NCBI GenBank assembly: GCA_020160975.1
Contig: JAIUPJ010000001.1
Coordinates: 390,001 to 422,000 of the forward strand
Origin: Candidatus Saccharimonadota bacterium
GTDB taxonomy: Bacteria > Patescibacteriota > Saccharimonadia > Saccharimonadales > Saccharimonadaceae
Length of the DNA: 32,000 bases
Reading direction: 5' to 3'
Below are positions 1 through 32,000 of the stretch, piece after piece. Positions within the stretch are counted from its first letter, which is position 1; every line of letters starts with the position of its first letter. Made by a program: the position numbers and the translations under genes. The notes beneath the pieces are model-generated. The model had not been told where the DNA came from. It did not search any database and saw only the letters and a list, made by a program, of their open reading frames with translations.

Positions 1-28
1 CGCGAAATCTTCACAGTATTCCTCGTTT

Positions 29-61
29 CTGTTCGGATGGATAGTCTGTTCGGATGGATAG
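29..61. repeat. tandem direct repeat CTGTTCGGATGGATAG x2 (17-nt period)
   Basis: Identical 16-mers lie at 29-44 and 46-61, separated by one T. A partial third copy ATGGAT lies at 64-69. The period is not a multiple of 3, so this is a nucleic-acid-level repeat. Confidence 0.9.
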
Positions 62-81
62 AAATGGATGACTTGATTGTT

Positions 82-113
82 AATCGCTCGCATCTAGCGA
101 GCGATTATCGCTC
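82..113. repeat. perfect 10-bp inverted repeat plus a third complementary segment
   Basis: AATCGCTCGC (82-91) and GCGAGCGATT (97-106) are separated by the loop atcta. They are followed directly by ATCGCTC (107-113), which can pair with 97-105 instead. This gives two mutually exclusive hairpins. Confidence 0.85.
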
Positions 114-148
114 AAGCCAGCCACGAACACTGCACCCCACCTCACGTG

Positions 149-201
149 TTGGCAAGGTGCTATGCTACCACTATATTATCACATTTACCTGAAAAAGTAA
201 A
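149..201. promoter_or_regulatory. AT-rich box readable as a sigma70-type promoter on either strand
   Basis: Plus strand: TTGGCA (149-154), N17, TATATT (172-177). Minus strand: TTTACT (201-196), N17 including an extended -10 TGaTAATAT (181-173). The minus-strand reading fits the gene orientation and would transcribe the repeat/hairpin region at 1-166. Confidence 0.35.
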
Positions 202-263
202 TGGTAACCGTATTCAAGCTATACACCACTTCCATACCGGACAGCGGCTGCATCCTGGACATA

Positions 264-1028
264 CTACTTCGCTACCTTTTTCAGCACATAGAACCGCTCT
301 TGGTTACCCCGTGCACCTTTGATATCGCTATCCGCCTTGTCGACAATTACAAAATACTGCTTGGCCCACTGCTCAAACCCTCTTAGAATACTGCGGCGCA
401 CGCTATCGTTCTTAATCACCCCACTGCTACCAATTTGCCCATGAGTGGCCTCGAACTGTGGCTTCACCATGGCTAAAATCACCGCCGCAGGACCACAAAG
501 CGCTGCGACCGATGGCAAGATTTGCTGAAGGCTCACAAAAGACACATCGATCACCACGATGTCTGGCTGGGTGGCAATCTCGATGCGAGCGTTACGTTCA
601 CCTTTTTCCTTATTTGCTACTATGACATCGCGAATATCAGTTTTTTCGTGCAACTCAATCCGCTCATCGCCCCGTAAGCTCGGGTGCAGTTGATCCGTCC
701 CAATATCCACAGCAATGACTTTTTTGGCTCCATGTTGCAGTGCGTAATCAGTAAAGCCGCCGGTACTGCTGCCGACATCGAGCACAGTAGTACCAGCAAA
801 CTGAACTCCGAATTTATTCACAACACTCGCCAGCTTCAATCCCGCTCGGCTGACATACTGCTCGGGAGCGGATAATTCAATACGCGCCGACTCATCCACA
901 AAATACCCCGGCTTTGTCACCTCCCTGCCATCGACTGTCACGCGACCAAGCTTAATCCAACTCTCCGCCTGTGAGCGCGTGGGAGTCAAGCCTCGTATCG
1001 TTACTGCGTGGTCAAGCCGCTGTTTCAT
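264..1028 (-). CDS. tlyA: TlyA-family rRNA 2'-O-methyltransferase (S4 domain + FtsJ-like methyltransferase)
   Basis: 254-aa ORF. It has an N-terminal S4 RNA-binding region (RLDHAVTIRGLTPTRSQAESWIKLGRVTVDG) and SAM motif I (VLDVGSSTGGFTDYALQHGAKKVIAVDIG). TATAAT (1035-1040) lies 6 nt upstream of the ATG. Confidence 0.85.
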   Translation of the reverse strand: MKQRLDHAVTIRGLTPTRSQAESWIKLGRVTVDGREVTKPGYFVDESARIELSAPEQYVSRAGLKLASVVNKFGVQFAGTTVLDVGSSTGGFTDYALQHGAKKVIAVDIGTDQLHPSLRGDERIELHEKTDIRDVIVANKEKGERNARIEIATQPDIVVIDVSFVSLQQILPSVAALCGPAAVILAMVKPQFEATHGQIGSSGVIKNDSVRRSILRGFEQWAKQYFVIVDKADSDIKGARGNQERFYVLKKVAK

Positions 1029-1042
1029 AGGTCTATTATAGA

Positions 1043-2710
1043 CTACGGGTAGAGAATGGTATCGATCTGCTTGGCGACATTAGCGATGTAGCCGTACGAG
1101 TAGCCCTTTGTCATGATTACCAGAACATACGTGCCTTTCGGATTGTGCACAATCGCAGCGTCGTGAATATAGTCCCATAAAAAACCGACTTTGTCCTGCG
1201 TCCAGCCTTTTGTACCCGTCGGGATACCATAACGGTACAGTTGCCGACTCATTTTCTCCAGCAGCATGTCGCGGTTATTTCCGCCCACCAGTGTACCATT
1301 ATTGAGCCCGATCAAATACCGAGCCAAATCCCCCGCCGTAGTATGCGTGGCATCGCTAAAAGTAAAGCCCGTACCGCTACTAAATCCTTTGTCGTGGACG
1401 TACTGGTTCAGCGCGTCTCGCCCATACTGTCGAATCCACTGCTCAGCGCAAGGATTTGTCGACGGCACAATCGTGCGCTCGAAACAACCTCCAGCTGTCG
1501 TATCGAGCATGGGTGTATCCCAGGTTAGCCGACCGGCGTTGATATCGTCAAATACCCGCATCATCACATAGAGTTTATACGTACTAGCGCTCGGGATACT
1601 TTCGTCAGCGCGGCCACTCGCCGTCCAGCCAGGTCCATCGAGTTGCTGCACCACGATCCGTACGTTTTGTGTACTGGTGGCATAAGCAACATAAGCGCGT
1701 AACCCTGCCTGAGATGAGCTATAAGAGCGTTCGTAGATTATCGGCGGGGCATCTGGGCGAAGTGCCACCTCTACCGTAGCCGCTCGTAACCCCATGAGCG
1801 CACTATCGAGCTCGGCAACCACAGCAGGAATATCGAGCGAGCTCCCGGGTGCACCCTCTGTCCGTCCCTGCTCGTTACCATCGACCACGGTCACTGCTAT
1901 TGCCGTCGGAGCTGTTTTCACTTTTTCATTTATAGCCGTCACAAACGCAGTCACTGCTTCTTGGTTCACACTGAGCGCCGCTGGCTTGACAGTGACATCG
2001 ATTGCCAGCCAGCTTGCTTTAGTTGCCGCATCAATTGTCATAGGTGATTTCCCGGTTACCGACAATACAATCGGCCGCTGCAGTGCTTCAGCGGCCTGGC
2101 GCTTGGCGTCAGCGATATCTGCGTCGCGCACCGCGGGCGCCATAGTCTTACCCTGTATCTGCACCTTCGTTGTGCCGGCCCTGTAGCTGGCACCTAGGAG
2201 CGCCGACTTGACGTCGCCAGCCGTCACGGTATGGCCTTGCTTTGCCACTCCAACTACCAGAGCACCGTCCTTTAGTGACAACGATGCGTCTGCTGGCTGG
2301 TAGGACAACTGACGAGCAATTGACTCTGCTTGCTGCGCGAGTTGTGTACCGGTGAATCCGACGGAGAGGGATTTGAGGTGCGGTTGTTTAGCGAGTACTG
2401 AAAAAGGAATCAGCCGCTGCCAGAGCGGGTAATCACTGAGTCTTGCCGCCATTTGATCATTATTAATCGAAGCACCGAGCTTGGCCAGCTCACTAGTCAT
2501 GACGCGATCACCGCTCGTTATTTCGACTTTTGACGACTGGAACTGCTCCTGAAAAATCCGCGCCAGGTCTGAGCGCGAAGACAGCCCTGCTCGAACTGTC
2601 CCAACGCGAGCCAACGGCACTGCACGGTCATACGGCAACAGCAATTGCGCACATACTTCGAGCACAATCAGCGCCCCCACTCCAAACAGCACATGCTTTC
2701 GCGTCCACAT
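1043..2710 (-). CDS. membrane-anchored serine hydrolase, class-A beta-lactamase-like C-terminal domain
   Basis: 555-aa ORF with an N-terminal TM segment (VLFGVGALIVLEVCAQLLL). The long Ala/Val/Thr-rich exodomain is reminiscent of YoaR/VanW-type peptidoglycan-binding repeats. The C-terminal ~200 aa carry an S-x-x-K motif (SASTYK). TACAAT (2717-2722) lies 6 nt upstream of the ATG. Confidence 0.6.
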   Translation of the reverse strand: MWTRKHVLFGVGALIVLEVCAQLLLPYDRAVPLARVGTVRAGLSSRSDLARIFQEQFQSSKVEITSGDRVMTSELAKLGASINNDQMAARLSDYPLWQRLIPFSVLAKQPHLKSLSVGFTGTQLAQQAESIARQLSYQPADASLSLKDGALVVGVAKQGHTVTAGDVKSALLGASYRAGTTKVQIQGKTMAPAVRDADIADAKRQAAEALQRPIVLSVTGKSPMTIDAATKASWLAIDVTVKPAALSVNQEAVTAFVTAINEKVKTAPTAIAVTVVDGNEQGRTEGAPGSSLDIPAVVAELDSALMGLRAATVEVALRPDAPPIIYERSYSSSQAGLRAYVAYATSTQNVRIVVQQLDGPGWTASGRADESIPSASTYKLYVMMRVFDDINAGRLTWDTPMLDTTAGGCFERTIVPSTNPCAEQWIRQYGRDALNQYVHDKGFSSGTGFTFSDATHTTAGDLARYLIGLNNGTLVGGNNRDMLLEKMSRQLYRYGIPTGTKGWTQDKVGFLWDYIHDAAIVHNPKGTYVLVIMTKGYSYGYIANVAKQIDTILYP

Positions 2711-2747
2711 GCTTTTATTGTAGCATTAGCGGTATAGCGGTATAGCG

Positions 2748-3308
2748 TTACTTCTTGCGTTCGCGATATTCACCCGTCGCGGTATCGACAGAAATGATAT
2801 CACCTACCTTGATAAATGCTGGTACTTTCACGGTAACACCCGTCTCCAGAGTGGCGTCTTTGAGCACGCTACTCGTCGTATCACCCTTCACCACATCTTC
2901 GGCATAGGTGACTTCAAGATAAAGATTCTTTGGCAGCTCAACGTTGATAACTTTATCGCCAAAGAACTGCAGATTCAAGTTATCACCTTCTTTGAGATAA
3001 TTCTTCGCCTCATCAACTAGGTCGGCTGACAACTCAAACTGCTCAAAGCTCTCAGGATCCATGAAGAAAAACGCCTCGCCATCACTGTACAAGTATTGCA
3101 CTTCCCGGTTACGTACTTCGGCTGGCTCAATCTTGTCTGCGCCTTTATAGGTCTTAGGAATCACCGCACCCGTGATGAGATTCTTCAGTTTCACATTTAC
3201 AATCGACCCACCTCGACCCAGCACTTTTTGACCATACTCAATCACACGATACGGCTGTCCATCAATTTGGCACACTGTGCCTTTTTTTAGATCTGTTGGC
3301 TGATACAT
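2748..3308 (-). CDS. efp: elongation factor P
   Basis: 186-aa ORF that aligns over its full length with EF-P (DGQPYRVIEY...VKLKNLITG...YLYSDGEAFFFMD...VKVPAFIKVGDIISVDTATGEYRERKK). An AGAGGAA Shine-Dalgarno sequence lies upstream. Confidence 0.95.
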   Translation of the reverse strand: MYQPTDLKKGTVCQIDGQPYRVIEYGQKVLGRGGSIVNVKLKNLITGAVIPKTYKGADKIEPAEVRNREVQYLYSDGEAFFFMDPESFEQFELSADLVDEAKNYLKEGDNLNLQFFGDKVINVELPKNLYLEVTYAEDVVKGDTTSSVLKDATLETGVTVKVPAFIKVGDIISVDTATGEYRERKK

Positions 3309-3466
3309 AGTTTCATTCCTCTATAAATTTTCTACTGACTATTCTGGATGCTGTGCAGCGCAGATCGCGGAAGCGCTGAGCATTTTTAGTGAGTTGTATT
3401 GATGCGATACTACTCGCCAAAAAGCGGAAGTGCTGACAATGATATGCGCTGCAGAGCGCCAGAAAC

Positions 3467-3664
3467 TTAGCCGTGTGTCACAAACGGCATCAACGCCAAA
3501 TGCCGTGCACGTTTGATCGCAACGGCGAGTTGTCGCTGCTGCTTGGCGCTAAGACCAGTTTTTGCAACTGGCTCAATTTGACCGTAAATGTTGATGTAGC
3601 GGCTCAATGTCTTGACATCCTTGTAGTCAAAAAACACTGGTGCGTCTTTTTTAAATCGTTTCAT
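3467..3664 (-). CDS. rpsR: 30S ribosomal protein S18
   Basis: 65-aa ORF with [56 protein letters not shown] lies 4 nt upstream. It sits in conserved rpsF-ssb-rpsR order. Confidence 0.95.
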
Positions 3665-3766
3665 AAAACTCCTTTGGAGCTAAATACTAGACTAGCTCCC
3701 TTTGCTTACATACTTATCTGGTTATTTCTTCTAGATTCAAGAATCTAGATTCTATCTTCTCTTCTA

Positions 3767-4219
3767 CTAAAAAGGTATTTCACTGAGATCAATCGGCTTG
3801 TCATCAATATCCTCGATCACGACATCCTTTGATTTGCTGCTTGCCGAGCTGCTACGAGGTGCGCTTGAACCGTTGTCGTCACCGCGCCCACCACCGATGA
3901 AGTTAAAGTCTTCGACAACCACTTCGACCGCTTGGCGCTTATTGCCGTCCTTGTCTTCGTAACTGCGCTGATCCAGGCGACCACTGACAAGTAGCGGCGT
4001 ACCCTTGCTCGTGTACTGCGCAATGATTTCGCCAACTTTACCCCAGGCAACACAGTTAATAAAACTGGTTTGCTCCTGTGTTTGACCATCTTGACCCTTC
4101 CAGCTGCGGCTGACTGCCAGGCTGAAGTTGCTGACCGTTTGACCGCTCGGCGTGGTGCGAGTTTCAACGTCGCGCGTCAAGTTGCCCATCAAGATAACTT
4201 TATTAAATCCTTTTGCCAT
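3767..4219 (-). CDS. ssb: single-stranded DNA-binding protein
   Basis: 150-aa ORF with an OB fold (NKVILMGNLTRDVETRTTPSGQTVSNFSLAV), a Gly/Ser-rich linker and an acidic tip DLSEIPF. Confidence 0.95.
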   Translation of the reverse strand: MAKGFNKVILMGNLTRDVETRTTPSGQTVSNFSLAVSRSWKGQDGQTQEQTSFINCVAWGKVGEIIAQYTSKGTPLLVSGRLDQRSYEDKDGNKRQAVEVVVEDFNFIGGGRGDDNGSSAPRSSSASSKSKDVVIEDIDDKPIDLSEIPF

Positions 4220-4364
4220 GATAGTGCCGTTCCGCTAAAGCTTCACTAATGAGACAAAACCAATGGTTTTTTCTCATCGTGCGGGGCGAAAAAGTGTGAT
4301 TTTTCGCTCCGGCTGCTCTTTTTCCTTTAGCGGCCTCCTTTCCCTCTTCCGTTAGTTACGATAC

Positions 4365-4727
4365 TTATTCTTCTGATTCATCTTCGTCGGATTCACCACG
4401 CTCGGCAGCACGCTTTTTGGCGTCTTCGAGCAACGCACGACCTTTTTCGTCGGTCTTCACTAGCAGGTAGCGGAGTACTGAGTCGGTAATGTTGAGCACA
4501 TTGCTGATTTTCAGTGGAGCATCTGCCGGTAGTTTCACATCCATCGATACATAGACGGCAAAGTCTTGGTTGTTGATACGATATGCTAGGCGCTTTTTGC
4601 CCGAATTGTCTTCTTTGACAATCTCGCCGCCATTATCTTTGACGAGCGTACGCACCTTGTCGAGCGGTGCGTTGAGATCTGTCTCCAGATCTGGGTGGAT
4701 AAGAACGGTTAGTTCGTATTCCTTCAT
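4365..4727 (-). CDS. rpsF: 30S ribosomal protein S6
   Basis: 120-aa ORF (MKEYELTVLIHPDLE...) with an acidic C-terminal tail. An AGGAGG Shine-Dalgarno sequence lies 7 nt upstream. Confidence 0.95.
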   Translation of the reverse strand: MKEYELTVLIHPDLETDLNAPLDKVRTLVKDNGGEIVKEDNSGKKRLAYRINNQDFAVYVSMDVKLPADAPLKISNVLNITDSVLRYLLVKTDEKGRALLEDAKKRAAERGESDEDESEE

Positions 4728-4803
4728 AAGTGTACCTCCTTTTGGAACCCCTTATGTGGGTGCTTGCTCTATCTCAAGCAAACTTAGGTTAATAACATTG
4801 ATG

Positions 4804-4812
4804 ATTATACCA
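4804..4812 (-). promoter_or_regulatory. extended -10 promoter element TGgTATAAT for the rpsF-ssb-rpsR operon
   Basis: The reverse complement of 4804-4812 is TGGTATAAT. It lies just downstream of the preceding stop codon (4823-4825). The ~70-nt leader contains the hairpin TGCTTG/CAAGCA (4761-4780). Confidence 0.55.
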
Positions 4813-4822
4813 TATGTCCCCT

Positions 4823-5473
4823 CTATAGGCTAGTGGGCATGGAGGCAACCAACATGGCACGAGCCGCAAGATTTGCGCGGCGTGCTTCTACTGGATCGTT
4901 GGTGTCGCGTTCATGCACCGTGGCTGCAGTGGTGAGTGAACGAAGATAAAAATCACGCAGTGCGGAAGTATACGAGTTCGACGCACCGTCAGGACGGATG
5001 TCGTGAGGGTTCATAGGTACACGGTAGCTGCCGTGCAGCACATTCACGCTGACTGTCTCGCCTTCCACTACGACTTCATACCCCAGCCCAGGAGCGTCCG
5101 TATAGCTCGCGATGAGCCCAACAACATCAGCATCGCGTCGTAAGATAGTGAAGTGATCGTCAAGCCGCTGATTACTGGCGTCGCGCGTGGCAAACTCGGT
5201 TATCTCCATTGTACCCTCATAGGTCGTAATCGATCGGTCGCGGTACAGCAACGAAAGCGCATGCATGATTTCACCAACAGCTTCGTGAGGATTTTTTTCA
5301 AGCAACTCACCGAGGATAGCATCACGTTGTGCCTCCAGGAGTACTCGTTCAGTATCTGGCCTATACGACAACGCACGCAGACCCTCCATGCGATCAACCA
5401 TCTCATAAAACACGGTGTCGACCTGTGTTTGTGGGACTTTTTCTGAGGCTAACTCTTTTATCAACTGTGTCAT
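4823..5473 (-). CDS. hypothetical cytoplasmic protein, no recognisable domain
   Basis: 216-aa ORF with an AAAGGAT Shine-Dalgarno sequence 5 nt upstream. It has no signal peptide or TM segment. The N-terminal half looks helical and the C-terminal half beta-rich. Confidence 0.7.
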   Translation of the reverse strand: MTQLIKELASEKVPQTQVDTVFYEMVDRMEGLRALSYRPDTERVLLEAQRDAILGELLEKNPHEAVGEIMHALSLLYRDRSITTYEGTMEITEFATRDASNQRLDDHFTILRRDADVVGLIASYTDAPGLGYEVVVEGETVSVNVLHGSYRVPMNPHDIRPDGASNSYTSALRDFYLRSLTTAATVHERDTNDPVEARRANLAARAMLVASMPTSL

Positions 5474-5537
5474 ATGACATCCTTTTCATATTGCGTTAAC
5501 TCTGTATGGTATACTCCGCATCGGTTCATCCGTCAAG

Positions 5538-7778
5538 CTACGATAGTTCGCTCATATCGCCACTGCCGCCATCGAGTTCATCGAGGCTGTGAATCAACAC
5601 CTCTCGTGGACGAGAACCATCAGCCGGGCCAATGATCCCTTGCTCTTCCATCTCTTCGATGATACGGGCCGCGCGTGCATAGCCGACACGGAGTTTGCGC
5701 TGCAGTAGCGATGTCGATGCTTTGCGGCTCTGAATCACCACCTGCACGGCATCCTTGAACATATCATCACCGCCCTCGTGGTCAAAGTCCATCACTACCC
5801 CACCCTTGCCATTGAGCTGAACTGGCTGGCTAATAATCTCGTCATTGTATTGTGGTGCGCTTTGCATACGAAGATGATCAGTAATCTTTAATACTTCTTC
5901 GTCCATCACCCACGCACCTTGAATACGCTTTGGTTTTGGCATCGCGGCAGTTTGCATGAGCATGTCACCTTGGCCGAGCAGCTTTTCTGCGCCCGCTTGG
6001 TCGAGAATGGTTCGCGAGTCAACCTGGCTGGCTACTGTAAAGGCAATGCGGGCCGGTACGTTTGCCTTGATAAGACCGGTGATGACATTAACCGATGGGC
6101 GCTGCGTCGCCAGCACCAAGTGGATACCAACCGCACGGGCTTTCTGGGCGATACGCACGATCAGCGCTTCGACGTCGCGAGCCGCTACCATCATCAGGTC
6201 GGCCATCTCGTCGATCACGATCACAACATACGGCATATGGCCCTCGTCTACTTGCTGGATATTACCGTCCTCGTCGGCCACGCCGACTGTCTTGTTTTTG
6301 ACTTTTTCATTGTAGCTCTTAATATCGCGAACCTTCTCTTCTGCCAAGAGACTGTAGCGACGCTCCATCTCATTGACCGCCCATTTGAGCGCACTGATCG
6401 TCTTTTCGGGCTCGACAATCACTGGTGTCAAGAGGTGCGGAATGTCCTGGTACGGCGCCATTTCCACCTGCTTAGGGTCAACTAGAATCAGCTTCATGTC
6501 GCTCGGCGCGTTGCGGTAGAGCAAGCTACAGAGCAAGGTGTTGATCATGACTGACTTACCTGACCCTGTTTGACCAGCGATCATGAGGTGCGGCATTTTG
6601 TTCAGCTCGCCAACCACTGGCGTACCGGTAATGTCTTTGCCAACCGCAAAAGCCAACGGCTCGTCGTCCTTGCGCCATTCGGGGCTGTCGAGAATACCAC
6701 GAATGCGCACATCAGCCGCTTTTTTGTTCGGCACTTCTATACCAACAGCTTTTTGTCCAGGAATCGGCGCCTCCATACGCAAGCTGCTGGCCGCAAGGTT
6801 GAGGGCGATATTTGTCTCGAGCGCCGTGATACGGCTCAACTTGATACCGGCTGGCGGCTTGAGTGTGTACTGCGTCACTTTCGGACCAATATTGGCACCT
6901 TCCATCTCGACATCGATACTAAATTCACGCAAGGTGTCCTGAATAATATGCGCATTCTGCTGGATATCTCCCGCATCGGCTGGACTTTGCTTTTTTTCGA
7001 GCAGCTCGACACCGGGAAATTTCCAGTTTGGGTCGGTGACCGCCAACATCGCGGCTTTCTCTTCGGCCTCTTTGTCGGGCTTGATACTGTTTTTGAGGCT
7101 GGCCAGGCGGGCTTTTTTCTGTTCTTCCGGTGTCAGCGTTGGCACGCCAGCTTTGACGTTGAAATCACTGAGTGGGCCACTCTGTTTGGCATCCTCCGCG
7201 GCAGCTTTTCGCAGAACCGCGACATTTGCCTTGTCTTCCTCCTTGGCACCGCGCCCAAACAATCCTGCCAACCAGCTAAAGAACGTGCCAAAAGCGATTC
7301 GCAGAACAAACAGCGTCGTCACGACGATAAGAAGTGCATAGATAAATGCAGCGACTGGTATATTCACCAGCGAGAGCATAAAACTGTTGATCGTATCGCC
7401 CGCTATCCCACCGGTCGTTGCTCCGCCATCTTGCCTCAGCAGGCCAAATAGCGCGGCAAACCACGCGATGAGCACCAATGAAGCAAATTTCATCACTCCT
7501 GGAAGTTTGTTGTTCTCAACCCGGAATACTTGTACGCCGACATATACTGCCACAATTGGCAGCACATACACTGCGTATCCAATGGTGCGTAGTGCTACGT
7601 CGCGAATCCAGGTAAAGACCGGCCCGCTGCCCCCAAACCACGAGATCACCAAGAGCGCCGAGAACGCGATCAGAAGTACTGCGAGGACTTGCGACCAAAA
7701 GCCCGTCGGCAACTCATGCTGCGGTGCTTGGTTTTTTTTACTTTTTCGCCCCCTAGCGGGTGCTTTTTTTCTAGCCAT
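5538..7778 (-). CDS. ftsK: DNA translocase FtsK/SpoIIIE
   Basis: 746-aa ORF with N-terminal TM helices, a Lys/Glu-rich linker and a motor domain with Walker A GQTGSGKS. The C-terminal gamma winged-helix reads STSLLQRKLRVGYARAARIIEEMEEQGIIG. Confidence 0.95.
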   Translation of the reverse strand: MARKKAPARGRKSKKNQAPQHELPTGFWSQVLAVLLIAFSALLVISWFGGSGPVFTWIRDVALRTIGYAVYVLPIVAVYVGVQVFRVENNKLPGVMKFASLVLIAWFAALFGLLRQDGGATTGGIAGDTINSFMLSLVNIPVAAFIYALLIVVTTLFVLRIAFGTFFSWLAGLFGRGAKEEDKANVAVLRKAAAEDAKQSGPLSDFNVKAGVPTLTPEEQKKARLASLKNSIKPDKEAEEKAAMLAVTDPNWKFPGVELLEKKQSPADAGDIQQNAHIIQDTLREFSIDVEMEGANIGPKVTQYTLKPPAGIKLSRITALETNIALNLAASSLRMEAPIPGQKAVGIEVPNKKAADVRIRGILDSPEWRKDDEPLAFAVGKDITGTPVVGELNKMPHLMIAGQTGSGKSVMINTLLCSLLYRNAPSDMKLILVDPKQVEMAPYQDIPHLLTPVIVEPEKTISALKWAVNEMERRYSLLAEEKVRDIKSYNEKVKNKTVGVADEDGNIQQVDEGHMPYVVIVIDEMADLMMVAARDVEALIVRIAQKARAVGIHLVLATQRPSVNVITGLIKANVPARIAFTVASQVDSRTILDQAGAEKLLGQGDMLMQTAAMPKPKRIQGAWVMDEEVLKITDHLRMQSAPQYNDEIISQPVQLNGKGGVVMDFDHEGGDDMFKDAVQVVIQSRKASTSLLQRKLRVGYARAARIIEEMEEQGIIGPADGSRPREVLIHSLDELDGGSGDMSELS

Positions 7779-7968
7779 AACTGTTATTCATTGTACTCTG
7801 TTTGTTATCTGAAGAGTATAGAGACATTGTAGCATAAATTACTACAAATTGCAATAGGCAATAAGCTAAAATATCACAAGAAAATAATCTTGCTTATCTT
7901 TTTTCGCATAAAGAAGAGAGTTGGTGTCATTGCTCTAGAGTTCAGAATGAGGCGTACCTAAAGTCACC

Positions 7969-8298
7969 CTACTCCTCAGAGAAGTCTGTCTGCATTTCGT
8001 TGGATGTATCCTCTGGCACCCCCTCGACTTCTCCACCAGGATTGCGGCGGTAGTACGTGATTAATCCCAGCATAACTGCATAAAATGTAATCCAGACAGC
8101 ATTAACAATGGTAAGTAGACGGTTGTGAATGCTCAAGGCGTACGTCAGCGAGACAAACTGCGTACCAAGCCAAAGTGTCCATGTTGCAAGATTGAGCTCG
8201 TCCGAGCGCTTCGCCAACAACAGCTGACGAACTTGCGGAAAGCTCGCGAGAACAGCTATCGTCGTAGAGCAGGCATAAAGGGTTTCAAAGAAATTCAT
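7969..8298 (-). CDS. SemiSWEET / PQ-loop family small transporter
   Basis: 109-aa ORF with three predicted TM helices and a PQ motif in TM1 (LASFPQVRQLLLAKRS). Its size and pattern match bacterial SemiSWEETs. It has an acidic C-terminal tail. Confidence 0.65.
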   Translation of the reverse strand: MNFFETLYACSTTIAVLASFPQVRQLLLAKRSDELNLATWTLWLGTQFVSLTYALSIHNRLLTIVNAVWITFYAVMLGLITYYRRNPGGEVEGVPEDTSNEMQTDFSEE

Positions 8299-8345
8299 AT
8301 TTGTTTTTTTGAGTTGTTACTTCTCTACTATATAAGCATAAGCTT

Positions 8346-8386
8346 GATAAAAAGTCAAGACGCTCTCCTGCTGGAAAGCGTCTTGA
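8346..8386 (-). terminator. rho-independent terminator downstream of rnj
   Basis: A perfect 11-bp stem pairs GTCAAGACGCT (8353-8363) with AGCGTCTTGAC (8376-8386). On the minus strand it is followed by TTTTTAT (8352-8346). Confidence 0.75.
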
Positions 8387-8414
8387 CATGACCAACGCTG
8401 TCTATACTGCTAAC

Positions 8415-10541
8415 CTAGTAGCTTGGGACGTCGCTGCCTTTGTTCGGCACCTGCACTTCACTATCGGGTATCTGCTTCGGTGGGAACTTGCGCTGACTTC
8501 GCGGCGGCACGCCCATGATTGGCTTGTGTTCAGGTGACTGCGCTGTCCGATTTGTTGACTGTGGCTTGCCACCTCCTCCGCCAATCTCGTTGATCACCGG
8601 GATCACAATTGGCGTGCGGCGGGTCTGGTCGTAGAGAATGTGCGTGACTTCGTCTTTGATTTCTTTTTTGATAACGTCGAGATCGTATCTGCCGCTAAAG
8701 GCGCGAGCGGCTTTTTGCTTGAGATAGGCACGGATCATGCCCATCAACTCTTCGCTGTCACGGAGATAAATGAACCCACGGCTGATGATGTCTGGGCTGG
8801 TCAGCAAACGACCCGTACCACGCTGAATGGTCAGCACCACCACAAACATCCCTTCCATGCTCATGTGAATGCGGTCTTTTAGAACCACCTCGCTGACGAT
8901 TGCGCCGCTGTCATCATACATGATGCCGCCGACTGGCACGCGCCCAACTTTACTGGCGCCATCTGGAGTGATCTCGATAATATCACCAGCGTCACAGACA
9001 AAGATATGGTCGCGCGGAATACCACATTCTTTTTCGGCGAGCTCGGCGTTGTGCACCAGCATATGGAATTCACCGTGATACGGGATGTAATAGGTCGGGT
9101 TGACTGCTTCGATGACCTTGATATGGTCTTCGTAGTAGCCGTGTCCTGAAAGGTGGAGCGGGCCAACACCGGTGAGGTGTGTTTTGCCATTCTGGATTAT
9201 TTCACCACCTTCGCGCATCAGGCCATCAACCGTGCGCACGACGAATTTTTCGTTGCCGGGAATCGGGTCTGAGCTAAAGACCACGACATCAGTGCTTTTG
9301 ATCTTGATGTACTTGTGTGCGCCGGTCGCCATGCGGTTAAGTACCGCACTAAACTCACCCTGGCTGCCAGTACAAACGATTGTCACTTTGCTGTCGGGCA
9401 GTTTGATGATGTCTTCCATCTTCATGACAGTATCTTTTGGCACTTTGATCGCACCGGTTCGCAGCGCGACTTCGAGGTTCTGGATCATACTGTAGCCGGC
9501 AAAGGCGACCTTGCGTCCGTGCTTTTGGGCCTCGTCGAGAATCAGCTGCATACGATGTAGCTGACTCGAGAAACTTGAGATGATCACACGGCTATTTGGG
9601 TACTTCTCCATCACTTCGCCCATGCTGCGCTGGATCTCAAACTCACCATGCGTGTGCGTGCCGTCTGACTCACAGTTGGTCGATTCGTTCAAAAAGACGA
9701 GGAAGCCTTCTTTTTGCTGAATCTCGCTGATACGCGGGAAGTCAAATTTTTTGCCATCGACTGGATTTTCCTCGATGCGCCAGTCACCACTGGCCAGAAT
9801 GTTTCCGACTGGAGTACGAATCACTACCGCCGTGGCGTCAGGAATTGAGTGGTTCACTCGAATCAGCTCGATACTAAATGAATCAGAAATTTGTACAATG
9901 TCGTGCGCTTCAGGGTTCAGTTCGTTGTATTGCGGCTCAAAACTACCGTCTGTTTCCTCCATGGTACGTTGCAACATACCAATGGTAAAGCGACTTGCGT
10001 AAACTGGTGCTGGAATCTTTGGTACCAGATGACGAAATGCTCCGATGTGGTCGAGGTGGCCGTGCGTAAATACATGGCCTCGGATCCGGTGCTTGTTTTC
10101 CTCGAGCCATGTAATATCTGGCGTGATGTAATTGATACCTGGATAGTCAGTGCCTGGGAACAAAAAACCCATGTCTATGACAATAATATCGTTGTCGTAT
10201 TCGATGGCGGTCATGTTCTTGCCGATACCCATTTCGCCGACACCACCGATAGGAATAATTTTAAGGGTTGGACGAGCAGCGCGTGGACGCTTTGGCTGGT
10301 CGGCAAGGCTAAACTGCTTGCCTCCATAGCCGTTATAGACAGATTTGTTCACTGGCACATTGATAATGTGCTGACTCGCCTGCATGTTGACGCCCTCGGA
10401 GGTGCGGCGCTGCGCACGAAAAACCTCTCCCTTGCGGGTGGTAGTGGCATTTAGCACAGAGTTATTTGATTTTTGCTTGGTTTGCATCGGCCGCTTGCTG
10501 GCATCGTCTGCCTGCGGTCGAGAGAGTCTTCGTTGACCCAT
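8415..10541 (-). CDS. rnj: ribonuclease J with N- and C-terminal low-complexity extensions
   Basis: 708-aa ORF with a metallo-beta-lactamase/beta-CASP core (KIIPIGGVGEMGIGKNMTAIEYDNDIIVIDMG; HxHxDH as THGHLDH). AGGAG lies 12 nt upstream of the first ATG. An alternative start at M53 is preceded by GAGGG. Confidence 0.9.
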   Translation of the reverse strand: MGQRRLSRPQADDASKRPMQTKQKSNNSVLNATTTRKGEVFRAQRRTSEGVNMQASQHIINVPVNKSVYNGYGGKQFSLADQPKRPRAARPTLKIIPIGGVGEMGIGKNMTAIEYDNDIIVIDMGFLFPGTDYPGINYITPDITWLEENKHRIRGHVFTHGHLDHIGAFRHLVPKIPAPVYASRFTIGMLQRTMEETDGSFEPQYNELNPEAHDIVQISDSFSIELIRVNHSIPDATAVVIRTPVGNILASGDWRIEENPVDGKKFDFPRISEIQQKEGFLVFLNESTNCESDGTHTHGEFEIQRSMGEVMEKYPNSRVIISSFSSQLHRMQLILDEAQKHGRKVAFAGYSMIQNLEVALRTGAIKVPKDTVMKMEDIIKLPDSKVTIVCTGSQGEFSAVLNRMATGAHKYIKIKSTDVVVFSSDPIPGNEKFVVRTVDGLMREGGEIIQNGKTHLTGVGPLHLSGHGYYEDHIKVIEAVNPTYYIPYHGEFHMLVHNAELAEKECGIPRDHIFVCDAGDIIEITPDGASKVGRVPVGGIMYDDSGAIVSEVVLKDRIHMSMEGMFVVVLTIQRGTGRLLTSPDIISRGFIYLRDSEELMGMIRAYLKQKAARAFSGRYDLDVIKKEIKDEVTHILYDQTRRTPIVIPVINEIGGGGGKPQSTNRTAQSPEHKPIMGVPPRSQRKFPPKQIPDSEVQVPNKGSDVPSY

Positions 10542-10839
10542 AAATTATTTGTTCTCCTTTGGTTTATTTATGATAAATAATTTCGATAATAATAAGTCTA
10601 AGAGAGTGCTTTGGTAAGGAAAAGACAGTCTGCCCTCTCTTTGCTGTTGATCTGATAGTAGCAAAAAACACCCAAAAACGCAACTATAGCGGAATATCTA
10701 GATGGGAAAATATGTGAAATTTATTGCTTCGTAAGATGCAAGTTACAGATATAGTCATAATCAGAAATCAGTAATAAAGGAGAATAACACGGCAGACGTT
10801 ATCGTCGAAAAAGAGAGTAAAGATAGTAGTGATGCAGGT

Positions 10840-10977
10840 GTGGTAGTGGGGATCATTGCCATAGTGATATTGGTGCTGGCTGCACTATTCATCCTTCCTG
10901 GACTCATGAATAATTCTGGCTCAACCACTACTCCAACCGTCACAACCCCAACCGTGACAACCCCTACGCAGCAATAA
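10840..10977 (+). CDS. candidate small single-pass membrane protein with Thr/Pro repeat tail (start uncertain)
   Basis: The frame is open from 10735 to 10977. It encodes ...VVVGIIAIVILVLAALFILPGLMNNSGSTTTPTVTTPTVTTPTQQ. A strong AAAGGAG (10777-10783) lies upstream, but the first canonical start is GTG at 10840. A terminator hairpin follows directly after the stop. Confidence 0.3.
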   Translation: MVVGIIAIVILVLAALFILPGLMNNSGSTTTPTVTTPTVTTPTQQ

Positions 10978-10991
10978 CTCCGCAGGGAAAG

Positions 10992-11027
10992 AAGTGGGGC
11001 GCCACCAGCGAGGGCGCCTCACTTTTT
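10992..11027. terminator. hairpin terminator between convergent genes
   Basis: The GC-rich stem is built on GGCGCC (10998-11003) pairing with GGCGCC (11013-11018) and extends to about 11 bp. On the plus strand it is followed by T5 (11023-11027). The UDG stop codon (11019-11021) lies in the 3' arm. Confidence 0.55.
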
Positions 11028-11594
11028 AGTATCGATACTACCTGAGATTGAGATAAAGTCTTCGATCAACACCTGACGCATCGATCCGTTGTAAAGTGCG
11101 GCCGCAGGGTGGTAAAGCGGGATGACGAGAAACTTGTGGCCCTCGCATATGACTTCATGCAGCATGCCATGGTCACGAGAAATGACGAGATCGGGAATGA
11201 AATAGGCACCGCTGTGTCTGCCGAGGGTGATGATCACTTTTGGTGAAATAATTTCGAGCTGCCTGAGAAGATATGGCCAAAATGCTTTCTTTTCCTCTGG
11301 TAGTGGGTCGCGATTGTGTGGCGGGCGATATTTGACAATGTTTGTAATGTAAATATCTTCCCTCTTCATATTTGCTGCAGCCAACATTTCATTTAGGAAC
11401 TTGCCGCTTGCACCGACGAACGGTGATCCCTGAATATCTTCTTGCTTTCCCGGTGCCTCGCCAATGAACACAATGTCAGCATCAAGATTACCATCACCCA
11501 TCACTAGTTGTGTCGCGTGGCGTCGAAGCTCGGGACATACGTCCATGGCTACGATACGCTGCGCAAGATCATCTATCAGCTCTTGTTTATTCAT
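11019..11594 (-). CDS. uracil-DNA glycosylase, family 4
   Basis: Motif A is GEAPGKQEDIQGSPFVGASGKFLNEML and motif B is LYHPAAALYNGS. I prefer the ATG at 11594 (MNKQELIDD) because TATACT (11604-11609) sits 9 nt upstream. The ORF track's longer TTG start at 11657 is possible. Confidence 0.85.
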   Translation of the reverse strand: MNKQELIDDLAQRIVAMDVCPELRRHATQLVMGDGNLDADIVFIGEAPGKQEDIQGSPFVGASGKFLNEMLAAANMKREDIYITNIVKYRPPHNRDPLPEEKKAFWPYLLRQLEIISPKVIITLGRHSGAYFIPDLVISRDHGMLHEVICEGHKFLVIPLYHPAAALYNGSMRQVLIEDFISISGSIDTKK

Positions 11595-11686
11595 ATAGAT
11601 TTTAGTATAGCGCAACGGCAATGTGACTTGTGCTGACAAAGCACACAGCTGCGACAACTCTTTTGTCTGAATAGCTTAAACTAAGC

Positions 11687-12103
11687 TTACTGACAATTCT
11701 TGATATCGTACAGATATTTAATGCGTCGCACTGAATCATTTGTGCGAATTACTTCAGCCTGTAGCTCCCCGTCGTGTCCGCAAAATCTTGCGCTAACGCT
11801 CAAGTCACCTTGTCTCACAAGTCTCCATTCCCGAACTGATAGGTCATCAATCACTTCCTTCAAAATAGCTTCGTCACTTTTTGTCGTGGCTGCTGGCACA
11901 ATAATCTCTGCCTGCGCTCCATCACAACTATCGAAACAGTCGCCAAATAGACTTCCACCGTTCACAATACGCTCACTGCCATACTCACCGATTTGCTGCC
12001 GCTTAAGTGTGTCCATTGCAGCATGGGCCACCGCACGGTAGCGCACGTCACTGTTCATATATAATGACCAAATAAGTAACCCTGCGGCAACTATGAGCAG
12101 CAT
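11687..12103 (-). CDS. hypothetical anchored/exported Cys-containing protein
   Basis: 138-aa ORF with a hydrophobic N-terminus (MLLIVAAGLLIWSLY). The exodomain has 5 Cys (DCFDSCDG, FCGH, NCQ). Confidence 0.65.
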   Translation of the reverse strand: MLLIVAAGLLIWSLYMNSDVRYRAVAHAAMDTLKRQQIGEYGSERIVNGGSLFGDCFDSCDGAQAEIIVPAATTKSDEAILKEVIDDLSVREWRLVRQGDLSVSARFCGHDGELQAEVIRTNDSVRRIKYLYDIKNCQ

Positions 12104-12159
12104 ACCTACGGTTATGAGAATTAGTCTTAACGGTCTCGTAATAGTATCAGTACGATCGG

Positions 12160-12306
12160 CTACTTTTTACTGGTTGGCTTAGTGTCGAGCTTACTCAATA
12201 CCCATCCAACCAACACCGGAAGCGCCCAAGCTAAGAATTGCTGAACACGGGGGTTACGCAGTAATGAGCCGATTTTCTGTACTTTTGAATTCGTTGTGGT
12301 TGCCAT
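12160..12306 (-). CDS. candidate 48-aa small membrane protein
   Basis: It translates as MATTTNSKVQKIGSLLRNPRVQQFLAWALPVLVGWVLSKLDTKPTSKK, with one hydrophobic helix. TAGAAT (12313-12318) lies 6 nt upstream of the ATG, the leaderless-type arrangement seen elsewhere in this window. Confidence 0.35.
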   Translation of the reverse strand: MATTTNSKVQKIGSLLRNPRVQQFLAWALPVLVGWVLSKLDTKPTSKK

Positions 12307-12362
12307 AATTATATTCTACGATATGCTACTCGAAAAACATGTGACGTTTTTCACGACTTGAG

Positions 12363-12680
12363 CTAATTACTCAACAGAAATGCGAGGACATCGGGGAAAA
12401 ACAACTTGAGAAATAAAAACGCGCAACACAGCAGTCCTATCAAACAATACACAATTGCTGCATGTTTTCTTCCTATATCGCTATCGTCGCGCGAGTCAAA
12501 TACTGTCCGAAAGCGCGTCAGCCATAGTGACGCGCCGAGCACCACCATCCAACCGATGGCGGTGGGAATATCGGCCTCGGTCAAGTGGTAGCCTTTCGCT
12601 GAAAGCGCCACGAACCCTACGCTAATGACGATCGCAACGACGATCCATGCGGGGTTCGCAGATTTCGTAAGCCACGACAT
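12363..12680 (-). CDS. hypothetical integral membrane protein
   Basis: It has three hydrophobic helices (AWIVVAIVISVGFVAL, AIGWMVVLGASLWL, AIVYCLIGLLCCAFLFL). The ATG at 12680 lies 7 nt after the pnp stop codon. The ORF track's TTG at 12701 would overlap pnp by 14 nt. Confidence 0.7.
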   Translation of the reverse strand: MSWLTKSANPAWIVVAIVISVGFVALSAKGYHLTEADIPTAIGWMVVLGASLWLTRFRTVFDSRDDSDIGRKHAAIVYCLIGLLCCAFLFLKLFFPDVLAFLLSN

Positions 12681-12687
12681 CGCCCAG

Positions 12688-14808
12688 CTACTGCTGCTCA
12701 ATACCCTTCATCGTAAGGGAGAGGCGACCTTTTTCGTCGATGCCAGCAAGCTTGACGGTGACCATTTGGCCTTCTTTTAGCACATCGGTCACATTTTCAA
12801 CGCGCTGTTCGCTGATTTGGCTGATATGAAGCATGCCGTCGGTGCCTGGCATGATGTTGACGAAAGCACCAAAGTCCTTGATCGTGACGACTTTTCCGGT
12901 GTAGAGCTTGCCGACTTCTGGCTCCTCGGTAAGACCGCGAATCCATTCGAGAGCTTTCTCGATGCTCGCGGTGTCGTTTGAAGCAACGGTGATAAGTCCG
13001 TCATCCTTGATATCGATCATCGCACCAGTTTCACCGGTAATCTTGTTGATCGTCTCCCCGCCCTTGCCGATCACTGCACCGATTTTCTCAGGATTAATCT
13101 TGATCTTCTCGATACGCGGCGCGTAGGGACTAAGCTTCTCACGAGGTGCCGCAATAGTTGCGACCATGTGGTCGAGAATGTGCTTGCGACCGGGGCCAGA
13201 CTGCTTGATTGCATCCGCGAGAACAGAGACAGGCAGGCCGTGGACTTTCATGTCCATCTGCACCGCTGTAATACCATTTGCGGTACCCGTCACCTTGAAG
13301 TCCATGTCACCCGCAAAGTCTTCAGCATCGGCGATGTCGCTCAGCACGTAGTGCTTGTCGCCGTCAACCATCAGACCCATTGCGATACCAGATACCGGAG
13401 CCTTCAGTGGCACACCGGCATCCATCAGGGCTAATGTCGAGCTACAGGTCGCTGCCATACTCGTTGAACCGTTTTGGCTCATGATTTCAGTCACGCTACG
13501 GATGGCATACGGAAATTCTTCTTCGGTCGGCAGCACTGGAATGAGTGCGCGTTCTGCAAGATAACCGTGGCCGATTTCACGACGGCCTGGGCTACCAAGG
13601 CGGCGCACTTCACCTACCGTGTAGCCAGGTGCATTGTAGTGATGCATGTAGCGGCGCTCGCCGTCGGTGACTTCCATTGTATCTACAATCTGTGCAAAAC
13701 TGAGTGGTGCCAGCGTAACGATGTTCATGCCTTGTGTGACACCACGAGTAAAGAGGCTGGAGCCGTGGGTACGTGGCAGCAGGCCGACTTCGCTACTGAG
13801 CTCACGAATTTCATCCAGCTTGCGGCCGTCGGGGCGTACGCCGTCTTCGACTATGCCGCGGCGGACATCTTTGTGAAGCGCCATCGTGAATGCTTCATCG
13901 TATTCATCTTTCAATGCAGGATATTCTTCGACGCCAATCTTTTCAGTCATCGCTTCGTGGAATGTCCAGCGAAGTTCGTTGACCATCTCGTTGCGCTCTG
14001 GGTAGGCTTTGCGCAGTTTGTCGCCCAGCTTGCCTTTCACCCATTCATCAACTGCTTTTTGGATATCTTCATTTGGCAAAACTAGTTCATATTCTTGCGC
14101 TACTGGCGCCACCTTTGTGGCAAGCTCTCGCTGCAGTGAAATCGCCGGCTGGAAGGCTTTGAATGCCCAATCCATTGCGGCTACTAGATCGTCTTCAGAA
14201 ACTTCATTGGCACCCGCCTCTACCATCGTGATACCACTCTCGATGCCGGCCACCACAAGGTCAAGATCACTAGCCTCACGCTCCTCAGCGTTCAAAAATG
14301 CTTTGAATTCACCCTTGACCCGACCAACACGAAGTCCCGCCACTGGGCCGTCAAATGGCGTACCCGTAAGCATCAGCGCACTGCTGGCGGCGATCATTGC
14401 GACCATATCAGGGCGGAAATTTGGATCCATCGATAGCACGCTTGAAACCACCTGCACCTCTTGGCGATAGCCCTTCGGGAACAGTGGTCGAATCGGGCGA
14501 TCTATCAAACGACCGATTAAAATCGCTTCGTCGCTCGGACGACCTTCGCGCTTGATGAAGCGGCTGCCGCTGATCTTGCCCGCTGCATACATTTTTTCTT
14601 CGTAGTCGATCGACAGTGGGAAATAGTCGAGTACGACCGGTCGAGAGCCGACCATCGCCGTACCGAGCACCACGGTGTCGCCATAGGTAACGAGCACGCT
14701 CGCAGTAGTGCGAAAGCCAACACGGTTGACCTCAAGTGTCAATGGTTTGCCACAAAAATCAGTGGTAACAGAAATAATATCCTTGCCACTAGGGTTAATA
14801 ATACTCAT
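12688..14808 (-). CDS. pnp: polyribonucleotide nucleotidyltransferase (PNPase)
   Basis: It has two RNase PH domains plus KH (IGAVIGKGGETINKI) and S1 (GKLYTGKVVTIKDFGAFVNI) domains. I prefer the ATG at 14808 (MSIINPSGK) because a perfect AGGAGG (14817-14822) lies 8 nt upstream. The track's start at 14844 has no Shine-Dalgarno sequence. Confidence 0.95.
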   Translation of the reverse strand: MSIINPSGKDIISVTTDFCGKPLTLEVNRVGFRTTASVLVTYGDTVVLGTAMVGSRPVVLDYFPLSIDYEEKMYAAGKISGSRFIKREGRPSDEAILIGRLIDRPIRPLFPKGYRQEVQVVSSVLSMDPNFRPDMVAMIAASSALMLTGTPFDGPVAGLRVGRVKGEFKAFLNAEEREASDLDLVVAGIESGITMVEAGANEVSEDDLVAAMDWAFKAFQPAISLQRELATKVAPVAQEYELVLPNEDIQKAVDEWVKGKLGDKLRKAYPERNEMVNELRWTFHEAMTEKIGVEEYPALKDEYDEAFTMALHKDVRRGIVEDGVRPDGRKLDEIRELSSEVGLLPRTHGSSLFTRGVTQGMNIVTLAPLSFAQIVDTMEVTDGERRYMHHYNAPGYTVGEVRRLGSPGRREIGHGYLAERALIPVLPTEEEFPYAIRSVTEIMSQNGSTSMAATCSSTLALMDAGVPLKAPVSGIAMGLMVDGDKHYVLSDIADAEDFAGDMDFKVTGTANGITAVQMDMKVHGLPVSVLADAIKQSGPGRKHILDHMVATIAAPREKLSPYAPRIEKIKINPEKIGAVIGKGGETINKITGETGAMIDIKDDGLITVASNDTASIEKALEWIRGLTEEPEVGKLYTGKVVTIKDFGAFVNIMPGTDGMLHISQISEQRVENVTDVLKEGQMVTVKLAGIDEKGRLSLTMKGIEQQ

Positions 14809-14934
14809 ATCTTGAGCCTCCTTCTTGTTAGAATCACTCGCCATCTATCGAGGTAAGTAACGGGTAGAATCAGTTATCTCGCATGTAACTCGTTCTATCC
14901 ACCACTTACGCGCTGTGCGATCGTGACTCTCTGT

Positions 14935-14943
14935 AGTATAGCA
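14935..14943 (-). promoter_or_regulatory. extended -10 element TGcTATACT, candidate pnp promoter
   Basis: The reverse complement of 14935-14943 is TGCTATACT. It would give a pnp leader of about 120 nt. Confidence 0.45.
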
Positions 14944-14986
14944 CACTAGACACACTTTTTGTTCAGATGTAGCCTATACTGAGTGT

Positions 14987-15538
14987 ATGAACAATTCTTT
15001 GTATTCTCACGTTTTTACTCAGGACCAAATCGATGCGCGTATCGAAGAACTAGCTGCAGAGCTGCTCGCTGACTACTCAGACAAAAGTCCATTATTTGTG
15101 GCACTGATGCGCGGGGCGAATCCTTTTGCGAGCAAATTGATGTTTGCGCTGGCGCGGCAAAACCCCGACTTTCACCCCGAGCTCGACTATATGATGGTCA
15201 GTACCTACGGCCAGAAGCAGACCGCTAAAGAACCGGTAGTGGTGACCGACCTTGCACCGACAACTACTGTGTCAGGCCGCAATATCGTGGTAATTGACGA
15301 TGTGATTGATCTTGGTATCACATCAGACTTCGTCAAAAGTCTGCTGCTTGAGCGTGGGGCAAACAGTGTCAAACTCGCCGTTCTTGCTTCAAAAGCTGTG
15401 TCTTCTCGCATTTTACAGGCCGACTATGTTGGGTTTGAAGCCGGCGACAAGTGGCTCGTCGGCATGGGGCTCGACGATGCCAAAAGTGGCAACGAGCACT
15501 ACCGCTGGCTTGATGAAATCTGGGAGATTAAGCGCTAA
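14987..15538 (+). CDS. hpt: hypoxanthine-guanine phosphoribosyltransferase
   Basis: 183-aa ORF with the PRPP-binding motif IVVIDDVIDLGIT and a type-I PRTase pattern (YMMVSTYG, KWLVGMGLD). TATACT (14975-14980) lies 6 nt upstream of the ATG. Confidence 0.9.
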   Translation: MNNSLYSHVFTQDQIDARIEELAAELLADYSDKSPLFVALMRGANPFASKLMFALARQNPDFHPELDYMMVSTYGQKQTAKEPVVVTDLAPTTTVSGRNIVVIDDVIDLGITSDFVKSLLLERGANSVKLAVLASKAVSSRILQADYVGFEAGDKWLVGMGLDDAKSGNEHYRWLDEIWEIKR

Positions 15539-15539
15539 A

Positions 15540-16010
15540 CTACTGCAACAAGCGTGATAGATTTGTATGCAGGCGCTCGATACGACCATCTGGTGCGACA
15601 TGCTCACGAAGCTGCACCCTCGATAGCTTGCTCTCAGGCGTCATATCTCGCACATGAAGCGAGCAGTCAAGATCAGCGCACACGAGATATGACACTGACC
15701 GTCTGTCGCCTTTTGCAAAAGCGATTCGTGCCGCATTGTTTCCCCGCTGCCAGGTGGCGCAGAGGTCACAGATGATGCCGTCGGTACGACCAGTGCTGCT
15801 GGCGGCCTTTTTTGTGAGCGAAAATGGATAAAACAAATCTTCAAATAGCAGCACGCCTTCACTGTGAGATTTGTTCATGATTGCCAAAAAATCCCGCGAC
15901 TCTGGGTGCAAAATCTCACTAGGCACATACCGTAACTCACGAATAATCCGCGGCTTAATGCGGGCATTCTTGAGTGATGCTAGTAGGTCACTATTGCTCG
16001 GTAATTCCAT
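15540..16010 (-). CDS. FBP/FusB-type treble-clef zinc-finger protein (EF-G-binding protein family)
   Basis: 156-aa ORF. The C-terminal pattern CDLC...x29...CADLDCSLHVR...ERLHTNLSRLL matches my recollection of FBP_C domain proteins (CSLC...C.DL.CSLYVRG...NL..F). TATACT (16020-16025) lies 9 nt upstream of the ATG. Confidence 0.55.
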   Translation of the reverse strand: MELPSNSDLLASLKNARIKPRIIRELRYVPSEILHPESRDFLAIMNKSHSEGVLLFEDLFYPFSLTKKAASSTGRTDGIICDLCATWQRGNNAARIAFAKGDRRSVSYLVCADLDCSLHVRDMTPESKLSRVQLREHVAPDGRIERLHTNLSRLLQ

Positions 16011-16027
16011 TATCTTACTAGTATATG

Positions 16028-16531
16028 CTAGTCTGCTTTTGACTGAGAAACCGTCCGCTCAAGCACCAGATCAGGCTGACCGCTACTATAAAGATCTTCT
16101 AGCCCTACTTCACGGAACTTAAGTTTTTTCAAGAACTCAACCATAGCCCGATTCTCTGGCTTTGTATCTACAACAACTCGTGAAACATCAGGCAATTCCT
16201 GCTGCACGATATAGAGTAGCTGGACTGTTGAGAAGCGTCCAAAATCTCGCCGACGCACTTCTGGTGACATTGAAATATTTCGTATTCCGACACTCTCTGG
16301 TGACTCGATCTTAGCTATAGCCGACCCCACCACCTGACCTGCTTCAATCGCTGCGATACCAAACTTTCTCCCCATCACTAGGTCATGCTCGGTACGCTCT
16401 ACCCAGTCCTGATGCGCCGAACCGTAGTCAGCCTGCGTATCAATATAAAGTCGCGGCTGGCGTAAAAAATCAGCTACCTTTGCCGCAGATGAAGAGTTGA
16501 AGCTGTCGGTAAATCTGATATCAATCGGCAT
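16028..16531 (-). CDS. GNAT family N-acetyltransferase
   Basis: 167-aa ORF with an acetyl-CoA motif-A-like segment ISMSPEVRRRDFGRFS and a C-terminal ENRAMVEFLKKLKFREVG. An AAGGTAG Shine-Dalgarno sequence lies upstream. Confidence 0.7.
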   Translation of the reverse strand: MPIDIRFTDSFNSSSAAKVADFLRQPRLYIDTQADYGSAHQDWVERTEHDLVMGRKFGIAAIEAGQVVGSAIAKIESPESVGIRNISMSPEVRRRDFGRFSTVQLLYIVQQELPDVSRVVVDTKPENRAMVEFLKKLKFREVGLEDLYSSGQPDLVLERTVSQSKAD

Positions 16532-16540
16532 ACGCTACCT

Positions 16541-16642
16541 TTACGTAAAGATGTATTCAATCACCTCATCGCCACGGCGAGCGAGGTTTTCGATACCGTC
16601 AAGTTCTGTTGAATTCCCACCTGTGAAATCTTGTGAATTCAT
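16541..16642 (-). CDS. candidate 33-aa acidic small ORF upstream of the GNAT gene
   Basis: It translates as MNSQDFTGGNSTELDGIENLARRGDEVIEYIFT. The ATG lies 13 nt after a perfect TATAAT. Its stop codon lies 9 nt before the GNAT ATG and adjoins the GNAT Shine-Dalgarno sequence. Confidence 0.35.
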   Translation of the reverse strand: MNSQDFTGGNSTELDGIENLARRGDEVIEYIFT

Positions 16643-16655
16643 AGTTAACATATGC

Positions 16656-16684
16656 ATTATAGCATATTTTTGTATATATTGCAA
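16656..16684 (-). promoter_or_regulatory. sigma70-type promoter TTGCAA-N17-TATAAT
   Basis: The -35 element TTGCAA is at 16684-16679, followed by an exact 17-nt spacer and the -10 element TATAAT at 16661-16656. It sits in the 156-nt AT-rich spacer after the stop of the upstream GNAT gene. Confidence 0.6.
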
Positions 16685-16687
16685 CAT

Positions 16688-17359
16688 TTAGGCTAATTCG
16701 ACATGCGTTTCAGCCCATTTCAACACTTCGCGAGTGAGTTCTCGTGCTTCGACTGATTTACGTGTCGGACGATCATCGCGCCACCAGCGGTTCCAGGCCC
16801 AACTGGTAGGATTGAGGCACTCAAAGCACTCTTTGTGGTGGAGCCTGCCATCAAAAAATATATCATTGCGCTCGGTATAGACAGAGGTATACCCCACCTT
16901 TTCGATGGCTCGACGGCTGGCCTCGTTGCCCTCGTACACCGCTGACTTGAGACGGACAATCGCCATCTGCTCAAACGCATACCATGTCCGGGCTCTGTGG
17001 CACGCACCGGCAATCCCTTTGCCCCAGTAGTTCTTGTCAACAATGGTGATACCAGTAGTGGCTTGCTTGAGCGGCTCGAGCTCGATGTCCATGAGGCTCG
17101 TCGAACCAATGAGCGTGCGGCTGTCGTTCTCGATCACCCAAATCCCCCATACAACTCGCGACGTATCCTTAATCATTGCGTCGTACCATTCACTCTCTGT
17201 CTCAGCTGTTTGCACGCTCGCATTGCCAAGGTACTTCGTGACAGACATCTGCGCAAACCCTGGCACAAAAGTCGCGATTACCTCCTCACGAGTAAACGGT
17301 GCCATCTCGATAGAGAGCTTGTTATCTGTAGTTAACTTCATGATTGAGCCGAATGCCAT
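16688..17359 (-). CDS. GNAT N-acetyltransferase, RimJ/RimL-like
   Basis: 223-aa ORF with YWGKGIAGACHRARTWYAFEQMAIVRLKSAVYEGNEASRRAIEKVGY. An AGGAGA Shine-Dalgarno sequence lies 6 nt upstream. Confidence 0.75.
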   Translation of the reverse strand: MAFGSIMKLTTDNKLSIEMAPFTREEVIATFVPGFAQMSVTKYLGNASVQTAETESEWYDAMIKDTSRVVWGIWVIENDSRTLIGSTSLMDIELEPLKQATTGITIVDKNYWGKGIAGACHRARTWYAFEQMAIVRLKSAVYEGNEASRRAIEKVGYTSVYTERNDIFFDGRLHHKECFECLNPTSWAWNRWWRDDRPTRKSVEARELTREVLKWAETHVELA

Positions 17360-17405
17360 ACTATATCTCCTGTACGTATAATACTATCACAACTGAGTAA
17401 CTTTT

Positions 17406-17795
17406 TTACATATTTGTTACTAATTTTATCTCAATGGCGAGAGTATGGTACATTTCTTGATCTGCTGCTGAGTAATACTTGCTGTATTCAGCAACCGCTT
17501 CTTCTCTGCTCTGCGCGCGAGGAATTACTTGTCGATAGTCTTCGCTGGTAAGCATGTCGAGAAATGATGAATAGTGCCGGATACCGACAATCTCTACGCG
17601 TGCGACATCTGACTCACCATATCGCAATTGGCCGTCTTTACCGCGATAATCTCTGCGTAGACTGACGGTATCACCGACGCGGTAGTCGACAAATTTACCA
17701 CGATTCAGCCGTCCTTCGATTGTCTTGCGACCAGCAATGATATCGTCGAGCAGAGACGACTCGCGGCCAGCGCTCCAAACCTTAGCCACGCTCAA
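17406..17795 (-). CDS. ASCH (PUA-like) domain protein
   Basis: 129-aa ORF with IIAGRKTIEGRLNRGKFVDYRVGDTVSLRR, typical of ASCH. The track start is TTG at 17795. GTG at 17789 has GAGGA 6 nt upstream and may be the true start. Either start overlaps the end of the upstream Gre-like gene. Confidence 0.7.
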   Translation of the reverse strand: MSVAKVWSAGRESSLLDDIIAGRKTIEGRLNRGKFVDYRVGDTVSLRRDYRGKDGQLRYGESDVARVEIVGIRHYSSFLDMLTSEDYRQVIPRAQSREEAVAEYSKYYSAADQEMYHTLAIEIKLVTNM

Positions 17796-18246
17796 TCCTC
17801 ACTACTGTCGCTGATGTCGCTCCCAGCATTACAGTATCTCCTATCTTTTTGCCCACAACTGCGATTGCGACCGGCGTGTGGCGACTTACCCAATAGACGC
17901 CGTCGGTATGCTGTCCTGCCTTGTGCGTCCAATCACCAGCAATCAGATAGCGCTTACCGTTATCAAGCCCCACCGTGTCTCCAATCCCGATGACACCTCG
18001 CTTTTTCTTTGGCGGCGTCAGTGTACTAGTACGGATCAGTGTGCGCAATTGATGTAACTCTGCGGCGTACATGGCTTGCTTGTCTCGTACAGCCTCGAAC
18101 GGTGAGTTATCGTGCCAGGTCTCGCTACTCTGCGAGAATGCGTCGTTAAAATCAGGACCAAGATCTTGGATAAGTTGCTCGAGCTCACGCACCCTCTTCT
18201 CGGCGTAGTGCCGATCAATCGGCAAAAGATATACTTCCTTCTTCAT
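17782..18246 (-). CDS. GreA/GreB-family transcription elongation factor-like protein
   Basis: The coiled-coil tip segment is SSETWHDNSPFEAVRDKQAMYAAELHQLRTLI (compare DLSENAEYHAAKEEQ). The C-terminal domain reads IGDTVGLDNGKRYLIAGD...VSRHTPVAIAVVGKKIGDTV. I prefer the ATG at 18246 (MKKEVYLL) because AAGGAA lies 7 nt upstream. Confidence 0.7.
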   Translation of the reverse strand: MKKEVYLLPIDRHYAEKRVRELEQLIQDLGPDFNDAFSQSSETWHDNSPFEAVRDKQAMYAAELHQLRTLIRTSTLTPPKKKRGVIGIGDTVGLDNGKRYLIAGDWTHKAGQHTDGVYWVSRHTPVAIAVVGKKIGDTVMLGATSATVVRIERG

Positions 18247-18350
18247 AATTGTTTTCCTTAATTGATTAGTAGAGTATAGATGCAATTGGTTCGGCTCGTC
18301 CGGACATTGCGAAGTGTTGTTATCATATCATAGTCACAAAAATACGCGAA

Positions 18351-20267
18351 ATGAGTACTACTTATGGTATAATAGTGGCAAATACTACTCAAAAAAATAA
18401 AAATATGCTTCACCACTACCACCTTCGCTATGTGATCTCCCACCTCCTAAAAAATAGGCGCTTGGCGCTGATCATGAGCAGTGTCATCATACTGTCGGCA
18501 GTTGTGACCTATCTCGTGCTCCGGACGAGCCTCCCGCTGACTCTTCGCTATGATGCAACCGACGTCAAGGTAGACGGCCCTCTTGCCATCACCCTCAATC
18601 AGCTCACGCACCCTATTGCGACAGATAAGGTACAGGTCGCTCCTGCGGTCAAGGGGACGTGGCAATACATTCAGCCCGATGTCACCAAAAACCCAAAGCT
18701 TGTGTTCACACCAGCGACCTACCTCAAAGAACACACCACCTACACGGTCACCATCCCTAATACAAAACGAGTATTTGGTGTCGAGCTAGAGGTGCCGAAG
18801 GTCTCATTTACCACCGAACGCGCGCCATCGCTCAAGAGTTCTGGCGCTGCAAGCTGGAAAGATGGACAAGTGGTTGCAGCCGATGAAACGGTACGAGTCG
18901 ACCTCGTCTCACCAAACCGTCACTTGCGTAAGCTAGAGCTGCGCACGACACCAGAGCTAGAAACAGTAAGCTCTGTACAGCGGGACCAGAGCTACTCCTG
19001 GAGCCCAAAGAATGGCGTCTGGCCACAAAACACCGATGTGACCATAGAGCTCTATGACACAAAAAATGAGCAGTCTTTGCTTAAAAAAACCATTCATATC
19101 GCTGCCGAGCCAGCGCTTACCTCTCCGCTTGCCCAAGGCAATATAGACGAGCGCGAGAGCATCAGCCTCACTTTCGACCAACCCATCGACCATCAGACTG
19201 CTCGTATCGCATTTGAGTTACCCGGTAAAGGCACCTGGAAAGATGGTACAACCTACGTATTTACCCCTGATAAACTGGAGCCGAACAAGAGCTATCCCTA
19301 TACTGTCGCAAAAGCGATGCGCAGTCGTGACGGCGGTATTCTGCAGCATGATATCGCAGGCTCCATCTCTACCGTCGGACCAATTACGGTTGTGGGCACC
19401 TCACCTCGTGGTGACGGTCTTGCCCAGGCAAGCCAAACGCTGTCTTTTACCTTTAGTCGTCCGGTAGATCATGTATCGGCCGAGCAGCGCTTATCGGTGT
19501 CTGCAGGGCAAGTGACGGGCATGTCATGGCGAGGAAATACACTCTACGCAACTGTAGCAAACCTCGGGTATCAACAGACCATAAGCGCCGCAATCGCTGC
19601 TGGCGTGAAGAATACAACATTTGGAGTACCGAGCACTCGCAGTTTCTCGCTCAGCTTTACCACAGAAGTGCGCAGCGCTCGATTGGACATTCCATTCTTT
19701 CGACAGCAACACGCTGCGACATGCACTGCAGCAAGCCTCCGCATGGCACTTGCCTACCGTGGCGTCGGTGCCGATGAAATAGGACTCGTTAACGCTATGG
19801 GCTACAATCCGCGGAGCATCGACAAAAGCACCGACCCTCCCGTCTGGGACGACCCTCAAACGATGTTTGTTGGGTCAATCGATGGGTCTATCACTGGCGG
19901 GACCGGTGCAGGACCAGATGCTCCTCCTGTAGCAAAAGCAGCGCGTGCCTACGGCCGCAACGCAAGTGCGGTCACAGGAGTAGACGCCGGGTGGATTGCT
20001 CAACAGCTCTATAACGGCAATCCTGTGATCATGTTTGGCGCCTTCAGCCGAACGGGTACTATCACCTGGAAAACACCAAGCGGAGACACACGTATCATGA
20101 ACCTCACAGGCCATGCCACTACTGTCACGGGAGTGAAAGGTGAACCATCTAACCCGATTGGATTCTGGGTAAATGACCCTCTCCGTGGTATATCATACTG
20201 GACGACAGCTCAGGTCAACGCAAACATTGCGCTCGACCCGGACAGACAAGCGGTTGTCATCTACTAG
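18351..20267 (+). CDS. membrane-anchored protein with tandem Ig-like (SbsA/Big-type) domains and C-terminal peptidase C39-like (YvpB-type) domain
   Basis: 638-aa ORF with a TM segment (LALIMSSVIILSAVVTYLVL). It carries four repeats of the type xxLxFxxPxxH (LAITLNQLTHP, ISLTFDQPIDH, LSFTFSRPVDH). The C-terminal LDIPFFRQQHAATCTAASLRMAL...LTGHATTVTGV supplies a Cys/His pair. An extended -10 TGgTATAAT at 18365-18373 lies inside the first codons, so the ATG at 18405 may be the real start. Confidence 0.7.
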   Translation: MSTTYGIIVANTTQKNKNMLHHYHLRYVISHLLKNRRLALIMSSVIILSAVVTYLVLRTSLPLTLRYDATDVKVDGPLAITLNQLTHPIATDKVQVAPAVKGTWQYIQPDVTKNPKLVFTPATYLKEHTTYTVTIPNTKRVFGVELEVPKVSFTTERAPSLKSSGAASWKDGQVVAADETVRVDLVSPNRHLRKLELRTTPELETVSSVQRDQSYSWSPKNGVWPQNTDVTIELYDTKNEQSLLKKTIHIAAEPALTSPLAQGNIDERESISLTFDQPIDHQTARIAFELPGKGTWKDGTTYVFTPDKLEPNKSYPYTVAKAMRSRDGGILQHDIAGSISTVGPITVVGTSPRGDGLAQASQTLSFTFSRPVDHVSAEQRLSVSAGQVTGMSWRGNTLYATVANLGYQQTISAAIAAGVKNTTFGVPSTRSFSLSFTTEVRSARLDIPFFRQQHAATCTAASLRMALAYRGVGADEIGLVNAMGYNPRSIDKSTDPPVWDDPQTMFVGSIDGSITGGTGAGPDAPPVAKAARAYGRNASAVTGVDAGWIAQQLYNGNPVIMFGAFSRTGTITWKTPSGDTRIMNLTGHATTVTGVKGEPSNPIGFWVNDPLRGISYWTTAQVNANIALDPDRQAVVIY

Positions 20268-20620
20268 TTAGCTACTGCGTCTTGCCGCTTTTGGACAAAG
20301 CCTGCAATGATGATGTCGCCATCACGCTTGCCAACGATTTTTCCTTTGTCATAGAAATTTGTGTACGTGCCGTCTTTGCGCTTGATTCGGTACTCTGTCT
20401 TGCACATGGGCTTGCGGCCTTCGATAAGATCCATCATATCCGTCATAATTCGCTCGTAATCATCCGGATGGACGATATAGGTAAACTGCTTGTAGTGCGT
20501 GTAATGTTCGTCTTCACGACCAAGCATCTTGAGTTTGTTGGGGCTGTACATCACCATGCCGCTCGGCAGCTCCATCCACCACCAGGCGATCTCAGCAGCT
20601 TCAAAGGCAGATTCCATCAT
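20264..20620 (-). CDS. stand-alone PAS domain protein
   Basis: 118-aa ORF with a PAS_3-like pattern (AWWWMELPSGMVMYSPNKLKMLG...YIVHPDDYERIMTDM...EYRIKRKDGTYTNFYDKGKIV). It has no output domain. Confidence 0.65.
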   Translation of the reverse strand: MMESAFEAAEIAWWWMELPSGMVMYSPNKLKMLGREDEHYTHYKQFTYIVHPDDYERIMTDMMDLIEGRKPMCKTEYRIKRKDGTYTNFYDKGKIVGKRDGDIIIAGFVQKRQDAVAN

Positions 20621-20674
20621 GTGTAGTTGGTGGAGTCATCAAGTATCATCTCACCTCAATATATACGCTATTTC

Positions 20675-20699
20675 AAAAACTCCCCTATTTCCAGGGGAG
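20675..20699 (-). terminator. rho-independent terminator of rpsO
   Basis: The stem pairs CTCCCCT (20680-20686) with AGGGGAG (20693-20699). On the minus strand it is followed by TTTTT (20679-20675). Confidence 0.7.
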
Positions 20700-20709
20700 T
20701 TTGTGGCGG

Positions 20710-20976
20710 CTACTTTCGGAGGCCTAGTGTATCGAGTACTGCTCTGTAGGCGTCAAAATCGGTCGTTTCAAGGTAACGCAGGAGCTTTTTACGCTTCCCT
20801 ACCATCTGAATCAAACCACGGCGCGCCATATTGTCGTGCTTGTTGGCTTTGAGATGTTCAGTCACCTCTTTGATACGAGCCGTCAAAATCGAAATCTGAG
20901 CCTGTGGGCTACCGACATCGTTTTTTGCAACCTGAGTCAAAGCAATAGCTTTCGCTTTGTTATCTTTAGTGATCAT
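20710..20976 (-). CDS. rpsO: 30S ribosomal protein S15
   Basis: 88-aa ORF with GSPQAQISILTARIKEVTEHLKANKHDNMARRGLIQMVGKRKKLLRYL. TACAAT (20985-20990) lies 8 nt upstream of the ATG. Confidence 0.95.
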   Translation of the reverse strand: MITKDNKAKAIALTQVAKNDVGSPQAQISILTARIKEVTEHLKANKHDNMARRGLIQMVGKRKKLLRYLETTDFDAYRAVLDTLGLRK

Positions 20977-21002
20977 AGTGAGTCATTGTACCAGATGTCA
21001 GA

Positions 21003-21689
21003 CTATCTTTCAATACTGAGGCCATCCAGCACCTTTGCCTGATCTATGTGCCAGGCCGCCACCCGTGTGCGTCGTAGCTCAGTGCAATATGCCTCTGTCC
21101 TCAACGCCTTCCCAAGATCGACCGCGAGGCTGCGGATATATGTCCCACTACTGACGTGGGTACGGATCTTGAGGTATGGATACGAATATTCCACCAATTC
21201 GAGCTCATAAATCGTCACGGTACGCTCAGGTATTTCGACTTCTTTACCGTCTCGAGCGAGTTTGTAGGCACGCTGCCCGTTAATCTTGATCGCACTAAAG
21301 ATCGGTGGTCGCTGGATGATTTCTCCAGTAAATTCAGCGAGAGCATCTGTAATCATACCCTCACTTGGGGCGATCTTATTTTGACACTCTGTAATTTCAC
21401 CTTCCGGGTCACCCGTCGTACTCGATGCCCCTAATCGAATCGTTGCTTCATACCATTTATCGAGTTTGAGAAATTCACCAGCTTTTTTGGTGGCATCGCC
21501 CACCAGGATAATCAAAAGTCCGGTCGCAAACGGATCAAGCGTGCCGGCATGACCGACGCGTAACTGCCGTTTGGTTGGCTTCTCACCTTTTTCCCTGTAT
21601 GCAGCCTTTATCTGTCCACGAAGCTTGGCGCAAACATCAAAGCTCGTCCAGCCTGCTGGTTTGTCTATGAGAACGATGTTGTCTGTCAT
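21003..21689 (-). CDS. truB: tRNA pseudouridine(55) synthase
   Basis: It has VLIDKPAGWTSFDV and the catalytic motif VGHAGTLDPFATGLLIILVG. I prefer the ATG at 21689 (MTDNIVLIDKP), which gives the usual TruB N-terminus. The track's start at 21815 would overlap the divergent gene by 100 nt. Confidence 0.9.
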   Translation of the reverse strand: MTDNIVLIDKPAGWTSFDVCAKLRGQIKAAYREKGEKPTKRQLRVGHAGTLDPFATGLLIILVGDATKKAGEFLKLDKWYEATIRLGASSTTGDPEGEITECQNKIAPSEGMITDALAEFTGEIIQRPPIFSAIKINGQRAYKLARDGKEVEIPERTVTIYELELVEYSYPYLKIRTHVSSGTYIRSLAVDLGKALRTEAYCTELRRTRVAAWHIDQAKVLDGLSIER

Positions 21690-21697
21690 ATATTTCA

Positions 21698-21705
21698 AGT
21701 ATACT
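21698..21705. promoter_or_regulatory. palindromic -10 box AGTATACT shared by divergent truB and PIG-L genes
   Basis: The intergenic spacer is 24 nt (21690-21713). TATACT reads on both strands (21700-21705 plus, 21703-21698 minus). Each copy lies exactly 8 nt from its ATG (21714 and 21689). Confidence 0.45.
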
Positions 21706-21713
21706 AGGTTGCA

Positions 21714-22397
21714 ATGAAAAAGATTATTATCGGCGTGTTTGCCCATCCAGACGACGAAGCATTCGGTGTTAGTCCCACGCTGATAAAAGAAATCCGCGAA
21801 GGCGCAGAGGCGCATCTAATCACACTAACGGCAGGCGAAGAAGGTGCTAATCCCGATAATCATGCAGAGCTCGGTACAGTGCGACTCCACGAGTGGCAGC
21901 GTAGCTGTGAGCTCATGGGCATCACTCGCTGTCATCACTTAGGATATACCGACGGCACACTCTCGAATACTGATCTTCTGTCTATCGCCGATCGGGTTGG
22001 CCAGCTGACAGAAAATATCTTGGCTACCACCGACAGCCCTATTGAATTCATGAGTTTTGATATGAACGGCATCTCTGGGCATATCGACCATATCGTTGCC
22101 TCGCGTGCTACTGCATTGGTATTTTATCGACTGAAACAACTGCTCCCCGAGCGCATCACGCGCTTGCGCCTCCGCTGCCTGCCCATTGAGCAAGTACCGC
22201 AACATACTATTGACTGGCTCTACATGGACGCAGGTCGCACGAGTGATGAAATCACCGAAGTTGTTGATGCACGGGAATACCACGATACAATTATCGAGGT
22301 GATCCGCAGCCACCATAGCCAGCGAGCTGATGGCGAAACGCATATCGCCCGATATGGCAACGATATCGGTATCAATCACTTTATCGTCAAGCAGTAG
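21714..22397 (+). CDS. PIG-L/LmbE family deacetylase
   Basis: 227-aa ORF with the N-terminal signature IGVFAHPDDEAFG and a downstream HIDH. Confidence 0.8.
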   Translation: MKKIIIGVFAHPDDEAFGVSPTLIKEIREGAEAHLITLTAGEEGANPDNHAELGTVRLHEWQRSCELMGITRCHHLGYTDGTLSNTDLLSIADRVGQLTENILATTDSPIEFMSFDMNGISGHIDHIVASRATALVFYRLKQLLPERITRLRLRCLPIEQVPQHTIDWLYMDAGRTSDEITEVVDAREYHDTIIEVIRSHHSQRADGETHIARYGNDIGINHFIVKQ

Positions 22398-22398
22398 T

Positions 22399-24210
22399 TT
22401 ACTGGCCTGGGATACGGAATTGAGACGGGTCTGTTGGACTCGATGCAGAAACTGGACGAAGATCAGGAGAACCGACAGGCGCGGGAGCGGTAGCCACTGG
22501 CGCACCAAATGGTGGTAATGTTGGCGCGGCGACATCACCTGGAAGCGGTGGCAGGGTAGAAAAGTCTGGCAACGGTGGTAGTGGTGGCAAGAGCGGATCG
22601 GCCGCGGCTGGTGCAGGAGAAGTTGGCAAAGTGCTCTGCGGACTCTGTAGGCTTTGTGGGCTTGGCGCACCAGTCAGTGCGGCGTCGACTGCAGCCATCG
22701 CATTCTCCTGATGTGCGCGATTCTGAGCGTCAATCTCGGCAAGCGTTGGTATTGCTGCTACTGGTGTAGGCGGTTGGATCGGTGCAACGTGTGTTGTCGT
22801 GCCGGCATTGCTTGCCGCCCCTAATACATCGACAACAGTCGGTTCTTCGACCGCGCTGTCATTGATTGCATTGATGGGCGCCTGAAATGCAGGCTCGTCG
22901 GCTACAAAGCTGCTGCCGCCATGCGTCAAAATGGTTTTATTGCGATCCTCATTGATCTCACGCTGCTTGTCGACCGCTGCTTGTTCACTGGTTGCATTGA
23001 GCGTCCCCCCGAGTGTTGGCTCGACAGACTGATTATCTGATGTGCGCCACGTATCCGTCGTCACAGCGCCACGAAGCGGTGCTGGTTGCACTGGCTGCGG
23101 TGCGACTGCCGCAAGATTGTCAGCAAGTTCTTTTTCGGCGACAACAGTCGCTTCCCTCTGTCTCTTTGCGACAACACGAGCCGCCTGCTTTTTGAGCTCT
23201 TCTTCAGCCCGCGTGACTGCTTCAGCTGATTGGTCAGAGGCAATTTCGTCACGCACTTCATCGAGAGTGCCCTCGGGTACATGCGAAATCGCTAATGACC
23301 CGTCTGCAGCTGGCGTATCTTTTGGTGCCTCTTTTGGCGCTTCCTTTGGTGTAGCTTCCTTGGCGGGATGCTCGCTGCGATCAACTTTTGCGGGTTTGTC
23401 CTCTTGCAGATCGCCTTCTGATTTTTCTTGCTCTTTCTCTTTTGCAGGCAAGGCGCTGCCTTCTTCGAGCTTGATAGCAATCAGCTGCTGGTTTGCCCCT
23501 GCAGCCATTAGTTGTGCGGCGGTGGTCATGACGTCAGCAGATGTCTTGTCATTGCTGAATCGCTCTGTGGCGGCAACAATACCCGTCAAAAGAGCGGTAG
23601 CAATTTGCTCGTCAAGAAGCGCTTTGTCAGATTTAAGTGCTTCCGCAAGCCCTGCCATCATCTCTGAATAGCTACTTGCTGCTGTATCAACCCATTCTAT
23701 GCCGCCCAGGTTACTGGCTTCACCAAGCGACACCGCTGCCACCGTCGCATCATGAAGAATGCGCCCATGACTCTCAAGAGCCTTGTCGAGATCTTCACTA
23801 CTCCTAACGCCGATGGCTAGTACGAACTCGACATTATAGTCACCTTGGCTAAAATCGAGATCCTTATCAGAAATTGTCGTTCGATACGGTGTGATAAAAA
23901 TCTTCACCATATCATCGACAACTTTGTAGCGCAAATGGTCGGCTTTTTCTTTGTCGAGTGCAATGATGAAATCTCGCAGACTATCGACCGTATTCTCAAA
24001 CGTTTTTTCAGGCTGGAGAAACTCGATGGCAGGGGGAACTGCACCGCTGAAAACTGCTGTACCATGCTTGTTGAGCTTGTTGATGAGCAAGGTGATACCA
24101 AGCGCCGCGCTCAACTCATCGACAGATGGGTTACTGTTCACGGTCACAAGAATATTGTTGCTGTCTTTGATCTTTTCGACAATCTGTTTTTTGACGGTGG
24201 TATCTGCCAT
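22399..24210 (-). CDS. DHH-fold (NrnA-like) protein with degenerate catalytic motifs and long Pro/Ala/Glu-rich disordered C-terminus
   Basis: 603-aa ORF. The N-terminal ~250 aa follow the NrnA DHH layout (ILVTVNSNPSVDELSAALGITLLINKLNKHG; VDTAASSYSEMMAGL; ATALLTGIVAATERFSN). The DGD and DHH metal motifs are replaced (SVD, LHD), and no DHHA1 domain is present. The C-terminus contains KEAPKEAPK and LPPLPPLP. Confidence 0.6.
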   Translation of the reverse strand: MADTTVKKQIVEKIKDSNNILVTVNSNPSVDELSAALGITLLINKLNKHGTAVFSGAVPPAIEFLQPEKTFENTVDSLRDFIIALDKEKADHLRYKVVDDMVKIFITPYRTTISDKDLDFSQGDYNVEFVLAIGVRSSEDLDKALESHGRILHDATVAAVSLGEASNLGGIEWVDTAASSYSEMMAGLAEALKSDKALLDEQIATALLTGIVAATERFSNDKTSADVMTTAAQLMAAGANQQLIAIKLEEGSALPAKEKEQEKSEGDLQEDKPAKVDRSEHPAKEATPKEAPKEAPKDTPAADGSLAISHVPEGTLDEVRDEIASDQSAEAVTRAEEELKKQAARVVAKRQREATVVAEKELADNLAAVAPQPVQPAPLRGAVTTDTWRTSDNQSVEPTLGGTLNATSEQAAVDKQREINEDRNKTILTHGGSSFVADEPAFQAPINAINDSAVEEPTVVDVLGAASNAGTTTHVAPIQPPTPVAAIPTLAEIDAQNRAHQENAMAAVDAALTGAPSPQSLQSPQSTLPTSPAPAAADPLLPPLPPLPDFSTLPPLPGDVAAPTLPPFGAPVATAPAPVGSPDLRPVSASSPTDPSQFRIPGQ

Positions 24211-24249
24211 ATCTTTCCTATTTTTTGCTTTTCATGAAAGTTTGCTGTC

Positions 24250-24279
24250 ACTATACCATAAGTGTTTTCGTATCGTCAA
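24250..24279 (-). promoter_or_regulatory. promoter TTGACG-N18-TGgTATAGT for the DHH-like gene
   Basis: The -35 element TTGACG is at 24279-24274. The extended -10 TGGTATAGT is at 24258-24250. This gives a leader of about 33 nt with AGGAAAG just before the ATG. Confidence 0.5.
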
Positions 24280-24289
24280 CTATTATGAC

Positions 24290-24440
24290 ACCTAAGCCTC
24301 AGAACTTCCCCTACTTCCCGTAAAGCAACGGCAACCAGTGAGCCACCACGTGATTCGCCGCCTGAAAGACGACGTGGAGGGAGGGTTTTTAAGACTCGGG
24401 TTATTACTGCATGACCTGTCTGCTGCCCTCCTCTGAGCAT
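24290..24440. ncRNA. candidate structured RNA element (family and strand unresolved)
   Basis: This GC-rich segment lies between two divergent promoters. One helix pairs CTCAGA (24298-24303) with TCTGAG (24432-24437). A hairpin pairs CCACGT (24346-24351) with ACGTGG (24372-24377). The G tract GGAGGGAGGG (24376-24385) has two alternative C-rich partners (24305-24319 and 24426-31). A T5 run lies at 24386-24390. Confidence 0.3.
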
Positions 24441-24445
24441 ACATC

Positions 24446-24474
24446 TTTACAAACAGGGGTTTTTCCTCTATAAT
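24446..24474 (+). promoter_or_regulatory. sigma70-type promoter TTTACA-N17-TATAAT for rpsT
   Basis: The -35 element TTTACA is at 24446-24451, followed by a 17-nt spacer and the -10 element TATAAT at 24469-24474. The 15-nt palindrome AATCAACcGTTGATT (24472-24486) overlaps the -10 and the start site. Confidence 0.6.
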
Positions 24475-24524
24475 CAACCGTTGATTAGAAATAACAGACT
24501 CTAACGAGAAATAAAGGAATTTTT

Positions 24525-24926
24525 ATGCCGATTATCAAATCAGCCATCAAACGAATGAAGCAAACTGCAAAGCGCCGCGACCGCAATGTAGGCATCAAGC
24601 GCGACATCAAATCTGCCGTAAAGTCATTTATGGCGAAACCAACTGCTGAAGGGTTCAGTGCCGCACAAAGCGAACTCGACACCGCAGTGAAAAAGAACCT
24701 GCTTAAGAAAGCAACCGCCTCTCGCCGCAAAGCTGCCCTCGCAAAAACTGCGAAAGAAGCTGGTGTAAAACTATCTACCGCTAGTGCAAAGAAACCTGCA
24801 GCCAAAAAAGCAGCAGCAAAGCCTGCGACAGTGAAAGCAACTCCAGCCAAGAAACCAACTGCCGCAAAAGCAGCTCCCAAAAAACCTGCAGCCAAAAAGC
24901 CAGCTAGCAAGACAGTAAAGAAATAG
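24525..24926 (+). CDS. rpsT: 30S ribosomal protein S20 with C-terminal Lys/Ala/Pro-rich extension
   Basis: The first ~85 aa are canonical S20 (MPIIKSAIKRMKQTAKRRDRNVGIKRDIKSAVK...). They are followed by ~48 aa of AKKPAAKK-type repeats. An AAAGGAA Shine-Dalgarno sequence lies upstream. Confidence 0.9.
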   Translation: MPIIKSAIKRMKQTAKRRDRNVGIKRDIKSAVKSFMAKPTAEGFSAAQSELDTAVKKNLLKKATASRRKAALAKTAKEAGVKLSTASAKKPAAKKAAAKPATVKATPAKKPTAAKAAPKKPAAKKPASKTVKK

Positions 24927-24963
24927 TCTCCGTTTGAGAGACTAACGACATTATTGCTGCACC

Positions 24964-24990
24964 TCCCCGCTCACCAAGCGGGGATTTGTT
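24964..24990 (+). terminator. rho-independent terminator of rpsT
   Basis: The stem pairs TCCCCGCT (24964-24971) with AGCGGGGA (24977-24984), with the loop cacca. It is followed by TTTGTT. Confidence 0.65.
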
Positions 24991-25903
24991 ATCGCAGGAC
25001 AATCGCCATTACAAAACGATCAAAGCCTTCCCATGGCGTCACTTCCGAGATTTTCATACGAGCATCGAGATCGGCCGCGAGCTGTGTAATGGCACGCGCA
25101 TCAACCTGTGAGACGTGCTTCGCCTGCGATTGCAACCTCCCAAGCACATACGGGTGGATCGCAAGATCACCCGATGCACCGCCAGCGAGTTTTAATGCTA
25201 CCAACTGCAACCACTGTTTGACAACGCCGGCAAAAGCCAGGTAGGGATCCTCATTGGCATGAAGCTGCGAAAGCATCGTCTGAACCCCCGCGTCGTCGCG
25301 GTCAATCGCTTTATCGAGTAGACGAAACAACACTTCGCCTCGGGCTGGCGGCAACACGGCAGCAATTGACTCGTCGCTCACTTCGTCGAGCACCGCAAGA
25401 GCAGCGACCGCTTGTGCCAACTGCATTTGATCGATCACCATTGATCCTGGGCGAGCAGTTGGCGCATGCGCCCGCTGGATCATGTCTGCCAGCTGCGCTC
25501 GCGTTGGTGCAAGTCCACGGTCTTTCATCAGCTTTCCCAGCCATTCTTCTGCTGCACGTGTGTCACGGTCTGTCCACTGTTCAGCCGTAATCAGTTTGGT
25601 TTGCTTCAAAACATCTTTCGTTGACTTCAGTCGCTTGTCTATACTACTTTCGCGTAAAATAACTGTCACCTCTGGAGCCACGTCATCAATCCACAGTGCC
25701 AATTTTTCCCAAAGCATCTTTTGCTCAGACAACCGTGTGATGATCACGGTACGCTCACTTGCAAACAACGACATGCCGCGCAAAATATCGCTCAGCTTAG
25801 CCTCATCGAGCTCGCTACCTTCGTAGCGCTCTACTGTCGCTACCCCAGCAGCCAGCCGCTGCAGCTCCTGCTCAGCTGCGTAGGTATTTTCTCCTAGAAT
25901 CAT
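24989..25903 (-). CDS. holA: DNA polymerase III delta subunit
   Basis: The length and helical pattern fit HolA (ILGENTYAAEQELQRL..., SLFASERTVIITRL). It sits next to rpsT, as in many bacteria. I prefer the ATG at 25903. The track's start at 25990 overlaps fpg by 71 nt and adds a non-homologous extension. Confidence 0.65.
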   Translation of the reverse strand: MILGENTYAAEQELQRLAAGVATVERYEGSELDEAKLSDILRGMSLFASERTVIITRLSEQKMLWEKLALWIDDVAPEVTVILRESSIDKRLKSTKDVLKQTKLITAEQWTDRDTRAAEEWLGKLMKDRGLAPTRAQLADMIQRAHAPTARPGSMVIDQMQLAQAVAALAVLDEVSDESIAAVLPPARGEVLFRLLDKAIDRDDAGVQTMLSQLHANEDPYLAFAGVVKQWLQLVALKLAGGASGDLAIHPYVLGRLQSQAKHVSQVDARAITQLAADLDARMKISEVTPWEGFDRFVMAIVLR

Positions 25904-25919
25904 ATATATCACTATCTCA

Positions 25920-26891
25920 CTATTGTGGCATAGGCTGACAGACGGAACAAACATGAGTACCACGACCAGCGACTTTGATCTTCTCGACAATCACATCGGG
26001 ATGTCTCGGACATGGCAAGCCTTCTTTGCGAAAGACACGCGCGAAGTCGATGTAACTCCCCCGCTTGCCCTCGGCGTTGACATAGTTTCGGTCGGTACTG
26101 CCGCCTTTTTCGATGCTGAGATTCATGACGTATTTAATTTCCTTCAACAATTCGACTAGTTGCTCATCAGATACATCTCGTACGCGGGTCGCAGGGTGGA
26201 TCCGCGCGCCCCACAAGCTTTCATCGGCATAGATATTTCCTACTCCGGCCAGCACAGTTTGGTCGAGAATTGCCGCTTTGATGGTAGTGTTATTGCGACG
26301 ACGAGTTCGGGGGATAAATTCGCTACCTGTAAATGAATCTTCAAGCGGCTCTGGGCCTACGCGTTGCATAAAATCGATACTCGGCACTTCAACAGTCGGG
26401 AAAAGTTTTAACCACCCAAATTTGCGCTGGTCATTAAAATACAGATGCGAGCCATCGGTAAACTCAATCACCACGCGCGTGCTCCTGTCGGGCAATTCAC
26501 CCACCAGTGAATCATTTGGATGCCCCGCACCAAAGCGGACCTCACCCATGACATCACCGGTGCTTCGCACGCGCTTTAGGAGGCGGGGCGACGAACCTGA
26601 ATTCGCTTCAGAATCGGGCGGAGAGGTAGACCCCTCCTTTACATATACGAGCTGCCCAGTCATTTTGAGGTGAATGACAAGTGTGTAGTGTGTTGAAAGA
26701 TCAATCAAAAGTACCTTTGCTCTTCGACGAATATCGACAACACATGAACCGATCAAAAACTCTCGAACCGACTGCGGCTCGTTAGGAAAACTCTTAGGAG
26801 AGTCGCGCACCGAAGTATCTCGCACAACTTTGTGCATGATAAGTGACGCAAGACCGCGCCTAACTGTTTCGACTTCAGGAAGTTCGGGCAT
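25920..26891 (-). CDS. mutM: formamidopyrimidine-DNA glycosylase (Fpg/Nei family)
   Basis: The N-terminus MPELPEVETVRRGL carries the catalytic Pro2/Glu3. It has an H2TH region and a C-terminal zinc finger CPRH...CSVCQ. TATACT (26898-26903) lies 6 nt upstream of the ATG. Confidence 0.9.
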   Translation of the reverse strand: MPELPEVETVRRGLASLIMHKVVRDTSVRDSPKSFPNEPQSVREFLIGSCVVDIRRRAKVLLIDLSTHYTLVIHLKMTGQLVYVKEGSTSPPDSEANSGSSPRLLKRVRSTGDVMGEVRFGAGHPNDSLVGELPDRSTRVVIEFTDGSHLYFNDQRKFGWLKLFPTVEVPSIDFMQRVGPEPLEDSFTGSEFIPRTRRRNNTTIKAAILDQTVLAGVGNIYADESLWGARIHPATRVRDVSDEQLVELLKEIKYVMNLSIEKGGSTDRNYVNAEGKRGSYIDFARVFRKEGLPCPRHPDVIVEKIKVAGRGTHVCSVCQPMPQ

Positions 26892-26908
26892 ACATCTAGT
26901 ATAGCGCT

Positions 26909-27703
26909 CTAGGCGACGAGCGAGTAATCGCCGCTTTGCATGATGTCCACCGCCATATCGGCGACGTCCTCTGCTCGGTACATAATAGCGTTGTGGCCGC
27001 TCAGCACGCGAGAGTCTAGCTCATACAGGTTGAATCCAGCATAGGTTAGCCCCCGCCGAACCTTATCTGGAGAAATGAGACGATCATGCGGAAAAAGCAG
27101 CGCGTCGCGTCTGATATGCTCATCAAGACCACGCGCCTGTTCGGCAACGTAGTGCCGGCTCGCCATGAATGCCGTCTGCAATAAAACATGCGGTGGACTG
27201 GAGACGAAATAATCAAACCCATCGGCCACCACTCGAAGCTCGTCGAGCATATGCTTATTGTCAGGCCGGTCACGCAAGCTCGACAAGGCGCGAAAGGTAT
27301 TCACGCCACCATAGCCAGCTGGCTGCATGAGGAGAAGACCTGATATATCATCAGGTGCTCTCAGCGCCGCCATTGTCGCGTGCATACCGCCGAGTGAATG
27401 GCCGATGACCCGAACGGGCTTTTGTCCATCATCGGCAAGCGATTTGACGACCTCGATCACTTCATCGGTACAGACTGGCGATGCACCTTCGTGCGCCATA
27501 GTGACAGACGTCACTCCCCTTTCGGCGACATCTCGAGCAAACGGATTGTAGAGTCGGCGCTTCGCCATAATGCCTGGAACGATGAGAGCGACTTCGTCAC
27601 TCGTCACTTCCTCTGGTGTACGTACAGTATAATGCACCACTCGTGAGCCAAGCTCGAGCGTATGATCACGGGTCTCGTACCGCAACCGTTCCAGGCTTTT
27701 CAT
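26909..27703 (-). CDS. alpha/beta hydrolase
   Basis: 264-aa ORF with the nucleophile elbow GHSLGG. The substrate is unknown. Confidence 0.75.
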   Translation of the reverse strand: MKSLERLRYETRDHTLELGSRVVHYTVRTPEEVTSDEVALIVPGIMAKRRLYNPFARDVAERGVTSVTMAHEGASPVCTDEVIEVVKSLADDGQKPVRVIGHSLGGMHATMAALRAPDDISGLLLMQPAGYGGVNTFRALSSLRDRPDNKHMLDELRVVADGFDYFVSSPPHVLLQTAFMASRHYVAEQARGLDEHIRRDALLFPHDRLISPDKVRRGLTYAGFNLYELDSRVLSGHNAIMYRAEDVADMAVDIMQSGDYSLVA

Positions 27704-27767
27704 GACATTACTATGCTCTTAGGGTGCCGAAAAAGCAATAGCCTGAACGCACTATCTCACGCTAGAA

Positions 27768-28229
27768 TTACTGCTTAGTAAGCTGCTCATTAATAACACT
27801 TGTCACCTTGCTATCTTCACGAAGGTTTTGCCAATAAAGAACTTGGGATGATTTCAGAGCGATGCTATCCTGCGGGCCATAGAGCTGATCGGTTGCCTTA
27901 ATAAGTGTAGTCTTCGGTGCATCTTTACTCGTGTCGTTTGCCGTGTTTACTTGTAGGATTTTCTCAATATACGGTGATTTTAGCTGCAAAAACTCACCAC
28001 TGACATTTTGCAACTTGCCAAAGTATAGCTGTCCATTCGTCATATAGACCACTTGGTAACTGTTACGGTCTATGCGCTGTGTTGGATTGAGAATAGTCAT
28101 AGTTACCGCAAACCCAAGCGCCAATAGTCCAATAAATACAGCCGTCAAGAAAAGTTTCGTATAGCGATGTGTCGGCCAAAACATGCTTCGGTGTTTCTTG
28201 CGTGTCGTAATCTCTGAGCTTTTGTTCAT
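27768..28229 (-). CDS. hypothetical bitopic membrane protein
   Basis: 153-aa ORF with a basic N-terminus, one TM segment (LFLTAVFIGLLALGFAVTMTIL) and an exodomain containing YQVVYMTNGQLYFGKL. TATACT (28239-28244) lies 9 nt upstream of the ATG. Confidence 0.7.
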   Translation of the reverse strand: MNKSSEITTRKKHRSMFWPTHRYTKLFLTAVFIGLLALGFAVTMTILNPTQRIDRNSYQVVYMTNGQLYFGKLQNVSGEFLQLKSPYIEKILQVNTANDTSKDAPKTTLIKATDQLYGPQDSIALKSSQVLYWQNLREDSKVTSVINEQLTKQ

Positions 28230-28244
28230 ATATTCTTCAGTATA

Positions 28245-28619
28245 TCACTCGTTATTGGTCTGATTTGGTGTATCGATGACTGCAGGACCGACATCAACAA
28301 TGCGGTCAATCTCGGGACGATAGATGATTACCTTTTGAAGATTTTTGTATATCAAAATCTTATCGCCATTTTTTACTTTGCCGCGGAGATACCCGCTCGC
28401 GACTTTGCTACTATCGACGACTGTTATGAGCGCGGGCTCTTCATCGCTCGGCAATACGTAGTGCCTACTAATAGCCTCTTTCACTTGAGAAAGCGACGAC
28501 AAATCGCTCTCACGGCTCATTTGCGACCGAGTGTAGGCTCCTGCACCACTCACGAGCATAACTAGTAGCACGACGAGAGCAGATAGTATTTTTTGTTTTT
28601 TTGTCAATCGACTCATCAA
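28245..28619 (-). CDS. hypothetical bitopic membrane protein
   Basis: 124-aa ORF with one TM segment (ILSALVVLLVMLVSGAGAY). Its ATG overlaps the stop of the upstream 682-aa gene in ATGA (28616-28619), which suggests translational coupling. Confidence 0.7.
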   Translation of the reverse strand: MMSRLTKKQKILSALVVLLVMLVSGAGAYTRSQMSRESDLSSLSQVKEAISRHYVLPSDEEPALITVVDSSKVASGYLRGKVKNGDKILIYKNLQKVIIYRPEIDRIVDVGPAVIDTPNQTNNE

Positions 28620-30664
28620 TAGTCACTTTCTACGTAGACACGATTAACGTTTATCTGTACGGCAGCTGCGGTGCCACCGTTATTCATATACTGGTGATGC
28701 GTCAGTAGTGCAGTGCTCGAAGGCATGTCAGTTGATATAGTACCGCTAGTAGAGGCGCCCGTGTCGAGTCGTTGCACACGATACCCAATACTGCTCCCGT
28801 TCGCCGCAGCGTACAGTATGAGCTCATAGACGGCATCTATGTTGTTCGTGGGGAAATTTGCACCGAGATCAATCTTTGTAGCAGTACCCGCAGCGTCGTT
28901 ATGCATAATCTGCAGATTAGCGTCGGCGCTGTCCCAACCAACACCGAGCATATTAACTATAGCTGATGGGTTGATTGATGTAGACGTCGCGCCCGTGGTC
29001 GCAGTTAACCCGCTAAAGAGCCTCTGGTTGGCAGTCGTTGTCGAAGTGCTAAAGCGTGAAGCATAAAAGAATCCGCCCAAGCCTGCCGCATTACCTCGCC
29101 ATACCAGCGGTGCGGTAGAGCGTAATTCTGCGGCAGCGTTTGCTGTCGTCGCACTAGACACCCTAACCCGGCGCATCGAATTAGCCAGGTTAGTAGTAGT
29201 AATCGCCGGTGTCGAAGCTGTTCCCACTGTCGTGTTCGGCATGCCAAGTGTGTTTATCGTGGTACCGGTACTTGGCAGTAGTATTGCAATATTATTTGCA
29301 AACAATGCTGGCTGGTACGGGGTATCCAAGCCTGAGGGCCCAACAGATTTAAGTATCATTCTTCCGGCAATCTCTTTGGCGTAGATTTTCATACTACCAG
29401 CAGTGGGTACAGAGGGTTCATCTGTAACAGCAGCCATCTGAAGGCTGCCCGAAGCAATGTCAACGCCTATGTCAAAACCGCCAGCCACCTTCAGCCCTAT
29501 CTCCGTACCTGCGCCTGGCGTCGTTGGTCCCTCTATTTTGATGCCATACGCAGAAACGCCGCTCGCTGGACCAGTTGCATCGGCAACGATTCTCAGCCCC
29601 GACCACTCGCTCAGTGCGGTCGTACCTGGCACGAAGTCAACACGCATTCCAGCGCCCTCAATATCCCCTGCGCCACCAGCGTATTTGACATCGATACCAT
29701 TGACGTTATCAGCTGTTACAGCCTGTCCTGTATTGTCGACCGTAAAAAGACTCGACGTCGGCGCAGCACCGGCGGCGACTCGCACACCCTTGGCAGCAGT
29801 TGTCGTGATGGTTGCTGGGCTTGTCGAGCTGTCATATGCCTGCTGAAGCGTGCTACCCCCGCCGCTACCTATACAATCTGTCCAAGCGCCAGCCTGATAG
29901 CAGCGGAATTTGTTGTTGGTGGAGTTATAGTACATGGCGCCATTCGTTGATGTCGCACCCGCTCCAGGGTCACTGGCGTTGCTATCCATGACAAGCACCT
30001 GAGCAGCTGCATCAGCTGCACCGATTTTGACGACAGCATTTGTCGTATCCACAGTAAATAGCGATGAACTATTGCCGACCGTGAAAGCAGCCGTGCTGTT
30101 GGTCGTGACACCAAGCGTGCCAGTAAACACCGAGTTCGATCCGAGCTGTGCAAACGCCCCACTATCAAGTCCATCCAACGTATCAGAGTTAAATGCATAG
30201 GACGAGCTGCCAAGCTTGTTGCGGGGAGACATGGGGCCTTCAGAGTAGGCTTCGCAGGCGGCAGTTGTACAGGTGGCAGTCGCGGGGGTTGGGAGTTCTA
30301 TCTCAAAGTAGAGAGCATTGGCATTGTTGAAGAGAGTTGGCGAAAGACTAGAGACATCACCCAGCTGGACACTAAAGAGCCCGCCCGTGGTAACGGTCAC
30401 GCCAGTAGTTGCAGAGTTTGCTCGTTGCTCGCTCCAGAGGAGTGTGCCAGCGCTCGCAGCATCGTAGAGACGGAACTTCATATTGTAGGTGCCAGGAGCC
30501 ATTGGGTTGCCTGAGACATCGTTAATACGACCTTGAAAGTTAAGTTTGTAGGGAATGGATTGGAGGGCAGAGGAGGGAGTGCCATGCACAAACAACACTA
30601 AGCCAGCACACAAGGCTGGTAGCGCAAAAAACATCAGTCGTCGATTTCGCACGCCGTTGGTCAC
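28616..30664 (-). CDS. secreted tail-fibre-like surface protein
   Basis: 682-aa ORF with a GTG start and the signal peptide MTNGVRNRRLMFFALPALCAGLVLFVHG. The N-terminal module IPYKLNFQGRINDVSGNPMAPGTYNMKFRLYDAASAGTLLWSE...GLFSVQLG is typical of tail-fibre and surface-fibre proteins. It is Thr/Ser/Ala/Gly-rich and beta-rich throughout, with two Cys pairs. Confidence 0.7.
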   Translation of the reverse strand: MTNGVRNRRLMFFALPALCAGLVLFVHGTPSSALQSIPYKLNFQGRINDVSGNPMAPGTYNMKFRLYDAASAGTLLWSEQRANSATTGVTVTTGGLFSVQLGDVSSLSPTLFNNANALYFEIELPTPATATCTTAACEAYSEGPMSPRNKLGSSSYAFNSDTLDGLDSGAFAQLGSNSVFTGTLGVTTNSTAAFTVGNSSSLFTVDTTNAVVKIGAADAAAQVLVMDSNASDPGAGATSTNGAMYYNSTNNKFRCYQAGAWTDCIGSGGGSTLQQAYDSSTSPATITTTAAKGVRVAAGAAPTSSLFTVDNTGQAVTADNVNGIDVKYAGGAGDIEGAGMRVDFVPGTTALSEWSGLRIVADATGPASGVSAYGIKIEGPTTPGAGTEIGLKVAGGFDIGVDIASGSLQMAAVTDEPSVPTAGSMKIYAKEIAGRMILKSVGPSGLDTPYQPALFANNIAILLPSTGTTINTLGMPNTTVGTASTPAITTTNLANSMRRVRVSSATTANAAAELRSTAPLVWRGNAAGLGGFFYASRFSTSTTTANQRLFSGLTATTGATSTSINPSAIVNMLGVGWDSADANLQIMHNDAAGTATKIDLGANFPTNNIDAVYELILYAAANGSSIGYRVQRLDTGASTSGTISTDMPSSTALLTHHQYMNNGGTAAAVQINVNRVYVESDY

Positions 30665-30728
30665 TTGCCCCTTTCCGATATACTACTCACTCCACACCAT
30701 CGTCAATGTATAGTGTGGCTCAATTGTA

Positions 30729-30757
30729 ACTATACCGCTTATGTCATCACTTTTCAA
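30729..30757 (-). promoter_or_regulatory. internal promoter TTGAAA-N17-TATAGT ahead of the 682-aa gene
   Basis: The -35 element TTGAAA is at 30757-30752 and overlaps the stop of the upstream gene. It is followed by a 17-nt spacer and the -10 element TATAGT at 30734-30729. Confidence 0.45.
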
Positions 30758-31611
30758 CGGGCAGTGGCGCGCTGACGGCGCAATCTACGCACGAGCACTC
30801 CGCCCGCACCAACGGCAACTGTTGCAGTAATCGGTAACAACCAGCGCCAATAGCCTGTGATGGCAAAAAAATATGTCGACTTCTCCCCTGTTTCGGCGTG
30901 GGCAGTTAATTTAATTACCCCTAGGTAATCTCCCTGTTGACGATAGTCAACACTTCGCGCTCGGCCTGCAAACACCAAAGGACCTTCGATTGTCTTTGTC
31001 GTATACGGCCAAACATTAACAACAATCTGCGGGTAATACCCCGTTGACTGCCTTGGATCGGCCATATTTTTGACCACAAACGAAGCAGTGAGTGCGTCAC
31101 CAATCTGAAATGGCGATGCGGCCAGCGAAGCAATGGTAGCTTTGCGGTCTGTTGAGGCGCCATTTACTATCGATAGAAGCGTCCCAACCCTTACTGATGA
31201 CTGCGCGCCCTCAACCTGCTGGGGCTGAGTAGAAGCAAAAATTGCCGCAAATACCTCACCTGACGGCAACTTACTGCTATCAATCGAAAAGGCGAGATGC
31301 AGGGTTTCGCGTGGACCTAATTCCGCTTCAGTATAATCAAGCATCACACCTTTACTGACTTGTTCATCATCAAAAAATTCGAGATTCCCTTCGTCGTCTA
31401 TTTGTCGAAACGCCTGCACCGTAAGCTTCAGCTTAACCGCGCTACCGCTAGGATTTGCAATATCAACAAAGCCTTTTTTACTCTCACGTTTTACTAACGT
31501 TGCATTGTAGTGAAGTGGTGTGATACGCAAAGAATCAGCAAAGGCACTGTGTCCCGGCAAAAGACCGCCAGCAATCATCCCAAGCACCGCCATCAGCCAC
31601 CACACTCTCAC
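30754..31611 (-). CDS. secreted two-domain beta protein with C-terminal membrane anchor (DUF916/DUF3324-like, chaperone-like)
   Basis: 285-aa ORF with a GTG start and a signal peptide ending SAFA/D. It has two beta-rich halves (LRITPLHYNATL...VKLKLTVQAF; VRVGTLLSIVNG...) and a C-terminal TM segment plus basic stop-transfer (WRWLLPITATVAVGAGGVLVRRLRRQRATAR). Confidence 0.6.
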   Translation of the reverse strand: MRVWWLMAVLGMIAGGLLPGHSAFADSLRITPLHYNATLVKRESKKGFVDIANPSGSAVKLKLTVQAFRQIDDEGNLEFFDDEQVSKGVMLDYTEAELGPRETLHLAFSIDSSKLPSGEVFAAIFASTQPQQVEGAQSSVRVGTLLSIVNGASTDRKATIASLAASPFQIGDALTASFVVKNMADPRQSTGYYPQIVVNVWPYTTKTIEGPLVFAGRARSVDYRQQGDYLGVIKLTAHAETGEKSTYFFAITGYWRWLLPITATVAVGAGGVLVRRLRRQRATAR

Positions 31612-32000
31612 GGCAGCATCGTCCCTGTCACGGTCACAATATTGGTATATATACCCGCTGCTTGCGTACTGGTCACATCAAGCTTGAGCTTTAGCCCAAG
31701 CACATCCTTCACGCCAACCCCAGTTCGCGAGTACACCGTTGTTGCCGTACCTGGCAAGGCAGCGTAGGCGTTTCCCGCACTCCATTTTCCGTCGATCGCC
31801 GTTGCGTTCGTGCTAGCCAGACTGAACCCAAGACCTTTTGTAGTGCCTTCGCTCCATGTCGTAGGGCTTGCAACGGTTGAAGAAATTGCAGGGATTGTGT
31901 TTGGGCCACTGGTAAGATTTTGATTTTGCTGGATTGCCACGCTGTAGTTCGAAGCATCTGTACGAACAATGGCATCAAACGAAACCGCCTGTGACGAACC
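31608..32000 (-). CDS. partial (5'-truncated by window edge) secreted WxL-like protein
   Basis: The frame is open from the window edge (...GSSQAVSFDAIVRTDASNYSVAIQQNQNLTSG...). It ends ...DVTSTQAAGIYTNIVTVTGTMLP. Its stop codon overlaps the downstream GTG start in GTGA (31608-31611). Confidence 0.6.
   Translation of the reverse strand, partial: GSSQAVSFDAIVRTDASNYSVAIQQNQNLTSGPNTIPAISSTVASPTTWSEGTTKGLGFSLASTNATAIDGKWSAGNAYAALPGTATTVYSRTGVGVKDVLGLKLKLDVTSTQAAGIYTNIVTVTGTMLP

Follow-up and report, generated by a model that had tools for sequence, protein, structure and literature searches.

A variable gene neighbourhood between rpsO and pnp in Saccharimonas-type Saccharibacteria

Gene content of the rpsO–pnp interval

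Six real genes are packed on the minus strand at positions 15540-18285 of the window, the whole 32-kb stretch of DNA analysed here, taken from a genome of the Candidatus Saccharimonas type (Patescibacteria), each where a first-pass annotation made from the sequence had placed it. They lie between two housekeeping anchors, rpsO upstream (ribosomal protein S15; 20710..20976, minus strand, an 88-aa ORF) and pnp downstream (polynucleotide phosphorylase; 12688..14844, minus strand). S15 is called at the matching position in the related loci L083 and L084, and pnp is 80-92% identical in related loci, where it has the Pfam RNase_PH/KH/S1 architecture. The truB gene (21003-21815; Pfam TruB_N, E = 4.8e-52) precedes rpsO. 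The interval spans about 5.9 kb and nine genes, among them a hypoxanthine phosphoribosyltransferase (HGPRT) gene (14987..15538, plus strand; Pfam Pribosyltran, E = 7.8e-18; NCBIfam HGPRT, E = 2.7e-31, under the cut-off). HGPRT is convergent with the last gene of the cluster, FBP_C, with stop codons 1 nt apart; it was found in 17 related loci and is a frequent resident of this interval.

The cluster had been described as compact and one-stranded. It is indeed packed, with the reported gaps of 46 nt between ASCH and GNAT1 and 17 nt between GNAT2 and FBP_C, but this is no evidence of an operon because the minus strand is the local norm, carrying about 30 of the roughly 34 likely genes in the window by our own count from the raw ORF list. 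The proposed family names (Gre, ASCH, two GNATs and a treble-clef FBP_C protein) are supported by Pfam, PDB, structural and comparative evidence together. Pfam on its own supports the FBP_C, ASCH and GNAT assignments, whereas the Gre match is below its cut-off and is backed by PDB profile and structure. The cluster matches no padloc model of a known defence system and no defence or resistance model in NCBIfam and padloc, and neither a compositional anomaly nor flanking repeats were found at it.

A Gre-like gene and its overlapping ASCH gene

The Gre-like gene (17782-18246, minus strand) has an ATG start and encodes 154 aa. Its product scores below threshold against the Pfam GreA_GreB C-terminal domain (20.9 bits, cut-off 26.9) and NCBIfam greA (E = 9e-8, score 32 versus a cut-off of 139), and Pfam GreA_GreB_N fails to match its N-terminal domain. 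The Gre assignment is rescued, despite the low Pfam score, by a profile search of the PDB (Gfh1, 6.5e-5; GreA, 3.5e-4) and by an AF2 model (pLDDT 90) with helices at 9-42 and 48-73 and a tip at residues 43-47, for which Foldseek gives TM scores of 0.79 to GreA, 0.75 to Gfh1 and 0.70 to GreB. It has 122 homologues of about 150 aa. The tip motif QSSETWHDN(S/A)PF is invariant in an alignment of the family and also across Patescibacteria and Bacteroidota, and the gene is a member of a distinct Gre-family subfamily with an invariant SETWHDN tip. This subfamily also occurs in Bacteroidota and a gammaproteobacterium, and in another Saccharibacteria genome (L079) it adjoins canonical GreA; both points mark it as a paralogous lineage, so the earlier label of Gre paralogue fits. 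Family membership suggests that the coiled-coil tip, with E42 and D46 within SETWHDN, would enter the RNA polymerase secondary channel.

The ASCH gene (17406-17789, minus strand; 127 aa) starts with a GTG preceded by GAGGA at a 6-nt spacer. It overlaps the Gre-like stop by 8 nt, or by 14 nt from an alternative TTG at 17795, in agreement with the 8-14 nt first given; the relatives L082, L083 and L084-86 are also called with 8 nt. Judged from the sequence, the overlap implies real co-expression of the pair, at least in the window's clade, an observation that counts against the independence of all six genes. The product matches Pfam ASCH (E = 1.8e-9) and the PDB structures of PH0355 (2z0t, 1.3e-11) and PF0455, and it carries the GxKxxExR motif as AGRKTIEGR. 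Strain L081, 96% identical, retains the other genes of the cluster, but its ASCH copy is probably a pseudogene: codon 11 is a stop, and the catalytic Glu of the motif is replaced by Lys.

Where ASCH is present among the related loci, it is never more than one gene from Gre. Nucleotide-cleaning enzymes (Ham1, NUDIX, HGPRT) are commoner neighbours than a GNAT, and in L004, L005 and L030 it adjoins or overlaps NUDIX or Ham1. A catalytic Lys/Glu dyad is described for ASCH proteins, and the diverse members assayed, some of them from Pyrococcus kukulkanii, all removed ac4C from tRNA in vitro (bioRxiv 10.64898/2026.02.27.708502). The ASCH proteins EOLA1 and YqfB act in ac4C salvage. The window protein is a putative N4-acetylcytidine amidohydrolase by family membership, whose substrate would be tRNA or the free nucleoside, a role consistent with its nucleotide-salvage neighbours HGPRT, NUDIX, Ham1 and pnp.

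Two putative acetyltransferases

GNAT1 (16688-17359, minus strand; 223 aa) belongs to Pfam Acetyltransf_3 (PF13302; E = 1.1e-17), has YdaF (1nsl, 4e-7) and SpeG as its best PDB matches and is extended by about 60 aa at its C terminus. It recurs in the rpsO–pnp interval of L011 (47% identity) and L014 (59% identity). The description of this protein as RimJ/RimL-like holds at the level of the Pfam family only, since all its NCBIfam scores lie far below the cut-offs. GNAT2 (16028-16531, minus strand; 167 aa) passes Pfam Acetyltransf_1 (E = 7e-5, 23.5 bits versus a cut-off of 20.7) and is weakly similar to RimI (PDB 9mto, 7e-3; TIGR01575, 1e-3, far under the cut-off). Beyond the window's own strains it was found in L001 only. 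Both proteins are putative acetyltransferases by family membership.

An internal promoter and a conserved 33-aa protein

Downstream of GNAT1 lies a promoter-like site (16684..16656, minus strand) of the sigma-70 type, TTGCAA-17-(TG)TATAAT, in which TTGCAA is followed after a 17-nt spacer by the extended -10 sequence TGcTATAAT; 10 of 12 consensus positions match, in addition to the extended -10 TG. Nine aligned loci all share TATAAT and conserve the -35. The ATG of a 33-codon ORF (16541-16642, minus strand) follows 13 nt past the -10 with no Shine-Dalgarno sequence, suggesting a very short leader, and GNAT2 begins 9 nt past this ORF.

The predicted product is an acidic protein of 33 aa, MNSQDFTGGNSTELDGIENLARRGDEVIEYIFT. 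All ten orthologues have exactly 33 codons, variable columns fall 12/10/24 by codon position, pairwise codon differences are 361 synonymous versus 338 non-synonymous, and the other frames contain stops. An iterative HMM search found the ORF in 14 loci (about 10 distinct genomes after near-identical strains are collapsed), and it is annotated as a gene in L082 and L084. The protein has no match in Pfam or padloc. This ORF and its promoter, both noted in the first-pass annotation, are conserved across the aligned loci, and the ORF encodes a genuine conserved small protein.

A stand-alone FBP_C protein

The final gene (15540-16010, minus strand) encodes a stand-alone zinc protein of 156 aa that matches Pfam FBP_C (PF16571; E = 1.2e-11, 44.8 bits versus a cut-off of 27.2) over model positions 31-152 of 155. 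Four cysteines follow the pattern CxxC-x26-Cx4C; three of them (C81, C84, C116) are invariant, and the fourth, C111, is almost so. FusC (2yb5_F) is the sole meaningful Foldseek match to its AF2 model (pLDDT 90), with probability 1.00, TM 0.53 and rmsd 3.2 Å over 129 columns; single-sequence and profile searches of the PDB did not detect FusB or FusC. The 238 homologues, about 156-160 aa long, carry the NCBI name 'FBP domain-containing protein'. Its assignment as a FusB/FBP-type zinc protein is therefore borne out for the FBP_C domain and fold, but the protein is the C-terminal domain alone and not a full FusB.

Proteins of the FusB type rescue EF-G from fusidic acid (PMC3352095; PMC12008383). 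Family membership would predict a zinc-stabilised protein that probably binds EF-G. For FusB, EF-G binding is governed by species-specific features of EF-G domain IV (PMC3352095), so such binding is not to be assumed for the window protein.

The same interval in related Saccharibacteria

The neighbourhood was compared across about 30 related loci of about 16 kb each, with a gene-order table for 34 loci. A backbone of truB, rpsO, Gre, pnp and UDG is conserved in order, while the gap from Gre to pnp measures 120 nt in L018, 185 nt in L022 and up to 5.3 kb in L005. Across these loci the interval is a shuffling pool of Gre-like, FBP_C, HGPRT, NUDIX, Ham1, ASCH, GNAT, PAS and small-ORF genes. Other residents include an AAA_33 kinase, CYTH, radical SAM, MarR, WhiB, inositol monophosphatase, an aminotransferase, Cu-oxidase_4, a third GNAT type, an IS200-type Y1 transposase, a Fic protein and many proteins with no match.

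Each window gene recurs somewhere in the table. The full six-gene order is found only in strains that are 95-97% DNA-identical (L081-L083), and elsewhere the genes are mixed, replaced or absent. In L084-86, at 80% Gre identity, an opposite-strand NUDIX occupies the place of GNAT1 and an unrelated 292-aa protein that of GNAT2. L082 departs right after FBP_C into a different gene set, in which a beta-lactamase-like gene and an ABC transporter come immediately. More distant Saccharibacteria (L039, L041, L058) have contiguous truB-rpsO-pnp, with Gre elsewhere.

The proposed co-occurrence of GNAT and FBP is not upheld. Each of five FBP homologues with 51-58% identity sits between rpsO and pnp without a GNAT beside it, and Gre is absent from the interval in four of these loci. 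No FBP occurs within 8 kb in Gre-selected loci where Gre is away from pnp, and all 14 loci with FBP_C have it between rpsO and pnp. In its occurrence FBP_C goes with rpsO–pnp, not with Gre or a GNAT. It sits directly after Gre, across a 54-nt gap, in L016 and L019, and it is abutted by one GNAT family in the window's clade and by a different one in these two loci.

Interpretation

The six ORFs are likely to be independent small accessory genes in a lineage-specific plastic stretch, and not one dedicated system. Related Saccharibacteria shuffle, swap or lose them, which points to a changeable patch between housekeeping genes. In Saccharimonas-type Saccharibacteria the patch has probably opened within truB-rpsO-pnp, an operon that is normally contiguous, and would be transcribed as at least two units. 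In the first, Gre-like would be translationally coupled to ASCH through the 8-nt overlap, and GNAT1 probably transcribed by read-through, since its 46-nt gap holds no promoter or terminator motif. In the second, the conserved strong promoter would drive the near-leaderless 33-aa gene, GNAT2 and FBP_C.

Some observations go against plasticity alone. Gre-like, FBP_C, HGPRT, NUDIX, ASCH and GNAT1 keep recurring between rpsO and pnp even in deeply diverged relatives, with identities as low as about 42% for Gre and about 50% for FBP, and Gre–FBP_C adjacency, the closeness of ASCH to Gre and the two GNAT families abutting FBP_C are of the same kind. This recurrence could reflect selection for co-expression with rpsO and pnp rather than inherited synteny.

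A less probable reading is that the interval in Saccharimonadales is a co-regulated bay for gene-expression and RNA/nucleotide-turnover factors, with a functional location and a variable membership. Saccharibacteria rely on nucleotide salvage, nucleotide recycling is a theme common to pnp, HGPRT, NUDIX, Ham1, an HD_3 nucleotidase and UDG, and the ASCH proteins EOLA1 and YqfB have their role in ac4C salvage. The proposed residents (Gre-like, FBP_C, ASCH, HGPRT, NUDIX and Ham1) recur in many orders, FBP_C sits in the interval in all 14 of its loci, and its adjacency to Gre and the contacts of ASCH with NUDIX or Ham1 fit as well. However, the shared location may be plain inheritance because Saccharibacteria genomes are highly syntenic, the interval genes lie on both strands with separate promoters, and the three more distant loci keep Gre outside a contiguous operon. 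PAS, WhiB, MarR, aminotransferase, fatty-acid desaturase, ABC transporter, pilin-like and transposase genes are off theme.

The first-pass annotation had suggested a single unit: either an island that confers antibiotic tolerance or protects the ribosome and RNA polymerase, or a module for RNA acetylation with GNAT writers, an ASCH eraser and two factor-binding proteins. This now appears improbable. All family assignments stand, packing is tight with Gre and ASCH overlapping, and L082 has its beta-lactamase-like and transporter genes right past FBP_C; ASCH proteins are ac4C deacetylases (bioRxiv 10.64898/2026.02.27.708502), and EF-G rescue from fusidic acid by FusB-type proteins is on record (PMC3352095; PMC12008383). 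The single unit nevertheless fails the neighbourhood comparison: the set is kept only in near-identical strains, both GNATs are replaced at 80% Gre identity, and five more distant loci have no GNAT beside FBP_C. The sister strain retains the other genes with a probable ASCH pseudogene, the conserved internal promoter splits the cluster, and NCBIfam and padloc give no defence or resistance match. In TmcA, the ac4C writer known from bacteria, a GNAT is fused to a helicase in one large protein, whereas GNAT1 and GNAT2 are single-domain proteins. A dedicated six-gene system is not supported, given the variable set, the L081 ASCH gene and the promoter, which gives at least two transcription units.

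Very improbable is a toxin–antitoxin pair like TacAT, AtaRT or KacAT, with an acidic antitoxin upstream of an aminoacyl-tRNA-acetylating toxin under its own promoter: a strong promoter does precede the small ORF and, 9 nt on, a GNAT that matches GNAT toxins in size, and the two occur together in L001 also, but in most loci the small ORF lacks GNAT2 and is followed by pnp or unrelated genes (L002, L003, L005, L008, L010, L012, L084), the 33-aa protein matches no RHH or DUF1778 antitoxin in Pfam, GNAT2 matches no toxin model and is closest, weakly, to RimI, and padloc has no match.

Comparison with known systems

Like GreA, GreB and Gfh1, the Gre-like protein combines an N-terminal antiparallel coiled coil with a C-terminal globular domain, superposes over its whole model (TM 0.70-0.79), is about 150 aa long and keeps acidic tip residues, E42 and D46. 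Unlike in those factors, the invariant tip SETWHDN(S/A)PF exceeds the canonical D-x-x-E-N (GDLSENAEY) by one residue.

The ASCH protein shares the GxKxxExR signature of N4-acetylcytidine amidohydrolases (E. coli YqfB, T. thermophilus TthASCH, Pyrococcus ASCH proteins, human EOLA1/TRIP4); the Lys and Glu of this motif are the demonstrated catalytic dyad of the GKER subgroup, and its nearest solved relatives are Pyrococcus PH0355 and PF0455. It belongs to this Glu-type subgroup, whereas YqfB is Thr-type, and it differs from the amidohydrolases in that its counterpart in sister strain L081 is probably inactivated.

GNAT1 has the WGKG acetyl-CoA loop of RimJ/RimL/SpeG-type (Acetyltransf_3) GNATs and is similar to YdaF, SpeG and one structure from the RimJ/RimL family, but it has the extra C-terminal region of about 60 aa. 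GNAT2 is weakly RimI-like with a degenerate acetyl-CoA motif. Equivalog scores of both are 5-10 times too low for these types.

FBP_C passes the Pfam threshold for the domain of FusB/FusC/FusD, and its model has the fold of the FusC C-terminal domain, which is otherwise unique, with only about 12% identity to FusC. Four conserved cysteines form a treble clef (CxxC-x26-Cx4C versus CXXC-X23-CX5C in FusB; PMC3352095), and a basic N-terminal helix and loop parallel the Lys-rich H5 loop in FusB. Unlike these proteins, it is chromosomal, at a conserved rpsO–pnp position in Saccharimonadales and on no resistance element.

The window keeps the canonical order and orientation of the bacterial truB-rpsO-pnp operon, which is contiguous in L039, L041 and L058; in the Saccharimonas clade, by contrast, rpsO and pnp are held apart by 0.6-8 kb of sequence with variable genes on either strand.

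Gene content of the rpsO–pnp interval

The names of its homologues assign the window to Candidatus Saccharimonas-type Saccharibacteria. The six minus-strand reading frames reported at 15540–18285 are present. They encode a Gre-like protein (17782–18246; 154 aa), an ASCH domain protein (17406–17789), a GNAT acetyltransferase, GNAT1 (16688–17359), a 33-codon ORF (16541–16642), a second acetyltransferase, GNAT2 (16028–16531), and an FBP_C protein (15540–16010) named for the FusB/FusC C-terminal domain. The ASCH gene begins with a GTG codon that has GAGGA 6 nt upstream and overlaps the Gre-like gene by 8 nt, and GNAT1 follows after a 46-nt gap. A promoter-like site, TTGCAA-17-TGcTATAAT (minus strand, 16684 to 16656), precedes the small ORF; GNAT2 starts 9 nt past this ORF and is separated from the FBP_C gene by 17 nt. 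At least two promoters serve the cluster; the predicted start of transcription lies ~7 nt past the TATAAT that ends at 16656, with a separate predicted transcript for Gre–ASCH(–GNAT1).

Along the minus strand, the window carries genes for DNA polymerase III delta, truB (21003–21815), rpsO (20710–20976), a PAS protein, a Big_5/C39-like protein (plus strand), the six cluster genes, HGPRT (plus strand), pnp (12688–14844, minus strand), UDG, RNase J, and FtsK. The cluster therefore sits within a split truB–rpsO–pnp operon, in which rpsO and pnp stand ~5.9 kb and nine genes apart. The shared strand of the cluster genes is nothing special locally: in our tally of the ORF list, the minus strand carries ~30 of ~34 likely window genes, and cumulative GC skew declines over nearly the whole window. 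The Big_5/C39-like gene (18351–20267) is divergent from the Gre-like gene, and its 638-aa product combines three Big_5 Ig-like repeats with a Peptidase_C39_2 domain at the C terminus; the gene occurs in the window's strains and is missing from the clade L084–L086, whose Gre-like proteins are 80% identical to that of the window. No RNA element or tRNA was detected anywhere in the window by Rfam (gathering thresholds) or tRNA scanning, and PADLOC defence models matched none of the six cluster proteins or the adjoining Big_5/C39-like protein.

Conservation of the cluster in related genomes

Within a plastic rpsO–pnp interval, the cluster is an arrangement specific to its species and not a conserved functional system. 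Homologous loci were collected from 80 species representatives identified with a Gre profile, six strain-level or close relatives, and five loci reached through FBP homologues at 51–58% identity, and the window proteins were placed on them by tblastn and iterative HMMs. All six genes occur in order only in sister strains 95–97% identical in DNA (L081–L083), and content and order differ in ~30 other loci. The single protection or RNA-acetylation unit proposed in the first-pass annotation is thus not conserved in gene content or order beyond the strain level. In L084–L086, the Gre–ASCH overlap is kept, but a NUDIX gene on the opposite strand takes the place of GNAT1, and GNAT2 gives way to a gene for a 292-aa protein of unknown function. 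The most defensible functional statements are those made gene by gene, with no substrates assigned to the GNATs. Of the family labels in the first-pass annotation, ASCH, FBP_C, and GNAT hold by Pfam and Gre by profile and structure comparison, and RimJ/RimL holds at the Pfam level only.

The truB–rpsO...pnp–UDG backbone is conserved, with a Gre-to-pnp gap that ranges from 120 nt to 5.3 kb. Genes found in the interval encode NUDIX, Ham1, HGPRT, AAA_33 kinase, CYTH, radical SAM, PAS, MarR, WhiB, inositol monophosphatase, aminotransferase, Cu-oxidase_4, ASCH, and FBP_C proteins, three GNAT types, and many proteins without a match. In the distant Saccharibacteria L039, L041, and L058, no genes intervene between truB, rpsO, and pnp, and Gre is found outside this block. 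Between them, two relatives (L088, 4539–5150; L089, 6275–7075) have an IS200/IS605-type Y1 transposase and a Fic-domain gene in the interval, and their presence makes the interval consistent with a site of gene traffic.

Two further observations concern the boundaries and divergence of these genes. In the sister strain L082 (5320–10101), the cluster is shared through FBP_C and departs at window position ~15574, beyond which a 282-aa protein, a Beta-lactamase2-family gene, and an ABC transporter replace HGPRT and pnp; this switch resembles a breakpoint of recombination at FBP_C's 3' end. Identity to the window proteins is flat for FBP_C (~47–56%) and ASCH (~58–60%), with neighboring Gre-like proteins 72% or 42% identical (L003–L031), a pattern that suggests exchange of the accessory genes between lineages or differences in their rates.

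A new protection or RNA-acetylation operon would have been notable; what the comparative data describe is instead a patch that is ordinary and plastic, made up of small accessory genes. The opening of the rpsO–pnp operon into a variable region in Saccharimonas-type genomes is modestly useful to record, as is the stand-alone FBP_C protein. Neither this nor the FBP_C protein, the variant Gre-like protein, or the 33-aa protein described below overturns current understanding.

The Gre-like protein

In curated libraries, the Gre assignment is weak. The protein scores 20.9 bits against the Pfam GreA_GreB C-terminal model (cut-off 26.9) and 32 bits against NCBIfam greA TIGR01462 (cut-off 139), and Pfam's GreA_GreB_N model has no match in it. 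The assignment is rescued by three lines of comparison. A 13-sequence profile searched against PDB sequences retrieves Gfh1 (6.5e-5) and GreA (3.5e-4). The AlphaFold (AF2) model, with a pLDDT of 90, shows a hairpin of two helices (residues 9–42 and 48–73) joined by a tip (43–47) and followed by a beta-rich C-terminal domain, reproducing the Gre architecture of an N-terminal antiparallel coiled coil and a C-terminal globular domain in ~155 aa. Full-length Foldseek superposition gives TM scores of 0.79 for GreA, 0.75 for Gfh1, 0.70 for GreB, and 0.70 for E. coli GreA (1grj). The most defensible reading is that the gene encodes a putative RNA polymerase secondary-channel factor.

Stimulation of cleavage by Gre factors depends on two acidic residues at the coiled-coil tip, D41 and E44 in E. 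coli GreA. In the window protein, E42 and D46 lie within a SETWHDN tip, where both are invariant and their spacing is one residue longer than in DxxE. The extended tip, QSSETWHDN(S/A)PF, is invariant throughout the Saccharimonas Gre-like family, and SETWHDN tips also occur in Gre-like proteins of other Patescibacteria, two Bacteroidota, and one gammaproteobacterium, the last in a 381-aa multi-domain form. Loci of this type include L043, L054, L060, L074, and L079 (3793–4739). The SETWHDN subfamily is a paralogous lineage, since in L079 the SETWHDN-type gene stands divergent and back-to-back with a canonical GreA gene (tip GDLSENSQY); no canonical GreA is encoded within the 32-kb window. Nothing on the subfamily was found in the literature, of which coverage was incomplete on this subject. 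A Gre subfamily with an invariant, one-residue-longer tip beside canonical GreA is a modestly useful, uncharacterised addition.

The ASCH protein

The ASCH protein matches the Pfam ASCH model (E 1.8e-9), and its nearest PDB relatives are Pyrococcus PH0355 and PF0455. It carries the family octapeptide GxKxxExR with both lysine and glutamate (AGRKTIEGR), the dyad that is catalytic in Glu-type ASCH ac4C deacetylases (bioRxiv 10.64898/2026.02.27.708502). The protein is probably an ac4C amidohydrolase, and its recurrent neighbors point to nucleotide salvage and not to a GNAT partner.

For the co-occurrence of Gre-like and ASCH genes, suggested as a check on the cluster, the overlap is found in the window and L084 clades and is confined to them. 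Elsewhere, the order is Gre–Ham1–ASCH (L004, L005), NUDIX–ASCH–Gre (L030), or ASCH–HGPRT...Gre (L028), and most related loci have no ASCH gene. Where ASCH is present, the adjoining genes, Ham1/ITPase, NUDIX (with a 4-nt overlap in L030), and HGPRT, encode nucleotide-sanitising or salvage enzymes (L004, 8468–9419; L030, 4815–5599; L084, 7458–8326; L028, 560–1484), which hints at modified-nucleoside recycling.

In the sister strain L081, ~96% identical in DNA, the ASCH copy (3153–3542) has a stop at codon 11, and GRKTIEGR is changed to GRKTIKAR, replacing the motif glutamate with lysine. This copy is probably a pseudogene, unless the assembly is in error. Its disruption, seen in one metagenome assembly only, suggests that ASCH is dispensable.

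The two GNAT proteins

GNAT1 matches Pfam Acetyltransf_3 (E 1.1e-17), and GNAT2 matches Acetyltransf_1 barely over the cut-off (E 7e-5). Neither matches the RimJ/RimL NCBIfam models. The best NCBIfam scores of GNAT1 are 25–32 bits against cut-offs of at least 93, and its best structural relatives are YdaF and SpeG; GNAT2 scores 19.2 bits against the RimI model (cut-off 86.4) and shows faint RimI similarity in the PDB. Because neither GNAT reaches an NCBIfam equivalog cut-off, "RimJ/RimL-like" is a Pfam-level description only.

The pairing of GNAT2 with FBP, in which GNAT2 comes first, is confined to the window's strains. L016 and L019 have another GNAT behind FBP, in the opposite order, and no GNAT adjoins FBP at the remaining FBP loci, among them the five with homologues 51–58% identical. 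GNATs make up ~10% of the genes in the interval, and we judged the association not significant.

GNAT toxins of the TacAT, AtaRT, and KacAT modules are obligately paired with a small antitoxin of the RHH/DUF1778 type. The small ORF and GNAT2 were considered as such a pair and rejected: the ORF mostly occurs without GNAT2 and has no Pfam match.

A 33-residue protein with its own promoter

The site within the cluster follows the pattern TTGCAx-17-TGnTATAAT in a DNA alignment of nine loci, in which TATAAT is invariant, the extended TG is present in most, and the −35 element is conserved. The small ORF starts (ATGAATTCACAAGA) ~13 nt past the −10 element without a Shine-Dalgarno sequence; with the ATG so close, its mRNA is probably near-leaderless. 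Together, promoter and ORF span 16541–16684 on the minus strand and encode the acidic protein MNSQDFTGGNSTELDGIENLARRGDEVIEYIFT.

The gene is also present in L001, L002, L003, L005, L008, L010, L011, L012, L082, and L084. Ten orthologues compared all have exactly 33 codons, variable columns number 12, 10, and 24 at the first, second, and third codon positions, codon differences comprise 361 synonymous versus 338 non-synonymous changes, and alternative frames contain stops. By these codon patterns, the ORF encodes a genuine small acidic protein under purifying selection. An RNA or leader element was rejected on the fixed length, the excess third-position variation, and the stops in other frames. 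The consensus is MNSQ[DE]xxGGNSxxLDGIxNLxRRGDEVIEYIFT, no family match was found for it, and the protein is limited to the clade at Saccharimonas level, in which Gre is 68% identical or more. The downstream gene varies between GNAT2, pnp, and genes for unknown proteins of 292, 366, or 469 aa, so the ORF is no dedicated leader or antitoxin of GNAT2. It is rarely annotated, since a 48-aa extended frame matched only 4 protein-database entries. A conserved 33-aa protein with its own strong promoter, mostly overlooked by gene callers, is a modestly useful finding.

Possible selection on the interval as a whole

At all loci with a detected FBP_C gene, whether or not Gre is present, that gene falls between rpsO and pnp, and no FBP was found within 8 kb at loci where Gre stands away from pnp. 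FBP thus tracks the rpsO–pnp position and not Gre. Selection may have kept the interval as a neighborhood for the co-expression of accessories of gene expression and RNA recycling, though we consider this unlikely.

A more specific proposal, to which we give still less credence, is that the Saccharimonadales interval is a selected bay whose genes are kept together so that transcription, translation, and RNA recycling can be controlled by co-regulation in epibiotic growth. Its residents would be a secondary-channel factor with the variant SETWHDN tip, a stand-alone FusB C-domain protein with an EF-G-binding housekeeping role and not one in resistance, the acidic protein of 33 aa with a near-leaderless promoter of its own, and nucleotide-sanitising enzymes, among them an ASCH protein that hydrolyses ac4C. 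If so, both Gre-like and FBP_C proteins would act as regulators, specific to this lineage, of RNA polymerase and EF-G.

A mobile island was discarded, as the cluster shows no GC anomaly and is flanked by neither direct nor inverted repeats of any note.

The FBP_C protein and its relation to FusB

The FBP_C protein matches Pfam PF16571 with 44.8 bits (cut-off 27.2, E 1.2e-11) over model positions 31–152 of 155. Searches of PDB sequences with the single sequence or a 20-sequence profile gave no FusB/FusC match, and the tie to FusB/FusC therefore comes from Pfam and structure comparison only. In the latter, a model with a pLDDT of 90 has FusC (2yb5_F) as its top and sole meaningful Foldseek match (probability 1.00, TM 0.53, rmsd 3.2 Å). 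A literature search for "FBP domain-containing protein" found no match. The protein is probably an EF-G-binding zinc protein; recognition of EF-G by FusB is species-specific (PMC3352095).

The model and cysteine conservation agree with the FusB-type alpha/beta fold and C4 treble-clef zinc site. The predicted zinc ligands form CxxC-x26-Cx4C, in which C81, C84, and C116 are invariant and C111 nearly so among 20 homologues; the FusB pattern is CXXC-X23-CX5C (PMC3352095). [quoted passage not shown] A stand-alone FusB C-domain protein with a fixed chromosomal place by rpsO and pnp, in an uncultivated lineage, bears on the native role of FusB-type proteins.

Follow-up and report, generated by a model that had tools for sequence, protein, structure and literature searches.

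A probable usher-less pilus or adhesin locus beside a swappable tail-fibre-like adhesin in Saccharibacteria

Introduction

Usher-less Pam pili with chaperones anchored by a transmembrane (TM) helix have been described in Ca. Mycosynbacter amalyticus (bioRxiv 10.64898/2026.03.03.709456, v2 June 2026; proteins QHN43268-43274; PDB entries 25PZ and 25QA). PamC and PamD are described as chaperones of the FimC/PapD kind, which carry a TM helix at the C-terminus and complement the C-terminal domains of pilins without an usher, and the filaments of Ig-like subunits joined by strand exchange were seen directly. In the same preprint, a "tail fibre-like protein" is a central node among the pam neighbours and co-localises consistently.

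WxL/Csc clusters are known from the Lactobacillales and Listeria (Firmicutes). They comprise CscA, which is a WxLIP protein (PF06030, PF11797 and a TM helix), together with small and large WxL proteins (PF13731), and a cluster is recognised by at least two PF13731 proteins within four genes. The WxL domain has 160-190 aa and two Trp-x-Leu motifs, and for WxLIP, insertion of a strand into the WxL partner has been reported (PMC10599100). Among fibres, Bdellovibrio bacteriovorus makes chimeric mosaic adhesive trimers (MATs), represented in NCBIfam by NF053851 (Caulton et al. 2024, PMC10769870).

Here, we analysed a stretch of 32,000 nucleotides (the window) from a Candidatus Saccharimonadota bacterium (GCA_020160975.1 JAIUPJ010000001.1:390001-422000). 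An earlier note on this DNA had proposed that five consecutive minus-strand genes at one edge of the window form a cell-surface fibre or adhesin assembly operon that is not a described system; the second part of this proposal is outdated in view of the Pam pili in the June 2026 preprint and the WxL/WxLIP clusters of Firmicutes. Our results make it fairly probable that the locus encodes a surface pilus or adhesin built by chaperones that are anchored in the membrane, without an outer-membrane usher, beside a swappable tail-fibre-like adhesin.

Results

All five minus-strand open reading frames (ORFs) are present, and they are the downstream half of a larger cluster that is cut by the window edge. 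In related contigs, another pair of subunit and anchor genes and a gene for a membrane protein, which were missed in the first reading, are found upstream of position 32000, and the genes of the cluster run in the order small subunit, 308-aa anchor, membrane protein, lectin subunit, 285-aa anchor, fibre, a 124-aa protein in some loci, and a 153-aa protein. This order is retained in the loci of 51 species-level Saccharibacteria genomes and in two metagenome contigs, and the cluster, which is flanked by housekeeping genes (polA on one side; fpg, a holA-like gene and truB), has the same location across species. There are two to three subunit genes per cluster, with an anchor gene directly after each subunit gene. 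The earlier note had tied its reading to conservation of the gene set, and because the neighbourhood is maintained in about 50 Saccharibacteria species, a conserved cell-surface appendage or adhesin assembly locus is supported on this point. The proposal that the products are exported or anchored was also borne out: the 285-aa protein has a signal-type helix and a C-terminal helix, the fibre and the 124-aa and 153-aa proteins have an N-terminal hydrophobic segment, and the full-length lectin subunit has a signal peptide. ORF scans agreed with the reported lack of sortase, LPXTG motif, usher and type IV pilus genes in the window: neither an LPXTG-type C-terminus nor a prepilin motif occurs in its ORFs of 80 aa or more, and a domain scan of ten large ORFs gave no match to an usher, a sortase or a type IV pilus component. 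The called genes of three related contigs (L001, L002 and L056) likewise lacked an usher domain.

The claim that all five genes are tightly coupled was borne out in part. The lectin subunit gene and the 285-aa gene share a GTGA stop/start overlap (31608-31611, minus strand) that is read in the sequence, and the same 4-nt overlap occurs at this junction in 42 of 52 related loci. The ATGA overlap claimed at 28616-28619 is a misreading, since the minus strand there reads TAT TGA TGA; the fibre and 124-aa genes still overlap, either by TTGA (TTG start at 28619) or by TGATG (ATG start at 28616-28614). The 15-nt spacer between the 124-aa and 153-aa genes was reported correctly. Tight coupling fails before the fibre gene, where an 89-nt intergenic gap (30665-30753, minus strand) had gone unmentioned; the corresponding gap measures 40-125 nt in most of 41 related loci. 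The gap carries a sigma-70-like site (TTGAAA-17-TATAGT at 30757-30729), and promoter-like sites in the region are no more numerous than in shuffled sequence. The gap may hold an internal promoter that splits a pilus block from a fibre block. Since the gap separates the 285-aa and fibre genes, the five genes are probably two coupled blocks and not one uniformly tight block.

This gap bears on whether the two blocks belong together. If the pilus and anchor genes and the fibre genes (682, 124 and 153 aa) were two unrelated modules that happen to be neighbours, the five-gene operon would be no functional unit, and the gap with its promoter-like site would be expected, as would the several loci in which fibre copies are multiple or lie elsewhere (the fibre is located elsewhere in L018, L039 and L041), some of which run from the 285-aa gene straight to the 153-aa gene or to fpg. 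Bdellovibrio MAT fibres, moreover, work without any pilus system. Against this separation, the fibre gene comes after the 285-aa gene in about 41 of 52 loci that differ widely in sequence (30-50% identity), and the Pam preprint independently reports a tail-fibre-like gene co-localised with pam. The link between the fibre block and the pilus block is positional only; we consider it somewhat unlikely that the modules are unrelated.

We next describe the 285-aa protein (30754-31611, minus strand). The AF2 model (pLDDT 94, pTM 0.80) agrees with the architecture that had been read from the sequence, with a helix at residues 2-16 in the signal peptide (aa 1-25), strands in an Ig-like domain 1 (aa 29-128; 31228-31527) and in a second domain (aa 141-252; 30856-31191), and a C-terminal TM helix (aa 255-284; 30760-30849) followed by the basic tail RRLRRQR. 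The earlier note had likened the protein to CscA-type proteins and also to Ig-fold pilus chaperones, and the structure comparison found both. When the model was searched against the PDB with Foldseek, ranks 1-2 were EfmWxLIP1 of E. faecium (9i25_C and 9i1y_A), 9i25_C being a WxLIP bound to WxL, and the following matches were the chaperone-usher (CU) chaperones CfaA, FimC, CsuC and PapD in complex with pilins (Foldseek probability 1.0, TMt 0.45-0.55). The likeness to pilus chaperones is therefore real at the level of the fold. At the level of sequence, hhalign against seven authentic Firmicutes WxLIP proteins (DUF916+DUF3324) from plasmids gave 96.4% (E=1.3e-9) for the 285-aa family, 96.6% (E=6.8e-10) for the family of its 308-aa paralogue and 98.7% (E=3e-16) for remote, bridging relatives. 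As a negative control, reversed profiles scored 25 or less. The alignment reaches across the second domain (206 columns for the paralogue family and 250 for the bridging relatives), and a profile of the remote relatives places EfmWxLIP1 first among PDB sequences. In contrast, the 285-aa family matched the E. coli CU chaperones at 0.4%. Because the WxLIP profile match is 96-99% and that to E. coli chaperones is under 1%, the likening to CscA was right.

The relationship is distant by Pfam. PF06030 (WxLIP_PGBD/DUF916) did not match the 285-aa protein even at E<=10, and it appeared below threshold in 16 of 34 paralogues (best 8e-5) and in 7 of 10 remote relatives (best 25.5 bits against a cut-off of 27.3). 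PF11797 (DUF3324/WxLIP_HBD) is absent from the reported Pfam matches of the 285-aa protein, the paralogues and the remote relatives, and PapD_N/C gave no match. The 285-aa family comprises 1039 clusters at E<=1e-3. It is paralogous to the upstream 308-aa family (hhalign 100%, E=2e-54), and the two proteins have an identical layout, sharing with WxLIP the signal peptide, two Ig-like domains, TM helix and basic tail; unlike WxLIP, they are about 50-70 aa shorter and fall below the Pfam thresholds. Taken together, these profile and fold comparisons give good support to the 285-aa protein as a remote CscA/WxLIP homologue (DUF916+DUF3324+TM).

The ORF cut by the window edge (31608-32000, minus strand) is the 3′ end, 130 codons, of the gene for the large lectin subunit. 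A full-length copy of 462 aa with a signal peptide is found at 8616-10004 of contig L001, which is 96-98% identical, and the family consists of secreted proteins of about 440-460 aa. Laminin_G_3, a ConA-like lectin domain, lies in the middle of the L001 copy (E=1.4e-18), and the C-terminal 150 aa are homologous to the family of the small subunit of about 200 aa (hhalign 97.6%, E=3e-12). By this homology, the cut ORF is the C-terminal pilin-like domain of the lectin subunit. Conservation is highest at both ends of the lectin subunit and lowest in the lectin part, and a variable lectin domain with conserved assembly ends is a pattern as in tip adhesins; the layout of lectin plus pilin domain likewise resembles FimH, PapG and CsuE. 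The model of the small subunit (pLDDT 90) matched mostly CU pilins (CfaB, CsuA/B, Caf1, FimA/F/G and the pilin domains of PapG and CsuE), and these matches are weak (best E=3.8e-3, most 0.05-1, TM 0.3-0.55). The subunits reached about 5% or less against pilins in hhalign. Weak SCPU matches were seen in 12 of 48 small-subunit members (best E=0.0026, 18.6 bits against a cut-off of 22.4), and the one inspected for extent spans only the last ~43 residues.

The earlier note had read the cut ORF as resembling a WxL domain with Trp replaced. The motifs stood up in part: NYSVAIQQNQNL and YTNIVTVTGTMLP of the subunits align with the two authentic WxL motifs at a similar spacing (about 104-112 residues, compared to 86-120 in authentic WxL), with Tyr instead of Trp at both positions (NYSV, and TVTG or YTA), and the similarity is not statistically significant. 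The homology itself is without statistical support, and the cut ORF could not be demonstrated to be a WxL-domain protein: PF13731 matched 0 of 48 small-subunit paralogues and did not match the partial ORF of the window at E<=1, hhalign of the subunits against WxL gave 0.1-5.6% with scores of 12-25, equal to the reversed controls, and no WxL chain of the PDB ranked in the top 50 when the small subunit was compared by fold.

These results can be set against a static arrangement like that proposed for the Csc/WxL clusters of Firmicutes, in which the two anchors would hold their cognate subunits 1:1 at the surface and nothing would polymerise. The anchors are indeed related in sequence to WxLIP and not to CU chaperones, the pairing of genes is 1:1 with translational coupling, the two motifs align, and a small subunit, a large subunit and a DUF916-type protein are exactly the parts of the published WxL cluster definition. 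The resemblance extends to a small subunit that consists of the domain only, a large subunit with this domain after binding domains, an adjacent anchor gene, and WxLIP as the best solved-structure match of the 285-aa protein. In addition, the fold of the small subunit may be self-complete and have no need of a donor strand, because its N-terminal segment packs on the domain with high confidence in the model. However, counted by PF13731, the cluster has none of the two proteins by which WxL clusters are recognised, the fold matches of the small subunit are dominated by CU pilins, and strand-exchange filaments were directly seen in another saccharibacterium with TM-anchored chaperones. The locus also differs from WxL clusters in having two anchor paralogues per cluster, no sortase and no LPXTG CscD-type gene, and a CPR host in place of a Firmicute. 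On balance, we judge a static complex to be quite unlikely and favour chaperone-assisted assembly of a surface pilus or adhesin.

The 682-aa product (28616-30664, minus strand) had been called tail-fibre-like, and its matches agree with a mosaic fibre adhesin. After an N-terminal hydrophobic segment (aa 8-30), a conserved beta domain (aa 30-171; 30152-30577) matches positions 7-157 of the 162 in Bdello_MAT_N (NF053851; E=2.4e-6 for the whole protein and 6.8e-8 for the N-terminal 240 aa). This model was matched by 36 of 38 N-termini of the family (best E=1.5e-11), all under its curated 60-bit cut-off. A variable shaft leads on the same strand to the C-terminal tip (aa 408-682; 28619-29443), which matches phrog_13925 (E=8.6e-69) and is 30-45% identical to hypothetical proteins of Rhodobacter, Microcystis, Pseudanabaena, Flavobacterium and Curvibacter phages; relatives of the tip occur in six phage lineages, where they are unannotated. 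Compared to the near-identical strain L001, the first 300 aa of the fibre are 100% identical, while the identity beyond is 23-68%. Nucleotide homology with L001 ends at about 29500 and restarts at about 26537, which places an approximate recombination boundary at 29500-29765 inside the fibre gene (minus strand). Across species, the fibre is conserved only in the N-terminal ~220 aa. Taken together, these results show that the fibre tip is swapped between near-identical strains.

Two bitopic proteins are encoded behind the fibre. The 124-aa protein (28245-28619, minus strand; TM aa 8-30), whose gene overlaps the fibre stop codon, stands behind 14 of 15 fibres with a phrog_13925-type tip and behind none of the 29 with other tips; it thus accompanies one specific tip type. 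It had no match in Pfam, NCBIfam or PHROG. The 153-aa protein (27768-28229, minus strand; TM aa 23-50) belongs to an orphan CPR family with the consensus YQxVxLxNGQxYFGKLQN...VYGPED...FWQNL and no relative in Pfam or the PDB. It usually ends the fibre block, and in 30 related loci it lies behind fibres of differing tips.

The phage-type tip and its exchange between strains are what one would see if the fibre and the small genes were a prophage or phage-derived tail module, that is, remnants of a receptor-binding cassette and not host genes. This origin is extremely improbable in our judgement: other phage genes are absent, the locus sits between housekeeping genes at the same site across species, the N-terminal 300 aa of the fibre fall in a MAT_N-type family that is cellular and conserved throughout the relatives, and the phage homologues of the tip lack neighbours like the 124-aa and 153-aa proteins. 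The fibre resembles MATs in a conserved, putatively MAT_N-like beta-rich domain of ~130-150 aa right after the predicted signal peptide, in variable C-terminal tips with "tip swapping" and in phage-related tip domains, and it belongs to an organism that lives on other bacteria. Unlike MATs, it has no detected S74 chaperone/protease domain, it is encoded beside a pilus block, and behind it come small bitopic proteins, of which one is tip-specific and which are not described for MATs.

Discussion

The closest described system is the Pam pilus, to which the locus is likened by published description and not by sequence. Both belong to the class Saccharimonadia, export all components by Sec, and have neither usher nor sortase. 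As in Pam, a pair of FimC/PapD-like proteins have two domains and a C-terminal TM helix, another Ig-domain protein with a TM anchor is encoded between them, and a tail-fibre-like gene adjoins; when reversed, the Pam order PamT-(A,E)-PamD-PamR-PamB-PamC mirrors the order small subunit, anchor, membrane protein, large subunit, anchor found here. The anchors of 31 and 34 kDa compare with 36.5 kDa for PamC and 37.4 kDa for PamD, the large subunit of 47 kDa with 38.7 kDa for PamB, and the small subunit of 21 kDa with 25.6 kDa for PamT. There are further differences. One two-domain subunit is found here as opposed to three in Pam (PamA, B and E), and the N-terminal part of the large subunit carries a Laminin_G_3 lectin domain, of which the preprint makes no mention. 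The paired cysteines reported for PamA/B are missing from both L001 subunits, and the ATP-synthase, CorB or MFS neighbourhood of Pam does not occur here. The third protein of the block (273 aa) does not fit the description of PamR, because it has one Ig-like domain and three predicted TM segments, whereas PamR is RbmA-like with two FnIII domains and one TM segment. The preprint does not mention WxL or WxLIP, and a full-text literature search returned no paper joining Saccharibacteria and WxL.

The folds of the 285-aa protein and the small subunit also resemble those of chaperone-usher pili of diderm bacteria (Fim, Pap, CFA/I, Caf1 and archaic Csu with SCPU-type pilins). Unlike these, the locus has no usher gene, no outer membrane is expected, the putative chaperone is membrane-anchored and not soluble, and there is no sequence relationship to the E. 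coli chaperones or to the pilins.

For the first block, we propose a subunit system of the Pam/WxLIP type in which chaperones assist without an usher; the window contains only the final one and a half genes of this block. Its Sec-exported subunits would share an Ig-like pilin-type domain, alone in the protein of ~200 aa and joined to the variable ConA-like lectin in that of ~460 aa, and each would have a cognate membrane-anchored protein with two Ig domains, the 308-aa paralogue upstream of the window and the 285-aa protein within it. An anchor of the 285-aa type, held by its C-terminal helix in the cytoplasmic membrane, would capture the newly exported subunit and may insert a beta-strand into its incomplete sandwich (donor-strand complementation), with the highly conserved SVRVGTLLSIVNG, where domain 1 of the 285-aa protein ends, as a candidate donor strand. 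The subunit could then pass by strand exchange into a thin Pam-like filament with a lectin tip, or alternatively stay displayed on its anchor. In the second block, the MAT-like fibre would hold its constant N-terminal domain at the cell surface and point the exchangeable C-terminal tip outward, and the two small membrane proteins, one tip-specific and one general, probably help to fold or anchor it.

The new points that emerge from this locus are the link to WxLIP and the tip cassette. Together, the two blocks are likely the host-attachment gear of this epibiont, which would bind its host through equipment whose variable parts are the lectin domain and the fibre tip.

Gene organization and conservation of the locus

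Five consecutive minus-strand ORFs (31608-32000, 30754-31611, 28616-30664, 28245-28619 and 27768-28229) had been listed as a candidate operon for a surface fibre or adhesin. All five were confirmed in the window, and the ORF crossing the window edge runs for 130 codons without a stop. The GTGA overlap at 31611-31608 and the 15-nt spacing of the last two genes, which encode proteins of 124 aa and 153 aa, were also confirmed. An ATGA overlap had been read at 28616-28619; the minus strand is TAT-TGA-TGA there, and thus the overlap is TTGA (with a TTG start) or TGATG (with an ATG start at 28616). An 89-nt gap between the genes for the 285-aa protein and the fibre had gone unremarked. A TTGAAA-17-TATAGT site is present in this gap region (~30729-30757), and such sites are no more frequent across the region than in shuffled sequence. 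As claimed, no LPXTG-type C-terminus occurs among the window ORFs of at least 80 aa, and no prepilin motif was found in the same set.

Elsewhere in the window, the ten large ORFs have housekeeping or cell-wall functions, with FtsK, RNase J, PNPase, TruB and UDG among their products. A prophage reading of the locus was rejected on genomic context. Among the other window genes, 18351-20267 (plus strand) encodes a 638-aa protein with bacterial Ig-like Big_5 and Peptidase_C39_2 domains, which is found in the same place in two related contigs (L001 and L002); 1043-2710 (minus strand) encodes a 555-aa protein that joins Beta-lactamase2 and PG_binding_4 peptidoglycan-binding domains; and 22399-24210 (minus strand) is a 603-aa ORF without a Pfam match that has an equal-length ORF at the matching position in L001.

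An exact look-up of the 285-aa product gave no match. Through a protein 99% identical to it we reached L001, a JGI metagenome contig that matches the window at 95-98% identity on both flanks of the locus and reveals the region past position 32000. L001 shows that three further genes, encoding a 273-aa protein, a 308-aa protein and a 205-aa secreted protein, lie upstream of the cut ORF, which is the end of a lectin subunit gene. The 308-aa protein has the same layout as the 285-aa protein. The 273-aa protein (L001 7773-8594, upstream of the window) consists of one Ig-like domain with a weak Glucodextran_B match (E=1.5e-5), a linker rich in Ser, Thr and Pro and, at the C-terminus, three predicted TM segments; it could serve as a platform or tether in the membrane.

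Scanning one genome per GTDB species gave 51 additional loci, nearly all with a Saccharibacteria or Saccharimonadales label, and their gene order was derived by tblastn and ORF extraction. The recurring order is small subunit (one or two copies), 308-aa type, 273-aa type (not always present), lectin subunit, 285-aa type, fibre, 124-aa protein (not always present) and 153-aa protein, often followed by fpg. The junction of the lectin subunit and 285-aa genes is a 4-nt overlap in 42 of the 52 loci, and the 308-aa and 273-aa genes overlap by ~32 nt in most loci. In the related loci the gap between the 285-aa gene and the fibre gene is usually 40-125 nt, and the junction of the fibre and 124-aa genes ranges from -8 to +5 nt. 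The recurring order and these junctions show that the cluster extends past the five genes first listed and looks like two coupled blocks. Its reading as a surface fibre or adhesin assembly locus holds. In another carrier of the locus, the closed 1.09-Mb metagenome contig L056, tatA and tatC lie within the cluster at 12580-13828, between the 273-aa-type and lectin subunit genes.

The 285-aa and 308-aa anchor proteins are remote homologues of WxLIP

The 285-aa protein (30754-31611, minus strand) has hundreds of homologues, all without Pfam annotation and, where named, from Saccharibacteria; direct Pfam and NCBIfam scans of the protein itself gave no match. Its AlphaFold2 model, built from a 120-sequence alignment (pLDDT 94, pTM 0.80), shows a signal-type helix at the N-terminus, then two beta-sandwich domains, and a helix at the C-terminus (residues 255-284). 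When the model was compared with the PDB using Foldseek, E. faecium WxLIP, both alone and in complex with a long WxL protein, took ranks 1 and 2 (9i25_C and 9i1y_A; E about 1e-9), followed by the chaperone-usher chaperones CfaA, FimC, CsuC and PapD and then by other tandem Ig barrels.

The earlier note had likened the architecture to that of CscA-type proteins, which is correct as remote homology: three indirect routes converge on WxLIP. First, WxLIP_PGBD (DUF916) was matched below threshold by 16 of 34 members of the 308-aa family and by 7 of 10 remote relatives from an exhaustive HMM search, with a best score of 25.5 bits against the cut-off of 27.3 and nearly the whole model covered. Second, a profile of the remote relatives placed EfmWxLIP1 first among 177,635 PDB sequences (E=0.003); the 285-aa, 308-aa and small subunit family profiles, each used alone, found no relative among PDB sequences. 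Third, we used hhalign with a comparison set in which plasmids of Enterococcus, Listeria and Lactococcus supplied seven authentic WxLIP proteins and eleven WxL proteins, and E. coli K-12 supplied six chaperones and fourteen pilins. The probability of homology to WxLIP was 96.4% for the 285-aa family (E=1.3e-9), 96.6% for the 308-aa family (206 columns) and 98.7% for the remote relatives (250 columns, E=3e-16), whereas the same families gave less than 1% against the E. coli chaperones. The real scores against WxLIP were 74-121, compared with at most 25 for reversed-profile controls. The likeness to pilus chaperones that had also been proposed therefore holds at the level of the fold but not at that of the sequence. 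The 285-aa and 308-aa families matched each other at 100% (hhalign, E=2e-54) and are clear paralogues.

The subunits: a probable pilin-like fold and, in the larger one, a variable lectin domain

As seen in L001, the cut ORF (31608-32000, minus strand) encodes the C-terminal part of a secreted protein of 462 aa that carries a Laminin_G_3 (ConA-like lectin) domain (E=1.4e-18). Its last 150 aa are homologous to a family of small proteins of ~200 aa (hhalign 97.6%, E=3e-12). Since the 130-aa window fragment returned only four partial proteins as a query, a complete small-subunit paralogue, P0137, was modelled in its place (pLDDT 90). Its Foldseek matches were individually weak (best E=3.8e-3), and about 40 of the top 50 were chaperone-usher pilins or pilin domains, including CfaB, CsuA/B, Caf1, FimA/F/G, PapG and CsuE; no WxL chain was among these 50. 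Membership of the archaic pilin family SCPU was rejected: it was matched weakly by 12 of 48 members of the small-subunit family, and the best match (E=0.0026), the only one examined for extent, spans just the last ~43 residues.

The cut ORF had been described as WxL-like, and two local motif resemblances do exist, with similar spacing: NYSVAIQQNQNL of the subunits aligns with GWSLSVVQNGQF of WxL proteins, and YTNIVTVTGTMLP aligns with YTTTLTWVLSDTP, the motifs being ~104-112 residues apart in the subunits and 86-120 in real WxL proteins. However, profile similarity was not significant. None of the 48 small-subunit family members matched Pfam WxL (PF13731), and when the subunits were compared by hhalign with authentic WxL domains or E. 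coli pilins, probabilities were 0.1-5.6%, with scores equal to those of reversed controls. Trimmed domains, a joint profile and greedy alignment likewise gave subunit-WxL scores within the range of reversed controls. The motif resemblance offers a lead rather than evidence of membership, and the proposed WxL identity is unproven.

Conservation in the lectin subunit family is highest in the N-terminal ~70 mature residues and in the C-terminal domain, and variation is greatest in the lectin domain. An adhesin whose assembly parts stay constant while its binding domain diversifies would be expected to show this pattern. In the loci L032, L033, L036/L037 and L041 the lectin subunits are 650-720 aa long (gene at about 7000-9000) and carry an additional segment between the N-terminal part and the conserved C-terminal domain.

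The fibre tip is replaced as a cassette

Mosaic adhesive trimer (MAT) fibres are defined by adhesive tips that can be exchanged and by a constant beta domain of ~130 aa that follows the signal peptide (PMC10769870). Residues 30-171 of the 682-aa fibre (28616-30664, minus strand) match NCBIfam Bdello_MAT_N under the curated cut-off, as do 36 of 38 homologous fibre N-termini (best E=1.5e-11). Residues 408-682 match phrog_13925 (E=8.6e-69) and share 30-45% identity with unannotated proteins from phages of Rhodobacter, Microcystis, Pseudanabaena, Flavobacterium and Curvibacter; no partner like the 124-aa or 153-aa protein was seen among the unannotated neighbours inspected beside these phage homologues.

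When the window was compared with L001, the first 300 aa of the fibre were 100% identical and the remainder 23-68%, while the 124-aa protein was 53% identical, the 153-aa protein 43% and the product of the next gene, an alpha/beta hydrolase (26909-27703), 26%. Between flanks that are 95-98% identical, the difference (window 26537-29765, L001 11850-15612) is a strain-level cassette replacement with its boundary inside the fibre gene, after codon ~300. Across species, conservation is confined to the first ~220 aa of the fibre, and several loci (L004, L025, L035, L036 and L040) encode two or three fibres that differ in their tips. L001 also has, downstream of its fibre block, a 113-aa ORF (13907-14248) that is 68% identical to fibre residues 7-104 and, from this similarity, appears to be a remnant or spare copy of the fibre N-terminus.

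In loci L001-L053, the 124-aa gene (28245-28619 in the window) follows 14 of 15 fibres with a phrog_13925-type tip and none of 29 with other tips. This bitopic protein, for which direct scans of Pfam and NCBIfam gave no match, thus behaves as a partner or chaperone specific to one tip type would. The 153-aa protein (27768-28229, minus strand) is found with many tip types and in 29 related loci. Its ectodomain carries a strongly conserved signature (YQxVxLxNGQxYFGKLQN ... VYGPED ... FWQNLRxDSKV), and the family has no Pfam or PDB relative and none detected outside this locus context; a direct NCBIfam scan of the window protein was likewise negative.

Comparison with WxL clusters and Pam pili

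According to a published prediction, WxLIP inserts a strand into WxL (PMC10599100). The locus resembles the WxL/WxLIP system in its cluster logic and anchor protein but not in its subunit family. The earlier note knew of no described system of this kind, a statement superseded by a June 2026 preprint with cryo-EM structures of the Pam pili of the saccharibacterium Ca. Mycosynbacter amalyticus (10.64898/2026.03.03.709456). In these pili, donor-strand exchange joins pilins that are each built from a beta-sandwich N-domain and a truncated, Ig-like C-domain. The FimC/PapD-like chaperones PamC and PamD end in TM helices, PamT is a pilin of one domain, and PamR serves as a TM-anchored tether; the system lacks an usher and consistently has a tail-fibre-like gene nearby (10.64898/2026.03.03.709456). 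Compared on the basis of this published description, the locus fits in kind and gene order, and the 285-aa and 308-aa proteins are like PamC and PamD in layout. It differs in the number and sizes of its components, its recognisable lectin domain, the lack of paired cysteines in the L001 subunits and its genomic neighbourhood, and the 273-aa protein does not fit the RbmA-like description of PamR. WxL is absent from the preprint and our literature search found no paper mentioning both Saccharibacteria and WxL, so the WxLIP homology of the 285-aa and 308-aa proteins is an added point.

We propose that, after Sec export, each subunit would be captured by its cognate membrane-anchored two-domain protein, which would complement the Ig-like domain of the subunit with a strand; the candidate chaperone strand is SVRVGTLLSIVNG (aa 139-151). 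The 4-nt overlap of the lectin subunit and 285-aa genes would fit 1:1 co-production. The subunits could then polymerise by strand exchange into a thin lectin-bearing filament or be retained as anchored complexes. The MAT-like fibre would be a second, exchangeable adhesin, with its two small membrane proteins probably aiding folding or anchoring.

A wider reading, which we offer tentatively and hold to be possible but somewhat doubtful, is that the Firmicutes WxL/WxLIP (Csc) complexes and the Pam-type pili of CPR bacteria descend, as separate branches, from a single ancient system in which single-membrane bacteria combined chaperones and subunits without an usher. The locus would be a simple intermediate that pairs WxLIP-homologous anchors with subunits of pilin fold, in which traces of both WxL motifs survive. 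It would also be coupled in function to a MAT-like fibre, whose tip and tip-specific partner gene swap as a cassette, retargeting the epibiont to new hosts.

Implications for Saccharibacteria

Saccharibacteria live attached to other bacteria and, to our knowledge, how they recognise their hosts is largely unknown. The original observation was largely correct, and two parts are worth following: the link between WxLIP and Pam, and the tip cassette together with the partner gene specific to it. The homology of the chaperone/anchor proteins to the WxLIP/CscA of lactic acid bacteria, enterococci and Listeria, a link not drawn in the Pam preprint, could bring together two surface systems that are poorly understood and point to strand insertion as a mechanism common to both. 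The MAT-type N-terminal fibre domain appears to reach from Bdellovibrio predators to CPR epibionts. The recently reported way of building appendages without an usher, with membrane-anchored chaperones, probably extends to about 50 more species or above, where it takes a simpler form that includes a lectin. Two candidates for determinants of specificity emerge, and each can be compared with host range: the lectin domain, which varies, and the fibre tip, which is swapped and inherited along with its 124-aa partner.

Follow-up and report, generated by a model that had tools for sequence, protein, structure and literature searches.

In our study, we propose that the gene found at 28616..30664 on the (-) strand of the window (the whole stretch of 32,000 nucleotides that was analysed) encodes a Sec-exported cell-surface fibre of Saccharimonadia, of the same kind as the MAT fibres of Bdellovibrio, in which a conserved base carries an exchangeable head for host contact. 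We hold this reading at a probability of about 0.6. Most likely it works as a trimeric adhesin that recognises the host and whose specificity can be exchanged, where the trimer, the surface location and the ligand are predictions. The gene is chromosomal in a Saccharimonadia genome and is not a prophage gene. It is part of a larger conserved surface-structure locus, in which it is preceded by a pilus operon of pam type and followed by a partner gene specific to the head. The features of the gene and of its 5' side were as follows.

28616..30664, (-) strand: fibre gene, 682 aa and stop, GTG start
30566..30664, (-) strand: Sec-type signal peptide, aa 1-33, read from the sequence, cleavage predicted after SSA
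30137..30565, (-) strand: putative MAT-type N domain, aa 34-176, beta-rich, about 140 aa, presumed cell-proximal
29810..30136, (-) strand: stalk, aa 177-285, containing the C255-C264 pair within the knob motif GAMYYNSTNNKFRCYQAGAWTDC
29444..29809, (-) strand: conserved linker at aa ~270-320 (recombination junction) and repeat shaft at aa ~323-405
28619..29443, (-) strand: head, aa 408-682 (~275 aa), predicted jelly roll of concanavalin-A type, with homology to the tips of phage tail fibres
30668..30676, (-) strand: Shine-Dalgarno-like GGAAAGGGG, 3 nt 5' of the fibre GTG, read from the sequence
30729..30757, (-) strand: sigma-70-like promoter candidate TTGAAA-17-TATAGT, 10 of 12 matches, overlapping the stop codon of the pamD-like gene upstream

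The open reading frame, its strand and its GTG start were found exactly as quoted in the first-pass annotation, which had described a tail-fibre-like exoprotein with a candidate receptor-binding head at the C terminus. That description is upheld by the phrog_13925 match, the ConA-like fold, the variability and exchange of the head and the export signals reported below. The identical 682-aa protein was carried by 11 contigs, and the full-length orthologs (n=98) were 38-84% identical to the window protein. At least 398 relatives of the fibre were found, and the best 80 of these were nearly all from Saccharibacteria MAGs. The genes for PNPase, RNase J, FtsK, TruB, S15 and Fpg were present in the neighbourhood of the locus, and its synteny was kept in orthologs down to 42-43% identity. 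No paralog of the gene, no internal BLAST-level repeat and no DGR-like template/variable repeat was found in the window, and the Pfam and PDB sequence searches with the full protein gave no matches. The gene had also been credited with a promoter of its own. The promoter-like site is present at 30729..30757, but an independent promoter was not demonstrated, because the region contains no more such sites than chance would give (three found in a 3.4-kb scan against 3.9 expected).

The N terminus of the fibre contained a basic n-region followed by LMFFALPALCAGLVLFV and by SSA-LQ, where the predicted cleavage falls between SSA and LQ. The AF2 model placed a helix at aa 14-26 in this region, and a comparable hydrophobic N terminus was present in 86 of the 98 orthologs. 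No TM-like segment was found in the mature fibre. Both of the short Cys loops noticed earlier are present, and so are all the motifs quoted with them, namely IPYKLNFQGR..., ATCTTAAC at aa 130-137 and FRCYQAGAWTDC at aa 253-264. Across the 98 orthologs, C132/C137 occurred as a pair in 33 and was wholly lacking in 65, never with a single Cys, whereas C255/C264 was complete in 88, lacking in nine and single in one. This near-perfect co-occurrence fits extracytoplasmic disulfides, and together the putative signal peptide and the co-varying Cys pairs indicate that the fibre is exported. The motif around the second loop had been called recurrent; a loosened regular expression on its YYN...R...W..C core matched 71 of 144 N-module proteins. 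The protein was also considered as a lipoprotein, which was rejected since Cys19 follows P-A-L and not a lipobox. A sortase or other C-terminal anchor was rejected likewise, as the protein ends in ...YVESDY and its mature part is devoid of any hydrophobic segment.

The N domain of the fibre appears to be a distant homolog of the N domain of Bdellovibrio MATs, judging from profile comparisons. The NF053851 model (Bdello_MAT_N) matched the full fibre with an E value of 2.4e-6 and 27.4 bits over aa 30-171 (profile positions 7-157 of 162), and the isolated N domain with 31.4 bits. All 29 relatives tested matched this model only; the matches covered positions 12-158 of the 162 in the profile, with a best E value of 4.8e-11. 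All these matches lie below the curated NCBIfam cut-off of 60 bits; NF053851 is a Bdellovibrio 'subfamily_domain' model, so that distant members are expected below its cut-off. AF2 predicted the N domain to be beta-rich, with a pLDDT of 82-91. In the N-domain profile search (58,925 cluster representatives), the top 150 matches contained the domain nearly always at aa ~30-180, in proteins ranging from 169 to 2205 aa. The first-pass annotation had taken this N-terminal module for one common in phage tail-fibre-like and bacterial surface-fibre proteins. A phage origin was rejected, as tblastn against 50,697 phage genomes and a search of the PHROGs gave no match to the module, and the similarity found points instead to a cellular domain of MAT type.

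The likeness to the non-S74 class of MAT fibres of Bdellovibrio bacteriovorus (Caulton et al., 2024, PMC10769870) extends to the order of parts, as in those proteins too a signal peptide is followed directly by a conserved beta-rich N domain of ~130-140 aa. A long fibre region after the N domain and an exchangeable C-terminal tip are common to Bdellovibrio MATs and the fibre family, and Bdellovibrio, like the Saccharibacterial carrier of the fibre, lives attached to other bacteria. The C-terminal parts of 66 N-module paralogs were found to contain a beta-helix (14), Peptidase_S74 (4), Kelch (3), LVIVD (2) or SO2946-like_C (2). Such a variety of tips on a shared N module is the same pattern as that of the S74 and non-S74 MAT classes of PMC10769870, and S74, beta-helix and beta-sandwich tips occur in both families. 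The differences are that the N-domain similarity here falls below the curated cut-off of NF053851, that the carrier is a monoderm CPR bacterium devoid of an outer membrane, that the fibre gene is paired with a membrane-anchored partner of its own and adjoins a pilus operon, and that the described MAT tips (TNF-like, C-type lectin, novel beta-sandwiches and S74) do not include a ConA-like head. CPR is not among the MAT-bearing taxa listed in PMC10769870.

Between the N domain and the head, the stalk was followed by the linker and by a shaft with a G-hydrophobic-(K/R/D)-(V/I) repeat every 16-18 aa. The linker/shaft segment showed the lowest entropy of the fibre (1.12), and phrog_8309 matched aa 224-330 weakly. 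The AF2 monomer was poor at aa 155-280 and contained no regular secondary structure at aa 280-420.

The C-terminal beta domain that had been proposed as a separate unit was recovered by AF2 as a beta-sandwich over aa ~426-682, with a pLDDT of about 90, but the boundary given for it (aa 453) was too late, since homology to phage heads begins at aa ~395-408. The match of phrog_13925 to the head had an E value of 8.6e-69 over aa 408-682. The fold search that the earlier annotation had suggested gave 228 PDB matches at E<=0.001 in Foldseek, with legume lectins as the best (E ~3e-8); the top 24 matches were lectins or lectin-like inhibitors. On the basis of the model, the head is assigned a ConA/legume-lectin-like fold. 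Peanut lectin (2pel) and other legume lectins share the jelly-roll beta-sandwich with a Foldseek probability of 1.0 and a TM score of 0.5-0.67 normalised to the target, whereas their sequence identity to the head is only about 10% and the fold here terminates a fibre. Viral proteins also matched the head structurally, with 25-41% identity and an rmsd of ~2 A. Conservation in both Saccharibacterial and phage heads was found at 23 residues, dominated by Gly, Pro, Arg and Tyr, with only four being acidic (D447, E679, D681) or amide (Q451, N457 aside). From their composition, the conserved residues look more structural than catalytic.

Among the 1123 homologs of the head, the best were 50-61% identical and carried Mtd_N (PF18454). 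These phage proteins are short (~335 aa) and contain the head, ~275-290 aa long, C-terminal to the fibre-attachment domain; they differ from the fibre in having no signal peptide, no MAT N domain and no g123-like neighbour. Conversely, neither Mtd_N nor another phage N domain was found in the fibre with Pfam and PHROGs. Two of the sampled Mtd_N-head carriers (L085 and L087) lie in phage-like contexts, and in L087 the gene (P0181) had baseplate-type genes on one side and a lysis module on the other. Proteins 30-45% identical to the head were found in eight isolated or uncultured phages (nine records), all annotated as 'hypothetical', so the receptor-binding role assigned to them is a putative one that follows from gene position and partner domains. 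The GC content was 34% and 67% in the phage-like loci that carry the closest heads, against 50.5% here. For the hosts of these phages, the baseplate-type protein gave no match and the integrase was uninformative, and an amidase from a phage-like locus weakly matched Tenacibaculum and jumbo phages. The 67%-GC locus, whose head was 53% identical, contained a GH25 endolysin closest to endolysins of Gram-positive phages, at only ~30% identity; 27 of its 62 matching phage records were Arthrobacter phages.

The head was found to be the most variable segment of the mature fibre and was exchanged wholesale between near-identical strains, in agreement with the comparison of the C-terminal domain with the N terminus that had been proposed as a check. 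The fibre gene is thus mosaic at the strain level. The sister protein P0007 was 99-100% identical to the window fibre at aa 36-285 and 40-48% identical at aa 408-682, and P0002 showed the converse, with the same head and a divergent N half. Inside the gene the DNA identity collapsed, whereas the flanks of the sister strains stayed 98-100% identical. The breakpoints in two such loci (L083 and L084) fell at aa ~270-350. The window head was 60% identical to phage-type heads against 40% to the sister-strain allele, and heads from Saccharibacteria and heads of phage type were interleaved in a rough NJ tree. The neighbouring genes of the locus were as follows.

28245..28616, (-) strand: g123, head-linked partner gene, 123 aa, predicted N-terminal TM helix and conserved ectodomain of ~75 aa
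27768..28229, (-) strand: g153, second small membrane protein, 153 aa, frequent neighbour, not head-specific
30754..31611, (-) strand: g285, PamC/PamD-like gene, signal peptide and C-terminal TM helix, immediate upstream neighbour of the fibre gene
31608..32000, (-) strand: 3' part of g462, which encodes a secreted Laminin_G_3 protein of 462 aa whose C terminus resembles a pilin, running past the window end

The stop codon of the fibre gene overlaps the start of g123 as TGATG, and with the predicted N-terminal TM helix of the 123-aa product this makes the translational coupling to a small membrane protein, as suggested at first, plausible. A g123 homolog directly followed 32 of 33 head-module copies, and 31 of 33 g123 homologs stood directly after a head. 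The identity of g123 tracked that of the head (rho 0.62); in two loci with 72%-identical heads, g123 was only ~43% identical to the window copy. In L083, g153 was likewise replaced by a divergent allele. No family for g123 was found in Pfam, NCBIfam or PHROGs, its AF2 model matched no PDB fold (best E 0.43), a word-indexed search gave only eight homologs, and no g123-like gene was found beside phage heads. Phage tail-fibre genes paired with a downstream chaperone gene are known from T4 (gp37/gp38-gp57A) and from Mu and P2 (Tfa). The fibre and g123 resemble these pairs in that a small gene directly downstream is co-inherited and exchanged with the receptor-binding tip as a cassette. The analogy is purely positional, as g123 carries a predicted TM anchor and resembles the known fibre chaperones in neither sequence nor fold.

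Upstream of the fibre, the order pilin, chaperone, LamG-pilin, chaperone and fibre was conserved. The Laminin_G_3 model matched g462 with an E value of 3.7e-18, and a TafC fimbrial model matched it below the cut-off. In the upstream g205 family, eight of 11 members matched CPR_Pam_pilin_C and one matched PamT, all below the cut-offs. Both g308 and g285 contain a signal peptide at the N terminus and a TM helix at the C terminus, which is the architecture reported for PamC/PamD (Troman et al., bioRxiv 2026, doi 10.64898/2026.03.03.709456), and single-sequence PDB searches with g308 and g205 gave no matches. Of 83 N-module genes, 43 had a g285 homolog ending fewer than 500 nt before them, while the other 40 lay elsewhere, with no pamD-like neighbour. 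The cluster was also considered as a WxL/DUF916 locus of Firmicutes, which was rejected since no such Pfam match was found and a Pam pilus fits better. Next to the pam operons of CPR, Troman et al. consistently found the gene for a 'tail fibre-like protein' that is uncharacterised, and it is a central node of pam neighbourhoods in their network. In Saccharimonadia that gene, like the fibre gene, comes immediately after genes for Pam-type pilins and chaperones, and judging from this locus position the two are almost certainly the same gene family. The preprint treats it only as such a node and contains neither a domain analysis nor a link to MATs or phage heads; a partner gene and mosaicism among strains are absent from it as well, and its supplement does not mention the fibre.

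Given this neighbourhood, the fibre might belong to the Pam pilus as an accessory part or as its tip; it would sit on this pilus, built by donor-strand exchange, instead of the cell body and act as its specificity module. The frequent PamC/D-like neighbour, the conserved gene order, the pilin matches of upstream genes and the central place of the tail fibre-like gene in pam neighbourhoods agree with such a role, which we nevertheless regard as unlikely. None of the NCBIfam Pam models, whether pilin or PamT, matched the fibre, which hit MAT_N only and whose predicted domains are MAT_N, the shaft and the ConA-like head. The published pam model works without the fibre and proposes PamT as the pilus tip, nearly half of the N-module genes have no pamD-like neighbour, and the related Bdellovibrio MATs are described in PMC10769870 without a Pam-type pilus, which argues against a Pam-dependent anchor. 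Slightly less probable still is an enzymatic head, a glycan lyase or glucanase that would make the fibre a surface depolymerase acting on host or matrix polysaccharide in the manner of phage tailspikes. A PL7 alginate lyase (8wok, E 3e-7) was among the fold matches, and the beta-helices of 14 of the 66 paralogs are of the pectate-lyase type typical of depolymerases; against this, the leading fold matches were lectin-like, no ExDxxE-type motif was found in the head and few conserved residues are acidic or amide.

The fibre could also be oriented the other way, with the head, bound to g123 or to the cell's own wall glycan, anchoring the fibre at the cell and the N domain lying distally. The obligate pairing of the head with a TM-anchored protein would suit this arrangement, and if phages with related heads infect Saccharibacteria, such heads would bind the Saccharibacterial surface. 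We consider it improbable, as a conserved N domain with a diversified and swapped C terminus is the anchor-versus-tip pattern of MATs, the phage proteins carry the same head distal to their attachment domain, and the GC mismatch of the phage-like loci argues against phages of this organism. Finally, the homology of the head to a phage protein family might suggest a prophage or tailocin tail-fibre gene lying in the window by chance. This was rejected on gene context and synteny and is effectively refuted: phage genes are absent nearby and housekeeping genes flank the locus, its order is kept in distant orthologs, the N module is absent from the 50,697 phage genomes and from the PHROGs, and virion fibres carry no Sec signal peptide such as the one read here.

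We therefore return to the MAT-type host-contact fibre as the preferred reading. The signal peptide would be cleaved and the conserved N domain would remain cell-proximal, as the analogy to the MATs of Bdellovibrio suggests. The stalk, stapled by disulfides, and the repeat shaft would then project the ConA-like head, which most likely binds a surface glycan or another envelope epitope of the epibiont's host bacterium. Two indirect hints might point to a trimer, namely the fusion of the same head to Mtd_N in phages and the S74 trimer-chaperone domains in four of the 66 paralogs. The head appears to be co-inherited and co-translated with the small membrane-anchored g123, which we infer may help to fold, assemble or dock it outside the membrane, a role akin to that of the chaperones of phage tail fibres. 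Recombination at the conserved linker would act independently on the N half and on the half with head and partner, so that strains could change specificity while the base stays unchanged. The fibre would be expressed from or beside the Pam-type pilus operon and probably acts jointly with the pilus in host contact.

How epibionts of the CPR (Patescibacteria) recognise specific bacterial hosts is acknowledged as an open question in PMC11623550. The structures implicated so far are type IV pili and, as a recent addition, Pam pili, without a specificity determinant, and the Southlakia Tn-seq paper named other adhesin candidates, none with the architecture of the fibre. A tentative further idea, which we regard as rather doubtful, is that a common pool of receptor-binding heads serves both Saccharibacteria and the phages of their host bacteria. 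The epibiont fibre would then use the host-phage receptor, and head-plus-partner cassettes would move between genomes and retarget the host range. The hints for it are the higher identity of the window head to phage-type heads than to the sister-strain allele, the interleaving in the NJ tree and the 67%-GC locus with its Gram-positive-phage-like endolysin. The fibre family is a strong candidate for the means of host choice by CPR epibionts, with a conserved base and a lectin-like tip that is shared with phages and swapped as a cassette. It would extend the MAT principle of Bdellovibrio to an unrelated, monoderm and ultrasmall parasite, which suggests a general solution for bacteria latching onto bacteria, and metagenomic typing of the heads could aid the prediction of host range for uncultured CPR.

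In our study, the fibre gene was found to be an open reading frame with a GTG start, encoding 682 amino acids exactly as quoted in the first-pass annotation. The fibre, its successive parts and its neighbouring genes were placed in the window as follows.

28616-30664, minus strand: fibre gene
aa ~34-176 of the fibre: N domain, matching NF053851
aa 177-407 of the fibre: stalk with knob motif, then linker, then repeat shaft
aa ~408-682 of the fibre: head (phrog_13925, AlphaFold2, Foldseek), forming the C module
28245-28616, minus strand: partner gene, 123 aa
27768-28229, minus strand: gene of a 153-aa protein
30754-32000, running past the window end (5301-9911 in locus L001), minus strand, as the fibre: five-gene cluster directly upstream of the fibre gene, in which the gene of the 285-aa protein occupies 30754-31611

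A Shine-Dalgarno-like GGAAAGGGG was present 3 nt before the fibre start. The N terminus was a typical Sec signal, with basic residues followed by LMFFALPALCAGLVLFV and then by SSA/LQ, and a comparable hydrophobic N terminus was found in 86 of 98 orthologs. The mature fibre contained neither a TM-like segment nor a C-terminal anchor. The two short Cys loops claimed earlier were both found. Across 98 orthologs, the C132/C137 pair was complete in 33, absent in 65 and never represented by a single Cys, and the C255/C264 pair was complete in 88, absent in nine and single in one. The Cys of each pair were gained and lost jointly, which is how disulfides in an exported protein would appear. The fibre stop overlapped the start of the next gene as TGATG, which makes the translational coupling claimed earlier plausible. 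A promoter of its own had been proposed for the fibre gene; a promoter-like site does exist, but such sites occur here at chance frequency.

The full fibre had no match in Pfam and PDB sequence searches. In NCBIfam, the N domain matched only NF053851, the model for the corresponding domain of mosaic adhesive trimers (MATs) from Bdellovibrio, with an E value of 2.4e-6, below the curated cut-off. All of 29 diverse relatives matched this model and no other, the best with an E value of 4.8e-11 over nearly the whole profile. In the MATs, an invariant beta-rich unit of ~130 aa directly follows the signal peptide in all 21 proteins, and it is presumed to lie on the surface of the predator (Caulton et al., PMC10769870). 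An exhaustive profile search found the N module in 58,925 cluster representatives; among the top 150 matches it was almost always located at residues ~30-180, in proteins of 169-2205 aa. No match to the N module was found in 50,697 phage genomes or in PHROGs.

The stalk could not be placed in the monomer model. The knob motif bears the C255-C264 pair, and a loosened form of it recurred in 71 of 144 N-module proteins. It was followed by a highly conserved linker and by a shaft of five or six repeats of G-hydrophobic-(K/R/D)-(V/I), spaced by 16-18 residues. The head was modelled by AlphaFold2 as a beta-sandwich with a pLDDT of about 90, in agreement with the separate C-terminal beta-sandwich of the first-pass annotation, and Foldseek assigned the predicted head to the concanavalin-A/legume-lectin fold.

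Viral proteins matched the predicted head with an identity of 25-41% and an rmsd of about 2 A, under names such as 'Phage tail repeat like' and 'Major tropism determinant N-terminal domain-containing', and its sequence matched phrog_13925 (8.6e-69). The head domain alone retrieved 1123 homologs, the best of which were ~335-aa proteins composed of an Mtd_N domain and this head, with 50-61% identity. One sampled protein of this type was preceded by baseplate-type genes and followed by a GH25 lysozyme and an integrase, and a second carrier of ~400 aa, without Mtd_N, was located among genes for giant proteins, amidase and PTL_trimer. At 30-45% identity, the head was also found in isolated phages of Rhodobacter, Microcystis, Pseudanabaena, Curvibacter and Flavobacterium, always annotated as hypothetical. 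The window head was 60% identical to phage-type heads, above its identity to the allele of the sister strain L083 (40-48%). A rough NJ tree, which carried no support values, divided the Saccharibacterial heads into four clades interleaved with phage-type clades. The closest heads outside Saccharibacteria were those of the phage-like loci L087 (66.6% GC) and L085 (33.9% GC), compared with 50.5% GC in the window. The GH25 endolysin of L087 was most like endolysins of phages of Gram-positive hosts, with Arthrobacter phages in 27 of 62 matching phage records; this likeness may hint that the head family is common to phages of actinobacterial hosts.

The C-terminal parts of the N-module proteins varied. 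Some relatives kept the N module and contained LVIVD propellers or beta-helices inserted before the head, and others ended in SO2946-like_C or beta-helices in place of the head. Among 66 top N-module proteins, we found beta-helices in 14, Peptidase_S74 in four, Kelch propellers in three, LVIVD in two and SO2946-like_C in two, a variety which mirrors the S74 and non-S74 classes of the Bdellovibrio MATs. Among full-length orthologs, the head was the most variable mature segment (entropy 1.81 vs. 1.12-1.54 elsewhere), as would be expected of the receptor-binding head proposed earlier.

Exchange of the head was observed between sister strains. In L083 the flanking DNA was 98-100% identical to the window and fibre residues 36-285 were 99-100% identical, whereas residues 408-682 were only 40-48% identical. 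DNA similarity collapsed at about codons 320-350 of the fibre gene and returned about 3 kb further on, inside fpg; therefore the replacement took in the head together with the two small genes downstream and an alpha/beta-hydrolase gene. The replaced segment corresponds to window ~26540-29620 (minus strand), with the hydrolase gene at 26909-27703, and extends into the 3' part of fpg; Fpg is 323 aa long in the window and 296 aa in L083, the window copy having 27 additional residues. In L083, a truncated 98-aa ORF (12965-13261) with no window counterpart was flanked by the genes of the small membrane proteins on one side and by the hydrolase gene on the other. It encoded a signal peptide followed by ~65 residues from the start of another N module of the MAT type, and it looks like a relic of recombination between fibre paralogs. 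The sister strain L084 showed the converse, with 58-69% DNA identity in the N half and 97-100% in the head and downstream genes.

The linkage of neighbouring genes was scored over about 80 Saccharibacterial loci. A partner homolog lay directly after 32 of the 33 C-module copies, and 31 of 33 partner homologs directly followed a C module, whereas N-module genes with other C ends had one nearby in only two of 35 cases. Partner identity tracked head identity (rho 0.62, p 0.001) and not N-module identity. The partner, which matched no known family or fold, consisted of a TM helix and an alpha/beta ectodomain that was small and conserved, and no counterpart was found beside phage heads. The 153-aa protein contained an N-terminal TM segment and a conserved ectodomain (YFGKL...Y.P......I....V.FWQNL); it matched no known family, was widely conserved in Saccharibacteria, near the fibre or near fpg, and was not head-specific.

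In contrast to the partner, the upstream genes were linked to the N module: for 43 of 83 N-module genes, the gene of the 285-aa protein, which has a signal peptide and ends in a TM helix, stopped <500 nt upstream. Before it came genes for a LamG protein, for a paralog of ~300 aa and for a secreted protein of ~205 aa. Two of the five cluster products were paralogs of ~290-310 aa, each with a signal peptide and a TM helix at the C terminus; the others were a pilin-like secreted protein of ~205 aa, a membrane protein of 273 aa containing an Ig-like domain and a Laminin_G_3 protein of 462 aa whose C terminus was pilin-like. In NCBIfam, eight of 11 members of the ~205-aa family matched CPR_Pam_pilin_C and one matched PamT, and the LamG family matched the TafC fimbrial model, all below the curated cut-offs. 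By these matches, the cluster is apparently a CPR pilus operon of the Pam type. As described by Troman et al. (bioRxiv 2026, doi 10.64898/2026.03.03.709456), the Pam pilus of Ca. Mycosynbacter amalyticus is built of donor-strand-exchange pilins, with PapD-like chaperones bearing C-terminal TM helices, and across CPR lineages pam operons have 'a tail fibre-like protein' as a consistent neighbour, which was remarked but not analysed. The fibre is very probably this protein. At the ortholog locus L005 (4731-7955; 38% identity, from a more distant Saccharibacterial lineage), no pam-like cluster was found before the fibre gene; three tandem genes of ~342-345 aa and one of 350 aa, none with a Pfam family, lay there instead, which suggests an alternative upstream partner set.

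The window also encodes PNPase, RNase J, FtsK, TruB and Fpg, with ribosomal protein S15 called nearby. The identical fibre protein was encoded by 11 metagenomic contigs, the longest of 477 kb, and at least 398 relatives were present among GTDB species genomes; almost all of the best 80 carried the label Candidatus Saccharibacteria, Saccharimonadia or Patescibacteria. The fibre gene belongs to the chromosome of a CPR bacterium and not to a prophage, and a prophage origin of the fibre, alone among the rival explanations, is effectively excluded, the phage relatives of its head notwithstanding. Less probable alternatives are that the fibre is a pilus-mounted tip, that the head is an enzyme or that the orientation of the fibre is reversed.

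Other products of the window were also recorded. A 638-aa protein (18351-20267, plus strand) contained Big_5 Ig-like and Peptidase_C39_2 domains and may be a further protein of this reduced genome that is exported or sits on the surface. A conserved 603-aa ORF (22399-24210, minus strand), syntenic in distant relatives, had no Pfam family; the sole model that it matched, weakly and in part, was that of an NrnA-type phosphoesterase (E 3e-6), and the match fell far short of the cut-off.

We propose that the fibre acts as a receptor-binding adhesin. It would be exported by Sec, with the N domain staying at the cell (or pilus) surface, and the stalk and repeat shaft, probably trimeric, would present the lectin-like head, which would bind an epitope on the envelope of the host bacterium. 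The partner, plausibly co-translated and anchored in the membrane, would probably help the head to fold or dock on the outer side. The base and the head-plus-partner cassette would be reshuffled by recombination at the conserved linker, and specificity would change as a result. The domain architecture, the homologies, the gene linkages and the mosaicism among strains were observed, and the trimer state, the orientation, the ligand, the role of the partner and a possible contact with Pam pili are inferred. The fibre would work like a non-S74 MAT of Bdellovibrio, sharing the sequence-testable features of that family except the Bdellovibrio-tuned score cut-off. It differs from the MATs in phylum and envelope type, in a head borrowed from, or shared with, phage Mtd_N-type tail-fibre tips, in an obligate membrane-anchored partner gene and in the position of its gene at the end of the apparent Pam pilus operon. 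The MAT-bearing taxa listed by Caulton et al. (PMC10769870) include no CPR member, and our literature search found no paper in which adhesins of the MAT or tail-fibre-like kind were linked to Saccharibacteria or Patescibacteria, except for the one-line mention in the Pam preprint. The fibre is a concrete, experimentally accessible candidate for the determination of host specificity in CPR epibionts.
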